A stretch of DNA of 64,000 nt from Macrostomum lignano (lineage: Eukaryota). Numbering within the stretch: position 1 is the stretch's first letter; each line of letters opens with the position of its first letter. The notes below the pieces were generated by a model, which saw only the letters and a list, made by a program, of their open reading frames with translations, searched no databases and was not told the DNA's origin. The translations under genes and the position numbers were made by a program. Below, in pieces: positions 1 through 64,000 of the stretch. Where the stretch lies: NCBI GenBank assembly GCA_002269645.1, contig NIVC01001426.1, forward strand, positions 227,094-291,093, given 5' to 3'.

Positions 1-130
1 AGCATCCCTCAGATAGCAAGCATCCCCCAGATAGCAAGCATCCCCCAGATAGCAAGCATCCCCCAGATAGCAAGCATCCCCCAGATAGCAAGCATCCCCT
101 ACATAGATAGCATCCCCAAATAGCAAGCAT
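1..130. repeat. 18-bp tandem repeat (AGATAGCAAGCATCCCCC), runs off the window start
   Basis: Period 18 read directly; about 6-7 copies. Confidence 0.9.
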
Positions 131-214
131 CCACCAGACAATAAGTAGCTAGTGCGACAATTTCCTTAGCATTATAGTGGCTCCTTTAAAATTCGCTTAC
201 TTTTACGTTTGAAA

Positions 215-2705
215 TTGTGTAAATTTTATGTTTGACATGGTGGCTCTTTTATGTTCTACATGGCAACTCTTTTATGTTTGAAACGATGGCTTTTTAATGT
301 CTGACATGGTGGCTCTTTTATGTTTGACACAGTGGCCCTTTAATGTTCGACAAAGTGGCTATTTAATGTTTGACAAGGTGGCTTTTAAATGTTTGACATG
401 GTGGCTCCTTAATGTTCGAAATGGTGGCTCTTTAATGTATGACATAAAGACACATATATAATTGACATGGTGGCTCTTAAATGTTTGACATGGTGGCTCT
501 TTATTGTTTGACATAGTGGCTCTTTAATGATCGACAAAGTGGCTCTTTAATGTTCTTCATGGTATAGCTCTTTTATGTTCGACATGGTGGCTCTTAAATG
601 TTTGACATGGTGGCTCTTTAATATTCTACATTGTGGCTCTTAAGTGTTCGAAATGGTGGATCTTTTAGGTTTGACATGATGGCTGTTTAATGTTTGACAT
701 GGTAGCTCTTTTATGTTGACATGGTAGCTCTTTTAGGTTTGACATGGTGGCTGTTTAATGTTTGACATGGTAGCTCTTTTATGTTGACATGGTAGCTCTT
801 TTAGGTTTGACATGGTGGCTGTTTAATGTTCAACATAGTGGCTCTTTAATATTCTACATGGTGGCTCTTTTATGTTTAACATGGTGGCTCTTTTGTTTTA
901 CATGGTGGCTCTTTAATGTTTGACATAAAGTCACTTATATGTTCGAAATGGTGGCTCTTTAATATTTTACATTGTGGCTCTTAAGTGTTCGACATGGTGG
1001 GTCTTTTAGGTATGACATGGTGGCTCTTTTATATTCTACATTTTGGCTCTTAAATTTTCGACATGGTGGCTCTTTTTGGTTTGACATGGTGGCTCTTTTA
1101 TGCTTGATATGGTGGCTCTCTAATGTTTAACATGGTGACTTTTAATGTTAGACATGGTGGCTCTTTAATGTTCGACATGGTTGCTCTTTGATATTCGACA
1201 GGGTGGCTCTTAAATGTTTGATATGGTGGCTCTTTATGTTTGACATGTTGGCTCTTTTGTGTTTGACATGGTGGCTCTTTCATGTTTGACATGGTGGCTC
1301 TTTTTTGTTGAAATGGTGGCTCTTTTTTGTTCTACATGGTAACTCTTTTAAATCTGATACGGTGGCTTTTTTAATGTCTGACATGTTGGCTCTTTTATGT
1401 TTGACATAGTAGCTCTTTAATGTTCAAAATGGTGGCTCTTTTATGTTTGACATGGTGGCTCTTTAATGATTGACATGGTGGCTCTTTTATGTTCGAAATG
1501 GTGGCTCTTTAATGTTCGAAATGGTGGCTTTTTAATGTTCAAAATAGTGGCTCTTTTATGTTCGACATGGTGGCTCTTTAATGTTCGAAATGGTGGCTCT
1601 TTAATGTTCGAAATGGTGGCTCTTTAATGTTTGACACAAAGTCACATTTATGTTTGACATGGTGGCTCCTAAATGTTTGACATGTTGGCTCTTTTATGTT
1701 TGACATGTTGGCTCTTTTATGTTTGACATAGTGGCTCTTTGATGTTCGAAATAGTGGATCTTTTATGGTCGACATGGTGGCTCTTTAATGTTCGAAATGG
1801 TGGCTCTTTAATGTTCGAAAAAGTGGCTCTTTTATGTTCGACATGGTGGCTCTTTAATGTTTGAAATGGTGGCTGTTTAATGTTCGAAATGGTGGCTCTT
1901 TTATGTTTGACATAAAGTCACTTATATGTTTTACATGGTGCCTCTTAAATATTAGACATGGTGGCTCGTTTAGGTTTGACATGGTGGCTCTTTTATGTTT
2001 GACATGTTGGCTCTTTAATGTTCGACATGGTGGCTCTTCTATGTTCGAAATGGTGGCTTTTTAATGTTCAAAATAGTGGCTCTTTTATGTTCGACATGGT
2101 GGCTCTTTAATGTTCGAAATGGTGGCTCTTTAATGTACGACATAATGGCTCTTTAATGTTTGACAATGTGGCTTTTGAATGTTTGACATGGTGGCTCTTT
2201 AATGTTTGACATGGTAGCTCTGTTATGTTCGACATGGTGGCTCTTTAATGTTCGAAATAGTGGCTCTTTAATGTTCGAAATGGTGGCTCTTTAATGTTTG
2301 ACACAAAGTCACATTTATGTTTGACATGGTGGCTCCTAAATGTTTGACATGGTGGCTCTTTATGTTTGACATGTTGGCTCTTTTATGTTTGACATGTTGG
2401 CTCTTTTATGTTTGACATAGTGGCTCTTTGATGTTCGAAATAGTGGCTCTTTTATGGTCGACATGGTGGCTCTTTAATGTTCGACATGGTGGCTTTTTAA
2501 TGTTCGAAATGGTGGCTGTTTAATGTTCGAAATGGTGGCTCTTTTATGTTGATATAAAGTCACTTATATGTTTTACATGGTGCCTCTTAAATATTAGACA
2601 TGGTGGCTCGTTTAGGTTTGACATGGTGGCTCTTTTATGTTTGACATGTTGGCTCTTTAATGTTCGACATGGTGGCTCTTCTATGTTTGACATTGCGCTT
2701 CTTTT
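215..2705. repeat. 23-bp minisatellite (ATGTTTGACATGGTGGCTCTTTT), about 100 units
   Basis: Period 23 (e.g. ATG at 1443 and 1466). It abuts a Helitron 5' arm. Confidence 0.95.
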
Positions 2706-3306
2706 ATGTTTAGCAGTTTCGTGTTTTTAAGGTGTTTTAATAAAAAAAATCTTTTTTGCACTACTAAGATTCGAACCCAGGTCGCTACATTAGCATTCCA
2801 GTCTGTTCGCATCAGGGCTATCTTTTTTCAATTGGAGAACATGAATTGTGGCCCTTATAATTCAATTCTTACAGCAAGTCAATTGGAGTAAAAAGTTATG
2901 ACATAATCAATTTCTCAGTCAGCCAGTATCAGTCTCAGTTCAAGTTAGCAATATTGGTTACGCAATTTTAATCAAGTCGTGTGTGCATTTCTTCGACACT
3001 GTTTTCAACTTGTTGTGATGCAATCTTTATCAGAATTGAAATTCAGTCAGTCATTTTTTCTCTAGCATTCTTACAATGCATTTCAGGTCGAAAGAGCTGC
3101 TTGACCTTTGCAAAAAAGCATGTTTTTCGAATATTTAATCCCTTTAACATTGAGCAATTTCTTAGCCAAGATGCATGTACCGTCCCAGGAAAATTTCTGA
3201 TCGAATGGTGCAAGTTTGAAGAAAATCGGTTGAGCCAATTTTTCTGAAATCTATCGCATACCTACCCACATACATACATACAGACAACTCATTTTTAGTA
3301 TATAGA
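2706..3306 (-). mobile_element. Helitron 5' arm (terminus TCTATATACTAAAAATG at 3306)
   Basis: Clearly similar to 30170-30777 and partly to 10230-10645. Reverse complement starts TC-TATATACTAAAAA followed by a (TGTA)n/TGTC tract, typical of Helitron 5' ends. The flanking base is G rather than the expected T. Confidence 0.75.
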
Positions 3307-3469
3307 GTGGAACTCCTCCTCTGGAGGAGATAGAGGAAGAAATCCCATCACCGGAATTCCATTCCCTGAAATATCCATCAACTGAAATTCCATGCCTTGA
3401 ACCCTATATTCCAAATCGTCTCCAAATTCTTTACAAAACGTTTCAAAGACCATAGCTCAAAGACTCTCA

Positions 3470-4180
3470 CGTCTCTCATATCTCCTCTCTCCTCTCTTCG
3501 CTATTATCGTGACTCTCTTCTCTCTCCTCTCTATCATCTCATCACTACCCCTACTCCCTCATTTATCTCTTCTCCCTTGTCTTTCGTCTGTACCTTCTCC
3601 TGTCTCTTGTCTCCTCTCTTCTCGCATCCCTCCTCTTCTTTTCTGTCTCCTGTCTCCTCTCTTCTCTCTTATCTCTCCCTCTTCTCTCCTCTCTCATATG
3701 TCATCTCTACTCACTTATCTATTGTCTCTCTTAACCCTCTCTCTCTCTTCTCTTTTCTCTCCTCTCTGCTCTCATTTCTCATATCTCATTTACGCTCTCA
3801 AGCTCTACTTTCTTGTCTCTCATCTTTCTTTCCTCCTTTCCACTATCCCCTGTCTCTTCTCTTCTCTCTTTTCTATTCTCTCCATTCTCTCTTTTCTCCT
3901 CTCCTTGCTCCTTTCATGTTCTCCCCTCTCTTCTCTAATCTCTGATCTCTTCTCTCTTATGTTCTCACTCATCTCTTCTCATCGCATCTCTCATCTCTCC
4001 TCTCCACACTACTTTCCTCTCTACACTCTCTTATCTCTGATCTTTCATCTCTCTCCTCTCTCCTCACTCTCTTCTCCTTTTGCTTCTCTCTCCCTCTTCA
4101 TTCTCGCCTTACTCTCCTATTCTCTCCGTATGTCATCTCTAATCTCTCCTCTCTCATATCTACTCTCTTTTCTCTCCCAT
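3470..4180. repeat. Degenerate CT-rich low-complexity tract
   Basis: Almost pure pyrimidine strand; gives spurious Leu/Ser ORFs. Confidence 0.9.
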
Positions 4181-5169
4181 TGGAAGAACTCCCATCACCA
4201 GAATTCAATTCCCTGAACTTCATTAGCTGAATTCCATGACCCGAGTTCCATCATCCAAGTCCTCTCCGAGGACAAAAAGTCCTCTCCGTGAAACTGGACT
4301 CAATCGAAATTTACTTCGTCAGACAGAACTCAACTCTCAGGATTCAGTGGCTAGGGTTAGGGTTAGGGTTAGAGCTACACACAGCTGCGTGTTGAAAGGC
4401 AGCGATAATAAAAAATTGAACTAATTGAAGCAACAGATTGCGCAATCGATTTCTCAATAAGTCAGTATTAGTCTGAGTTCAAGTTAACAAAATGATTGCG
4501 CAATTTAAATCAACCATCCAATACACAGCGACCGCCCCCCTTCCAATACGCAGTGGCAAGTAGACGTTGAACCCCCCAACTTTATCTCTGACCTGTCGCA
4601 AAAATAAGTACAATCTTTGCAAAAGTATGGAAATCGTTTTTTGAATGCTGTATTTTTAGTTATTATCATATTTAAAGCAAATAACTTATATCCCCGAACT
4701 CAGCGCTGCAAGCTCTTTCCAGCAATAAAAGTCTCGTCTCTCAAAGTTCAAAAATCGAGCAACAGTTAGCGTTTGAAACTGTCTGATTTAAAGCATTGAA
4801 ATATCGAGTGTACGTTCACTGCCTGCAGCAGAGGGAGGCTCGCAAGTTTATTCATTGAATTTCACTGTCCAAAACTACACAGGGCAGCCTATTGAAAATC
4901 AGAACACATATCGTTGCGCAATTGTCTATCTATACAATCAGCCAGTGAGCTAGGGTCCGATTGTACACACGCAGCCACTGAGAATGCGACCATCCCCCAC
5001 TGGAGAGAAAATACACTGTAGAGATAGGAGACAGTTGTGGCGCAATCACTCAAAATTCATGTAAATTTTCAGCTCCAAGCAGAGAGAGGGGACAATTAAG
5101 ATTATCAAAGGTCAAGACCACCGTTTTCTGCTTTTTTAGGGATCTTAAAATGTAAAAATGCAATATTAA

Positions 5170-5308
5170 AATAGCCTAAAGCCATCCTCGGAAAATTTGC
5201 AGTTTTCCAATATAAGTTTCAACGCTGAGTTGCAAGTATTCTAGGAGAAGTTATGCAACAGACAAACAAACACACAAACAACACGTCAACTTTAGTATAT
5301 ATAGAGGA
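5170..5308 (-). mobile_element. Helitron-like 5' terminus (TCCTCTATATATACTAAAG) abutting the next element's 3' end
   Basis: Reverse complement begins TC at 5308, is followed by a (TTTG)n tract, and is joined directly to CTAG at 5309-5312. Confidence 0.7.
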
Positions 5309-5839
5309 CTAGCCATTTAGCCCCCCGCTGGGGGGCCTTAAAAATGACACCCCCAGCATTTAAAATGAAAGTGGTTTTTATTTTGGCCCAAGAGTATATA
5401 ACCTTACTAATTATCCAAAATTTTGATATCCATTCATCAAAAATTACTTTTTTTGATTTTTGGCAAAGATAAATTGCCATGAATCAAAACTTTTACCAGC
5501 CAAAAAAGTTTCCGACATCAGCCTAAAACCCTTTCTCAATCAGCGAATAATGCCTATCCTTTCAAGCACAAACTCTTTGTGCATATCGTCATTGGCCTGG
5601 GCATATTCTGGTCCGCAGCAGGAGCTCAATGTGTAAATCCCTGACGGCCTTAGACCCCTCTTTATTAGCCTAACTCAGAGAATCAAACCTTTAATAAAAA
5701 CGCTGATATTTCCTATTAGCAAAAAGCAGCATCACTTGTGTGTTTGCATCACTCATTATCTGAATTAAATGAGCTACTTGAGCCGTCCTACTTGACAATC
5801 TGACAATCGCTCAACAACCTAACCCCCTCCCCCAACAAT

Positions 5840-7480
5840 TCAGCCATCCCCCATGAGCCTTGATATCTCAGCAATTCCCCAGTAGGCCTTGACATCTCAG
5901 AAATTCCCTTATTAAGCATCGACATCGCAGCAATAAAACTCGAGCCTTGAAACCTACGCAATTCGCGCAGTAAGCCTTGACATCTTAGCAATCCCCCAGT
6001 AAGCCTTGAAATCTAAATAATTCCCTCAGTAAGCCTTGAAATTTCAGAAAATCCCTCATTAAGATCGACATCGCAGCAATTAAACTCGAGCCTTGACATC
6101 TACGCAATTCTCCCAGCCCAGTAAGCCTTGACATCCCAACAACTCAACTCCCCTCCTTCAAGAATTCAGCAATTCCTTTATGAGCCTTGATATCTCAGCA
6201 ATTTCTTCATGATCCTTGTCAACTCAGCGATTCCGCACATGAGCCTTGATATCCTACGATATCAAGCAATATAGCAATTCTCATCTTAGCAACTCTTTAA
6301 TTGATGGTTGACAGCGGTTAATCTATGATTGAACCAAAACTGACCCTAAGCCACTTACCCTAACCCATAAGTGAGTCTCGGCATGTTAGCTATTCCCCTC
6401 ATGAGCCTTGAGCCTCAGCATTAAAGTAACTTCCTCATAAGCTTTAAAATCTAAATTTCACTGAAAGCCTTGACCTGTTAGCAATTATCAAAGAGCCAAA
6501 GCATTTAGGTAATTCGCCCCCAAAGACTTTAATCTGAGCAATTCCTTGATGAATCATTTATGATTGACACGACGATCGCTCTATAATTGAACCGAAACCC
6601 TAACCCTTAACTGCAGCCGAGTCACAGCATTTCAGCAACTCCCTCTCAGCCCAAGAATTTCAGAAATTTCCCAATGAGCTTTTGAAATCTTAGCAATTTC
6701 CCATGAGCAAGAAAATTGAGGGACTAACCTTTTGATACCTTGGCACTTTCACACGAGTCTTATGATTGAACCCTAACCCTGCCAAGTCACAGCATTTCAG
6801 CTTTTCCCACTATGAACCACAGCATTTCAACAATTACCCAATGAACCTTGACATTTCCTGAATTTCAGCTATTCCCTTTAGGAGCCTTTGAAATCTCAGC
6901 CATTCCCCTGTGAACCTTGGCATCTCAGCAATACCCAAGAGTCACAGCCCACAGCATTACAGGGATGCCCCGTAAGCTTTGACATCTCAGCGATTCCCCA
7001 ATGAGCCTTGATATCTCAGCAACTCATTTTTAGCCACAAAATTTCCCTAATAATCCTAAGTGTTGCAATCACAACAATTCCCCCTGAGCATTGAGCTACA
7101 GTATAATTCAGATACCCCCCATGAGCTTTGACATTCCTCGATGAGTCTTTTATGTTTGACAGGCCAATTCATTTATGGTTTACGCCTTACTCTTACCCTA
7201 AAAATGTCGGCAATTCCCCCAACAGCCACAGCATTCCAGTAATTATCTCCATGAGCCTTGACCGCAAAGCATTGTTAATAAGCCTTGATACCTCAGCAAT
7301 TTCCCAAATAAACCTTCAGATCAAAGTAATTCTCCCCAGAATCACATCATTGTAGCAATTCCCCTGAGCCTTGAGATCTTAGAAATTCTCCCATGAGTCT
7401 TGATATCACAGCAATTTCCCATACCAGCCTTACGCTCGTAGCAATAGACATAGCAGTCTTAAGAATTCCCAATGAGTCTT
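5840..7480. repeat. Degenerate repeat array (GAGCCTTGACATCTCAGCAATTCCCC-like)
   Basis: Motif recurs irregularly many times inside the non-autonomous Helitron. Confidence 0.75.
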
Positions 7481-7606
7481 TTATGTTCAACAGTGCGTTT
7501 CTTTTATGATTGACATGATGATTCTTTTTTGCCTTTCTTGCATTGCGCTTTCTTCTCTTTAAAAGAAGCATTTATTTAAAAAAATACAATATTTCACCAC
7601 AACTTA

Positions 7607-7705
7607 AGCAATGCTTCACCAGCAGTTCAGCAATGCTTCACCAGCAGTTTAGCAATGCTTCACCAGCAGTTTAGCAATGCTTCACCAGCAGTTTAGCAAT
7701 GGTTC
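7607..7705. repeat. 22-bp tandem repeat (AGCAATGCTTCACCAGCAGTTT) x4-5
   Basis: Read directly. Confidence 0.9.
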
Positions 7706-10645
7706 ACCGGCACTGTTCCGCAAAATCTGGGAGCAGATGGCCACTGATCTCCATATGCTTCTCAATAATCGAAACCATTTGAAATTTTTGCCACTTGCAA
7801 TTAAAATTTGATTTGCAATCCTCTTACATATTTATTACTTCATTGTACGTCAGATTAGCACTGCTCACCCAGATTAGACCCTTTGCAAATTAGCACTTAC
7901 AGCAGATTAGCACTGCTCTAGAAGACTGACGCAGCCCCCCCAGCAAAAGTATCTTTAAATTTAAGTGTTTAACATCTCCATGAATCTGCATAGGATGCAA
8001 TCATTATTGTCACAGGTCACAAAGATAAATTCGCTGCTTCAATGCAGGCTCGAACTGCTGACATCAAAGCATTCTGCTTAGCTTCTGCCGGATACTGCCT
8101 GCCTACTGCGGCTGTTGTGCCTATTGACATGTGGTCGAAATAATCTAGTTTAGCAACTTCAGACGTTTGAAGTTAACCCCGCATTTATACCCACAATAAC
8201 CTGAAATTATCCCTGCATCGAATCTCGCAAAAAGGCTGCAGTTATTTCTTAACAGCCAGCATTTATCATCCACTTTGCATTCTACGACTTTTATTAAAAT
8301 TAAGCATGTATACCCTCAGCTCATAGAATTGTCCCCTTAGCAAAAAATATTTCACTTAGCAGCCCGCAGTAATCACCTCAACAACTTGTACTTAATCTTC
8401 CACAGTAAATATCCACTCAAAACTCAATAGTTAGTTATTAGCCTCAGAAGTCTGCCATTATCATCCAATTAGTCCGCAGTTTCCCTCTGAGCAGTCTACA
8501 GCTATACGCTCATACGTCTGGAGGAACTACCTCAGCAGTTTGCAGTTGTTTCCCCTTTGCAATCTGCAATGATCCCTTCGACAATCTGCAGTTCCCCTAA
8601 GCAGTCTGCAGTCATTCCATTTGCAGTCTACAAGTGTTCAATTAACAATTTTCATTCACCCTCTCAGCAGCCTGCAGTTCTTCTTTCAGCCGGCTCCTCA
8701 GCTCCTCAGGAAACTGCAATTTGCTCAGCATTTTACGGCTCACTAATAAATTTTCGATACATATCGGCAGTCTTGCAAAACTTAGCATTTTTCGATACCG
8801 TCAGCAGTTTTTTCAGAATCGTCTGCAGTTTAGCAATTTCATACTTTCATGGAGCTAGGCAATATACTCATTGATGGGATCAGTACGCTTGTAATACATG
8901 TACTCGAAGCAGTTTTTACAAATCAAATTTGCTTAGCGACTTGTGCTAAAATGAAATAATAATTAGTTAAATTTTAATTGTCCGCTGCGAGGTAGACTCG
9001 AACCTGGGACCTTACGCCTATCCTAAAACTGGTCCTAGTGCCTACAGTGCGGCTACTCCGCCTATTGATCGGAAGGCGACAAAATCAGCCATATATGCTT
9101 TGGCACTGCAGTCAAATACACAGCAGTGATAGGCTGCTTAGTGCACGGGTTGTATGCAGGCAGAGCCAATGCGCAGTTAAGTGAAATCTATAAATTAGAT
9201 TTAAGTCTAGAGGAACTACTTCACAGTCTGCAGTTCTTCTGTGGCCGGCACCTCAGACCCCTCAGAAAACTGCAATTTGCTCAGCATTCATTCTACGGCT
9301 CACTAATCAATTTTCGATACATATCGGCAGTCTTAAAAAAGGGCAGCATTTAGCAAAAGGTCAGCATTTAGCACTTTTAAGCAATTTAGCAGCATTGTCT
9401 GCAGTTTAGTAAATTCGTACTTTTATGGAGCTAGACAATACCCATTGATGGGATCAGTTAAACTCGAAGCAGACAAGCAAACATACAAACAAACCTTAGA
9501 GATTTAGTATATTTGGATTGATTAGTGGCTTGTGCCGAATAGCACAAAAACCTTCAATTGAAATTAATAAAAAAATATTCCAATTAGTCGAGGCACAAGC
9601 TATAAATTATTAAATTTAATTTTAATTATCCGCCAGGGAGGCAGACTCGAACCTTGGACCTTACGCCTAGCCTAAACCTAATCCTAAGTGCCTACAGTGC
9701 GGCTACTCCGCCTATTGATGGGAGGACAACAAAATCAGCCATATATGCTTCAGAACTGCAGTTAAATACATAGCAGTGATAGGCTGCTCAGTGTGTAGGC
9801 GTGCAGGCGGAGCCAATGCACAGTTGAGTGAAATCTATAAATAGCAATTTTCTATGGAGTCCGCCAGTCAGAGCCAGGGTCAGAATGTACACACGCAGCC
9901 ACTGAGCATTTTTTCTCCTTGCACACTGCAACCAGTATTGAAGCTTACACAGTGGAGAGAGAAAAGTTATGGCGCAATCATAATTGGAATTGGAATTCAG
10001 CCAGTCCAGTCAAGAATTCAACCTAGTTTGCCCTACCATTAAAAGCATCGGGAAAACTCGTTTTTCGAATATTTAATACCTTTAGCATTAAAGCCAATTA
10101 AAGAAATTTTAACTGTCTTCTTTCCAGATAATTACAAATCTTTTCGTAAAAACGCGATTAAAATTGGTCAATTGGTTCTATCTCTATAACGTTATGCAAA
10201 TAATAACACAAATTCTCTTCGAGTGAAAGTCACACGAAGCAGCTATGACATAATCAAATACTCAGGCAGTCAGCATCAGTCTCAATTAAAGTTAGCAATA
10301 TGGTTACGCAATTTCTGTCTTTCAACTTGGCACAGTGTTTTCAACTTGTTGTGATGCAATCTTTATCAAAATCAGAATTCAGTCAGTCGGTTTTTTCTCT
10401 AGCATTCTTACAGCGCATTTCAAGTCGAAAGAGCTGCTTGACCTTTGCAAAAAAGCATGTTTTTTGAATATTTAATCCCTTTAGCATTAAAGCAGATTAA
10501 AGAAATTTTAACCGTCTTCTTTCCAGACAATTTTAAATCTTTTGGCGAAAACGCGATCAAAATCGGTGAAGAATTGCAGTCTCTAGAGCGTTATGGACAT
10601 TCATTCATTCAAGCATACAAACCTTAGAGATTTAGTATATTTAGA

Positions 10646-10674
10646 CTAGCAATCTACGCCCCCCGTTGGGGAGC
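10646..10674 (-). other. Helitron 3' terminal hairpin + CTAG
   Basis: 7-bp GC stem (one T-G pair), 3-nt loop, 8-nt spacer, CTAG. Confidence 0.85.
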
Positions 10675-11039
10675 CAAATAAATGCAATACACGTTTTTTA
10701 ATAAGCAACATGTAGCTAAGCCTTGAAATCTTAAAAAATCTCCTGTCAAACTTCTAACCATAACCCCAACCCTAACCATAACCCCAACCCTAACCATAAC
10801 CCTAAATTGAATATTTTGTTCACGAGTTTTTGCATGATGCTTGCATTATTTTTTGCATGACGCTTCCATAAATATTTTTAATAGGCTACTACATGAGCTA
10901 AGTTATAAGCTACCCTAACCCTAGCCCTAAGCCAAATCTTAACGCTATACCCTGAACCTAACACTAAACCTTGAAACCCTAACACCAATCCTAACACTAA
11001 CCCTACAGCCTGACATTTTCATAAGTTTGTGAAGCGCTT

Positions 11040-12560
11040 ATGCACCAAATTTTTGTGAACAGAATATTCTCAGTGAAATGAAATATTTGAAGCTTTATTT
11101 ATTCCCGGCATAGCACATCACTACAAAGAACGTGCATATACGCGTACCATTTAATACTGGCATACTTTAAGCGTAGGATGATACGAAACTGCGTGAATAA
11201 ATTCGCCGAACTATTAAACATTTCTGTTAGTTTCACGATTATTATACACAGTACATGTACAAAGTAACAGTACTGTTCAACTGTACTGTTACGAGCTACA
11301 ACAAACAAAAAACAACAAACGACCGGTACGTGCTTTTAATTAAATTTTAAACAACCGAAAATTGACGTTCAGCAGTTAAAACAATATTTAAACCAACACA
11401 TGCATTTATTCAAATGATATGATATGATCTTCTGCTGCTAATACGAGCGTAGCAGGTGAAAATTTGCAATGATGTAATAATTAATTAACAAAAGGATAGA
11501 CTGTCGCTTCAGCAGATGGTGCCATCGACAAGCAGCCAGTATAGCTTTAGCAGTACAAAAATGTACATGTATATGCCATCCTGACTACCTGCCGACTCGC
11601 GTCACTGCTCAATTGCATGCATTGGGTGTAAGCAAAGGTAGAGACATTCATTCTCAAACCAAAATTAAGTCGCTCCGCTCTGCTTAAGGCTGCTACAGAG
11701 CTTGACTGCAAATGCTCCTTTTAGAGTCTGGAACCACAGGGTATATAGAGCAGCTCCTATACACCATTCACAAACTCTTTTAGCCCAGTTAAGATGCAGT
11801 CAACCTACTCTCAATGAGGGCTGCTTCATAAATTCCGATTATACATACATGTTTCACCTGCTTATACCTGTACTATTTCTGTTTACTGACTGTATTTTAT
11901 GGTCTGTTCAGCGACTGTATTAGTGACTGCATTATTGTCTGTTTAGAGGCTGTATTGTCTGTTAAACGACTGTATTGTCTGTTTAGAGGCTGTATTGTCT
12001 GTTTAGAGGCTGTATTGTCTGTTAAACGACTGTATTGTCTGTTTAGAGACTGTATTGTCTGTTAAACGACTGTATTGTCTGTTTAGAGGCTGTATTGTCT
12101 GTTAAACGACTGTATTGTCTGTTTAGAGACTGCATTGTCTGTTAAAGGCTGTATTGCCTGTTTAGACATTGTATTGTCTGTTTAGAGACTATATTGTCTG
12201 CTTAAGGCTGTATTGTCTGTTTAGAGGCTGTATTGTCTGTTTAGAGGCTGTATTGTCTGCTTAGAGGCTGTATTGCCTGTTTAGAGGCTGTATTGTCTGC
12301 TTAGAGGCTGTATTGTCTGTTTAGAGGCTGTATTGCCTGTTTAGAGGCTGTATTGCCTGTTTAGGGATTGCATCATTGTCTGTTAAAGGCCTGTATTTAT
12401 TCTGTAATTTCTACTTTAAGTACTGTTACATTTATGTCCTATGAGTATAAGGAGGAACTTACGAAACATTCCTCGTAAATAGGATTTACTCAATGCACTC
12501 TCTCAGGGCTATCAGTTCATTGAGACTCTACGCGACTTTGATTTCACTCTCAGCCATCAG
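11040..12560. repeat. Internal duplicated block, copy 1 (downstream of the RPA gene), with a 20-bp array at about 11935-12385
   Basis: Matches 15545-17735. The core (about 11490-11940) looks identical and both copies give the same 73-aa ORF. Array unit is TGTATTGTCTGTTTAGAGGC. Confidence 0.9.
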
Positions 12561-12599
12561 ACGCTCGGGTCAAAAAAGTGGCGCGCCAACTGTGGCAAC

Positions 12600-14171
12600 T
12601 CACTGATACGAAGTGCTGTTCTGTACGCTGTGATCATCGAACGACATTCTGCTCGACTCATCCTGACCGTCGACACCTCCACTGCGGTGAAACTGACTCC
12701 GGTCATCACCCGTCGACACTCGTCTGTATCGAATCTGCGAGAAGAAAAAATTTATAAGGATATAAAATATGCGTAACAAGAAAGTCCTATTAAGCATGAA
12801 TACATAAAAGCAACACAATAAGTACTGTTCTCTTTGCTATTCAATTTGCGATTTTCAAAATAAATAGCTTAACTGAACACCTGTCTAACCTGGTAACCTA
12901 ACAAACTTTATTATATTTAATCTTAATACTAAAAGTGGTGCGTTGTTTGTCTGTATAATCAACTAAATTTGTAGAAAATCACTCACCTTTTTGCCATTTC
13001 CGAAGTCCCTCACAATTTCCTTCGAGTGTTTGTCATAAAACTCAAACAAGGCAGCAGGCTCCCGAATTATGGTCACACTTTCGTCTCCAATCTCATCAGC
13101 ACCAAGTCCTGGAGTAGGCACTGGAGCGGGCACAGGTTCAAACCGGGTATCGCCTTCCTTTGCATTCCTATACCAGTCAGCCAAGACTCTGGCTTCACCA
13201 TCGTCACTGTTGCATTTTACGTCAGAGTTCGAGCATCCCAACGTGACGGAGCCCGAATACTCCTGCACCTTTGCTCTTCTTATGGACAAAACATCGCCGA
13301 TGTTCCACCTGTCCACTTGAGCTGAGGACGAACCCCAAAACGTGCAGCTTACAGAGCCGAAGGTTCGGTCAACCAAAGTCACTTTGGCTACGTTAACCTT
13401 TTTCCCAGCACGCGTTCGGACTTCTTCAGACGGTTGCCTGGCGTCGATCACTCCAAGCACATCGACGATTCTGATAGTGAAAGGGAGCAAAGGGACTTTT
13501 TTTAACTATTTGCACACTAACTTAAGCATCACATTAGATTTCTATTTGTACACTAACAGGAGCATCATGAAGCTAATAACCCAGGCTTCGTACAGTGTTG
13601 CGATGATAAATATTTTCAAACACAAGACAAACTAACTGTCACCCAAAAACACGATTACATGTACTTTCACTCCGCGATATTTGAGCACTAATACATGACG
13701 AAAACTACTAAATCAATTAGTCACTCACCTGTCCAATCCAGTCTGTTGCAGTTGATTAATGCTAGTGTAATCAATTACTGGATCTCGAGCAACCGGCACT
13801 TCGTTGCTTCTATAGATGAAGCCCTTGGAATCCACGGAAACGGTCATCTCAAGTGGATTGTCCGTACACTTGTACTCTGGCTTGGCAGTCTTCACCATCC
13901 CGCCGGATATGCGAACGGCTTCAGCATCGTTGCATACTTCCCAGATAGCTTGCAAATCCTTACCGAAGACGCTGACTCGCATCTCAGATGAGTCGTCCAC
14001 CAAGATGAACGAAAACACTTGGCCCTGACCTTTGTTGTTATTATACGTGTGAACGTCTTTCAGGTTCGTCACAAGGCCAGTGACAGGCGTAGGCATTTGC
14101 CCAACTGTCAGACCGGCAATCCCATCCTTCTTCGACTTCTTTTTCAAAGGTGACTCTGAATAAGAGGCCAT
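12600..14171 (-). CDS. RPA70-like ssDNA-binding protein (two OB folds), 3 exons, about 353 aa
   Basis: Exons 14171-13729, 13470-12987, 12734-12600; GT-AG introns, phases 2 and 0, total 1062 nt. OB-fold-like segments FSFILVDDSSEMRVSVFG and IVDVLGVID...VTLVDRTFGSVSCTFWG resemble RPA70 DBD-A/B. No stops or frameshifts. Confidence 0.85.
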
Positions 14172-14699
14172 TTTGCACAAAATATTATTCAACAATTGAA
14201 AAAAGAACTGATAAAAAGTATCAATCAAACTTTTTCTAAGCAATGATAAGCTTTAACTGTAAGACAACAAAATTGGCTCAACAAATCACAAGCTATATAT
14301 ATGTAGAAATAAAAGTAGCCACGAAAAAAACACCACCTCCCCTCCAGCCCAGTACATTGTACTCAATTTTGCATTCATTTTTACTTTATTACACAATCTA
14401 ATTGGCTGGACACACAACCCAACCCAATCACTCCAGTGCCCAGCATTAAAGCACACACTGCACCCTCTGATGTACGCTAAGGTCTCCTCACTTTTCTCAC
14501 CTAATCCTTTTGTTTGTTTGCTATCTCGTTTTATGGTGACACAATTCTCACCGACTGACTCAGCAAGTGTAGGCAATACTTTAAGAGTTCGCGGCCGCGT
14601 GTACTTCACTGCACAAACAAAACTTGTATGGCGCGGCTGACTGGTTGAGCCATTTTCGCACCTTCTAAGCCGGGAAAGAAAAATAGGCGACCCTCCTCA

Positions 14700-14900
14700 A
14701 GTCAGGCTGCATGGCCACCAGTACGCTAGACAATTTTTAGGCCAATCGCCGCTCTAAAGCCCCGACCTGCACAACCGACCAATAGGAAGCCTCAGACTTG
14801 TACAGAAAACCACCGTAAGGCTCAGCGAAGCGACGACGCACAACCCATAACCCCTAATTTTATTCGCCCCTACACCTCAGTTTCAGTGCCTATATAGTCT
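14700..14900. promoter_or_regulatory. Candidate divergent promoter region
   Basis: Lies between divergent ATGs (14171 minus, 14995 plus). CCAAT at 14742 and 14779, TATATA at 14891, locally GC-richer. Confidence 0.45.
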
Positions 14901-14994
14901 GATATAGTCTGATTCATATATTTAGAGTCATATATTTCTATATTAGAGTCTCAACAAATCATATTTTCTCAATCAAATCATCAACAAATCAACA

Positions 14995-15460
14995 ATGCAT
15001 ATTACACAAATATTTGGTGGCGGCGGCGGCGGTAGGCGAGGCGGCGGTCAGCGCGGCGGCTGGCAGCGCGGCAGGGGCGGCCCACGCGGAAAGAGCAGTG
15101 AGTACCTTCCTAAGACACTGTAAATCTTGTGCTTTGAGTACATTCGAGTATAGTCTTAAATTTTATCTAATTGTAGCCTGTTACTGACTTTCATGCTACT
15201 CGTATTATTACTGATAAATTTTGCAAAAATTTCCCTTCTTTTAATTGCCAGTCGTTTGTTTCTTCTGTGGAGGCCGCCACCGCGTTGCCAGCTGCAACGC
15301 GATGAAGGCCGCCGCCCGCCTTCTGCAGCAGCAACAGCAGCAGCAACAGCAGCAGCAGCAGCCGCAGCAGCAGCCGCAGCAGCCGCAGCAACAGCAGCAG
15401 CCGCAGCAGCAGCAACAGCAGCCGCAGCAACAGCAGCCGCAGCCAATGAATGAATTGTAA
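14995..15460 (+). CDS. Predicted 103-aa RGG-rich / CCHC zinc-knuckle / polyQ-P protein, 2 exons
   Basis: Exon 1 14995-15097 (MHITQIFGGGGGGRRGGGQRGGWQRGRGGPRGKS), GTGAGT donor, 154-nt intron with pyrimidine tract and CAG acceptor, exon 2 15252-15460 (IVCFFCGGRHRVASCNAMKAAARLL-Q/P tract-PMNEL*). Phase 1 matches. AACAATG start context and AATAAA at 15468. Confidence 0.7.
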
Positions 15461-15544
15461 ATTCCAAAATAAACTATGACTTTTTTGACTTTTGATTAAA
15501 ATCCGCGATAGACTTATTTATTTTTTTGGACTTTTGAAACAATG

Positions 15545-17735
15545 GCGCACCAGTACAAAGTTTTGTGAACAGAATATTCTAATGCCATGAAATATTCAAA
15601 GTATAATTCATTCTCACCATAGCATGTCATGACAAAGAATGACCGTACATACACACTTACCATTTCATACTGGCTTACTTTGAAAGTAGAACAATACGAA
15701 TCTGCATGAATAATTTCGCCGAACTATTAAACATTTCTAAGTTTTACGATTATTATACACAGTACAAAAAACTGTTTTATCCATTTTTAACTGCTATAAC
15801 TAACAAAGAAGCAAACGGCGAATTAAATTTTAAACTATTAACAACCACAAATTGAAGTTTAAAAATTGAAACAAAAGTTAAACAAACACTTGTATTTATT
15901 CAAACGATATATGATCTGCTTCTGACTACTAACGCTGAGCAAGTTTAATATTTCGTACAGATATTGAAAAATGTAATAATTTATTACAAAAGGATAGACT
16001 GTCGCTTCAGCAGATGGTGCCATCGACAAGCAGCCAGTATAGCTTTAGCAGTACAAAAATGTACATGTATATGCCATCCTGACTACCTGCCGACTCGCGT
16101 CACTGCTCAATTGCATGCATTGGGTGTAAGCAAAGGTAGAGACATTCATTCTCAAACCAAAAATTAAGTCGCTCCGCTCTGCTTAAGGCTGCTACAGAGC
16201 TTGACTGCAAATGCTCCTTTTAGAGTCTGGAACCACAGGGTATATAGAGCAGCTCCTATACACCATTCACAAACTCTTTTAGCCCAGTTAAGATGCAGTC
16301 AACCTACTCTCAATGAGGGCTGCTTCATAAATTCCGATTATACATACATGTTTCACCTGCTTATACCTGTACTATTTCTGTTTACTGACTGTATTTTATG
16401 GTCTGTTCAGCGACTGTATTAGTGACTGCATTATTGTCTGTTTAGAGGCTGTATTGTCTGTTAAACGACTGTATTGTCTGTTTAGAGGCTGTATTGTCTG
16501 TTTAGAGGCTGTATTGTCTGTTAAACGACTGTATTGTCTGTTTAGAGGCTGTATTGTCTGTTAAACGACTGTATTGTCTGTTTAGAGACTGCATTGTCTG
16601 TTAAAGGCTGTATTGCCTGTTTAGACATTGTATTGTCTGTTAAACGACTGCATTGTCTGTTTAGAGGCTGTATTGTCTGTTAAACGACTGTATTGTCTGT
16701 TTAGAGGCTGTATTGTCTGTTAAACGACTGTATTGTCTGTTAAACGACTGTATTGTCTGTTAAACGACTGTATTGTCTGTTTAGAGACTGTATTGTCTGT
16801 TTAGAGGCTGTATTGTCTGTTTAGAGACTGTATTGTCTGTTTAGAGGCTGTATTGTCTGTTTAGAGACTGTATTGTCTGTTTAGAGGCTGTATTGTCTGT
16901 TTAGAGACTGTATTGTCTGTTTAGAGGCTGTATTGTCTGTTTAGAGACTGTATTGTCTGTTTAGAGACTGTATTGTCTGTTTAGAGGCTGTATTGTCTGT
17001 TTAGAGACTGTATTGTCTGTTTAGAGACTGTATTGTCTGTTTAGAGACTGTATTGTCTGTTTAGAGGCTGTATTGTCTGTTTAGAGACTGTATTGTCTGT
17101 TTAGAGACTGTATTGTCTGTTTAGAGGCTGTATTGTCTGTTTAGAGACTGTATTGTCTGTTAAGAGGCTGTATTGTCTGTTTAGAGACTGTATTGTCTGT
17201 TTAGAGACTGTATTGTCTGTTTAGAGACTGTATTGTCTGTTTAGAGGCTGTATTGTCTGTTTAGAGACTGTATTGTCTGTTTAGAGACTGTATTGTCTGT
17301 TTAGAGGCTGTATTGTCTGTTTAGAGACTGTATTGTCTGTTTAGAGACTGTATTGTCTGTTTAGAGGCTGTATTGTCTGTTTAGAGACTGTATTGTCTGT
17401 TTAGAGACTGTATTGTCTGTTTAGAGGCTGTATTGTCTGTTTAGAGACTGTATTGTCTGTTAAGAGGCTGTATTGTCTGTTTAGAGACTGTCTGCATAGT
17501 GACTGTATTATTGTCTGTTTATACCTGTACTACTATCTGTTTAGTGACTGCATGATCAGTGGCTGTAGTTTTGTCTGTTAAATGACTGTATATCATGTTC
17601 GTGTAAAACTGTTATAGATGAGTATAAGAAAGAACTTATGAAACATCCCTCGTAAATAGGATTTACTCAATGTACTCTCTCAGGGCTATCAGTTCATTGA
17701 GACTTCACGCGACTTTGATTTCATTCTCTACAGTC
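15545..17735. repeat. Internal duplicated block, copy 2 (downstream of RepHel), with an expanded 20-bp array at about 16435-17490
   Basis: Matches 11040-12560; the array is roughly twice as long or more. Confidence 0.9.
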
Positions 17736-17799
17736 AGACGCCAGACACTTCTCAAACACATCTCTTGGACTTGAACTCACGAATAGCGTCCGAAATTGC

Positions 17800-20700
17800 T
17801 TAGTCTCCAGTCAGCACCTCTGGGTACACCACGTTCCTCGTCTTAGTTCCAGAAGTACGGACACGGACATTAGCAGCGTTCCTCGCTCGCGACAGAGCCG
17901 TATACAGCTGGCCATGAGTGAAGCAACCGACAGCGAGGTCCACGCCAACTGTGTCCAGAGACTGTCCCTGCGACTTGTGGATCGTCAGGCAGAAGCTCGG
18001 CTTCACAGGGAACTGCAGCCGCTTGAAACTGACGGGGAGGTCCGCATTGCTTGGAATCAGCGGGATTCGCGGCAGAAGAATCTCGTCTCCCGTGAACTGG
18101 CCGGCGGCAATCTTGCATCTAAGCACGTTCTCGCCCATCGCGAGTATGATGAGCCGCGTACCATTGCACAATCGTGGCGGGTTGATGTTCCTGAGAAGAA
18201 CTACTGGCATACCCTCCTTTAGCCTCAGCAAGTGAATCGGAAAGTTCGGGGCATCCAGCTGGTTGAGCAACTCAGGCGGGAAGTGCGTAGCGGCATCCTC
18301 ATCGGCCACAGTGTCTATCGAGCGGTACTCCCGCAGGCTTCCGGGGAACATGCCCAGACACGTCTCATTGATGGCATCCACTGAGTCATTGTAAGGCGCC
18401 AGGATCGCTCGGCTTGCAAAGTAGCTGTCTCTCTCCACTGGTTCTTCAAACGATGGGTACACAAAATTGATTAGATCAGTGAGAGGCCCTTCCGCAGAAA
18501 TCACGATCTCGGCTGGCAGAGACACTTTCTCCTCCGCATCCTGCTTCATTGTTCCGGATCCGATCTGTGGAGGGTTAAAATGTCGAATATTTCATAACCT
18601 ATACACACTTTTAAGCATAGACATTCCTAAATGACGCAAACTTAAAAAAATTGAGCTCAAAAACAAATCCGCGTCTAGTGTATCATTGTCAATCATTTAA
18701 TAAACTGATGAAATCAGACTTACCTGCTTGAGTAGCTCGGTGTACATCTGATACGCTACAGAATCGGAACTGCTCAGCATCCGGATGTTTCTCGTCAGGC
18801 GATGCCGTTGGAAGTATTTCCACAGTGAGGATCGGCTAACACACGCCATGACACTGTTAGCACGAGTCCCATGCACCACAACGGGTAGGAGCTGCCGGAA
18901 GTCACCAGCGCACACAAACACCAGTCCGCCAAATGGCGAGTCCTGCTTCCGCACATCTCGCAAGCACCGGTCGACCGCCTCCAAATCCTTCCGGTTTGTC
19001 ATAGAAATCTCGTCCCACACAATTAGACGCGCTGTGCGAAATACAGCAGCTTGTTTGGACTGCACTCCAACAGCGCACACGTCCTTGTTTGAGCGTAATA
19101 CCCGAATTGGTATCTTGAACCTGACATGGAAAAATTTGGGTATCATACAGCAGAGGAAGTATTCACATATTTACTTGTTTAATTATTCGTAAGTTACTAA
19201 TAATTTACAAATTAAATATAAACAACTCACGTGGAATGCGCAGTTTGTCCACCTGGCAACAGAGTCGCTGCGATTCCTGAAGCCGCAACGGCGAGAGCGA
19301 CTTCACCCCGGCTGCGCACGAAGGCCAGCAAAACCTCCAGCAGGAAAGTCTTGCCAGTACCAGCGGGCGCGTCCAGGAAGTGCAAGCCGCCGTTGCCGCT
19401 CACAAGATCCTGAGTCACTGACTTGTACACGTCTTTCTGCTCGTCTGTCAGCATTGGTAAGCGTGCCTCAGTAATCTGCGCTTGCTCAATCGTATCGAAC
19501 TGCATCGGTCCATCTTGAGGCATCACGGAGGCCGCAGGCAAGCCGTACTCTGGCAGGCTTCTCCCACCCATGGAGGTCAGCATGCTCTGCAGCTCGCGGA
19601 GCGCTAGGTCAGTAATCTCCTCGGCACTTAAATCTCGATGGTGGAACCGCAGGTCCTCGCACATATCTTCGGCAAAAGAGCACCAAAGGTCGTTGCCATC
19701 CTCAGGCTCGCCCCATATGAGAATGACAGCCAGAATGTGTCTCAGGGCTCTTGGCATTCTTGACTGAACGGCCTCAGCTAGGCACCGCCGCCAGTGGTCA
19801 TCTCGCTGCAGCAGACCAAGTGCCATGCAAGCAGCCTTGGCGCTCGGATGCACAACGCCGTCCACGGTCTGCAGCGCCTCGAAGCTGGTTGGTCCCTTGA
19901 CTCGCAAAAGAAGCATGCGAACATAAAATAAATCACCAGTTCTTGGGCTCACCGTGTACATGCGTGCAACGTTTGTGTTCCGCACTACACCCGGGTGGCC
20001 ATCGACTTTCGCGCCTCGCTTGGCCCGCCGCCACACTCTTTCACTGGCATGCCACACGAAGTAGGACGGCACCTCCGTGTAGAGCAAGGACCGAGCAAAC
20101 TCGTCAGTACGGCACAGCTTGAAAAATGCTGTCAACGTAGAGTCCCTCGGCGTCCTGGCTCTAGCACTTGCGGTCTGCTCGTTGAAATACACGAGCTGCT
20201 CCTCCGACTTGTGAACGCAGAGCCGGATGACCGCCGGAAATCTGTCATGCACCTGATCAGAAGGTGGGAGAGAAATAATCGCTTTTAAGTTTTTTCTGAA
20301 TACAAAAAGCCACAGTTTTGCAATATTTACTCTTAAAATTTAAAATATTTATTACTTCAAAGCCCAAAATTGTATTCACAGCTTCCATTGGGCCAATGTA
20401 GCGCGCAGACAGATACTCCTTGATTTCATCACGCGGCCTCTCTCCATCGTTTGCCGCTACCGTTTGCGTCGGCTGCTGACTACCCGCACTCTGTTCTGTC
20501 GCTTCAGCAGAATTCTGATTGGCATTGACTTTGAACGTTGCCATGTCGCCGCCCTTCAGCAAGTACTTGATCACGTACTTGACCGACTTTACAGTGGCAC
20601 AAACTTCAACGTTCATGTGGCACGCAAACTGGAGCAACAGTTCAGGGCTATAAGGCACAACCCACCTGTGGTTTAAGGAAAAAAACATTGTCAAACGTTT

Positions 20701-23700
20701 CCAACATAAAATACAAGAGGCACCTAATACTCATGACTCGCCTGTTGTCCATGCGAATGCTGCGGCCTTTGAACAGTTTGTCCACTGTAAATCCACCCAT
20801 CTCAGGCGACAGTCTGCGGTACAGTGGGTAGCCAGTATCGCTGGTCAGCGTCACCTGCTGGAACTCCTTCGGAAAGCCCTTGCTGCATTCGCCATTCTCC
20901 ATGCACGGGCACGCTGGATTGTCCTTGCCACAAGGGCCATGGATCATGTGCGTTTTCACCAGCTCATACAGCACAGGCTGCTGCTGTGGGTCCGGAATCT
21001 CGGCAGACACGATGTCATCGTATCGGTCCGGAGTCACCCGCTGGCCACTCGCTAGCCACAGCAGAAAGTGCACATGGGGGAGACCTAAATTATCAAGAAA
21101 AGTATCAAGACATCTTTCAGTCCAATTATCCGATCTGTATCGAATTTGCATCACACAAACCCACCTGTATTTAGTATCTTTATAACGATATAACTATATA
21201 AATTTCATAAAACATAATACTGAGACTTGTACTCACCACGCTTTTGGTACTCTAGCGAGCAGACGTGCGCAGCCTCTTTCCCATAGCGCTTCGTTAGCTG
21301 GGCCAGCAGAGCTTTCTTCTTCATTTCAAAGACTCGGCTAACAATGTCCGGTCGGTGTTCAGCCCGCTGTCCAGGCAGCAGCTGGGCGCTGATCTCCGGC
21401 CAATTCGGATTGCATGTTGCCGTGACAAACAGGTCCGGCTTACCAAACTTGTGAACATAGGTCATAGCGTCCTGCAGCCTCTCCATCAGGTACCTTGGCC
21501 CGCCAACGAAGCTTGAGGACAGAAGCACATGTGCGGGCTTGCCTATGTCACTCGGATCTCTGTCCGTAGATCTGCCATCAGCTGCAAACAGAGCGTCCCG
21601 CAGACCGCTGTACGTCTCGCTGCGCAGGTCCTGCTGATGGGTCCGCAAATACAGCAGCCTCTCTGCCTCAATCTTTGCACACATGTCCACCAGGTACTGC
21701 TGAAACAACCTTCGGCCATAGTGCAGCACACTGAACTGGCCCGCTCGCACCATGATTTCGCTTGCATAGTATTTCATGGGGTCAGTTTCTTGTCATTACT
21801 CATCCGCAACTCCGGGTGCCAGCCATCTTCGCCATTCGGGAACAGCAGCACATACTCCAGCGGGTCATATGAGCGGTGCGTCTCACTGATTCGCTGAGAA
21901 CCGCCCCCACGCAGTTGAATCACGACGTCCCGACTGGCCGGTGCGTCCTCATTGTCCTCAACGATCAGGATACCGACCTCATTTGCCGTAGGCAAGTTGT
22001 AGCGCCTGATTTTAAACGGAGTTTGTGGGACACAAATTCTGTACAAATTGAATCACGTACTTATTACGCATTTTTGCGAGTTCGAGTTACAATCAAAATT
22101 CATAATCTCATTTTGATTTCGCTTTCGTTTACATTTTTAAATTTCGTTATAACAAACACGCTAACTTACCGAATGTGTTCCCCAGATGGTCGACGGTCAG
22201 GGTGAATCACAATTCGCGCATCTCCCAGCTCTGGGTCTTGGCTAATTCGCTCAGCAGCAGCCTTCAGGCTGCGGACATAGCCGTTGCACTCGTGAAGCAG
22301 CGTCTGCAGCAGCTCCAGTAGTTCCGGCTTCACCTTTTGGCTGAGACTCTGGCGGCTTTCGAGTTCGCGATCATTGAAATACACCTGCCATCCCTGAGCT
22401 TCAGCAGAATCCTCTGCAAACAGCGGCGCCGTGCGGTGATGCATCTGGCCGCTGATGATGAAGCTAGGACACCAGCCTGGCACCAACCGCAGTTTGGCAC
22501 CCAGCGAGGTCAGGTGCAGCGCCGAGTTTTAGCTCCTGATGTTGGCCAGGAACGTGGCACTCAATCTGTGCCGCCCCATGTACAGATCCGCCAGCACTTG
22601 AGGCACGGTGCGGCTGGGCAGCTTTACCTTGCCTTTGGCGCAGCAGAAATTCCTCGTCTCTGCGCGCCAGAGTAGAGCACCGCATTCCTGGCATGCCCTG
22701 TCCATTGGGCCGCACTCATGGGCCGTGGCCTCTGGCCTCGGCATTCTGTCAGGCCTGTGATCGAATTATATGCGTGCATAAATGGTAACTATAATATATA
22801 CTGCCAATATTTGTGAAATATAAAATGTAATATGTAGTTCAGAATAAAAAATTACTGTGACCAGTAGCACAAATAAGCCTACCTATTTTGAGCAGATCCT
22901 GCATCAGAATGACCTGCACCTGCACCTGAACCAGAAAGATCTGCCCTCTGCTCCGTTAAACTCGGCGCCTCTGCATCTGCAACGGGCTCGGAAACTGGCA
23001 GTGGATCAGTCACGCGCAACGACTCATAGTGCTCATGACGTAAAAGGATACGCACAATTGCAGTGGGTGGCTGCACAGTGGACATGCAGTGCTGCAATAC
23101 ACTGCCATTTGCCTGATAAATAACCAGGTCAACATTGAAAAAACGGCTTAAAAGTGGCACGACTTCATCAGGAACATAGGTGCCCTCAGAAAAAGACTCA
23201 TTAATAATGGAATCAGCATTTTCCGGCAAAACAAAACCTTCTTCAATCAATTCTGGCATTACTTGTACTGCACGGCATGTCAGTTCATGCCTTAAAGACG
23301 CTGCATTGGTCTCAAGTGGAGTGCCCTGCAACTGGTCACAGACTGCATGAAAAAAGCAATTTCCATCACCTGGGATCCGAACAACAGTTAGCGTATTAAA
23401 TTGGACCACAGCTGGTGTGGCCAACTCACTACTGTCAAACCTGAAAGATTGAAATTATGTTTAAGACGTTAGACTCCGAAAAAACTTATTATCACATACT
23501 CTAATAATCCAAATATACTAAATCTTAAGAGACTAATTCTCACAAATACAGATTCTGAGCAAAACATTCCTGCAAATACAGTTTCTTAGAAATAAAGATT
23601 CTTAGAAAAACATTTCTATAAATACAGATTCTTAGAAACATACAGATTACAAACAAACAAACATACAGAAATTACAGATTTTGGTGGTTACATACTGATT

Positions 23701-24077
23701 AACATTCACCGGACACAATTAAAATGATCGTCTTACCTGTTAACCGACACTCCTCGACGGCGAATTAGTTCGGCTTCCACTCGAGCTCGTTGCTGAGCGT
23801 CGGTTTCCATTGCCCTACGCTCAGCTCTCTGCTGCCGATCTGCAGCCAGCCGCTCTTCTCGCTGAGCATCAGTCTCCCTGGCCATTCGCTCAGCCTGTTG
23901 CTGCCGAAGTCCAGCCAGCCGCTCTTCTCGCTGAGCATCAGTCTCCCTGGCCATTCGCTCAGCCTGTTGCTGCCGAAGTCCAGCCAGCCGCTCTTCTCGT
24001 TGAACTCGTTGTTCTTGCTGACGCTTCTTCTTAGCATCTCTGCTTTTTTTCAAGGCACTGGTGCCACGTCGAGCCAT
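17800..24077 (-). pseudogene. Helitron RepHel (coiled-coil repeats + OTU-like protease + Zn finger + HUH Rep + Pif1 helicase), 9 exons, about 1696 aa if repaired
   Basis: Exons 24077-23737, 23440-22883, 22754-22170, 22005-21237, 21084-20742, 20665-20356, 20252-19231, 19120-18724, 18564-17800. Motifs: GDGNCFF...HYESL (OTU), CQEC...CC (Zn), PDLFVTATCNP, EYQKRGLPHVH, YVIKY (HUH motifs 1-3), DAPAGTGKT, WDEISM, GDFRQLLPV, TIHKSQGQSL, GQLYTALSR. Lesions: TAA at 22531-22529 and a 1-nt deletion in the G-run at 21778-21781. Confidence 0.93.
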
Positions 24078-24469
24078 TTTAGAATTTAGAAATATGTATA
24101 ATATTTAGTATAGGTAGGTAGAAAATGAAAGTAAGGTAGGTTGTGTGAGTGAGAGTAGAGAATGGTAAGAAAGAGAAAACTATCGTACCACACGTTTTAA
24201 ACTCGTTGAACCACCCACCCCAAAAAGCTGGACACCCTTGTACACCGTTCAAATGTACACAAAGCCCAAATTTTCTCTCTCCAGCACCCAGACTTTAAAA
24301 TGAAACTGATAACTGATAAGTAGCTTTTCAATTCTTAACCAATGCAATGTACATTTGTGCCCTGCTCTTCTGAGTGAGTTTTTGCCATGTCGATTTATTT
24401 CTCAAACACAATCGATCACACGGTATCAGCCTCCAATAGAGTTAAAAATATGGTTGAGCAACATTACGC

Positions 24470-27400
24470 TTCTATGACTATTTACATGACGCTTCTATGA
24501 CTATTTACATGACGCTTCTATGACTGTTTACATGACGCTTCTATGACTGTTTACATGACGCTTCTATGACTGTTTACATGACGCTTCTATGACTATTTAC
24601 ATGACGCTTCTATGACTGTTTACATGACGCTTCCATGACTATTTACATGACGCTTCTATGACTGTTTACATGACGCTTCTATGACTATTTACATGACGCT
24701 TCTATGACTGTTTACATGACGCTTCCATGACTATTTACATGACGCTTCTATGACTGTTTACATGACGCTTCTATGACTGTTTACATGACGCTTCTATGAC
24801 TGTTTACATGACGCTTCTATGACTATTTACATGACGCTTCTATGACTGTCTACATGACGCTTCTATGACTGTTTACATGACGCTTCTATGACTATTTACA
24901 TGACGCTTCTATTACTGTTTACATGACGCTTCCATGACTATTTACATGACGCTTCTATGACTGTTTACATGACGCTTCTATGACTGTTTACATGACGCTT
25001 CTATGACTGTTTACATGACGCTTCTATGACTATTTACATGACGCTTCTATGACTGTTTACATGACGCTTCTATGATTGTTTACATGACGCTTCTATGACT
25101 GTTTACATGACGCTTCCATGACTATTTACATGACGCTTCTATGACTGTTTACATGACGCTTCTATGACTATTTACATGACGCTTCTATGACTGTTTACAT
25201 GACGCTTCCATGACTATTTACATGACGCTTTTATGACTGTTTACATGACGCTTCTATGACTGTTTACATGACGCTTCTATGACTGTTTACATGACGCTTC
25301 TATGACTATTTACATGACGCTTCTATGACTGTCTACATGACGCTTCTATGACTGTTTACATGACGCTTCTATGACTATTTACATGACGCTTCTATTACTG
25401 TTTACATGACGCTTCCATGACTATTTACATAACGCTTTTATGACTGTTTACATGACGCTTCTATGACTGTTTACATGACGCTTCTATGACTGTTTACATG
25501 ACGCTTCTATGATTGTTTACATGACGCTTCTATGATTGTTTACATGACGCTTCTATGACTGTTTACATGACACTTCCATGACTATTTACATGACGCTTCT
25601 ATGATTGTTTACATGACGCTTCTATGATTGTTTACATGACGCTTCTATGACTATTTACATGACGCTTCTATGACTGTTTACATGACGCTTCTATGATTGT
25701 TTACATGACGCTTCTATGATTGTTTACATGACGCTTCTATGACTGTTTACATGACGCTTCTTTGACTGTTTACATGACGCTTCTATGACTGTTTACATGA
25801 CGCTTCTATGATTTTCTAAATGACGCTTCTATGATGGTTTACATGACGCTTCTATGACTGTTTACATGACACTTCCATGACTATTTACATGACGCTTCTA
25901 TGATTGTTTACATGACGCTTCTATGATTGTTTACATGACGCTTCTATGACTATTTACATGACGCTTCTATGACTGTTTACATGACGCTTCTATGATTGTT
26001 TACATGACGCTTCTATGATTGTTTACATGACGCTTCTATGACTGTTTACATGACGCTTCTATGACTGTTTACATGACGCTTCTATGACTGTTTACATGAC
26101 GCTTCTATGATTTTCTAAATGACGCTTCTATGATGGTTTACATGACGCTTCTATGATTGTTTACATGACGCTTCTATGATTGTTTACATGACGCTTCTAT
26201 GATTGTTTACATGACGCTTCTATGATTGTTTACATGACGCTTCTATGACTGTTTACATGACGCTTCTATGATTGTTTACATGACTCTTCTATGATTGTTT
26301 ACATGACGCTTCTATGCTTGTTTACATGACGCTTCTATGGTTTTTTTATGACGCTTCTATGATTTTTGCATGACGCTTCCATGATTTTTTACATGACGCA
26401 TTAATGGTTTTTTCATGTCACTTCTATGATTTTTTCATGACGCTTCTATGATTTTTTACATTACGCTTCTATGATTTTTCATGTCACTTCGATGATTTTT
26501 TATGACGCTTCTATGATTTTTTATGACGCTATTTTGACTTTTACATGACGCTTCTATGATTGTTTACATGACGCTTCTATGATTTTTTAAATGACGCTAC
26601 TATGATTGTTTGCATGACGCTTCTATGATTTTTACATGACGCTACTATGATTGTTTGCATGACGCTTCTATGATTTTTAATGACGCTACTATGATTGTTT
26701 ACATGACGGTTCTATGATTTTTACATGACGCTTCTATGATTTTTTCATGACGCTTCTATGATTTTTGCATGACGCTTCTATGATTATTACATGACGCTTT
26801 TATTTTTTTTTCATGACGCTTCCATGATTTTTTCATGACGCTTCAATGATTTTTTATGACGCTTTTTTGACTTTTACATGACGCTTCTATGATTGTTTGC
26901 ATGACGCTTCTATGATTGTTTACATGACGCTTCTATGATTTTTTCATGACGCTTCTATGATTTTTTACATGACGCTTCTATGATTTTTTACATTACACTT
27001 CCATGATTTTTATATAACGCTTTTACGATTTTTACATGGCGATTCTATGATTGTTTACATGACGCTTCTATGATTTTTTACATGACGCTTCTATGATTTT
27101 TTCATGACGCTTCTATGATTTTTTACATGACGCTTCTATGATTGTTTACATGACGCTTCTATGATTTTTTACATTACGCTTCTATGATTTTTATATAACG
27201 CTTTTACGATTTTTTACATGGCGCTTCTATGATTTTTTACATGGCGCTTCTATGATTTTTTACATGACGCTTCTATGATTTTTTACATTACACTTCCATG
27301 ATTTTTATATAACGCTTTTACGATTTTTACATGGCGATTCTATGATTGTTTACATGACGCTTCTATGATTTTTTACATGACGCTTCTATGATTTTTTCAT

Positions 27401-30168
27401 GACGCTTCTATGATTTTTTACATGACGCTTCTATGATTGTTTACATGACGCTTCTATGATTTTTTACATTACGCTTCTATGATTTTTTCATGTCACTTCG
27501 ATGATTTTTTATGACGCTTCTATGATTTTTTATGACGCTATTTTGACTTTTACATGACGCTTCTATGATTGTTTACATGACGCTTCTATGATTTTTTAAA
27601 TGACGCTACTATGATTGTTTGCATGACGCTTCTATGATTTTTACATGACGCTACTATGATTGTTTGCATGACGCTTCTATGATTTTTAATGACGCTACTA
27701 TGATTGTTTACATGACGGTTCTATGATTTTTACATGACGCTTCTATGATTTTTTCATGACGCTTCTATGATTTTTGCATGACGCTTCTATGATTATTACA
27801 TGACGCTTTTATTATTTTTTCATGACGCTTCCATGATTTTTTCATGACGCTTCTATGATTTTTTATGACGCTTTTTTGACTTTTACATGACGCTTCTATG
27901 ATTGTTTGCATGACGCTTCTATGATTGTTTACATGACGCTTCTATGATTTTTTCATGACGCTTCTATGATTTTTTACATGACGCTTCTATGATTGTTTAC
28001 ATGACGCTTCTATGACTGTTTACATGACGCTTCCATGACTATTTACATGACGCTTCTATGACTGTTTACATGACGCTTCTATGACTATTTACATGACGCT
28101 TCTATGACTGTTTACATGACGCTTCCATGACTATTTACATGACGCTTTTATGACTGTTTACATGACGCTTCTATGATTGTTTACATGACGCTTCTATGAC
28201 TGTTTACATGACGCTTCTATGACTATTTACATGACGCTTCTATGACTGTCTACATGACGCTTCTATGACTGTTTACATGACGCTTCTATGACTATTTACA
28301 TGACGCTTCTATTACTGTTTACATGACGCTTCCATGACTATTTACATGACGCTTCTATGACTGTTTACATGACGCTTCTATGACTGTTTACATGACGCTT
28401 CTATGACTGTTTACATGACGCTTCTATGATTGTTTACATGACGCTTCTATGATTGTTTACATGACGCTTCTATGACTGTTTACATGACACTTCCATGACT
28501 ATTTACATGACGCTTCTATGATTGTTTACATGACGCTTCTATGATTGTTTACATGACGCTTCTATGACTATTTACATGACGCTTCTATGACTGTTTACAT
28601 GACGCTTCTATGATTGTTTACATGACGCTTCTATGATTGTTTACATGACGCTTCTATGACTGTTTACATGACGCTTCTATGACTGTTTACATGACGCTTC
28701 TATGACTGTTTACATGACGCTTCTATGATTTTCTAAATGACGCTTCTATGATGGTTTACATGACGCTTCTATGACTGTTTACATGACACTTCCATGACTA
28801 TTTACATGACGCTTCTATGATTGTTTACATGACGCTTCTATGATTGTTTACATGACGCTTCTATGACTATTTACATGACGCTTCTATGACTGTTTACATG
28901 ACGCTTCTATGATTGTTTACATGACGCTTCTATGATTGTTTACATGACGCTTCTATGACTGTTTACATGACGCTTCTATGACTGTTTACATGACGCTTCT
29001 ATGACTGTTTACATGACGCTTCTATGATTTTCTAAATGACGCTTCTATGATGGTTTACATGACGCTTCTATGATTGTTTACATGACGCTTCTATGATTGT
29101 TTACATGACGCTTCTATGATTGTTTACATGACGCTTCTATGATTGTTTACATGACGCTTCTATGACTGTTTACATGACGCTTCTATGATTGTTTACATGA
29201 CTCTTCTATGATTGTTTACATGACGCTTCTATGCTTGTTTACATGACGCTTCTATGGTTTTTTTATGACGCTTCTATGATTTTTGCATGACGCTTCCATG
29301 ATTTTTTACATGACGCATTAATGGTTTTTTCATGTCACTTCTATGATTTTTTCATGACGCTTCTATGATTTTTTACATTACGCTTCTATGATTTTTTCAT
29401 GTCACTTCGATGATTTTTTATGACGCTTCTATGATTTTTTATGACGCTACTATGATTGTTTACATGACGGTTCTATGATTTTTACATGACGCTTCTATGA
29501 TTTTTTCATGACGCTTCTATGATTTTTGCATGACGCTTCTATGATTATTACATGACGCTTTTATTATTTTTTCATGACGCTTCCATGATTTTTTCATGAC
29601 GCTTCTATGATTGTTTACATGACGGTTCTATGATTTTTACATGACGCTTCTATGATTTTTTCATGACGCTTCTATGATTTTTGCATGACGCTTCTATGAT
29701 TATTACATGACGCTTTTATTATTTTTTCATGACGCTTCCATGATTTTTTCATGACGCTTCAATGATTTTTTATGACGCTTTTTTGACTTTTACATGACGC
29801 TTCTATGATTGTTTGCATGACGCTTCTATGATTGTTTACATGACGCTTCTATGATTTTTTCATGACGCTTCTATGATTTTTTACATGACGCTTCTATGAT
29901 TTTTTACATTACACTTCCATGATTTTTATATAACGCTTTTACGATTTTTACATGGCGATTCTATGATTGTTTACATGACGCTTCTATGATTTTTTACATG
30001 ACGCTTCTATGATTTTTTCATGACGCTTCTATGATTTTTTACATGACGCTTCTATGATTGTTTACATGACGCTTCTATGATTTTTTACATTACGCTTCTA
30101 TGATTTTTATATAACGCTTTTACGATTTTTTACATGGCGCTTCTATGATTTTTTACATGGCGCTTCTT
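24470..30168. repeat. 5.7-kb 23-bp satellite (TTTACATGACGCTTCTATGACTG) inside the Helitron
   Basis: Period 23, about 245 units, with higher-order duplications. Confidence 0.97.
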
Positions 30169-31476
30169 TTTAAAAAGTCTTTTAGTTTTCCTGACGTTGA
30201 AAAGCTTTAATTAAAAAAATTATACTCTATGAAAATTCGAACCATCGTCGCTGCATTTAGCAGTTCAGTCTGTTCACCTCTAGGCTAGCTCTCATCGTTT
30301 TGATAACATCAAATTTTGCACTTATATAATTCAACACTTTAAAATCCAAGCATAGAGTAAATCACACGAAGCAGTTATGACATAATCAGTTTCTCAGTCA
30401 GTCAGTATCAGTTAACAATATGGTTACGCAATTTAAATCAAGTCTGGTGCTACGCTTCCACACTGCATTTTCAATTTAAGTCGGAGTTACAATTCAGTGA
30501 TGATGCAATCTATTTCAGAATCAGAATTCAACCAGTCAGTTTTTTCTCTAGCATTCTTACAATGCATTTCAAGTCGAAATAGCTGCTTGACCTTTGCAAA
30601 AAAGCATGTTTTTCGAATATTTAATGCCTTTAGCATCGAGCAATTTCTTAGCCACGATGCATGTACCGTCACGGGAAAATTTCTGATCGAACAGTGCAAG
30701 GTCGAACAAAATCGGTCCAGCCATTTTTTCTCTAATCTATCACATATATATAGACATCACATTTTTAGTATATAGGATGTTTAAACTACACATTTTTAGT
30801 TTCCTTTTGCAATTTGTTTTAAAAAATCGACCATAGACTATGTACTTTTCAGATCTCTCTTTTAGATATCCTTCCTGCCTTGAATGCAACGTCTATAGAT
30901 CTCGCACTGGCTTGTGTACTTAGCAATCTTTCTCGCAGTAGTCGCAGGTGGAGACTTGTTCGAGTTAAACCTCAGCAGGTCAGGGTTCCGATGTGCAATA
31001 GCGATCGATCCTTGAGATTCCTGCAGTTAGCTACTACGAGTACCTGTTAATTTAAAGCACTTCGAAACCAATTAACAAGCTGCAATTATCTATAGATTAT
31101 AAAGTGGTTATTGGTTTCGAAACGTCCTAGATTTCTAGTTTCTCCAGCAACTGCTACTTGTAGTAGTTAAACTATTTTTTACTAAATACCCTGTATGAGT
31201 TTTTCTGTGTACCAGCTAAGCTTTTGCACGTTCTTTCCTATTTAAATTTTCGCGCTATCATAAATTCTTTATACTGCCGTGTCCACGAGTGCTCGCGCAC
31301 TGGACACAAAAACTTTATTTTATTCTAAGCTGACTCGAGTTTTGCTTTCATTAGACCGAAAGTTCACAACGCCGAAACACCTTATAATTAGCTCAGAAAA
31401 GCAAACCTCACGATGAGCTATCATGCACTCAAGTACGGTGACGTCATTAGACTTAGGAAAATCAGCTGTTGGTAGT

Positions 31477-32290
31477 TCATTGTATTAGCCTTTCCCGAAT
31501 ATGAACTGTGAGCAGAACAGGGCTGCTGCTCCGAGCAGTCAGTGAGTAGCCAAAGATGTCACACAGTTGAAATCTAATGCCATGTGGAAAATTAGCTTTC
31601 TGAATTGGGAAGAAAATTGCTTTCTTAAACACTTTGCTCATGTAGCTGCCCCATTCGACATCGGATGACATGCTCACAGTTCGCAACACGGAGTTCCAGT
31701 TGCAGTTTGTTCGCTCCACAATGCTGCAGTGCAAGTTGATCAGGTTGATGGGCGGACAACCGATGCAGCAGAATGACACTTGCCGTCCAGGTGGGATCTT
31801 CACAGGCTGGTTTCCGAATCCCAGCCACTGCAGAATATTACTTGATGGAAGGAACAATTCTGCTCGAGCCGTGTTGTTGAGCACTACCGTTCTCAACTCT
31901 TGGATTTCAAACTTTATGCCAATATCTCTAGTGCTGCTCCGCCCCATTAAACCGGACTCATCAGCTTCCATTTCAGACTCCCTGTCGCTCGTTGCATCGA
32001 AGAACAGTGACTCAGAGTTGGCCATCAGCTCATTCATGCGCTCAACCAGTTCCTCCACTCTAGCAAAGCGTCCGAGGTTGAAGAACCAGGGTCTCATGCT
32101 CTCTTCCATCTGAGACAGTGAAGCAGTAAGGCTCGTCAACATTGAACCATGCAGCAGGCAGATGGATTTCAGCCAGACTTGCCTCAGTCCACATTTTGAT
32201 CCAAGAAAATAGGTGAAGGCAGGTGAAAATGAAAGTCACTAGGAGTACCTTCGGCATTTTCACTGCTAATGATGATGCCTCTCATAATTG
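31477..32290 (-). pseudogene. Polinton/Maverick minor capsid (penton)-like gene, frameshifted
   Basis: Pieces SDFHFHLPSPIFL / SLAEIHLPAAWFNV / GRFARVEELVERMN / LHCSIVE...VLRTV...G...F...FFPI...IRFQLCDIFG...LTVHIR resemble the Polinton penton pattern as recalled; at least two frameshifts. Confidence 0.65.
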
Positions 32291-33212
32291 GGAATGGCTG
32301 CACAATGTCGGTATCTTGCACTTTTCTTAAGTCCTTCTCATCCACCCAGTCAGTGGAGTTGTAGCCGGCCCACTTGACGAGATATCGGATCTTACCCTTT
32401 CACTTCTCAGTCTTCAGAACCTTCTCGATTGCATACAGCCGCTGCGAGTCCGGAACAGCTTGCAGCTCATGCTCGTGGAAGAGGCCTCGAATGTTTTCCC
32501 CCTTCATGTCTCGAATCCTGTACATGTAGGGATAATGCTTTGGTGCCCTAGACACCATGGTGTACACCTCCTGGCTCCAGTTCGCCTTGTATCCCTTCTT
32601 GAAGAGTCTGGGTGCATTGGAAGTCCGCACTGATTGGTTTTCACAGAACTTCGATTTTCTCAGTTCTCAACTGTCTCAATCGCTTTCCCATCATTAAGGT
32701 TCATCCACACTTCAGTCTCGTTTGCTTTGCTGACATTCATTGGCGCAGTCTTGATGCTTCTGTGGAAAGTATTGTTATAGGACTTGACCAGTTTAGGCAG
32801 CACATCAAGCCATTGTAGAGTGCTGTTGTGAGTAAAGTAACGCCACATCTTGCTTTTTAAAGTTCGGTTCCATCTTTCAATGATGGCTGCTTTTTGCTCA
32901 CTGCTAGTTGGAAACGCCAGAATCTCCCGGTCCATGCAGAACTGGCAAAAAATTGCATAGACCCTGATCTGTGCGGACAGTGCGCGGCTGCCGCTTTGAG
33001 CTCTTCAGCATGCTCTCAAACGCAGATTTTACTTCTGCCGCGCTCTTAGACTTCAGTGCTCTGGCCATTGCAAATTTAGATAAAACATCAATGCAGGTGA
33101 GAATGTATTTATGCCCTGCGGCAGAGTCCACCAATGCATTTACATAGGCGCTATGTTTACACACTATAGGCCCGTGGTTTTCCCACGGAAATTCCTGCGA
33201 CAGAGTCCACAT
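32290..33212 (-). pseudogene. Polinton-type retroviral-like integrase with C-terminal chromodomain, degraded
   Basis: YILTCIDVLSKFA...TVRTDQG; KAAIIERWNRTLKSKMWRYF...SYNNTFHRSIKTAP; FKKGYKANWSQEVY; after an in-frame TGA, KGKIRYLVKWAGYNSTDWVDEKDL (chromodomain). Confidence 0.85.
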
Positions 33213-33227
33213 TTCCCCTACTACTAG

Positions 33228-33356
33228 CTATAGCAATTAAACACCCGGCTATAGCAATTAAACACCCGGCTATAGCAATTAAACACCCGGCTATAGCAAT
33301 TAAACACCCGGCTATAGCAATTAAACACCCGGCTATAGCAATTAAACACCCGGCTA
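33228..33356. repeat. 21-bp tandem repeat (GCTATAGCAATTAAACACCCG) x6
   Basis: Read directly. Confidence 0.95.
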
Positions 33357-33729
33357 GAAAACTTTGTAAACCCTGCTATCGACAATGACACTTGCTACTA
33401 ATAATAGAATTTATCTTTGCGAAGAAAGTTTTCAAAATTATCTTTATTACTATTAGTAGCTTTAGGAAAACAAAATTATCGATGAGTACGGTACGAGCTA
33501 ACACTAACATGTACAAGGACTTGAATAAAATAGAAAAATAATTTCTTGCAGGTATGAGAACTAACGTGAATTGTAAAGAAAAACTGAAATTTATTGCTAT
33601 ATTTTTTATACATATGTAACCAATGAAGTTGCAAAAATCTTAAAAAAACTATCGCAGTGTATAGGTAATTTTTCTCAACTTTCAGCTGTAATAATCGTTG
33701 AATAATAATTGATTACACCTTCCCCTGAT

Positions 33730-33990
33730 TGGGCCAGATGTGCAACCGACAGCTCAGCCGCAGCTATTTGCGCCGCGCATCTGAAGGCTGCGTACGGCTG
33801 TTCAGTCCAAGGACTGGGGGCCGCCACTCACACCCTCAATTACCCCAGCTAATGCGTGCACCCATTTTACAGCTGGGTGAACTGAACCTATACAGAGTTA
33901 AGTGTCTTTCTCAGGGACACAAATCTTTGGAACTGGGAATCGAACCCCCGACCTTCAAGTCGCGAGTCCGACGGTTTAACTACTATGATT
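33730..33990 (-). mobile_element. tRNA-derived SINE with CORE-like central domain
   Basis: A/B-box-like head (GGTTCGATTCC) and GTGTCCxTGAG-AAGACACTT...CAGCTGTAAAATGGG centre; several copies in the window. Confidence 0.8.
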
Positions 33991-34339
33991 TGAAAAACTT
34001 CGCACAATTCAACAGTGTAGTGTTGAAGGTGTCTTGGAGTATTGGAGGTGTACTGTGGGTGTCCATTTATTTTTAAATATTCAATACTTATTGCTAAATG
34101 CTAAGATACTGAATTTAAAACTCTTATTTCAACTTATTATTTTGCATGAAATCTATCGAAATTCAGAACAGCGAATAAAATAAGTCGTGATCACTTGAGC
34201 CAAAATATTTTCACAAGGTTTGACAGTAGAAAAGTGTTTTTACTTTCCGAAGATTGATAAAATGAAAGTTCTTTCTAAATTTCATTTTTTCAAAAAATTT
34301 ATCTTTTCCTAAACCAATTAATATTGTTTCAGATTAGTC

Positions 34340-35880
34340 TCAGCCCTTGACCAGCTTGACCCAGTCAGACCCTGACCAACTTGACCCACTCAGCCCTGAC
34401 CAGCTTGACCCACTCAGCCCCTGACCAGCTTGACCCACTCAGCTCCTGACAAGCTTGACCCACTCAGCCCCTGACAAGCTTGACCCACTCAGCCCCTGAC
34501 CAGCTTGACCCACTCAGCCCCTGACCAGCTTGACCCACTCAGCCCCTGACCAGCTTGACCCACTCAGCCCCTGACCAGCTTGACCCAGTCAGACCCTGAC
34601 CAACTTGACCCACTCAGCCCCTGACCAGCTTGACCCACTCAGCCCCTGACCAGCTTGACCCACTCAGCCCCTGACCAGCTTGACCCACTCAGCCCCTGAC
34701 CAGCTTGACCCACTCAGCCCCTGACCAGCTTGACCCACTCAGCCCCTGACCAGCTTGACCCACTCAGACCCTGACCAGCCTGACCCACTCAGACCCTGAC
34801 CAGCTTGACCCACTCAGCCCCTGACCAGCTTGACCCACTCAACCCCTGACCAGCTTGACCCACTCAGACCCTGACCAGCTTGACCCACTCAGCCCCTGAC
34901 CAGCTTGACCCACTCAGCCCTGACCAGCCTGACCCACTCAGCCCCTGACCAGCCTGACCCACTCAGCCCCTGACCAACTTGACCCACTCAGACCCTGACC
35001 AGCCTGACCCACTCAGAACCTGACCAGCTTGACCCACTCAGACCCTGACCAGCTTGACCCACTCAGACCCTGACCAGCTTGACCCACTCAGACCCTGACC
35101 AGCTTGACCCACTCAGACCCTGACCAGCCTGACCCACTCAGCCCCGACCAGCTTGACCCACTCAGCCCTGACCAGCTTGACCCACTCAGCCCCTGACCAG
35201 CTTGACCCACTCAGCCCCTGACCAGCCTGACCCACTCAGACCCTGACCAGCCTGACCCACTCAGCCCCTGACCAGCCTGACCCACTCAGCCCCTGACCAG
35301 CCTGACCCACTCAACCCCTGACCAGCTTGACCCACTCAGACCCTGACCAGCTTGACCCACTCAGCCCCTGACCAGCTTGACCCACTCAGCCCCTGACCAG
35401 CCTGACCCACTCAGCCCCTGACCAGCCTGACCCACTCAGCCCCTGACCAACTTGACCCACTCAGACCCTGACCAGCCTGACCCACTCAGAACCTGACCAG
35501 CTTGACCCACTCAGACCCTGACCAGCTTGACCCACTCAGACCCTGACCAGCTTGACCCACTCAGACCCTGACCAGCTTGACCCACTCAGACCCTGACCAG
35601 CCTGACCCACTCAGCCCCCGACCAGCTTGACCCACTCAGCCCCTGACCAGCTTGACCCACTCAGCCCCTGACCAGCTTGACCCACTCAGCCCCTGACCAG
35701 CCTGACCCACTCAGACCCTGACCAGCCTGACCCACTCAGCCCCTGACCAGCCTGACCCACTCAGCCCCTGACCAGCCTGACCCACTCAGCCCCTGACCAG
35801 CCTGACCCACTCAGCCCCTGACCAGCCTGACCCACTCAGCCCTGACCAGCCTGACCCACTCAGCCCCTGACCAGCTTGAC
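34340..35880. repeat. 25-bp minisatellite (GACCAGCTTGACCCACTCAGCCCCT), about 60 units
   Basis: Period 25 read directly. Confidence 0.95.
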
Positions 35881-36782
35881 CAAGTCCAGGCTGCTCTCGA
35901 TTTTCGGGTCGACCGGAGCGTCGGCGAACTGCAGCAGGCGGCAGGCGGCCAGCCGGCTGTTGTACGCAGAGCGCTGCGGCACCTGCTGCCACACAGGGAG
36001 GCTCGTATCAGGCAGGCTTTCAGCGAGTCCACCGGCTGCAGCTCATCGTAGCAGTAGTAAGTGTCGTTCCGGGTTCGATCTTGAACTCAGCTGGAGTCCA
36101 GCAGCCGGCTGACTTGGTTGCGGCAGGCGGCTCCACGAACTGGCAGACGAAGCCGAGCAAATGGCTGCAGGCTCAGTCGCCGAGGCTCCGAGTAGATTGT
36201 CACCAAGAAAACTGCCGACCAAATCCCAGAGAGCACAGTACGTCAGATGCGTGGGTACGCTTGGGGTAGGATTCAAGACTTTTTTTTAGCTGAGTAGGAA
36301 GTCTTTTGAGAGCGCCTGAGGCCCCCTTTCAGTAGCGCGGGCTCTTAATAAAAAAATGTTTGAGGAAATTCTTTCCTGCGAAGAGAGTGTATAGGACAGG
36401 TTTTTGTTGCTATTGGTTACAGAGCTTTTAGGTGAATGCTGTTCCTAAATTATATGACAAATTTCCATAGCGGACTCCATGAGAAAATGATACTGGCACA
36501 TAGCAGTAGGGGCAGGTGGGCTAGGAGAAGTCAACACAGACTCCCAGTACTCGTCATCGGCGTGTTACTTACAAAAAATTAGCCTTCGTCTCTCTCCCAA
36601 CTTTTATGCAATCATTCAATACTTTATGTCTATACCAGCTCTTGATGTTTAACTTCTTAGCCTATCTACGATTTGGAAATGTTGGAAATATATATTTTGT
36701 ATTTTTTGAATATTTGATAGGCAGTCAAATTTTTCATTAGGAACGGGACTTTAAGTGACATTGTCGCACAGTCGGCGACACG

Positions 36783-36842
36783 CAACGCGAATCGAACCCC
36801 CGACTTTCCAGTCGTGAGTCCGACGCTCTAACCACTAGGCTA
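36783..36842 (-). mobile_element. SINE head fragment
   Basis: Matches the tRNA-like head of the copies at 33730, 48650 and 61495. Confidence 0.7.
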
Positions 36843-37120
36843 TAATCTCTACATAATCCCTCAACAGACGGGTTTACACAACACTGTAAATGTACTCTGC
36901 ATTTCCTATACCTGCCCATCATTGGTAGGCCAATGCTAGATGGGGTTGAAGACCTCATGAAAGATCTTACGGACAGAAAGATAGTTTGTTAGAAAGCCTA
37001 ACAACAAATAGTTGCTAAGGCCTAGTTGGGGCGAAGCCTTTCTTAAACTAAGCCTACTCTTCTCTTTTCAGCTGATAGACAGACAGCCCAACTCAGCTCT
37101 AATTGCAGCCCCTGCTCGTC

Positions 37121-40100
37121 ATGGAGAAACTCGTTCTGCTTCTGTTTACTTTGTTAAATATTTCTTTCGTCTGTCTGGACGGTGAGTTTATCATTTTTTA
37201 CAGCTAGCTATCTAGTCGTTGCATCGCTTTTGACGATCTAAATGAGAATTAACTGTCAAACCAAACGAGGTTCCCCCTTATACGCTCCCCCCACGAGCGG
37301 TGTTAATAAGAACATGGCCATAGACTATGATTGAAGACTCAGAATGCGACTCAGCCTATCAATACGAAACTATGGACATAGACAGGCGTAGTCTATGGCC
37401 AAAGTCTCTGTCATGCCCATTCGCGGCTTACCACTGATATACGAGCTATCATCAAGGAACACTAAAAGAAAAAGGACGGGACACTTCGTTTCTTGGAAAA
37501 TTTATTAAAAGGCTGATTTTCACGGAAAAATGCACTAGCGAGATAGGAACTTTTCACTTTTTTCACTTTTAAATGGTGATAGCTGTTTATTAGAAGCAGA
37601 TACAAAGCTCTTCTTTTGATATAACTTACAAAACATGTTGCTTCGACGGATTTTATCAAGATTTTTTCATGAATAATTGATCTTCATATTATTTTAGACT
37701 TTTATAGTTACTAGCTAGCTATATCATGCAGCAATTATAGTCTAAAGCTAACTAGTGACTAACTTGAATTTTACAATATCTGTTTAATCGAATGCATCTA
37801 TTTATTAGCAATATATCATTAAAAAACTGTTGGCTATAATTATATGCCCAGGTCTAGGCATAGCTAGTAGTATATCTAAGGTAGCTACATATTTAAATAC
37901 ACTTATTTTATATAAAAAGTATAAAACTATAATGAATAAGCAGTGAATTGGGCATATAATTATAGCCAACAGTTTTTTAATGATATATTGCTAATAAATA
38001 GATGCATTCGATTAAACAGATATTGTAAAATTCAAGTTAGTCACTAGTTAGCTTTAGACTATATTGCTGCATGATATAGCTAGTAACTAAAATAATATGA
38101 AGATCAATTATTCATGAAAAAAATCTTTATTAAATCCGTCGAAGCAACATGTTTTGTAAGTTATATCAAAAGAAGAGCTTTGTATCTGCTTCTAATAAAA
38201 AGCTATCACCATTTTAAAGTGGAAAAAGTGAAAAGTTCCTATCTCGCTAGTGCATTTTTCCGTGAAAATCAGCCTTTAATAAATTTTCCAAGAAACGAAG
38301 TGTCCCGTCCATCTTCTTCTAGTGGTCCTTGGCTATCATATGTACAGTCTCCCTTGACTTTCTGATTGTCAGTCCTTACGACTCGAAAGTCGGGGGTTCG
38401 ATTCTCAATCTCACTGGGAACAACTTGTGTCCTTGAGCAAGACGCTTAAATCTGCATTGTTTCAGTTCAACCAGCTATAAAATGGGTGCCAGCATTAGCT
38501 GGGGTAATTGAGACTGTGTGTGGCGACCCTTCCTCCCCAGTCCTTGGACTGAACAGCCGTACGCAGCCTTCAGATCCGCCGTGCAATGGCTGCGGCTGAG
38601 CTGTCGGCTCTGCAAGACTTTAGTCTAGAAGGTCATAAATTCTATAACGACACAACTCGTCCCAACGCTCAGCTCGAACCGTCCTGATGCCGAAGTTTCT
38701 ACCGGCAAAAATTTCGTCCCAGCTAACTTCGGTGCAGTCTGCCGAGCTGGCCTACAATGGCAACACTGATGGGCATTATGTGAACGCCGCTCAGTGCGTG
38801 TGCAACTCTGGCAGCGACACGGTGCCCTGGTGGATGCTGGACCTGCTGCAGTCCTACCGAATCGCCGGGGTCAATGTCTGGAACCGACTGGATAGCGCGG
38901 ACGAGGTTCGGTTTACCCAGATTAGCCTTGGTGAGTGAGTTGAGCTGCTTTCGTTGTCTTAATTTCTTTCTAGGAAAGTTTCTCTTAAACAGGACTGATA
39001 ATGGCATTGTTTCCATCATCACAGTACTATTTTTTAAGTTACAGTTTCTAAGGATTACAGTCTTCAGGTCCTCATTTCTCAGGATTGCAGTTCTCAGGAT
39101 TACTGTTCTCAGGATTACGGTTCTCAGGATTGCAGTCCTGAGGTCCTAAGTTCTCGGGATTTTACAGTTCTTGGGATTTTACAGTTCTCAGGATTACAGT
39201 TCTCAGTATTTTACAGTTCTCACTGTAGCTTGGACAAAAATTACAGATATCGACAAGATGACTCATTCCTAGGTAGGAAAATTCTGCTATCTTAATCCAT
39301 GCTCCATAAAATTTGCAACCAGCTTTAGCTCACCGAAATTCTCCTGCCACTCGCAGGCATATCATCGGACGCGGCCGCTTGGTCCAGCTTCAGCGAGAAC
39401 CTATTCAAACGTTGTTTCTACTTTACTGGAGCGCCCACCGATGCTACAAATCCTATCAGCCTGACCTGCTCGTCCCCTGTCGTTGGTCGCTACCTGGCTC
39501 TGTACAAGAATCGAACTGGTCTGACCGCCAGCACTCAGGTCTACTTCAATTTCTGCGAGGTTGACGTCTACGTGGGAAGTAGGATATTCGAAAAGAATCG
39601 AATTTAAAATTTAAGATCGGGAATTAACCTGTTGAGCGGCAGTCACTGTTGAGAGAGTGGCTGAATCAAGTGATGAAGTATGTATTTCATACTGTCCCAT
39701 GACTGAGCGTGCGTTTTTGGTCCAAAAAGCGTGCATTAATCTTACAGTCTATGGCCCAACCCTTATGCGGCGTAGCCAAAAAAGCGTGCAGAAAACGAAA
39801 AAAGCGTGCAGAAAACGAAAAAAGCGTGCAGATAATGAAAAAGCGTGCAGATAATGAAAAAAGCGTGCAGATAATGAAAAAGCGTGCAGAAAACGAAAAA
39901 AGCGTGCAGATAATGAAAAAGCGTGCAGATAATGAAAAAAGCGTGCAGATAATGAAAAAGCGTGCAGATAATGAAAAAAGCGTGCAGATAATGAAAAAGC
40001 GTGCAGATAATGAAAAAGCGCGCAGATAATAGCGTACAGCGCCACAAAAAACAGCAGTTTGCAAGCAACGTTTATTAAAACAAAGGGGAAAAACACAGCA

Positions 40101-41745
40101 GAATTTAACACCAAAATTTCGCGACGTATTGAGCCTCATGCTTCTTAGACGATTTGACATCGGTCTCTTGCTCCAGCGCCCAGATTGATGCGTCAAGGTC
40201 GATCCAGGCCAAGTCGTCGTTTAAATCAGGGATGGAGTCGAATAGGCGGTTCAGCTCCTCGTTGTCGTCCACACTAGTTGCTTGGAGACGTAACTGCTCG
40301 TCCACAAGCTTCTCAACGTCGGCCCACTCCAAATGGTGGGAGATCTCACCGGCCGTCATGCCGCTTCTCATGCCGTTAGGAAATAATGAATCCATATGGG
40401 GCCAAACTCACGATCAGAAGCTTGTGCATAGCAAGAAATTGTCTATGGTCAGTAAGAAAATGTCTATGGTAGGAACTCCTAGCTGCAGGAACAAAAAGCG
40501 TGCAGATAATAAAGTACAGTGCTGTGACGAAGAATTTTTTCAACGCACGCTCAGTCATGGGACAATATGCCTCCATATGCCTTACATTATATTTTTCATG
40601 AAATGCTACAGGAGCTTATAGTCTATGGCTAATGCGCCCGTAATGAAGCTGCTGTTTTCAGATGATGAACTTTGTTTTATTATTAACTGCACATGCCCAA
40701 TTTGATTGTCTATGGCCAATGTCTTGGTTCTTCTATAAGGGAGAGAAATGGTATATATTCCCAATTTATACCAGTGCTAAAGCTATACAAACATTTATTG
40801 CCATAGACTGAGTTTCAACTATAGCATTTTGCAGTCAAGTTTGAACTGCGGGCATTCAAATTAGACGCTTGACCAGATCTCACTGCTGGCACAAATGCTA
40901 TCTATGGCCTAGACAAAATCACACTGGTGGGCACTCAATTTAGACAAGGGGCATTCAAATTAGACAAGTTCTCAGGCGCATTGGCTGGGCAATTCAAGAT
41001 CGTGTTGCGTCTGTTGTACACTGATGATCTCTTGACATCCAACATGTTGGCAATTTCAGCCACAGAGTCACCACGTTGGCATGCCCCAATAATGAGGTCA
41101 CGCTTCTCTCTGGAAATTCTTGCATAGCGACGAATCGGATTGTCCATGGTCTTTCTCTCTGGCACACATAGACTTTCCGCTGCTTGTCTAATTTGAATGC
41201 CCGTTGTCTAAATTGAGTGCCCGTCAGTGTGTTTCAGTTTGTGCCACAGACATAAAGTTCTGCTTGACTTGGGGACGGATTCTGAAATTTGGCTCTTCCC
41301 TTCTTGTCTAATTTGAATGCCCGCAGTTCAAACTTGACTGCAAAATGCTATAAATGAAATAAACAATTAAACCAAAGCCTGCTGCACCAGTGCAACTGGG
41401 GGATACACTAATGTTGCCATTCTTTAATAATGTGTTTTTGCTCAGCTGTCAATTCTAATAAATGAAATAATCATTTTTTTAGCCGTCCCGGACAACGAAG
41501 TCGTTGCCAATGCAATCCAACCAAGCTATTCGATGACATCGACCAGCCTTATTGCTGCTCTGACTCAAATGAGGTCGGATATTGAATGCCTGCTGCGCTG
41601 CTCGCAGATGACCAACTGCCTGTTCGTCCTGTTCAGGACTGCCACACTCGAATGCTGGCTGTTTCAGTCAACGGTCATTCCGAGCAGCTTTGCTGCTGTG
41701 GCCGGCAATGCTGATGCCATGCTTTTGGCTCTGTACACCTACTAA
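37121..41745 (+). CDS. Secreted F-type lectin (FTP/discoidin-like) domain + PAN/Apple-like domain protein, paralog A, about 267 aa
   Basis: Exons 37121-37181 (signal peptide MEKLVLLLFTLLNISFVCLD), 38673-38930, 39357-39578, 41483-41745; all phase 1, total 804 nt. FTP motifs AYNGN, PWWMLDL, VNVWNRLD, C...GRY, FCEVDV; then RSDIECLLRCSQMTNC...ECWL. The exon 3 donor (GTAGGA) is weak. Confidence 0.8.
37453..38331. mobile_element. Fold-back MITE, hAT-like, in intron 1 of lectin A
   Basis: About 400-bp inverted arms with a ~100-bp spacer, termini CAAGG...CCTTG, exact 8-bp TSD GCTATCAT (37445-37452 and 38332-38339). Confidence 0.9.
38366..38612 (+). mobile_element. SINE copy in intron 1 of lectin A
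   Basis: Same family as 33730-33990. Confidence 0.8.
39040..39225. repeat. ~15-bp degenerate repeat (TTCTCAGGATTACAG) in intron 2 of lectin A
   Basis: Read directly. Confidence 0.8.
39690..40567. mobile_element. Non-autonomous TIR element with an internal ~21-bp array and a GC-rich coding-like insert
   Basis: 23-bp TIR TGTCCCATGACTGAGCGTGCGTT / AACGCACGCTCAGTCATGGGACA, TA just outside each end; array AAAAAAGCGTGCAGATAATG at 39780-40030. Confidence 0.75.
40820..41352 (-). mobile_element. Internally deleted Tc1/mariner-like element with IR/DR ends
   Basis: ~47-bp perfect TIR with TATA flanks; a second inner inverted pair (about 40923-40968 and 41184-41228); ORF 40935-41165 has a transposase-like HTH (ISREKRDLIIGACQRGDSVAEIANMLDVKRSSVYN). 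Confidence 0.8.
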
Positions 41746-41844
41746 GAAGCCTGCCAGTCTTGGCTATAAGTGTGAGACGAGAAGATTTGCATCGGAGGAC
41801 TAACAAAATTTATAATAATGGAGTTCAAATAACAATCAGATAAT

Positions 41845-42480
41845 CTGTTGCTAATTTGTTGCTAATCTGTTGCTAATGTGTTGCTAATGTGTTGCTAATC
41901 TGTTGCTAATCTGTTGCTAATCTGTTGCTAATCTGTTGCTAATCTGTTGCTAATTTGTTGCTAATCTGTTGCTAATCTGTTGCTAATCTGTTGCTTATCT
42001 GTTGCTAATGTGTTGCTAATGTGTTGCTTATCTGTTGCTAATGTGTTGCTAATGTGTTGCTAATCTGTTGCTAATCTGTTGCTAATCTGTTGCTAATCTG
42101 TTGCTTATCTGTTGCTAATGTGTTGCTAATGTGTTGCTAATCTGTTGCTTATCTGTTGCTAATCTGTTGCTAATCTGTTGCTAATCTGTTGCTAATGTGT
42201 TGCTAATGTGTTGCTAATCTGTTGCTTATCTGTTGCTAATGTTTTGCTAATCTGTTTGCTTTTTTGGTAATGTGTTGCTAATCTGTTGCTTATCTGTTGC
42301 TAACCTGTTGCTAATGTGTTGCTAATGTGTTGCTAATCTGTTGCTAATCTTTTGGTAATGTGTTGCTAATCTGTTGCTAATGTGTTGCTAATCTTTTGAT
42401 AATGTCTTGCTAATGTGTTGCTAATGTGTTGCTAGTCTGTTGCTAATCTGTTGCTAATTTGTTGGTAATCTGTGGCTAAT
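41845..42480. repeat. 11-bp minisatellite (CTGTTGCTAAT)
   Basis: Read directly. Confidence 0.95.
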
Positions 42481-42636
42481 GTGTCGCTATAAAATGCTAT
42501 CTTAATGCTAGAAAATGTTACTATCTCTCTCTATATATACTATTTTTCAAATTTTAAATAACCACTAAGTAATTACCGCACAATATCTGTAAAACGCGTA
42601 TTTACGAGCTACATGTACTTATTGGGAGGGGGGGGG

Positions 42637-43343
42637 CAGGGGCGTCGCCACCGAGGGTAGGGGACAGGGGGGATATGTCCGACCCTAGAAAAAACTATGG
42701 GGGAACATGCCGATGCTTTGTGTCCCCCCCAACCTTGTGAGCCGTTGTGGAAATCAATAATTTTGCTTGAGGGCTTGTCTGCGGCGCAAAAATGAGTGTC
42801 TGCGGCGCTAAAATGAGTGTCTGCGGCGCTAAAATGAGTGCCTGTGGCGCCAAAATGAGTGCCTGCGGCGCTAAAATGAGTGTCTGCGGCGCTAAAATGA
42901 GTGTCTGCGGCGCTAAAATGAGTGTCTGCGGCGCTAAAATGAGTGTCTGCGGCGCCAAAATGAGTGCCTGTGGCGCCAAAATGAGTGCCTGCGGCGCTAA
43001 AATGAGTGTCTGCGGCGCTAAAATGAGTGTCTGCGGCGCTAAAATGAGTGCCTGCGGCACCAAAATGAGTGTCTGCGGCGCCAAAATGAGTGCCTGTGGC
43101 GCCAAAATGAGTGCCTGCGGCGCTAAAATGAGTGTCTGCGGCGCTAAAATGAGTGTCTGCGGCGCTAAAATGAGTGCCTGCGGCACCAAAATGAGTGCCT
43201 GCGGCGCTAAAATGAGTGCCTGTGGCGCTAAATTGAGTGCCTGCGGTGCCAAAATGACGCTGACAAGACCGATTTTTTAAATAGTGTACATGCAGGATTT
43301 TCGGCATTGTCCCCCCACCATCAAATCCATGGCGACACCCCTG
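42637..43343. mobile_element. Small TIR element with an internal 21-bp array (GTCTGCGGCGCTAAAATGAGT)
   Basis: Termini CAGGGGCGTCGCCA / TGGCGACACCCCTG; array 42775-43255. No TSD recognised. Confidence 0.65.
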
Positions 43344-43544
43344 GATCTTAAGTGCAAGAGATAAACGAGTTGATGAATATTTTGCATCTGTTGGACGGTG
43401 AATTCGAGCTCGATAATTTTTCATACTTTTTGTAGCAAGTCTACTCTGATGATAATGAGTTGTATCTATCTATCTAGGTATTTTTCTATCAATGATATTG
43501 AATTCGAAAAAATCGATTTCTATATTTCTCCTTTGTGTCATAAG

Positions 43545-44250
43545 TGCGCACTTGTTTCACATCTGTTGTCTATTAGTGAGTGCTTGTGTCACATCTGTTG
43601 TTTATTAGTGAGCGCTTGTGTGTCACATCTGTTGTCTATTAGTGAGGGCTTGTGTGTCACACCTGTTGTCTATTAGTGAGTGCTTGTGTGTCACACCTGT
43701 TGTCTATTAGTGAGGGCTTGTGTGTCACACCTGTTGTCTATTAGTGAGTGCTTGTGTGTCACACCTGTTGTCTATTAGTGAGGCTTGTGTGTCACACCTG
43801 TTGTCTATTAGTGAGTGCTTGTGTGTCACATCTGTTGTCTATTAGTGAGTGCTTGTGTGTCACATCTGTTGTCTATTAGTGAGTGCTTGTGTGTCACATC
43901 TGTTGTCTATTAGTGAGTGCTTGTGTGTCACATCTGTTGTCTATTAGTGAGTGCTTGTGTGTCACATCTGTTGTCTATTAGTGAGTGCTTGTGTGTCACA
44001 CCTGTTGTCTATTAGTGAGGCTTGTGTGTCACACCTGTTGTCTATTAGTGAGTGCTTGTGTGTCACACCTGTTGTCTATTAGTGAGTGCTTGTGTGTCAC
44101 ACCTGTTGTCTATTAGTGAGTGCTTGTGTGTCACACCTGTTGTCTATTAGTGAGTGCTTGTGTGTCACATCTGTTGTCTATTAGTGAGTGCTTGTGTGTC
44201 ACATCTGTTGTCTATTAGTGAGGGCTTGTATCACACAAGTTGTCTATTAA
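43545..44250. repeat. 34-bp minisatellite (GTGAGTGCTTGTGTGTCACACCTGTTGTCTATTA)
   Basis: Period 34 read directly. Confidence 0.95.
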
Positions 44251-44759
44251 TAATTAATAAACGCTTCTTAAAGATAGCCTTTGAAAACCATGGACAAACG
44301 TAAAAATACACTGAGACACCAAAACAGCTATATTTATCAAGCTAGTAGCCAAAATTTCTATCAACTTCTAAACTGTAAAATTTCTGATTTGTCAGTATTT
44401 TTCTACTCCAACTTGTTTCAGCCGGTTTCTACTTGTGTAAAGGAGAGTCAAGTGCCAGGGTGGGTGCGTAGAAACGCCAAATGAATTATTTATGAACTAT
44501 TGTTCAACAAAGTGCCTAACGCAAGGCTCTTGTCTCGGGGGGGGACAAAGCAATTGTGGGAAACAAATGGCTTTGGCGAAACTTAAAGCAGACTAAAGAC
44601 CACCTTTTAAGAAAAGGAAGTGCCTCTGCAAGATGGAAACTATTGTCCGGGCGGTGACAGTCTCTGGGACACCAGTAGACGTAGTCATGGGGAGGGACAC
44701 CTCCCTGTTTGTCGGAGTCTCGATTGAGGCACAGTTCCGTGTGGATGGCGCCGTGTGGA

Positions 44760-44760
44760 G

Positions 44761-44792
<32 letters not shown>

Positions 44793-44825
44793 GAGAGAGA
44801 GAGGACAGAGAGAGAGAGGAGATAG

Positions 44826-44912
<87 letters not shown>

Positions 44913-44934
44913 GAGAGAGAGAGAGGAGAGAGAG

Positions 44935-44989
<55 letters not shown>

Positions 44990-45110
44990 GGGAGAGAGAG
45001 AGGAGAGAGAGAGGAGAGAGAGGAGAGAGAGAGGAGAGAGAGAGAGGGGAGAGAGAGAGGAGAGAGAGAGGAGAGAGAGAGGAGAGAGAGAGGAGAGAGA
45101 GAGGAGAGAG

Positions 45111-45168
<58 letters not shown>

Positions 45169-45274
45169 GAGAGAGGAGAGAGAGAGAGAGGAGAGAGAGA
45201 GGAGAGAGAGAGGAGAGAGAGAGAGGAGAGAGAGAGAGGGGAGAGAGAGGAGAGAGAGAGGAGAGAGGAGAGAG

Positions 45275-45308
<34 letters not shown>

Positions 45309-45322
45309 GAGAGAGAGAGGAG

Positions 45323-45412
<90 letters not shown>

Positions 45413-45471
45413 GAGAGAGGAGAGAGAGAGAGGAGAGAGAGAGAGGAGAGAGAGAGAGGAGAGAGAGAGAG

Positions 45472-45515
<44 letters not shown>

Positions 45516-45563
45516 GAGAGAGAGAGAGAGGAGAGAGAGGAGAGAGAGAGAGGAGAGAGAGAG

Positions 45564-45632
<69 letters not shown>

Positions 45633-45778
45633 GAGAGAGAGAGAGGAGAGAGAGGAGAGAGAGAGAGGAGAGAGAGAGAGAGGAGAGAGAGAGAGGAGAG
45701 AGAGAGAGGGGAGAGAGAGAGGAGAGAGAGAGGAGAGAGAGGAGAGAGAGAGAGAGGAGAGAGAGAGGAGAGAGAGAG

Positions 45779-45810
<32 letters not shown>

Positions 45811-45850
45811 GAGAGAGAGGAGAGAGGGAGAGAGAGAGAGAGAGAGAGGA
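44760..45850. repeat. Interrupted (GA)n microsatellite, about 1.1 kb
   Basis: Read directly. Confidence 0.97.
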
Positions 45851-45899
45851 GGGCGCCTCCAATCTCAGGCACGGACGCGGTACATGTAAAAAGGACAAA

Positions 45900-47065
45900 C
45901 AAGTCAAGTTGATTTAAGTTGCCGATATTTCGAATTAGGTAAATTCTTCGTCAGGGCAAGTGAAAAGTAGCGACAAGTGGTGTTGTAAAAGTTATTAAAT
46001 AGGCGGGTTAGAGGGGAGAGAGAGTAGACAGGTAGATAGAGAGCGTACGGTATGTACACTTGGTGTGAGTCGATAAAACACTATTAGAGTTGAAAATGCA
46101 AAATAAAAAACAGTGCACAAATAAAGTGAACCGCACGTGGGCTGCAGCGATCCTACACACGAAATAAATAATGGAATGGTGCGACTGCACCGGTGTCTAA
46201 AAAGGGTGTCTAAAAAGAAAGAGTGACTCTAAGCACTTTACAAAATGGACCTCAATAAATAAAAAAGGTGAACAGGCCCTCAAAAACTAAAAAGAGCAAT
46301 TGTACGATAAGCAAAAGAGTAAAAGTAAAAAGTGTAATAAAAAAGAACAGGGTGTCAAGAAACAATAGAAATGTAGATGCAGAATAAATGCTGAGAATAT
46401 ACAAAAGCTGTGCTTGGGCTAGCGATGAGAATAAAAAAAATTCTAAGAAAGGAGCAATAAAAGGCTTGGTAGGTACCGGCACGGTCTGACAAAGGTAAGT
46501 AGTAGGGAAAGTGAAGTAAAAAATCAAAAGGAAAAAAAATAAAAAAAAATTCAATCAGTGGTGGACTCCAGTCGACTGGGACAGAGCAGCTGCCGGAGGT
46601 TCCGCCCTTTGGTGTTGGCGGGCAGCACCGGGGCCTCGCAGCACCGGGCCACGCGGTCCTTCACCGCGGCCACCAGGGCGTCCGACCTCGCACAATGGGG
46701 CAGGATCAGCGGGATGGCCGGGTTGTGCAGCGTGCCGGCAAGCTCGTTGACGCCGTGCGGGGTTCGAGTCTTTAACACCTCGATGAGCTTGGCCTCGTGG
46801 CGCTGCCGCCGCTCGTTCGCTCTGGGTCCCGTGCCGTCACGAGACCAGATGCCGGTGAAGGCGAAGTCCGCCAGACTGTGGCCATCACTGGTGAAATGGC
46901 GGGCCACCGGAGTGTCACGGGCGTGCCGGATGTCGCCGATGTGCGCCAGCATGCGGCCGCGGATGCTGTTGGCGGTCTCGCCTACGTAGACCGTGTGGTC
47001 GCACCGGCGGCAGAACACGGCATAGACGGCGTTGGTGGCGTTGCAGTCGATCCGCTGACTGATGA

Positions 47066-47066
<1 letters not shown>
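45900..47066 (-). mobile_element. Penelope-like element 3' portion (GIY-YIG C-terminus, 3' UTR, hammerhead)
   Basis: 46551-47066 translates as IDCNATNAVYAVFCRRCDHTVYVGETANSIRGRMLAH...PVARHF...EAKLIEVLKTRTPHGVNE, typical of the PLE GIY-YIG endonuclease; no RT seen in this copy. Confidence 0.88.
45919..45959 (-). ncRNA. Minimal type I hammerhead ribozyme
   Basis: TTGCC-CTGACGA-A-GAATT-tacct-AATTC-GAAA-TATC-GGCAA: stems I and II pair perfectly, core intact, AUC cleavage triplet, palindromic ATAT in place of stem III. Confidence 0.85.
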
Positions 47067-47676
<610 letters not shown>

Positions 47677-48649
47677 AGTTGTAGCTGCCCTCTCATTTCG
47701 GCAGCAACAGCAAATGTTACGCTTGTAGTCCCTGTAAGGCTGTAGTCTGTACGTCTCACTCTTTCTTTCATGGATCCGTCCCTTTGGTGGATGGGACATA
47801 TTTTGCGCACTGAATTTTTTATTTATTAAAACGCCAGCAAGCGCAATACTGAATTGCTGCATGGTGAAAATTTTCCACCTCCTTGAGAAGCAGAAGAACA
47901 AAGATGAAGCGTCACTGGTCCGTTTGTACGAGTACACGCTCCTATGACTAGTTGTCTCCATTAATTTGTTGCTCATCGTACAGCAGCGTCGTACAGTCTT
48001 GAGGCACAAGCAGGTGTACTTTTTGTAGAGTCGAACCAAGGACCACTAGTAGTATATCTACGTACCTGCATGCAGGACTTTTATTGCATGAATACGCCCG
48101 TACTATTGATTCAATAAGGAACAAAACAAAAATTTCAGCTAATGCAGTGCACTTGTGAGGTTATTTACAACTTTAGCCATATGAAATTAAAAGAGAATAA
48201 AATGAAAATGAAAAGTTCACTGCAGAACTATATAAAATACCACAGAGAAGTATGATGCGTATGCTAATTCAAAAGAATGGTTATCTTCGCTGTCCCAGAT
48301 CAAATGCAATCCACCAGTGGTGCAATGCTATCCACCAGACGAAGTTAATCTACAGAATTGGCGTTCCATGCGGTACTGCAGAGAAGCACGCACAGTCATG
48401 CATGGCAAAATCCAGTTGAGTGGGCGGAAGGCCACCATTGGCTTCTTAGCTCATTATAGTTTGACTCTCCCCGCTAATTCTCAACTCAATTCATGGTAAA
48501 TTTATTGCAAACAAAATGTAGAGGCAGTGTAACGAGTGCTTGCACGCAGAGTTGATAAAATATAAGAATTCATCGTGCTATAGTATAATTATTTTGCTAA
48601 TATTTTAAAAACTAAAGTCACATAAGACCTACTATGAGGCAATAAACGA

Positions 48650-48860
48650 GGAGTTGTAGACTAGTGGTTAGAGCGTCCGACTCGCGACTGAAAGGTCGGG
48701 GGCTCGATTCTCGACCCTCTCGGAACAATTTGTGTCCTTATTGAGCAAGACACTTAGCTCTGCATTGCTTCAGTTCACCCAGCTGTAAAATGGGTGCCAG
48801 GGGTAATTGAGGGTGTGTCGCGATTAACGGCCTTGAGGCCGAGCGCCAACCCCCAAGGCG
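48650..48860 (+). mobile_element. SINE copy upstream of lectin C exon 2
   Basis: tRNA-like head TAGTGGTTAGAGC...GGCTCGATTCTC and CORE-like centre. Confidence 0.8.
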
Positions 48861-49031
48861 CAGTGAAGTGTACATGCCCAACGATAAATAAGTTAGGGCC
48901 GCTGTACACTCCTGTGTGAGTGTGTGCCTGTGCGTATGACTGCGTATGTATCCTTGCACTTGTGTGCCTACTCAGGGGAGTCGGCGGAATGAGCATGCTT
49001 TATCATCAGCATAGCAATCCCTACATTCTAG

Positions 49032-49471
49032 GAAAAACCTATAGCCTTCAAAAAGGTCTACCATCGAAGATGTCCACAAGGTGGAACACATCCGGACCAG
49101 CTGCTCTGGCTTACGATGGCAACACCCACGGTAACTACATCAAAGGCGTGCAGTGCATCTGCACTGATGCGGCCGATCCGCTGCCCTGGTGGATGCTGGA
49201 CCTGCTGCAGAACTATCGGATTGATGGAGTGCGAGTCTGGAACAGGCTGGACAGCAGTTTTGAGACGCGATTCACGCAGATCAGCATAAGTAAATAAAGA
49301 CATTATTATCTGAAAATCTAATTGATTTATTAAAATACCCTTGACAATAAAAACTGATCGCACCTGCAGGCGTTTCATCGGTTGAGTCAGTGTGGACTGA
49401 CTTCAAATTGAGCAACTTCAGTCTGTGTGGATACAAGACCGGCGCTATCACAGATGCTGACAACCCGATTA
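49032..49471 (+). pseudogene. Truncated FTP-lectin paralog C (exon 2 and the first half of exon 3)
   Basis: Inverted near-copy of 60646-61085; exon 49032-49289, intron, exon 49370-49471, then unrelated sequence. No exon 1 or exon 4 found nearby. Confidence 0.85.
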
Positions 49472-50169
49472 GCGGACGAGCTGGCAGGAGATTCTCGAGC
49501 CTGAAAAAATTCGGAAAGGTCTGAGCAATAGGACAGGTAGTTGAGCCTGTCCTGAGTATTCACAGATGATCGAAGTGCTCCGCATTCTCAACACCGGAGA
49601 GGAAGAAAGGGCATTCCTCACGGAAAGCAATTTTCTCTGGGGGTAGATAGATGCCTGGCAAAACAGCCATACCCTCTCGGGGAATGGTCACTGCCCTGAT
49701 GTAGCTGCGGTTAAGTCCAAGCAGGGCGCAGACAACGGTGCAATTTTTCAATGCAAAATTGCAGTTTCAACGTCGTCATGCTAATAAATGCACCTCATAA
49801 TAATAAAATATGATGTGACGGTTGGTTAGTTTGTGAGCTGGGTAACTGTGTGGCGCTTGTTTGCTTAAATTAGCTTCGTCACGAAGAGCCCGTTCTATAA
49901 AGCCATCGTAAGATAAGATCGTTCTTAGCTCCCATCTCCGCAGTGTAAAAGTTCTGGCGTACGATCCAACTTACGCTACGACAGCTTTATAGTACGACCC
50001 GTTTGGTTGCATCTTGCGTTCAGCGTGTACTCAGAAAATCAATGCGTACTCTTTGCAGCTCAATGTGCATCATTGCGCTAGCCAAGCCTCGCTCCTTAAG
50101 TCTCGCACCATTTCGTACTCTCTCCACTTACTCAGCCAGTCCATCAGTGAAATTCAATATTTAAAATAT

Positions 50170-51706
50170 TTAAGCTATTGCTCTCGATCTGTAACTCGTT
50201 AAGGTAACTTTGGCTACTCGAAAAATATAAGCTATTATATTTGTGATGGGAAGCTGCATTGGATACTCAATGAGGCTATTGTTGGTTATGGCAGCGCTCA
50301 GTCGACTCGACACATGATCCTGATCGGTTGCTTTTGCAATGCGATCCAGCTGAATCACTCCAGGACTGTCAGCTTCCATCAGTCCGATTGATGCTGTCTG
50401 AGCATTCGGGTTGTCGGACACGAGTCGGGATAGCGAGTCGGACTTCATGAGCTTAGACGGTCGGTATTGTATTTCATAGTCATAGGTGGCCAGGATGATT
50501 GCCCATCGCTGCAATCGAGCTGAAACTCTGGTTGGCAGCTCCTTGTCTGGTGTGAATATGAATGTGAGCGGTCGGTTATCAGAGTGAAACTCCGGCCGTA
50601 CAAGAATCGATGACATCTTTTGAATGCGACAAACCAATACAAGTCTCGTTTTTCTTCCTTAGCCGGTTGAGCGGCTTGTTAAGTGCAGCTAAGTTTCTGA
50701 TGAACTTTCCGCTGAAGTTAACGAGACCCAGGAAGGACTCAAGTTCACTGACATTCTGTGGTGGTGTCATGTCCTGGATTGCCTTCACTTTGGCTGGATC
50801 TGGTTTCATTTGATCTCCTTCCAGTAAATACCCCAGGAATTTTATTGACCTTTTGTGGAATTCACTTTTCGCTATGTTGATCTTTAATCCTTGATGGTTC
50901 AGTCGGTGCAAGACTTCCTTCTCTCGACCTGCCAACTGATCTACGCTTTTGCCGGATATCAATATGTCGTCCACATAGGCAATGACACCTGGTGTTCCTC
51001 GTAGGACTTGGCTGATGTACCGCTGGAAGATCGCTGGCGCTGTCTTCACTCCAAACGGTAGCCTATTGAAGGCAAACATTCCGAATGGTGTCGACATGAC
51101 TGTGAGCTCTTTTGAAGTGTCATCCAGTAGAATCTGGTGATAAGCCTTCTCTAAGTCTGTAAATCTGGCTGCCGGCCACAGTTGCAATTACTTCATCAGA
51201 AGCCGGCATCGGATAAGAATCATGGACAAGATGTGGGTTTATTGTCACTCTGAATCCATGCAAATTCTCAACTTTTCAGAAGGTTTCTTGACCACGACGA
51301 TTGGTGAAGCCCATTCACTGAACTTGACTGATTTGATTATTCCTTCATTGAGCAGTTGATCGATTTCTTCCTTTACTCCATTTCTTAGTGCAAAGGGCAT
51401 TGGTTTTGGTTTGCAGTGAATCGGAGTGTCCCCTCTTTGATCTTTAAGAGTCACTCGTCGAAATTCACCTGACCTTGCTGCATACGCTTTTTGATCAACA
51501 GAATTGAGTGTGAAGTTTAGCAATTGTCCCAACCAACAAGAACAAATTAGTTTCTCTGAGATTCCACGATAGGACTCGCAACTGTACTCTAATTCGGTTT
51601 CAAGAGCTCCAAAAACCTTCATCTGGGCATCGGCATCTGTTTTCAGTACCGTGTTAGTAGGCGTTAGTCTTTGGTGGCCGAGATCAACCGGTTGATTCCA
51701 ATTCAT
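50170..51706 (-). mobile_element. Degraded Ty3/Gypsy pol remnant (RT, RNase H)
   Basis: WASPIVVVKK..KLRICMD; DLEKAYHQI...RLPFG...AYVDDILI; ITD...PL...RLQRWAIILATYDYEIQYRP, split by frameshifts. Confidence 0.9.
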
Positions 51707-52249
51707 TTCAGCTAATGGCCACTTAAGAATTGTTGCAACAGTTCTACTACGAGATGGCGCTATCTCCCGTTTTGATTTTCAAAATGACATGTCGCACGAG
51801 ATTGCGCGACGTGACATTAAGGTGCAGCTCCGGAAAATCTTCCGTAAAAAGACGCTTCGATCTGGCGGACCGGCTGGTGCGGTGACCAAGGCTCGCGTCA
51901 ACTGCCTCCTAGAAAGCCACGATGTAATAATGAGAAACAATCAACTGACTAAATAAAAATTTTAATATCGGATTTTTTTGCATACTGAGCCTGCTTTGCT
52001 TTTATCTTCTTTTGGCAATCGAGCTAAGAAGCCGCATAAGTTTCTGGATTTGTCATTGTTATTCGGTATTGTGATTTACATTTAAAATTTGCTGAGCGTC
52101 TCTACTACTAACGCAATTGTCGAGAAAAATAGAAATAATATATCAGTCAGTCTCCTTAAAATCGTTGCTCATATTTTGACATCGACATTAGTTCTTTTAA
52201 ATTTTCATAATGAGATACCCTTCAGTATTCTACGCTCGTACCTATGTTT

Positions 52250-52517
52250 TTGTTTAACTTCTACATGTAATTTTGTTTAACTTCTACATGTACTTTTGTT
52301 TAACTTCTACATGTAATTTTGTTTAACTTCTACATGTACTTTTGTTTAACTTCTACATGTACTTTTGTTTAACTTCTACATGTACTTTTGTTTAACTTCT
52401 ACATGTACTTTTGTTTAACTTCTACATGTACTTTTGTTTAACTTCTACATGTAATTTTGTTTAACTTCTACATGTACTTTTGTTTAACTTCTACATGTAC
52501 TTTTGTTTAACTTCTAC
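52250..52517. repeat. 23-bp tandem repeat (TTTTGTTTAACTTCTACATGTAC) x11
   Basis: Read directly. Confidence 0.93.
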
Positions 52518-52945
52518 CTGACGTGTTTTCAGCGCCACTGGGTAAACAGCTGTTACAAAACTGAGAGCTGCATGCTAGCTGTCTCACTGGGGTTTGAGTG
52601 ACTCTCTTTGTCTAATGCGGAGTGCAGTCTGTCGTTTCTCCTCTGCTTTAAAACGTGGCTGCTTGAGCTCATGCGCTGCTACAGCAGTGGGTTTGAGCTG
52701 AGCTGCTCATTGTTCCTTGTTGATGGTTAATTTTTGACATTTTCCCACAGCCTGACAGCCATATTCGAGACTCCCGTTGGCCCACAGGCTGCAATTGTTT
52801 TACAGTCAAGATCGATCAGGCGATCCCTGCAGCGATTTTACTCAAAGTCATACATGTAGTTGTTCATTGAGCGAAGACTCCTGCGCAAAAGCAGTCAAGT
52901 AATAAATAGTTATTGATTAATCCAGCTCTCGTGAAAGCATCTCTC

Positions 52946-55900
52946 TGTTAAAGAAATAATCAAGTCTAATTGATCTGAGGGTTAGACTTTAACAAAAAAA
53001 CAGGTAAATGAGCCCTGTGGCTAAATTATTGCTTATATATTAAATTAAATCGATGTTCTCTCTCTCCAACTCTCTAACTCATCAACGCCTCACGCACATC
53101 AACCCCACCCCAACACACTCTGAGACGGGGACCGCCAAGTGTACACTGGCGACGCTACACATAGCAGAGGGTCGGTACGCAGGCACTCCAAATCCAACAC
53201 ACTCCCCCTAATGATGCTTCATCATTACAGTACTTAACATTGATATTCGAAAAAGGAAACTCGCTATTAACTTAAATGAAATTAAACGAAACGAATAGCA
53301 AAAAACAAATGAACAACAAAAAACGCTCCAACATTACAACAGACTTGATGACTAAAAATGTGACACACCATCACCAGAGTACTGAGTTAACGAAAAAGTA
53401 GGAACAAAGGGAAAACGAAACTCAAAAAAATCCAATCAGCGCTAAGGAGCTCAAAAGGTAAGATTGAAAGGGAGTGAAAATTACTGCGAACTAAAACTAA
53501 ACAGAAACTCGAAACAACGATTAGAACAGTCATTGAAAGTCAGTTACTTAAGTTCATTCAGTCACAGCTTCCAGCAAAATCAGGTTCTCCACCGGTCGGC
53601 GAATCAAGCATCTCCTGGGACCGCGGCCAGGTCTGGGCGCGACTCGAACCGTTGCAGATCTCACCGCCCCGTCTCGGCCAGGATGCACCGACTCGATGAC
53701 ACCGGTACACCAGGTAAGCCTCGGCTGCCCGGCCTCACCTTTCACCAGGACGATGTCGCCGGCCGTCGCTTCTCGAGTTACGCCATGCTTGGGACTTAGA
53801 TTATGTTCTCGCAGGCTGGTCAGATACTGTCGCTCCCAGCAGTCCCAGAAGGCTTGCAGTCTGGCGCGCATTCGCCTCAGCAGTGTTGGCAACGGCAGCA
53901 GGAGCTCGGGCGTACCGCTAGAAGTTGGCTCCGCCGTCAGCCGTTGCAGGACCAGAAAGTGCGCCGGCGTCAGGACTTCTCCGTTGGTTTCGGCATCCAC
54001 GTAGAGTAGAGGCCGACTGTTGAGCACCGCTTCCACCTCCATTAGCACTGTCCGCAGTTCGTCCAGCGTCAGGGTTGCGTTGAGGATGGTCTTGCGCAAA
54101 GCCAGCTTGATGTCCCTCATCAGTCGCTCCCAGAAGCCTCCTTGCCACGGTGCGCGTTCGACGATGAATTGCCAGGTGATTTTCCTGGTGGCGCAGAAGT
54201 CTTGAACTTGTCGACTCTCCGACGCCTGAAGTATTTTGGCAGCCTTGGTGAATGTCTTGGCGTTGTCACTGATGAGATTGGGAATTCCTCTCCGAGCACA
54301 GAACCGTCGGAGGGCTCGCAGGAAGGTCTCGGTCGTCAAGTCGCTCACCAGTTCCAGGTGAAGGGCTCGCGTGGCCGCACAGGTGAAAACCAGGATATAG
54401 CCTTTCTCGATCTCTGTGTCCTCCATCAGTTTGACAGGTCCGCAGTAGTCGAGTCCGCACCACTCAAAGGCTCTCCCAGACTTCACGCGTGCTTCAGGTA
54501 AGGCTGGGATTTGCTTCACTGCATATGGTAGTCCTTGAAGACGTCTGCAGACAAAGCAACTTCTCAGGATCGACTTGACTCGCTGTCTTCCTCTGATTAG
54601 CCAGAATCTCTCTCGCAGCTTACAAAGAGTGCTGGGCACTCCCCCGTGCAGAACCTTGGCGTGAGCGTCCCAGATGAGAAGAAGCTCCAGGTGTGACTTG
54701 CTCGGGATCAGAATCGGACAGTCAACCTCGGCAGAGGCGTTGGACTCCTTCAATCGACCTTGGCTTCGGAGAATACTCTTGTTGTCGAGAAAAAGATTCA
54801 ACTGCCTGCTGAGATCTGTACTGGCCGCTGACTCCTGAATGTGAGCAATTTCGGCTTGAAAACTCCGTCTCTGCACTTCTCGCAGCCAGCGCTCTTCAAC
54901 TTCAAGGACTTCTGCTGCAGCCAGTGGTCCCACTCGCTCCTCCCCCGCTGCAGAAGTTCTAGCTTGCAGGTTTCTGACGAAGCGTAGGACATAGGCTGTC
55001 ACCCGAATCAGCTTGATCCAGGATGAGAAGTTCGTGTCATTGAGAACTTCCTGTAGACTGATGTCAGGACCGGCTTCAGTTAGCAGAACAACTGGACGGT
55101 TCACTTGTGTCTTTTGCTCCTCGGCAACTGCCGCTGTCGGTAAGCTGAGAAAGGATTGGTCGGGCCAATCGTCAGGAGGTCGTGCCAGCCAGTCTGGACC
55201 GTGCCACCAGCTGTCGTCCGCCTTCAACTTGCTCGCTGATGTTCCTCGAGATGCAACGTCCGCCGGATTCTCCTCGCCTGGGACATGTCTCCAGGCATCC
55301 TCTGGCACCAGGCGGCGGATCTCCGTCACCCGATTATGAACAAAGAGCTTCCAGGGTCTGTGCTGCCGGATCCAGTAGAGCGTGTCGGCACTGTCTGTCC
55401 AGCAAAACACCTGGCGAACCTGAGGATACTGACTCATGGATGATGTCAACAGTCTGGCGAGTATCAAGGCACCCAGGAGTTCGAGCCGAGGAATTGAAAG
55501 AACCGACAGTGGAGCCACTCTCGCCTTGGCGGCCACCAGGTTGCAGCTGACGGAACCATCGGTGTACTGCACTCGCAGGTAAAGACACGCCGCATAGCAT
55601 TTGATTGACGCATCACAGAACCCATGCAGCTGTATCTCCTCGACCTCCTTCGTCGCCGAAAGCACCAACCTTGGAACTTGAAATCGACCTGCCAGCATCT
55701 CCTGCAACCACTTCAGCCACTGCTGCTTAATCGGCTCCTTTAGCGGGCAGTCCCAAGCGATCTTTTCAACGCACAGCTTCTGGAACATCGATTTCGGCAA
55801 CGTAAGCAGCGGAACCAGGAAGCCCAGAGGATCGTAGACACGGGCCAGCAGCTGTAGCACGACACGCTTGGAGGGCGACGCCTTGAGCAAATCTTCTGGC

Positions 55901-58900
55901 GGAGAAAACTGCAGCACGAACACGTCCGATCCTGTCTCCCATCGCAGCCCGAGGACTTTTGACGATACGCCATCTTCGCCCAAGGAGGCGGCTGAATAGC
56001 TGGAGGGGTCCTCCGTGATGTCCTTTGTCACCGCCGACAACGCCGGAGCAAGAACATCACTGTCTAGTGTGCTGGCGCGAACCGCTTTCAATACATTCTT
56101 GCTGTTGGACTGCCAGTGTCGCAGATTCATTCCAGCCTGTTGGAATATGTGCCGGGATTTTTGGATGAGATCCAGGGCCTGCTGTTCATCCACGCACCCA
56201 GAGATCAGGTTGTCCACATAGATTTCTTTGGACACCTTATCCACGAACTCTGCATGCTGGCCTCGGTGAGATGCCAAGTGGTGTTGAATGACAGTCTCCA
56301 GGACGGCAGGTGAGCAGGTGAGTCCGAACACCAGAGCAGCGTAGCGCAGAACAACGAGAGGTGAATCAGCTTGACTGGGATCCCGTGGCCAGAGGAATCG
56401 TAGAGCATCGCGATCGTCTTCTGCAATTCGGATCTGCAAAAAAGCCTTCTCAATATCGGCAGTCAAGGCGATCGGATGAAGTCGAAATGCCTGAAGCAGT
56501 CGCGGAATCTCGGCCAACGAACAGGTTCCTGTTTCCAGACAGTCATTCAGCGATGGACTGCACTGATCTCGCTTGGCACTCGCGTCGAAAACCACTCGAA
56601 CTTTGGTCGATTCAGCTTCAGGACGGATTACGGCTCGGTGGGGTAGGTAGTGGATGAGATCGCTGGTCCCATCTGGAGCTTCTTCGACTACGCCAGCTTC
56701 CTTCTGACTGGTCAGAATGCGGTGGTACTCCTGAAGTAGCGCAGGCTCACGACGCAGCCTCGTCAGATTGGTCTTTAGTCTCTTGAACGCTACCTCGAAG
56801 TTGTCGGGCAATCTTAATTCCTTTTTGGGAATCTTCCACGGCAGCTGAACTGAGTAGCGACCCTCTTGGAACTGGGCATTCAGAGTCAGTGGACGCTGAT
56901 CAGGCTCGGCTGCACTTCTGATGCCGAGACCTTCTAAAGTCCAGAACGCCTCGATGGTGCTGCTGTCCAGACCTTTCTCCGCTCCTTGAGCACAGCAGAG
57001 AAGAACCTGCTCTGACCTGGTCTCTAGCTCACTTGCGGCGAACCCATCTGACAGTGACCCGCACAGCAACCAACCGAGCTGACTGGATACGGCAACTGGA
57101 CCGGAGCCGACCTCTGAGCGAATCACTTGACCTGTGACGAGGTCGTAGAATTGGTCAGCTCCGATGAGGATACTGATCTCGGGATTCTGTTCACCACCGA
57201 TGTCCCAGTCTGCCATGTCGAGGTGTTGAAAGTGCTTCATGCACAAGCTGCTGACAACTGGCTGATGAGAGCAGATGTAAGGCACTGTGTTGGCGCGCAC
57301 TGTGAACTGGGCGGTGCTGTCAGATTTCCGAAGCTTGAACTCGACCATCGCAGTCTGCAGCACCTTGGCCTCTGTGCCACCGAATGTTGTCACCTCCATC
57401 GTCTCTCTGCCCATGACCTGGAGCCCCATCTTCTCAGCCAAGCTGGTCAAGATGAACGAACGGTTGCTTGCAGAGTCAAAGAGAATTCGCACCGGAGTCT
57501 CCTGATTGTTAACAGTCGAAATCAGTACAGCTCCCGCTGTTGGAAGGATCACTGTTTGAGCTTTTGTCACCATAGCCATGGTCTTCACTTCTTGACTCTT
57601 CACATTCTGTGCAGCAGCCTGCTCGGACTTCTTCCGGTCTTCTCCCACCTTTCCAAGTGTGGAGCCGGGTGCCTTCGGTCCATCCTTACCCAGCAGCTTC
57701 TCCATGCGTGCGCTACAGAGACTTGGGTGATGCTTCATCTGGCAGAATTCACATTGCTTCTTGTGGTAGCAGGTCTTGACGCTGTGTCCCTTGCAGAGAC
57801 AGCTGAAGCAACGCCTCTGCTCCTTCAAAAACTGGAGTCGTGCCGCAACGTCTACCAGGCGAGTGCACTTCTCTGGAGCATGTTCAGTTTCGCAGAAGGG
57901 ACAAGCCGTGCTGACCTTTTTGACCTTCGTGTGAAGCGCAGCCACTGTGCCGCCATCCCTTGTCTGTTTCTCACCAGCAGTCTTGGACGCTCCATTGGAA
58001 CCGGACGTCTGCCCTCCAGCTCCAACGGCCGCCTCCTCCCGGACTAAAATCTCCATTTCCAAGACCTGCAGAAACTCCGTCACAGAATCTAAGCCATTGC
58101 CATCCCTCATCTGCGACAAGCTGCTACCAAAGGAATAACCGACGGAAGCAATCCGAGCAGTTCTCAGCATCCCGAGACGAACGACTTCCGGCAGCTTCGC
58201 CAGCAAGTTGGGCAGCAACATGGACTCGTAAGATTCGACACTCACCCCGAGATTCGTCAGACTGCGGACATTTCCATTGACTTGGTCGTAGAAATTCCTC
58301 AGGTGCTGTGCCGACGAACTGGAGCAGGTCAGCACCGAGAACTTTGCCAGGTGCTCGCGCACGGCTCCGTTGCGGGATCCAAATCGTCGTTGCAGGTTGT
58401 CGATGGCGATATGGTAGTTGTCCTTCGTGATGTTGAGACCAGCGATCGAGTTTCGGGCTTCCCCAGACAGACACGACTGCAGGTAGCTGAATTTGTCGAC
58501 GACACTCAGGCTCGGGTTGTCATGGATACTGGAGTTGAAGCGGTCCCAGAATTCCGTCCATTGGGTCCGATCGCCACTGAATGACGGTGGCGGCAGTTTT
58601 GGCAACCTGATGGCAGTCTGAGTCCTTGTCGTTGAAGAATTCTCTTCCGAAGACTTGGACGAAGTCGTCGTCTGTATGGCTGTATTCTGCAGCAGATTTG
58701 TTGCCTGCGGCGTGCCGGTCCGCGCGGTCTGAAGCTCCTGGAGCCGTCTGGTGAGGTTCGAGATCAATTTGCCAGCCAGCAGGTCGTACTCCATTGTCGT
58801 CTCTGCTTCAGCCTGCACGTCCTTCTCGTCAACCTCCGCGGCGAGCTCTTCATCTGCTGCTTGGAGCTGCTGCTTCTTGAACCGTAGAGCCTCTAGAACG

Positions 58901-59342
58901 CTGTCGATTTCATCTTCAGCAGCATCTGTTTTGAGCAGGTCTTCGGCTTTCTGTGCCAGTCTGGTGACCGTCGCTCGTAACACGCCTCTCTTCCTGGAGT
59001 CCATGCTGTTGTTGAAAAATCGCTGAGTCACTGTAGCACTCTTGCGCTCACTGCTTGATTTTACTGTGATTTTGGTTCGGGCGCCATGTTAAAGAAATAA
59101 TCAAGTCTAATTGATCTGAGGGTTAGACTTTAACAAAAAAACAGGTAAATGAGCCCTGTGGCTAAATTATTGCTTATATATTAAATTAAATCGATGTTCT
59201 CTCTCTCCAACTCTCTAACTCATCAACGCCTCACGCACATCAACCCCACCCCAACACACTCTGAGACGGGGACCGCCAAGTGTACACTGGCGACGCTACA
59301 CATAGCAGAGGGTCGGTACGCAGGCACTCCAAATCCAACACA
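52946..59342 (-). mobile_element. Intact BEL/Pao LTR retrotransposon (6397 bp)
   Basis: 256-bp LTRs (52946-53201 and 59087-59342, TG...CA) identical by eye; 5-bp TSD CTCTC; PBS TGGCGCCCGAAC (59086-59075); PPT (53210-53202). Confidence 0.97.
53554..59004 (-). CDS. BEL/Pao Gag-Pol polyprotein, about 1816 aa from the first ATG
   Basis: Uninterrupted ORF: LPKLPPPSFSGD..W..FW (Gag), CCHC knuckles, ILFDSASNRSF (protease), RVVFDAS/ADIEKAF/YVDN (RT), GFCDAS (RNase H), GLDYCGP/SDNAKTF/WQGGFWERL (integrase). Confidence 0.97.
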   Translation of the reverse strand: MDSRKRGVLRATVTRLAQKAEDLLKTDAAEDEIDSVLEALRFKKQQLQAADEELAAEVDEKDVQAEAETTMEYDLLAGKLISNLTRRLQELQTARTGTPQATNLLQNTAIQTTTSSKSSEENSSTTRTQTAIRLPKLPPPSFSGDRTQWTEFWDRFNSSIHDNPSLSVVDKFSYLQSCLSGEARNSIAGLNITKDNYHIAIDNLQRRFGSRNGAVREHLAKFSVLTCSSSSAQHLRNFYDQVNGNVRSLTNLGVSVESYESMLLPNLLAKLPEVVRLGMLRTARIASVGYSFGSSLSQMRDGNGLDSVTEFLQVLEMEILVREEAAVGAGGQTSGSNGASKTAGEKQTRDGGTVAALHTKVKKVSTACPFCETEHAPEKCTRLVDVAARLQFLKEQRRCFSCLCKGHSVKTCYHKKQCEFCQMKHHPSLCSARMEKLLGKDGPKAPGSTLGKVGEDRKKSEQAAAQNVKSQEVKTMAMVTKAQTVILPTAGAVLISTVNNQETPVRILFDSASNRSFILTSLAEKMGLQVMGRETMEVTTFGGTEAKVLQTAMVEFKLRKSDSTAQFTVRANTVPYICSHQPVVSSLCMKHFQHLDMADWDIGGEQNPEISILIGADQFYDLVTGQVIRSEVGSGPVAVSSQLGWLLCGSLSDGFAASELETRSEQVLLCCAQGAEKGLDSSTIEAFWTLEGLGIRSAAEPDQRPLTLNAQFQEGRYSVQLPWKIPKKELRLPDNFEVAFKRLKTNLTRLRREPALLQEYHRILTSQKEAGVVEEAPDGTSDLIHYLPHRAVIRPEAESTKVRVVFDASAKRDQCSPSLNDCLETGTCSLAEIPRLLQAFRLHPIALTADIEKAFLQIRIAEDDRDALRFLWPRDPSQADSPLVVLRYAALVFGLTCSPAVLETVIQHHLASHRGQHAEFVDKVSKEIYVDNLISGCVDEQQALDLIQKSRHIFQQAGMNLRHWQSNSKNVLKAVRASTLDSDVLAPALSAVTKDITEDPSSYSAASLGEDGVSSKVLGLRWETGSDVFVLQFSPPEDLLKASPSKRVVLQLLARVYDPLGFLVPLLTLPKSMFQKLCVEKIAWDCPLKEPIKQQWLKWLQEMLAGRFQVPRLVLSATKEVEEIQLHGFCDASIKCYAACLYLRVQYTDGSVSCNLVAAKARVAPLSVLSIPRLELLGALILARLLTSSMSQYPQVRQVFCWTDSADTLYWIRQHRPWKLFVHNRVTEIRRLVPEDAWRHVPGEENPADVASRGTSASKLKADDSWWHGPDWLARPPDDWPDQSFLSLPTAAVAEEQKTQVNRPVVLLTEAGPDISLQEVLNDTNFSSWIKLIRVTAYVLRFVRNLQARTSAAGEERVGPLAAAEVLEVEERWLREVQRRSFQAEIAHIQESAASTDLSRQLNLFLDNKSILRSQGRLKESNASAEVDCPILIPSKSHLELLLIWDAHAKVLHGGVPSTLCKLRERFWLIRGRQRVKSILRSCFVCRRLQGLPYAVKQIPALPEARVKSGRAFEWCGLDYCGPVKLMEDTEIEKGYILVFTCAATRALHLELVSDLTTETFLRALRRFCARRGIPNLISDNAKTFTKAAKILQASESRQVQDFCATRKITWQFIVERAPWQGGFWERLMRDIKLALRKTILNATLTLDELRTVLMEVEAVLNSRPLLYVDAETNGEVLTPAHFLVLQRLTAEPTSSGTPELLLPLPTLLRRMRARLQAFWDCWERQYLTSLREHNLSPKHGVTREATAGDIVLVKGEAGQPRLTWCTGVIESVHPGRDGAVRSATVRVAPRPGRGPRRCLIRRPVENLILLEAVTE

Positions 59343-59682
59343 CTCTCTAAGAGTTTGCTTAGGAAAAGTTCATTTTAATTTATATATTTTCCTATTAAAA
59401 AGAAGCGAGAAAGGTTTACACAGCCGCTCAGTTCAGAAAAGAGGGGTTTTGAACAAAAAATATATTTTTGTATGCGAGTCTTCCAATTGAACTCTTTTAT
59501 AAAATTTTTTCAGACATTTTAATAAATATAAGAAATATAAATTAAGGCAGACGATTTCAAAAAAGTAACTGAAGAGTCTGCTCTTATAGTGATAACTGAC
59601 CTAAAAAGGACACCGCTATCTTACCTGGACTTCTAAATTAACAGACATGCATTCATAAACTTACATTAATATAACTGTATCT

Positions 59683-59907
59683 GTGAATGTCTGTGAATGC
59701 ATGTCTGTGAATGCATGTCTGTGAATGCATGTCTGTGAATGCATGTCTGTGAATGCATGTCTGTGAATGCATGTCTGTGAATGCATGTCTGTGAATGCAT
59801 GTCTGTGAATGCATGTCTGTGAATGCATGTCTGTGAATGCATGTCTGTGAATGCATGCCTGTGAATGCATGTCTGTGAATGCATGTCTGTGAATGCATGT
59901 CTGTGAA
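59683..59907. repeat. 14-bp tandem repeat (GAATGCATGTCTGT) x16
   Basis: Read directly. Confidence 0.95.
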
Positions 59908-60178
59908 TAAAACAATTCTAATTTAGTTATCAATGCGCAGAGGCTCATACATAAAGAGAAAGACAGAAAATTATTGAGTAAAAGGACGGCTTATAAAAAA
60001 CAGGTGAAAATTGGTATGGATAAACAAGGTAATTTAAACAGTAGTTTACCTTTTTATAATAAGCAACAACAATTTAAAAGGCTTGTCTTAAATTTTTAAA
60101 TGACTCGATAAAATTAGTTTAGAATGAACTTCCAACTGAGTTAATCACGTGTTAATAATTAGTTCCTGCATTAATCAA

Positions 60179-61923
60179 TCACCCATTCCAATAGAGGCGT
60201 CGAAACGCATCATTGCTGTCGATCAGGGCACTGAAGCTGCTCGGGATGCTGGAAGAATTGAAGAACCAGCAGTCGTTCCTAGAGGCTTTGAAGAGAACGT
60301 GCGAGCAGCTCGGCTGTATGAGGAATTTTGAGCACTTGATGATGCACTCAGTTTCCGAACGCATCTTCAATGGAGCAGTAGTCAGAAGGCTGTTTGATGT
60401 CGAGGAGAAGCTGGGTTGGATCTCCGTAGCTACGACAGTGGTGGAATCCGGTCTTCTGGAACGTTGTGGACAGCTCAGTAACTTTACAATTTAACTACAC
60501 CTAACTTTCATTATTCATAAATTGCTCAAACCTGCAAATATATCAATCTCGCAGAAATTGAGATAATAATTATTAGTGGAGATCCCAGTGATATTCCTGG
60601 AAACCGCCACGTATCGACCCGTCAGCGGTGTTGGGCAGGTGAAGTTAATCGGGTTGTCAGCATCTGTGATAGCGCCGGTCTTGTACGCACACAGACTGAA
60701 GTTGCTCAATTTGAAGTCAGTCCACACTGACTCAACCGATGAAACGCCTGCAGGTGCGATCAGTTTTTATTGTCAAGGGCATTTTAATAAATCAATTAGA
60801 TTTTCAGCTACTAATGTCTTTATTTACTTATGCTGATCTGCGTGAATCGCGTCTCAAAACTGCTGTCCAGCCTGTTCCAGACTCGCACTCCAGCAATGCG
60901 ATAGTTCTGCAGCAGGTCCAGCATCCACCAGGGCAGCGGATCGGCCGCATTAGTGCAGATGCACTGCACGCCACTGATGTAGTTACCGTGGGTGTTGCCA
61001 TCGTAAGCCAGAGCAGCTGGTCCGGATGAACTCCACTTTGTTGACATCTTTGCTGGCATACCTTTTTGAAGGCTATAGGTTTTTCCTAGAATGTAGGGAT
61101 AGCTTGCTTCAACAATGATAACTACCACAAAGTGGTTTAGTTTGTAAAGGGAATTGGGCGACAATCAGGCACATTCCGCTGACTTCTGAGTGGTTACACA
61201 CGCTGGCACAGGCTCTCACAGGATACACAATTTATCCCAAAAGCCCAAAACAGCATGGAATCGAACCCAAGTTTCCTGGAGCGAGAGTCAGACGTGTTTA
61301 CCGCATTTAGCATTTACGGACCCGTGTTATCAGAGATGTTTTAAACGCGTATTCAATATATTTAATTTTTTATTGCAGGCTTGATTCAGGGGCAGAAATG
61401 CCAAAGGTTCAGATCGTGTGCACCTGTCTGACAACCAGAAAGTCAAAGGGCCATTTGCCTTTCCGTTGTGCGGGGTGCACTGACGCCCCTAACGGGCCAG
61501 GATGTGCAACCGACAGCTCAGCCGCAGCTATTGCGTGGGGCATCTGAAGGCTGCGTACGGCTGTTCAGTCCAAGGACTCGGGGGTCGCCACACACACCCT
61601 CAATTACCCCAGCTAATGCTGGCACTCATTCAACTGCTGGGTGAACTGAAGCAATGCGGAGTCAAGTGGCTTGCTCAATAAGTCAAGAATCGAACCCCCG
61701 ATGATCTTTCAGCCGTGAGTCCGAAGCTCTAACCACTAGGATAACAAGATAAAGTCTTACATTGTACCAACTCTTTGTGTAAGTATCTTTGTGTAAATGC
61801 GGAGTTAAAGGACGCCATGAAAAAAAATAATTAAACTACTATAAAAGATGCACTGAACTCACCTTCAAGGCAGCGACAAAAAATACTCAGGAAAATAGTG
61901 AAAAGCAGTTGTAGCTTCTCCAT
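60179..61923 (-). CDS. Secreted FTP + PAN-like protein, paralog B, about 261 aa
   Basis: Exons 61923-61863 (MEKLQLLFTIFLSIFCRCLE), 61085-60828, 60747-60532 and a last exon ending at 60179 (RSETECIIKC...SCSHVLF...DCWFF). The frame-preserving acceptor is at 60430; the exact exon 4 start is uncertain. Confidence 0.78.
61495..61742 (-). mobile_element. SINE copy in intron 1 of lectin B
   Basis: Same family as 33730-33990. Confidence 0.8.
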
Positions 61924-62157
61924 TTCTTAGAATGTTGATCAATCTGAGACTGATGGTTAGAGGAACTGCAAATTGTGTAGAGAGCCGCTGGGCTGCTCAG
62001 GCGAAAAGATGATTCGAATGGGAATTTAAAAGCGTCCCAAACACCCAGCAAAAACTTCTTATTCCTTTGTTCAACAGCACCTTCTCTTCCTCACTAGCTA
62101 GGCTAAACAATACCTGCGTTTGCTCAACCACTCTGCCTTTCTTTTTCTGTCTCTCTG

Positions 62158-62201
62158 TTTGGCCTGACGAATAACCCAGAGGCTTGAAACGCGGTTGCAA
62201 A
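62158..62201 (+). ncRNA. Probable degenerate minimal hammerhead ribozyme
   Basis: TTTGGC-CTGACGA-ATAACC-caga-GGCTT-GAAA-CGCG-GTT-GCAAA: core and CGCG palindrome present, stems I and II imperfect. Confidence 0.5.
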
Positions 62202-62299
62202 GTCAATACGTCGTGACCTCTCTCTCTCTCTCTCTCTCTCTCCTCTCTCCCCCCTTTACCGGGAAATCAGTGAAGGAGGTTCCCCAGACTTAGAAGTGA

Positions 62300-64000
62300 T
62301 GAGTGCAACTTGTTTGTGCTTGAGAACCAAAAACTGGTGGAGGATTTGACAACGGTACAGGTCAAAGGCAACCTAGAGGTACCAGAGACCAGAGCGATTC
62401 AGGGGCTCAAGCGAACAGCTCCGTCGTGATAAAAAAGGCGGACAAAGGTAACGCAGTGGTCATCATGCACCCTAGGGATTACGAATTTGCAGCCTACAAC
62501 CAATTGCTTGACACTAATGCCTATCAACAGCTGGACTAGCCACTGCAACCGCGAGACTGCGGAAATGATTAGGGGGATCTTCCTCGATTTATGTAACAGA
62601 AAGTTCATAACTAAGAAACAGTTTTCTTTTCTTTGCCTTGGAGAGAACTTCTGTCCCCGGCATTTCTACCTGCTCCCAAAAAATCACAAGGACCCGGCCA
62701 CCTCGCTGATCCACTTCCGGGTCCCAGCAGACAGACCTATTGTTAGCCCAAGCGCAACCCACTTTCGTTAAGGACTCCTATGACTTCAAAGCACACCTTA
62801 TGGATAAAAGCTGCACGGAAGGTCCTTGCTCTGGCAACTTTTGATGTCCAGAGTCTGTACTTCATGATCCCCACAGACCACGTCGTTGCAGCGATCCAGG
62901 AATTCTTTAATCGACTCCCAGATCCCATTGGACCGGATGCTGAGATAATAAAGCTACTGGAACTGTGTTTATACAGGAATGACTTTGAATTCGACAAAAT
63001 GATTTTTTACAACTTAGAGGCACAGTCTCGGGGCGCATAATTGCGCCCAGCTATGCATGTCTCTTCATGAGCCTCTGGGAGGAAACTGCCCTGAGAACTG
63101 CTCTTTATAAGCCGAGCATCTATTCTAGGTACATAGATGATCTTTATTCACTGGGACCACCTGACTGAAGCTCTGACAGAATTTGTTCGACACCTGAATC
63201 CCATCAACCCCAACATTAAACTCACAGTCAGCTCCTCATCGACTGAGGCCAGTTTCCTTGACATGACCATCAAGAAAGCTGAAAACCGCTTCACAACACA
63301 ACTGTTTTTCGAAAGAAACAGACACTCACAGATTGTTGCACCGACAGCCCTTCCATCCGTCACACACCTTCAAGGGGGTAGTAAAATCCCAAGTCCTTCG
63401 GTACGCCCGTATCTGTGATGACTACAAGTCTTTCAACGATGCTTTCAATTCTTTAAAATCGGAACTCAAGCAATTAGGCTACTCGAAGATTTTTCTTAGA
63501 AACTGCAAAAAGGAGGTCCTCAAACTCATGAACTGGACTGCAGGACCAATGACCAATCTGGGTCTGCTTCCCAAAGGGTTCCATCCCTGTGGGTCATCCC
63601 GCTGCAAATGCTGCACCCACTCACTGCATGCTCTCTCCGCCCAGGGACTGGGACCGGCTTCCGGTTTTTTAATCTCCCAGAGCCTGTCCTGTGGCTCCAA
63701 GAACATCATCTATGGCATCTCCAGTAACCAGTGCCACCCTGGGAAAATCCTCTATGTAGGTATGACTAGAAGAACAATGAGAGATAGAATGAACCAGCAC
63801 AGGTCAAATATTAACAGGAGAGTCTTTACTTCGGGGTCAGAGCACTTTCTCACCCCAATCACTCGATTTCAAACTTTGTCACTATTGCCATTGAACAGGT
63901 TCTTAATAACAACAAAATCGAACTAAGGGTAGAAATCTGGATTGAAAAAACTGGGGACTGACAAACCGCCGGGTACGAACATCAGGGTTGACAATCAGAT
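62300..64000 (+). mobile_element. Degraded Penelope-like element (RT + GIY-YIG), runs to the window end
   Basis: ADKGNAVVIM; FYLLPK.HK; RPIVS; TFDVQSLY; YIDD; NPNIKLT..EASFLDM; FHPSHTFKGVVKSQVLRYARIC; SKNIIYGI..C...YVGMT...RMNQH, spread over several frames. Confidence 0.9.

What the first reader, a model, noticed from the sequence alone, without database searches (positions are those of the whole stretch)
14995..15460. Hidden spliced gene in the Helitron: RGG box + CCHC zinc knuckle + polyQ (103 aa)
The ORF track misses it because exon 1 is short. A GTGAGT...CAG intron joins a Gly/Arg-rich exon in phase to C-x2-C-x3-H-x4-C and a ~38-residue Q/P tract. Both exons are GC-rich in AT-rich surroundings, the CAG run is mixed with CAA/CCG as in coding polyQ, and start context, TATA and AATAAA are all in place. 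RGG plus knuckle plus prion-like tail is the layout of nucleic-acid chaperones and condensate proteins. The knuckle spacing equals the first knuckle of the BEL Gag in this window (CPFCETEHAPEKC). Hypothesis: a nucleocapsid-like factor that binds Helitron ssDNA circles or RNA, or a silencing antagonist. I know of no such Helitron accessory gene.
Basis: partly seen in the sequence, partly recalled or inferred. Interest (0 to 1): 0.9.

Follow-up and report, generated by a model that had tools for sequence, protein, structure and literature searches.

The report
Spliced zinc-knuckle mini-gene beside a Helitron
A 600-bp two-exon mini-gene in a Macrostomum flatworm genome would encode a 103-residue RGG / zinc-knuckle / polyQ protein; the gene structure looks real and a M. 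lignano protein model has the same splice junction, but nothing shows that it belongs to the neighbouring Helitron's own gene set or that the protein is made.

Summary
ATG 14995, donor GTGAGT at 15098, acceptor CAG at 15251 and stop at 15460 give a 103-aa product: a tri-RGG tract, CFFCGGRHRVASC (CX2CX3HX4C), and a 40-residue Q/P tail. About 58% of the CDS is GGC- or CAG-type repeat, so ORF length alone proves little. The combined signals are rare in this window. The intron looks like the Helitron's real introns.

An exhaustive HMMER search found one relative, UniProt A0A1I8JBM3 (Macrostomum lignano). It starts MHITQIF…, carries the same GKS|IVCFFC junction and an identical knuckle, then runs into a reverse-transcriptase fragment. 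So there are at least two copies, and an independent model has the predicted splice.

The "Helitron accessory gene" reading is not supported:
- The gene is antisense to the Helitron genes.
- It lies just outside a duplicated 3' repeat module.
- It is absent from a 10-kb-flanked M. lignano sister copy, which diverges at the helicase stop codon.
- It is absent from a related family where an RPA-like gene follows the helicase directly.

The x3 knuckle spacing is a known retroelement Gag/ORF1 variant.

Verdict: probably a real, lineage-restricted mini-gene or a recent copy of one. It is a passenger or neighbour of transposons, and expression and function are unproven.

The parts
14742..14783 (+). 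Two CCAAT motifs (14742-14746 and 14779-14783) upstream of the TATA-like element. Possible promoter elements.
   Evidence: Read from the sequence. Inference only.
14891..14896 (+). TATATA, 99-104 nt upstream of the ATG. It lies within a short 10-bp direct repeat (ATATAGTCTG x2).
   Evidence: TATAWA occurs 103 times per 128 kb of both strands.
14995..15097 (+). Exon 1: ATG, then MHITQIF, then a Gly/Arg tract (tri-RGG: RGGGQRGGWQRGRGG), ending ...PRGKS plus the first base of codon 35.
   Evidence: MHITQIF and PRGKS are identical in A0A1I8JBM3.
15019..15081 (+). GGC-type trinucleotide / 15-nt minisatellite that encodes the RG tract.
   Evidence: TRF and repeat family D2.
15098..15251 (+). Predicted phase-1 intron: GTGAGTAC...TTGCCAG, 154 nt, GC 0.325. 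Read-through stops after 8 codons.
   Evidence: It has the same style as the Helitron's real introns (GTGAGT/GTAAGT donors, about 65-150 nt, AT-rich).
15252..15460 (+). Exon 2: IVCFFCGGRHRVASCNAMKAAARLL, a 40-residue Q/P tract, MNEL, then TAA.
15257..15295 (+). CX2CX3HX4C zinc-knuckle-like motif CFFCGGRHRVASC.
   Evidence: Identical in A0A1I8JBM3.
15325..15443 (+). (CAG)n array with CAA and CCG interruptions = the Q/P tail.
15468..15473 (+). AATAAA, 8 nt after the stop, followed by T-rich sequence.
   Evidence: AATAAA occurs 96 times per 128 kb.
15541..17741 (.). Context: module X'-satellite-Y' (20-bp tandem array at about 16373-17591). It is duplicated at 11040-12564 with 86-90% identity. Its left boundary lies about 80 bp from the candidate's stop.
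17800..23424 (-). Context: Helitron genes on the minus strand (OTU, Helitron_like_N, PIF1 helicase), split by short introns.
   Evidence: 84-92% nt identity to M. lignano NIVC01000958.1.
12963..14171 (-). Context: RPA-like OB-fold gene, two ORF blocks, about 316 aa if spliced 13729/13470. It is divergent from the candidate, with 823 bp between the two ATGs.

Best explanation
This is a real, or very recently real, compact two-exon transcription unit restricted to Macrostomum. It is not a chance ORF and not a core Helitron gene.

It encodes a 103-aa, mostly disordered protein in three parts: an RG/RGG tract, one retroelement-type CX2CX3HX4C zinc knuckle, and a Q/P-rich tail. At least two copies exist in Macrostomum genomes.

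In this window the unit is a passenger or neighbour of transposons. It is wedged between the repeat module that follows a Helitron helicase and a divergently oriented RPA-like gene.

If translated, the product would most likely act as a small binder of single-stranded nucleic acid. The Arg/Gly tract and the Zn knuckle would contact RNA or ssDNA, as in nucleocapsid and CNBP-type proteins. The Q/P tail would give self-association.

Shown: the ORF, the signals, the junction shared with an independent protein model, the motif, and absence from sister Helitrons.

Inferred: transcription, translation, zinc and nucleic-acid binding, and origin of the knuckle from a retroelement gag/ORF1.
For: - The gene structure is complete and in phase.
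- The intron has the donor form, length and AT-richness of the bona fide Helitron introns in the same window.
- Such two-exon constructs are rare: 16 in 128 kb of both strands, at least 5 of them real. TATA and AATAAA each occur about once per 1.3 kb, so having all of them in place is not expected by chance.
- GC drops from 0.64 in the non-repeat knuckle segment to 0.325 exactly at the predicted acceptor.
- CX2CX3HX4C is expected 0.055 times per window.
- Exhaustive phmmer found UniProt A0A1I8JBM3 of M. lignano, with the same start and the same GKS|IVCFFC junction.
- Of the first 48 residues of A0A1I8JBM3, 44 are identical to the candidate. All differences are substitutions or in-frame indels inside the RG tract.
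- The x3 knuckle spacing, with an aromatic residue after Cys1 and Gly after Cys2, is found in real Gag/ORF1 proteins.
Against: - No transcript, ribosome or peptide evidence could be reached.
- 58% of the CDS is trinucleotide repeat. Such repeats keep frames open and change length in threes without any selection.
- There is no Pfam, PDB or other family match.
- Only one related protein cluster was found among 1.84 billion representatives.
- That relative loses similarity right after the knuckle and continues as an RT fragment. The tail is therefore not conserved, and that model may be an ab initio chimera.
- NCBI M. lignano proteins are in the searched collection (P0004). None of them carries this knuckle.
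- Identity of the non-repeat parts between the two copies may only reflect recent duplication.
Confidence: 0.55

Rival explanations
1. This is non-coding DNA that only looks like a gene. Two decaying microsatellites, (GGC)n and (CAG)n, keep frames open. The splice-like and promoter-like signals are fortuitous. The UniProt model is a gene-finder artefact that extended an RT fragment upstream to the nearest good ATG and splice sites.
For: - 182 of 312 nt are repeat.
- Several frames on both strands are open.
- There is no family match.
- There is no homolog outside one M. lignano model.
- That model is chimeric with RVT_1.
Against: - The joint occurrence of ATG context, consensus donor, Y-tract acceptor, in-phase join, a rare CCHC pattern, TATA and AATAAA is far above the window's base rates.
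- The composition steps at the exact intron borders in non-repeat sequence.
- The start, junction and knuckle are conserved in a second copy.
Confidence: 0.25
2. This is a relic or captured fragment of a retroelement gag/ORF1 or of a host CCHC gene, carried in TE-rich DNA. It is a pseudogene copy whose functional parent, if any, lies elsewhere. The knuckle is real by descent, but this locus makes no functional protein.
For: - The knuckle spacing and auxiliary residues match the BEL Gag, LINE ORF1 and Ty3 gag variants.
- Both known copies lie next to transposon sequence: Helitron parts here and an RT fragment in A0A1I8JBM3.
- Helitrons are known to capture gene fragments with their introns (established knowledge; e.g. 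PMC3288121, listed).
Against: - No capsid-like or pol sequence flanks it.
- BLASTP against the window's own BEL Gag matches only motif residues, E 0.097.
- The unit is complete from promoter-like signals to the poly(A) signal, not a fragment.
Confidence: 0.15
3. One reading: a dedicated Helitron accessory gene, a nucleocapsid-like factor that serves the element's ssDNA or RNA intermediates or counteracts silencing.
For: - It lies between the helicase and the RPA-like gene.
- It is paired head-to-head with the ssDNA-binding RPA-like gene, 823 bp between the two ATGs.
- If the X'-satellite-Y' module is a secondary insertion or duplication, the gene would sit in the helicase-to-RPA spacer.
Against: - It is absent from the sister copy L001, whose homology ends at the helicase stop codon with no RPA-like gene or candidate in 10 kb.
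- It is absent from the related family L002, where about 400 bp separate the helicase from the RPA-like gene.
- It is antisense to all Helitron genes.
- The left ends of both module copies abut unrelated DNA. That looks like an element boundary with the candidate outside it.
- The other copy is linked to an RT fragment and not, as far as can be seen, to a Helitron.
Confidence: 0.08

Closest known systems
UniProt A0A1I8JBM3 (Macrostomum lignano, 'Reverse transcriptase domain-containing protein', 114 aa)
   Same: Same start MHITQIF, an RG tract, the same exon1/exon2 junction GKS|IVCFFC and an identical knuckle through ASCN. 44 of its first 48 residues are identical to the candidate.
   Different: After the knuckle it continues as an RVT_1 fragment instead of AMKAAARLL plus polyQ. 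The RG tract differs by 3 substitutions and 3 in-frame indels. Its DNA and evidence type could not be reached.
Retroelement nucleocapsid knuckles with CX2CX3HX4C spacing (BEL/Pao Gag, second knuckle of Jockey/I/Nimb-type LINE ORF1, some Ty3 gags)
   Same: Same spacing, an aromatic residue after Cys1, Gly after Cys2 and basic flanks. Examples: CPFCETEHAPEKC and CEFCQMKHHPSLC in this window's BEL Gag, CFQCGGKHKVRDC in P0125 with Retrotrans_gag, and literature cases.
   Different: It is a single knuckle with no capsid-like domain and no adjacent pol. It is spliced and has a polyQ tail. Similarity beyond the motif residues is not significant.
Cellular RGG-plus-knuckle nucleic-acid binders (CNBP/ZCCHC type; from general knowledge)
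   Same: An Arg/Gly tract next to a CCHC knuckle, and small size, which predict single-strand RNA/DNA binding.
   Different: Those proteins use CX2CX4HX4C and several knuckles and match Pfam zf-CCHC. This one has x3 spacing and gives no HMM match.
Helitron-borne extra genes (RPA-like, OTU) and Helitron-captured host gene fragments
   Same: It is located among Helitron sequences next to an RPA-like gene. Captured fragments can keep their introns.
   Different: RPA-like and OTU genes recur across copies and families and lie on the element's sense strand. This gene does neither in the copies available.

Membership tests
Classical zinc knuckle zf-CCHC (Pfam PF00098) | Spacing C-x2-C-x4-H-x4-C | tested here: not met
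   The motif is C-x2-C-x3-H-x4-C.
Classical zinc knuckle zf-CCHC (Pfam PF00098) | HMM match at or above the gathering score | tested here: inconclusive
   No zf-CCHC hit even at E<=10. But the three knuckles of the window's BEL Gag and the four of the Ty3-type gag P0125 are also missed, so the test has no power here.
Retroelement Gag/ORF1 nucleocapsid | CCHC knuckle of a spacing used by Gag/ORF1 proteins | tested here: met
   The x3 spacing is shared with the BEL Gag, LINE ORF1 proteins and P0125.
Retroelement Gag/ORF1 nucleocapsid | Knuckle embedded in a gag/ORF1 with a capsid-like domain, next to pol | tested here: not met
   There is no gag, protease or RT domain in or around the ORF. The RT tail of A0A1I8JBM3 has no counterpart in the window.
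Retroelement Gag/ORF1 nucleocapsid | Significant sequence similarity to a known Gag beyond the Cys/His residues | tested here: not met
   BLASTP against the window's BEL Gag gives E 0.097 over 15 residues. The phmmer hit to P0125 rests on summed repeats of the motif.
Helitron accessory gene | Lies within the element's termini | tested here: inconclusive
   The termini could not be defined. The candidate lies just outside the left boundary of the duplicated X-satellite-Y module.
Helitron accessory gene | Present in other copies of the same family | tested here: not met
   L001 (84-92% nt identity over OTU-Rep-Hel) has no match within 10 kb downstream of the helicase. Only one sister copy was available.
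Helitron accessory gene | Present in related families | tested here: not met
   In L002 the helicase stop is at 5344 and the RPA-like gene starts at 5778, with no candidate on either strand.
RGG/RG-motif protein (tri-RGG definition, from general knowledge) | RGG(x0-4)RGG(x0-4)RGG | tested here: met
   RGGGQRGGWQRGRGG at residues 15-29. A0A1I8JBM3 has only a di-RGG.
Expressed spliced protein-coding gene | Canonical start, splice and poly(A) signals with an in-phase ORF | tested here: met
Expressed spliced protein-coding gene | Junction seen independently | tested here: met
   The same GKS|IV junction is in A0A1I8JBM3. Whether RNA evidence lies behind that model is unknown.
Expressed spliced protein-coding gene | Transcript or peptide evidence | not testable with these tools
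   No Macrostomum RNA data were reachable. Exact look-ups of the product and of 15 other window ORFs found nothing.
PolyQ / prion-like domain protein | Long Q-rich tract conserved among homologs | tested here: not met
   A tract of 33 Q and 7 P is present, but it is absent from the only homolog.

The most novel reading that the evidence does not exclude
The mini-gene is a passenger mobilised by a flatworm Helitron. It would be a spliced, nucleocapsid-like RGG/knuckle gene captured between the helicase and the RPA-like gene and transcribed head-to-head with the RPA-like gene. Its product would act on the element's single-stranded intermediates or transcripts. A milder variant of this reading: the A0A1I8JBM3 locus is an intron-less chimera of the spliced mRNA and a LINE. 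That would prove splicing in vivo and show LINE-mediated spread of the gene.
Probability: 0.1. Interest if true: 0.65.

Novelty: new member of a known kind. Interest (0 to 1): 0.35.

Why it matters
If it is expressed, this is a very small, lineage-specific protein built from three nucleic-acid-binding or condensate-type modules, with a knuckle of retroelement type. That would make it a candidate case of a gene born from, or shuttled by, transposons in a regeneration model flatworm. If it were shown to travel inside Helitrons, it would add a new class of Helitron cargo. As things stand it is mainly an annotation point: a short spliced gene that ORF scans miss, half of which already sits inside a mis-named UniProt model.

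Tried and rejected
- **Word-indexed protein search** with residues 1-62 found nothing. This negative is unreliable, because the exhaustive phmmer search later found A0A1I8JBM3, which shares long exact words with the query.
I used the contiguous 30-aa knuckle segment instead.
- **Exact look-ups** of the 103-aa product, the unspliced 42-aa product, exon-2 and antisense ORFs, and Helitron, RPA-like and BEL ORFs found none in the collection.
- **PDB sequence search** found nothing.
- **Pfam** gave only polyQ noise.
- **Rfam** on 10-18 kb gave only sub-threshold hits to the CAG repeat.
- **The metagenome scan** with back-translated peptide words gave no relative.
- **RPA-like homologs** P0001-P0003 are UniRef-only, and the look-up tried (P0001) found no contig on record.
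- **DNA of A0A1I8JBM3** is not on record.
- **Sensitive blastn** of 12565-15540 against L001 and L002 found only RPA-like coding similarity.
- **Terminal 100-200 nt of the X and Y modules** have no match in the sister loci.
- **No terminal or inverted repeats** bracket the candidate.
- **Other phmmer hits:** P0124 and P0126 are repeat-summed spurious matches.
- **Antisense ORFs** (poly-Ala and poly-Leu, 15156-15467 and 15191-15430) are by-products of the CAG repeat.
- **Derivation from the window's BEL Gag** was considered and rejected, because similarity is limited to motif residues.

Full report
**What is in the sequence**

The feature is exactly as described.
- An ATG at 14995 (context caacaATGc) opens a 103-nt exon.
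- CAG|GTGAGTAC at 15097/15098 is a consensus donor.
- The intron is 154 nt and AT-rich (GC 0.325). It has CTGAC/CTGAT branch-like sites and a pyrimidine tract ending TTGCCAG|T at 15251/15252.
- The second exon runs to TAA at 15458-15460.
- The join is in phase and gives 103 aa: MHITQIF, a Gly/Arg tract that meets the tri-RGG pattern, KSIV, CFFCGGRHRVASC, NAMKAAARLL, 40 residues of Q/P (33 Q, 7 P), and MNEL.
- TATATA lies about 100 nt upstream of the ATG.
- AATAAA lies 8 nt after the stop and is followed by T-rich sequence.
- The knuckle is C-x2-C-x3-H-x4-C, not the classical x4 form.

**Is it more than chance?**

Points that weaken the case:
- 182 of the 312 coding bases are GGC-type or CAG-type repeat.
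- Several frames on both strands are open across exon 2.
- ORF length and part of the GC contrast therefore carry little weight. Indels in such repeats preserve the frame without selection.

Points that strengthen it:
- A scan of the whole window for ATG-ORF / GTRAGT / pyrimidine-rich YAG / in-frame ORF constructs of at least 90 aa finds only 16 donor-acceptor pairs on both strands.
- At least five of those 16 are true introns of the Helitron and of the RPA-like gene.
- The real Helitron introns use GTGAGT or GTAAGT donors (one is also GTGAGTAC), are about 65-150 nt long and are AT-rich, like this one.
- TATAWA and AATAAA each occur about once per 1.3 kb per strand, so finding both at the right distances is unlikely by chance.
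- The non-repeat knuckle segment 15252-15324 has GC 0.64, and the drop to 0.325 falls at the predicted acceptor.
- CX2CX3HX4C is expected 0.055 times per window in composition-preserving shuffles. It occurs three times, twice in the BEL Gag and once here.

**Organism and surroundings**

The window is from Macrostomum, a free-living flatworm.
- The last helicase exon (17800-18549, minus strand) is 94% identical in protein to M. lignano BOX15_Mlig024103g1.
- The RPA-like ORF hits only M. lignano proteins, at 57-64% identity.

On the minus strand lie an OTU domain, Helitron_like_N and a PIF1-type helicase, spanning 23424-17800 and split by short introns.

Further left, also on the minus strand, is an RPA-like OB-fold gene at 14171-12963.

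The candidate is on the plus strand between them. It is antisense to all of these genes and head-to-head with the RPA-like gene.

A module that I call X-satellite-Y (a 20-bp tandem array plus unique flanks) occurs twice in the same orientation, at 11040-12564 and 15541-17741, with 86-90% identity.
- One copy follows the helicase stop by 59 bp.
- The other follows the RPA-like gene by about 400 bp.
- The left ends of the two copies abut unrelated DNA: degenerate CCCTAA repeats in one case and the candidate's 3' end in the other.
- That pattern is what an element boundary looks like, and it places the candidate about 80 bp outside it.

I could not define Helitron termini. So I cannot say whether the candidate sits in a second, RPA-carrying element, in an interrupted helicase-to-RPA spacer, or in ordinary DNA between two elements.

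**Sister copies of the Helitron**

One M. lignano genomic copy could be fetched with 10-kb flanks (L001, NIVC01000958.1).
- It aligns at 84-92% from the 5' region down to the helicase stop codon. There the similarity ends.
- Its next 10 kb hold other tandem arrays and retroelement debris. They contain no satellite of this type, no RPA-like gene and no trace of the candidate by blastn or tblastn.

A related family was recovered from Logan assemblies (L002-L007; about 75% nt identity, helicase 86% aa identity).
- In L002, the only one of these contigs that extends far enough past the helicase, the RPA-like gene lies about 400 bp after the helicase on the same strand, with nothing like the candidate in between.

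The candidate is therefore not a conserved component of this Helitron lineage, as far as two comparisons can show.

**Relatives of the peptide**

Several searches gave nothing:
- The word-indexed search.
- Exact look-ups.
- PDB.
- Pfam.
- A metagenome scan.

The exhaustive HMMER search with the 30-aa knuckle segment found one true relative among 1.84 billion representatives. It is P0127 = UniProt A0A1I8JBM3 of M. lignano, 114 aa.
- It reads MHITQIFGGGRRRGGSGRRGGWQRGSGPRGKSIVCFFCGGRHRVASCN and then continues as a reverse-transcriptase fragment (RVT_1).
- That fragment has no counterpart in the window.
Unspliced DNA would instead read GKSSEYLPKTL-stop.
- Of its first 48 residues, 44 are identical to the candidate.
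- The three substitutions and three indels are all in-frame and all inside the RG tract.

This shows three things:
- There is at least one more copy of the unit in Macrostomum.
- An independent model uses the same start and the same splice, or the locus is an intron-less chimera of the spliced mRNA with a LINE.
- The polyQ tail is not part of what is shared.

Three limits apply:
- Its DNA is not on record, so I cannot tell which of these cases holds or whether RNA evidence backs the model.
- One search missed this protein, so that negative should not be trusted.
- No NCBI M. lignano protein carries the knuckle, although that proteome is in the collection.

**The knuckle**

The x3 spacing is a recognised variant in retroelement nucleic-acid-binding proteins.
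- Two of the three knuckles of the window's BEL Gag have it.
- It is the second knuckle of Jockey-type and Nimb-type LINE ORF1 proteins (PMC2330053 and PMC3391268).
- It recurs in a Ty3-type gag, P0125, as CFQCGGKHKVRDC.

The candidate also has the usual aromatic residue after Cys1, Gly after Cys2 and basic neighbours.

Pfam's zf-CCHC models miss all of these control knuckles too. The lack of a Pfam hit is therefore not evidence against a knuckle.

Direct similarity to the BEL Gag is confined to the motif residues (E 0.097), so descent from a particular element is not shown.

**Most likely nature and mechanism**

I judge it about 55% likely that this is a genuine, lineage-restricted, spliced mini-gene, or a very recent copy of one, that is a passenger or neighbour of transposons.

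If it is translated, the RG/RGG tract and a zinc-bound knuckle would bind single-stranded RNA or DNA in the manner of nucleocapsid and CNBP-type proteins. The Q/P tail would promote self-association. All of this is inference from motif composition.

The rivals are:
- A gene-like accident of two microsatellites plus a gene-finder artefact (0.25).
- A dead relic or captured fragment of a gag/ORF1 or host CCHC gene (0.15).

**Comparison with what is known, and novelty**

The candidate works like, but cannot be filed in, three groups:
- The zf-CCHC family (spacing not met).
- Retroelement Gag/ORF1 (no capsid-like domain and no pol context).
- Helitron accessory genes (not conserved in sister or related elements).

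Its only homolog is a chimeric, mis-named UniProt model.

It is best described as a new, orphan member of the broad class of small RGG-plus-knuckle proteins. Interest is moderate to low unless the genome-wide copy map ties it to Helitrons or RNA data prove expression.

The decisive data are the Macrostomum genome assemblies and RNA-seq, and they lie outside the collections available here.

Noticed in passing
window 11040-12564 and 15541-17741: A composite module is present twice in direct orientation at 86-90% identity: a unique part of about 830 bp, a 20-bp satellite array (unit TGTTTAGAGGCTGTATTGTC; 0.5 and 1.2 kb), and a unique part of about 125 bp. One copy follows the Helitron helicase and the other follows the RPA-like gene. 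It may be the 3' module of two juxtaposed rolling-circle elements or an internal duplication.
   Followed up: partly
window 10750-11010: Degenerate telomere-like CCCTAA/CCATAA repeats directly abut the left end of the left module copy.
   Followed up: no
window 17800 / L001 10804 / L002 5344: Three related Helitrons (the window copy, an M. lignano genomic copy and a Logan-assembled family) lose all similarity to one another immediately after the helicase stop codon. Each carries a different downstream region: tandem arrays in two, an RPA-like gene in the third. L001 also has a 4.3-kb insertion at the point matching window 18542/18544.
   Followed up: partly
window 12963-14171 (minus strand): The RPA-like gene is much more diverged from its L002 counterpart (51% and 39% aa identity for the two OB blocks) than the helicase is (86% aa identity). 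This hints that the RPA-like gene and the helicase in this window belong to different element lineages.
   Followed up: no
window 53554-59031 (minus strand): An uninterrupted 1825-codon BEL/Pao-type polyprotein ORF (DUF1759 gag domain, three knuckles, aspartic protease, and further domains). It looks like a young element.
   Followed up: partly
window 50170-51706 (minus strand): A fragmented LTR-retroelement pol: RVT_1 plus a weak RT_RNaseH hit (E 0.0096), broken into three ORFs.
   Followed up: partly
window 63333-63926 (+) and 46551-47810 (-): ORFs with GIY-YIG-like nuclease motifs. The Pfam GIY-YIG match is weak for the first. The second is judged by eye only. Both may be remnants of Penelope-like elements. 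The second is embedded in long GA-rich simple sequence (44.5-47.8 kb) that makes spurious long ORFs in six frames.
   Followed up: partly
window 42609-43424: A tandem repeat produces long repetitive ORFs on both strands. No domain was assigned.
   Followed up: no
tool behaviour, versus 44: The word-indexed homolog search returned nothing for the RG-rich 62-aa query. Yet the collection holds a protein identical to the query over long stretches. Negatives from that tool on low-complexity queries should be treated with caution.
   Followed up: yes
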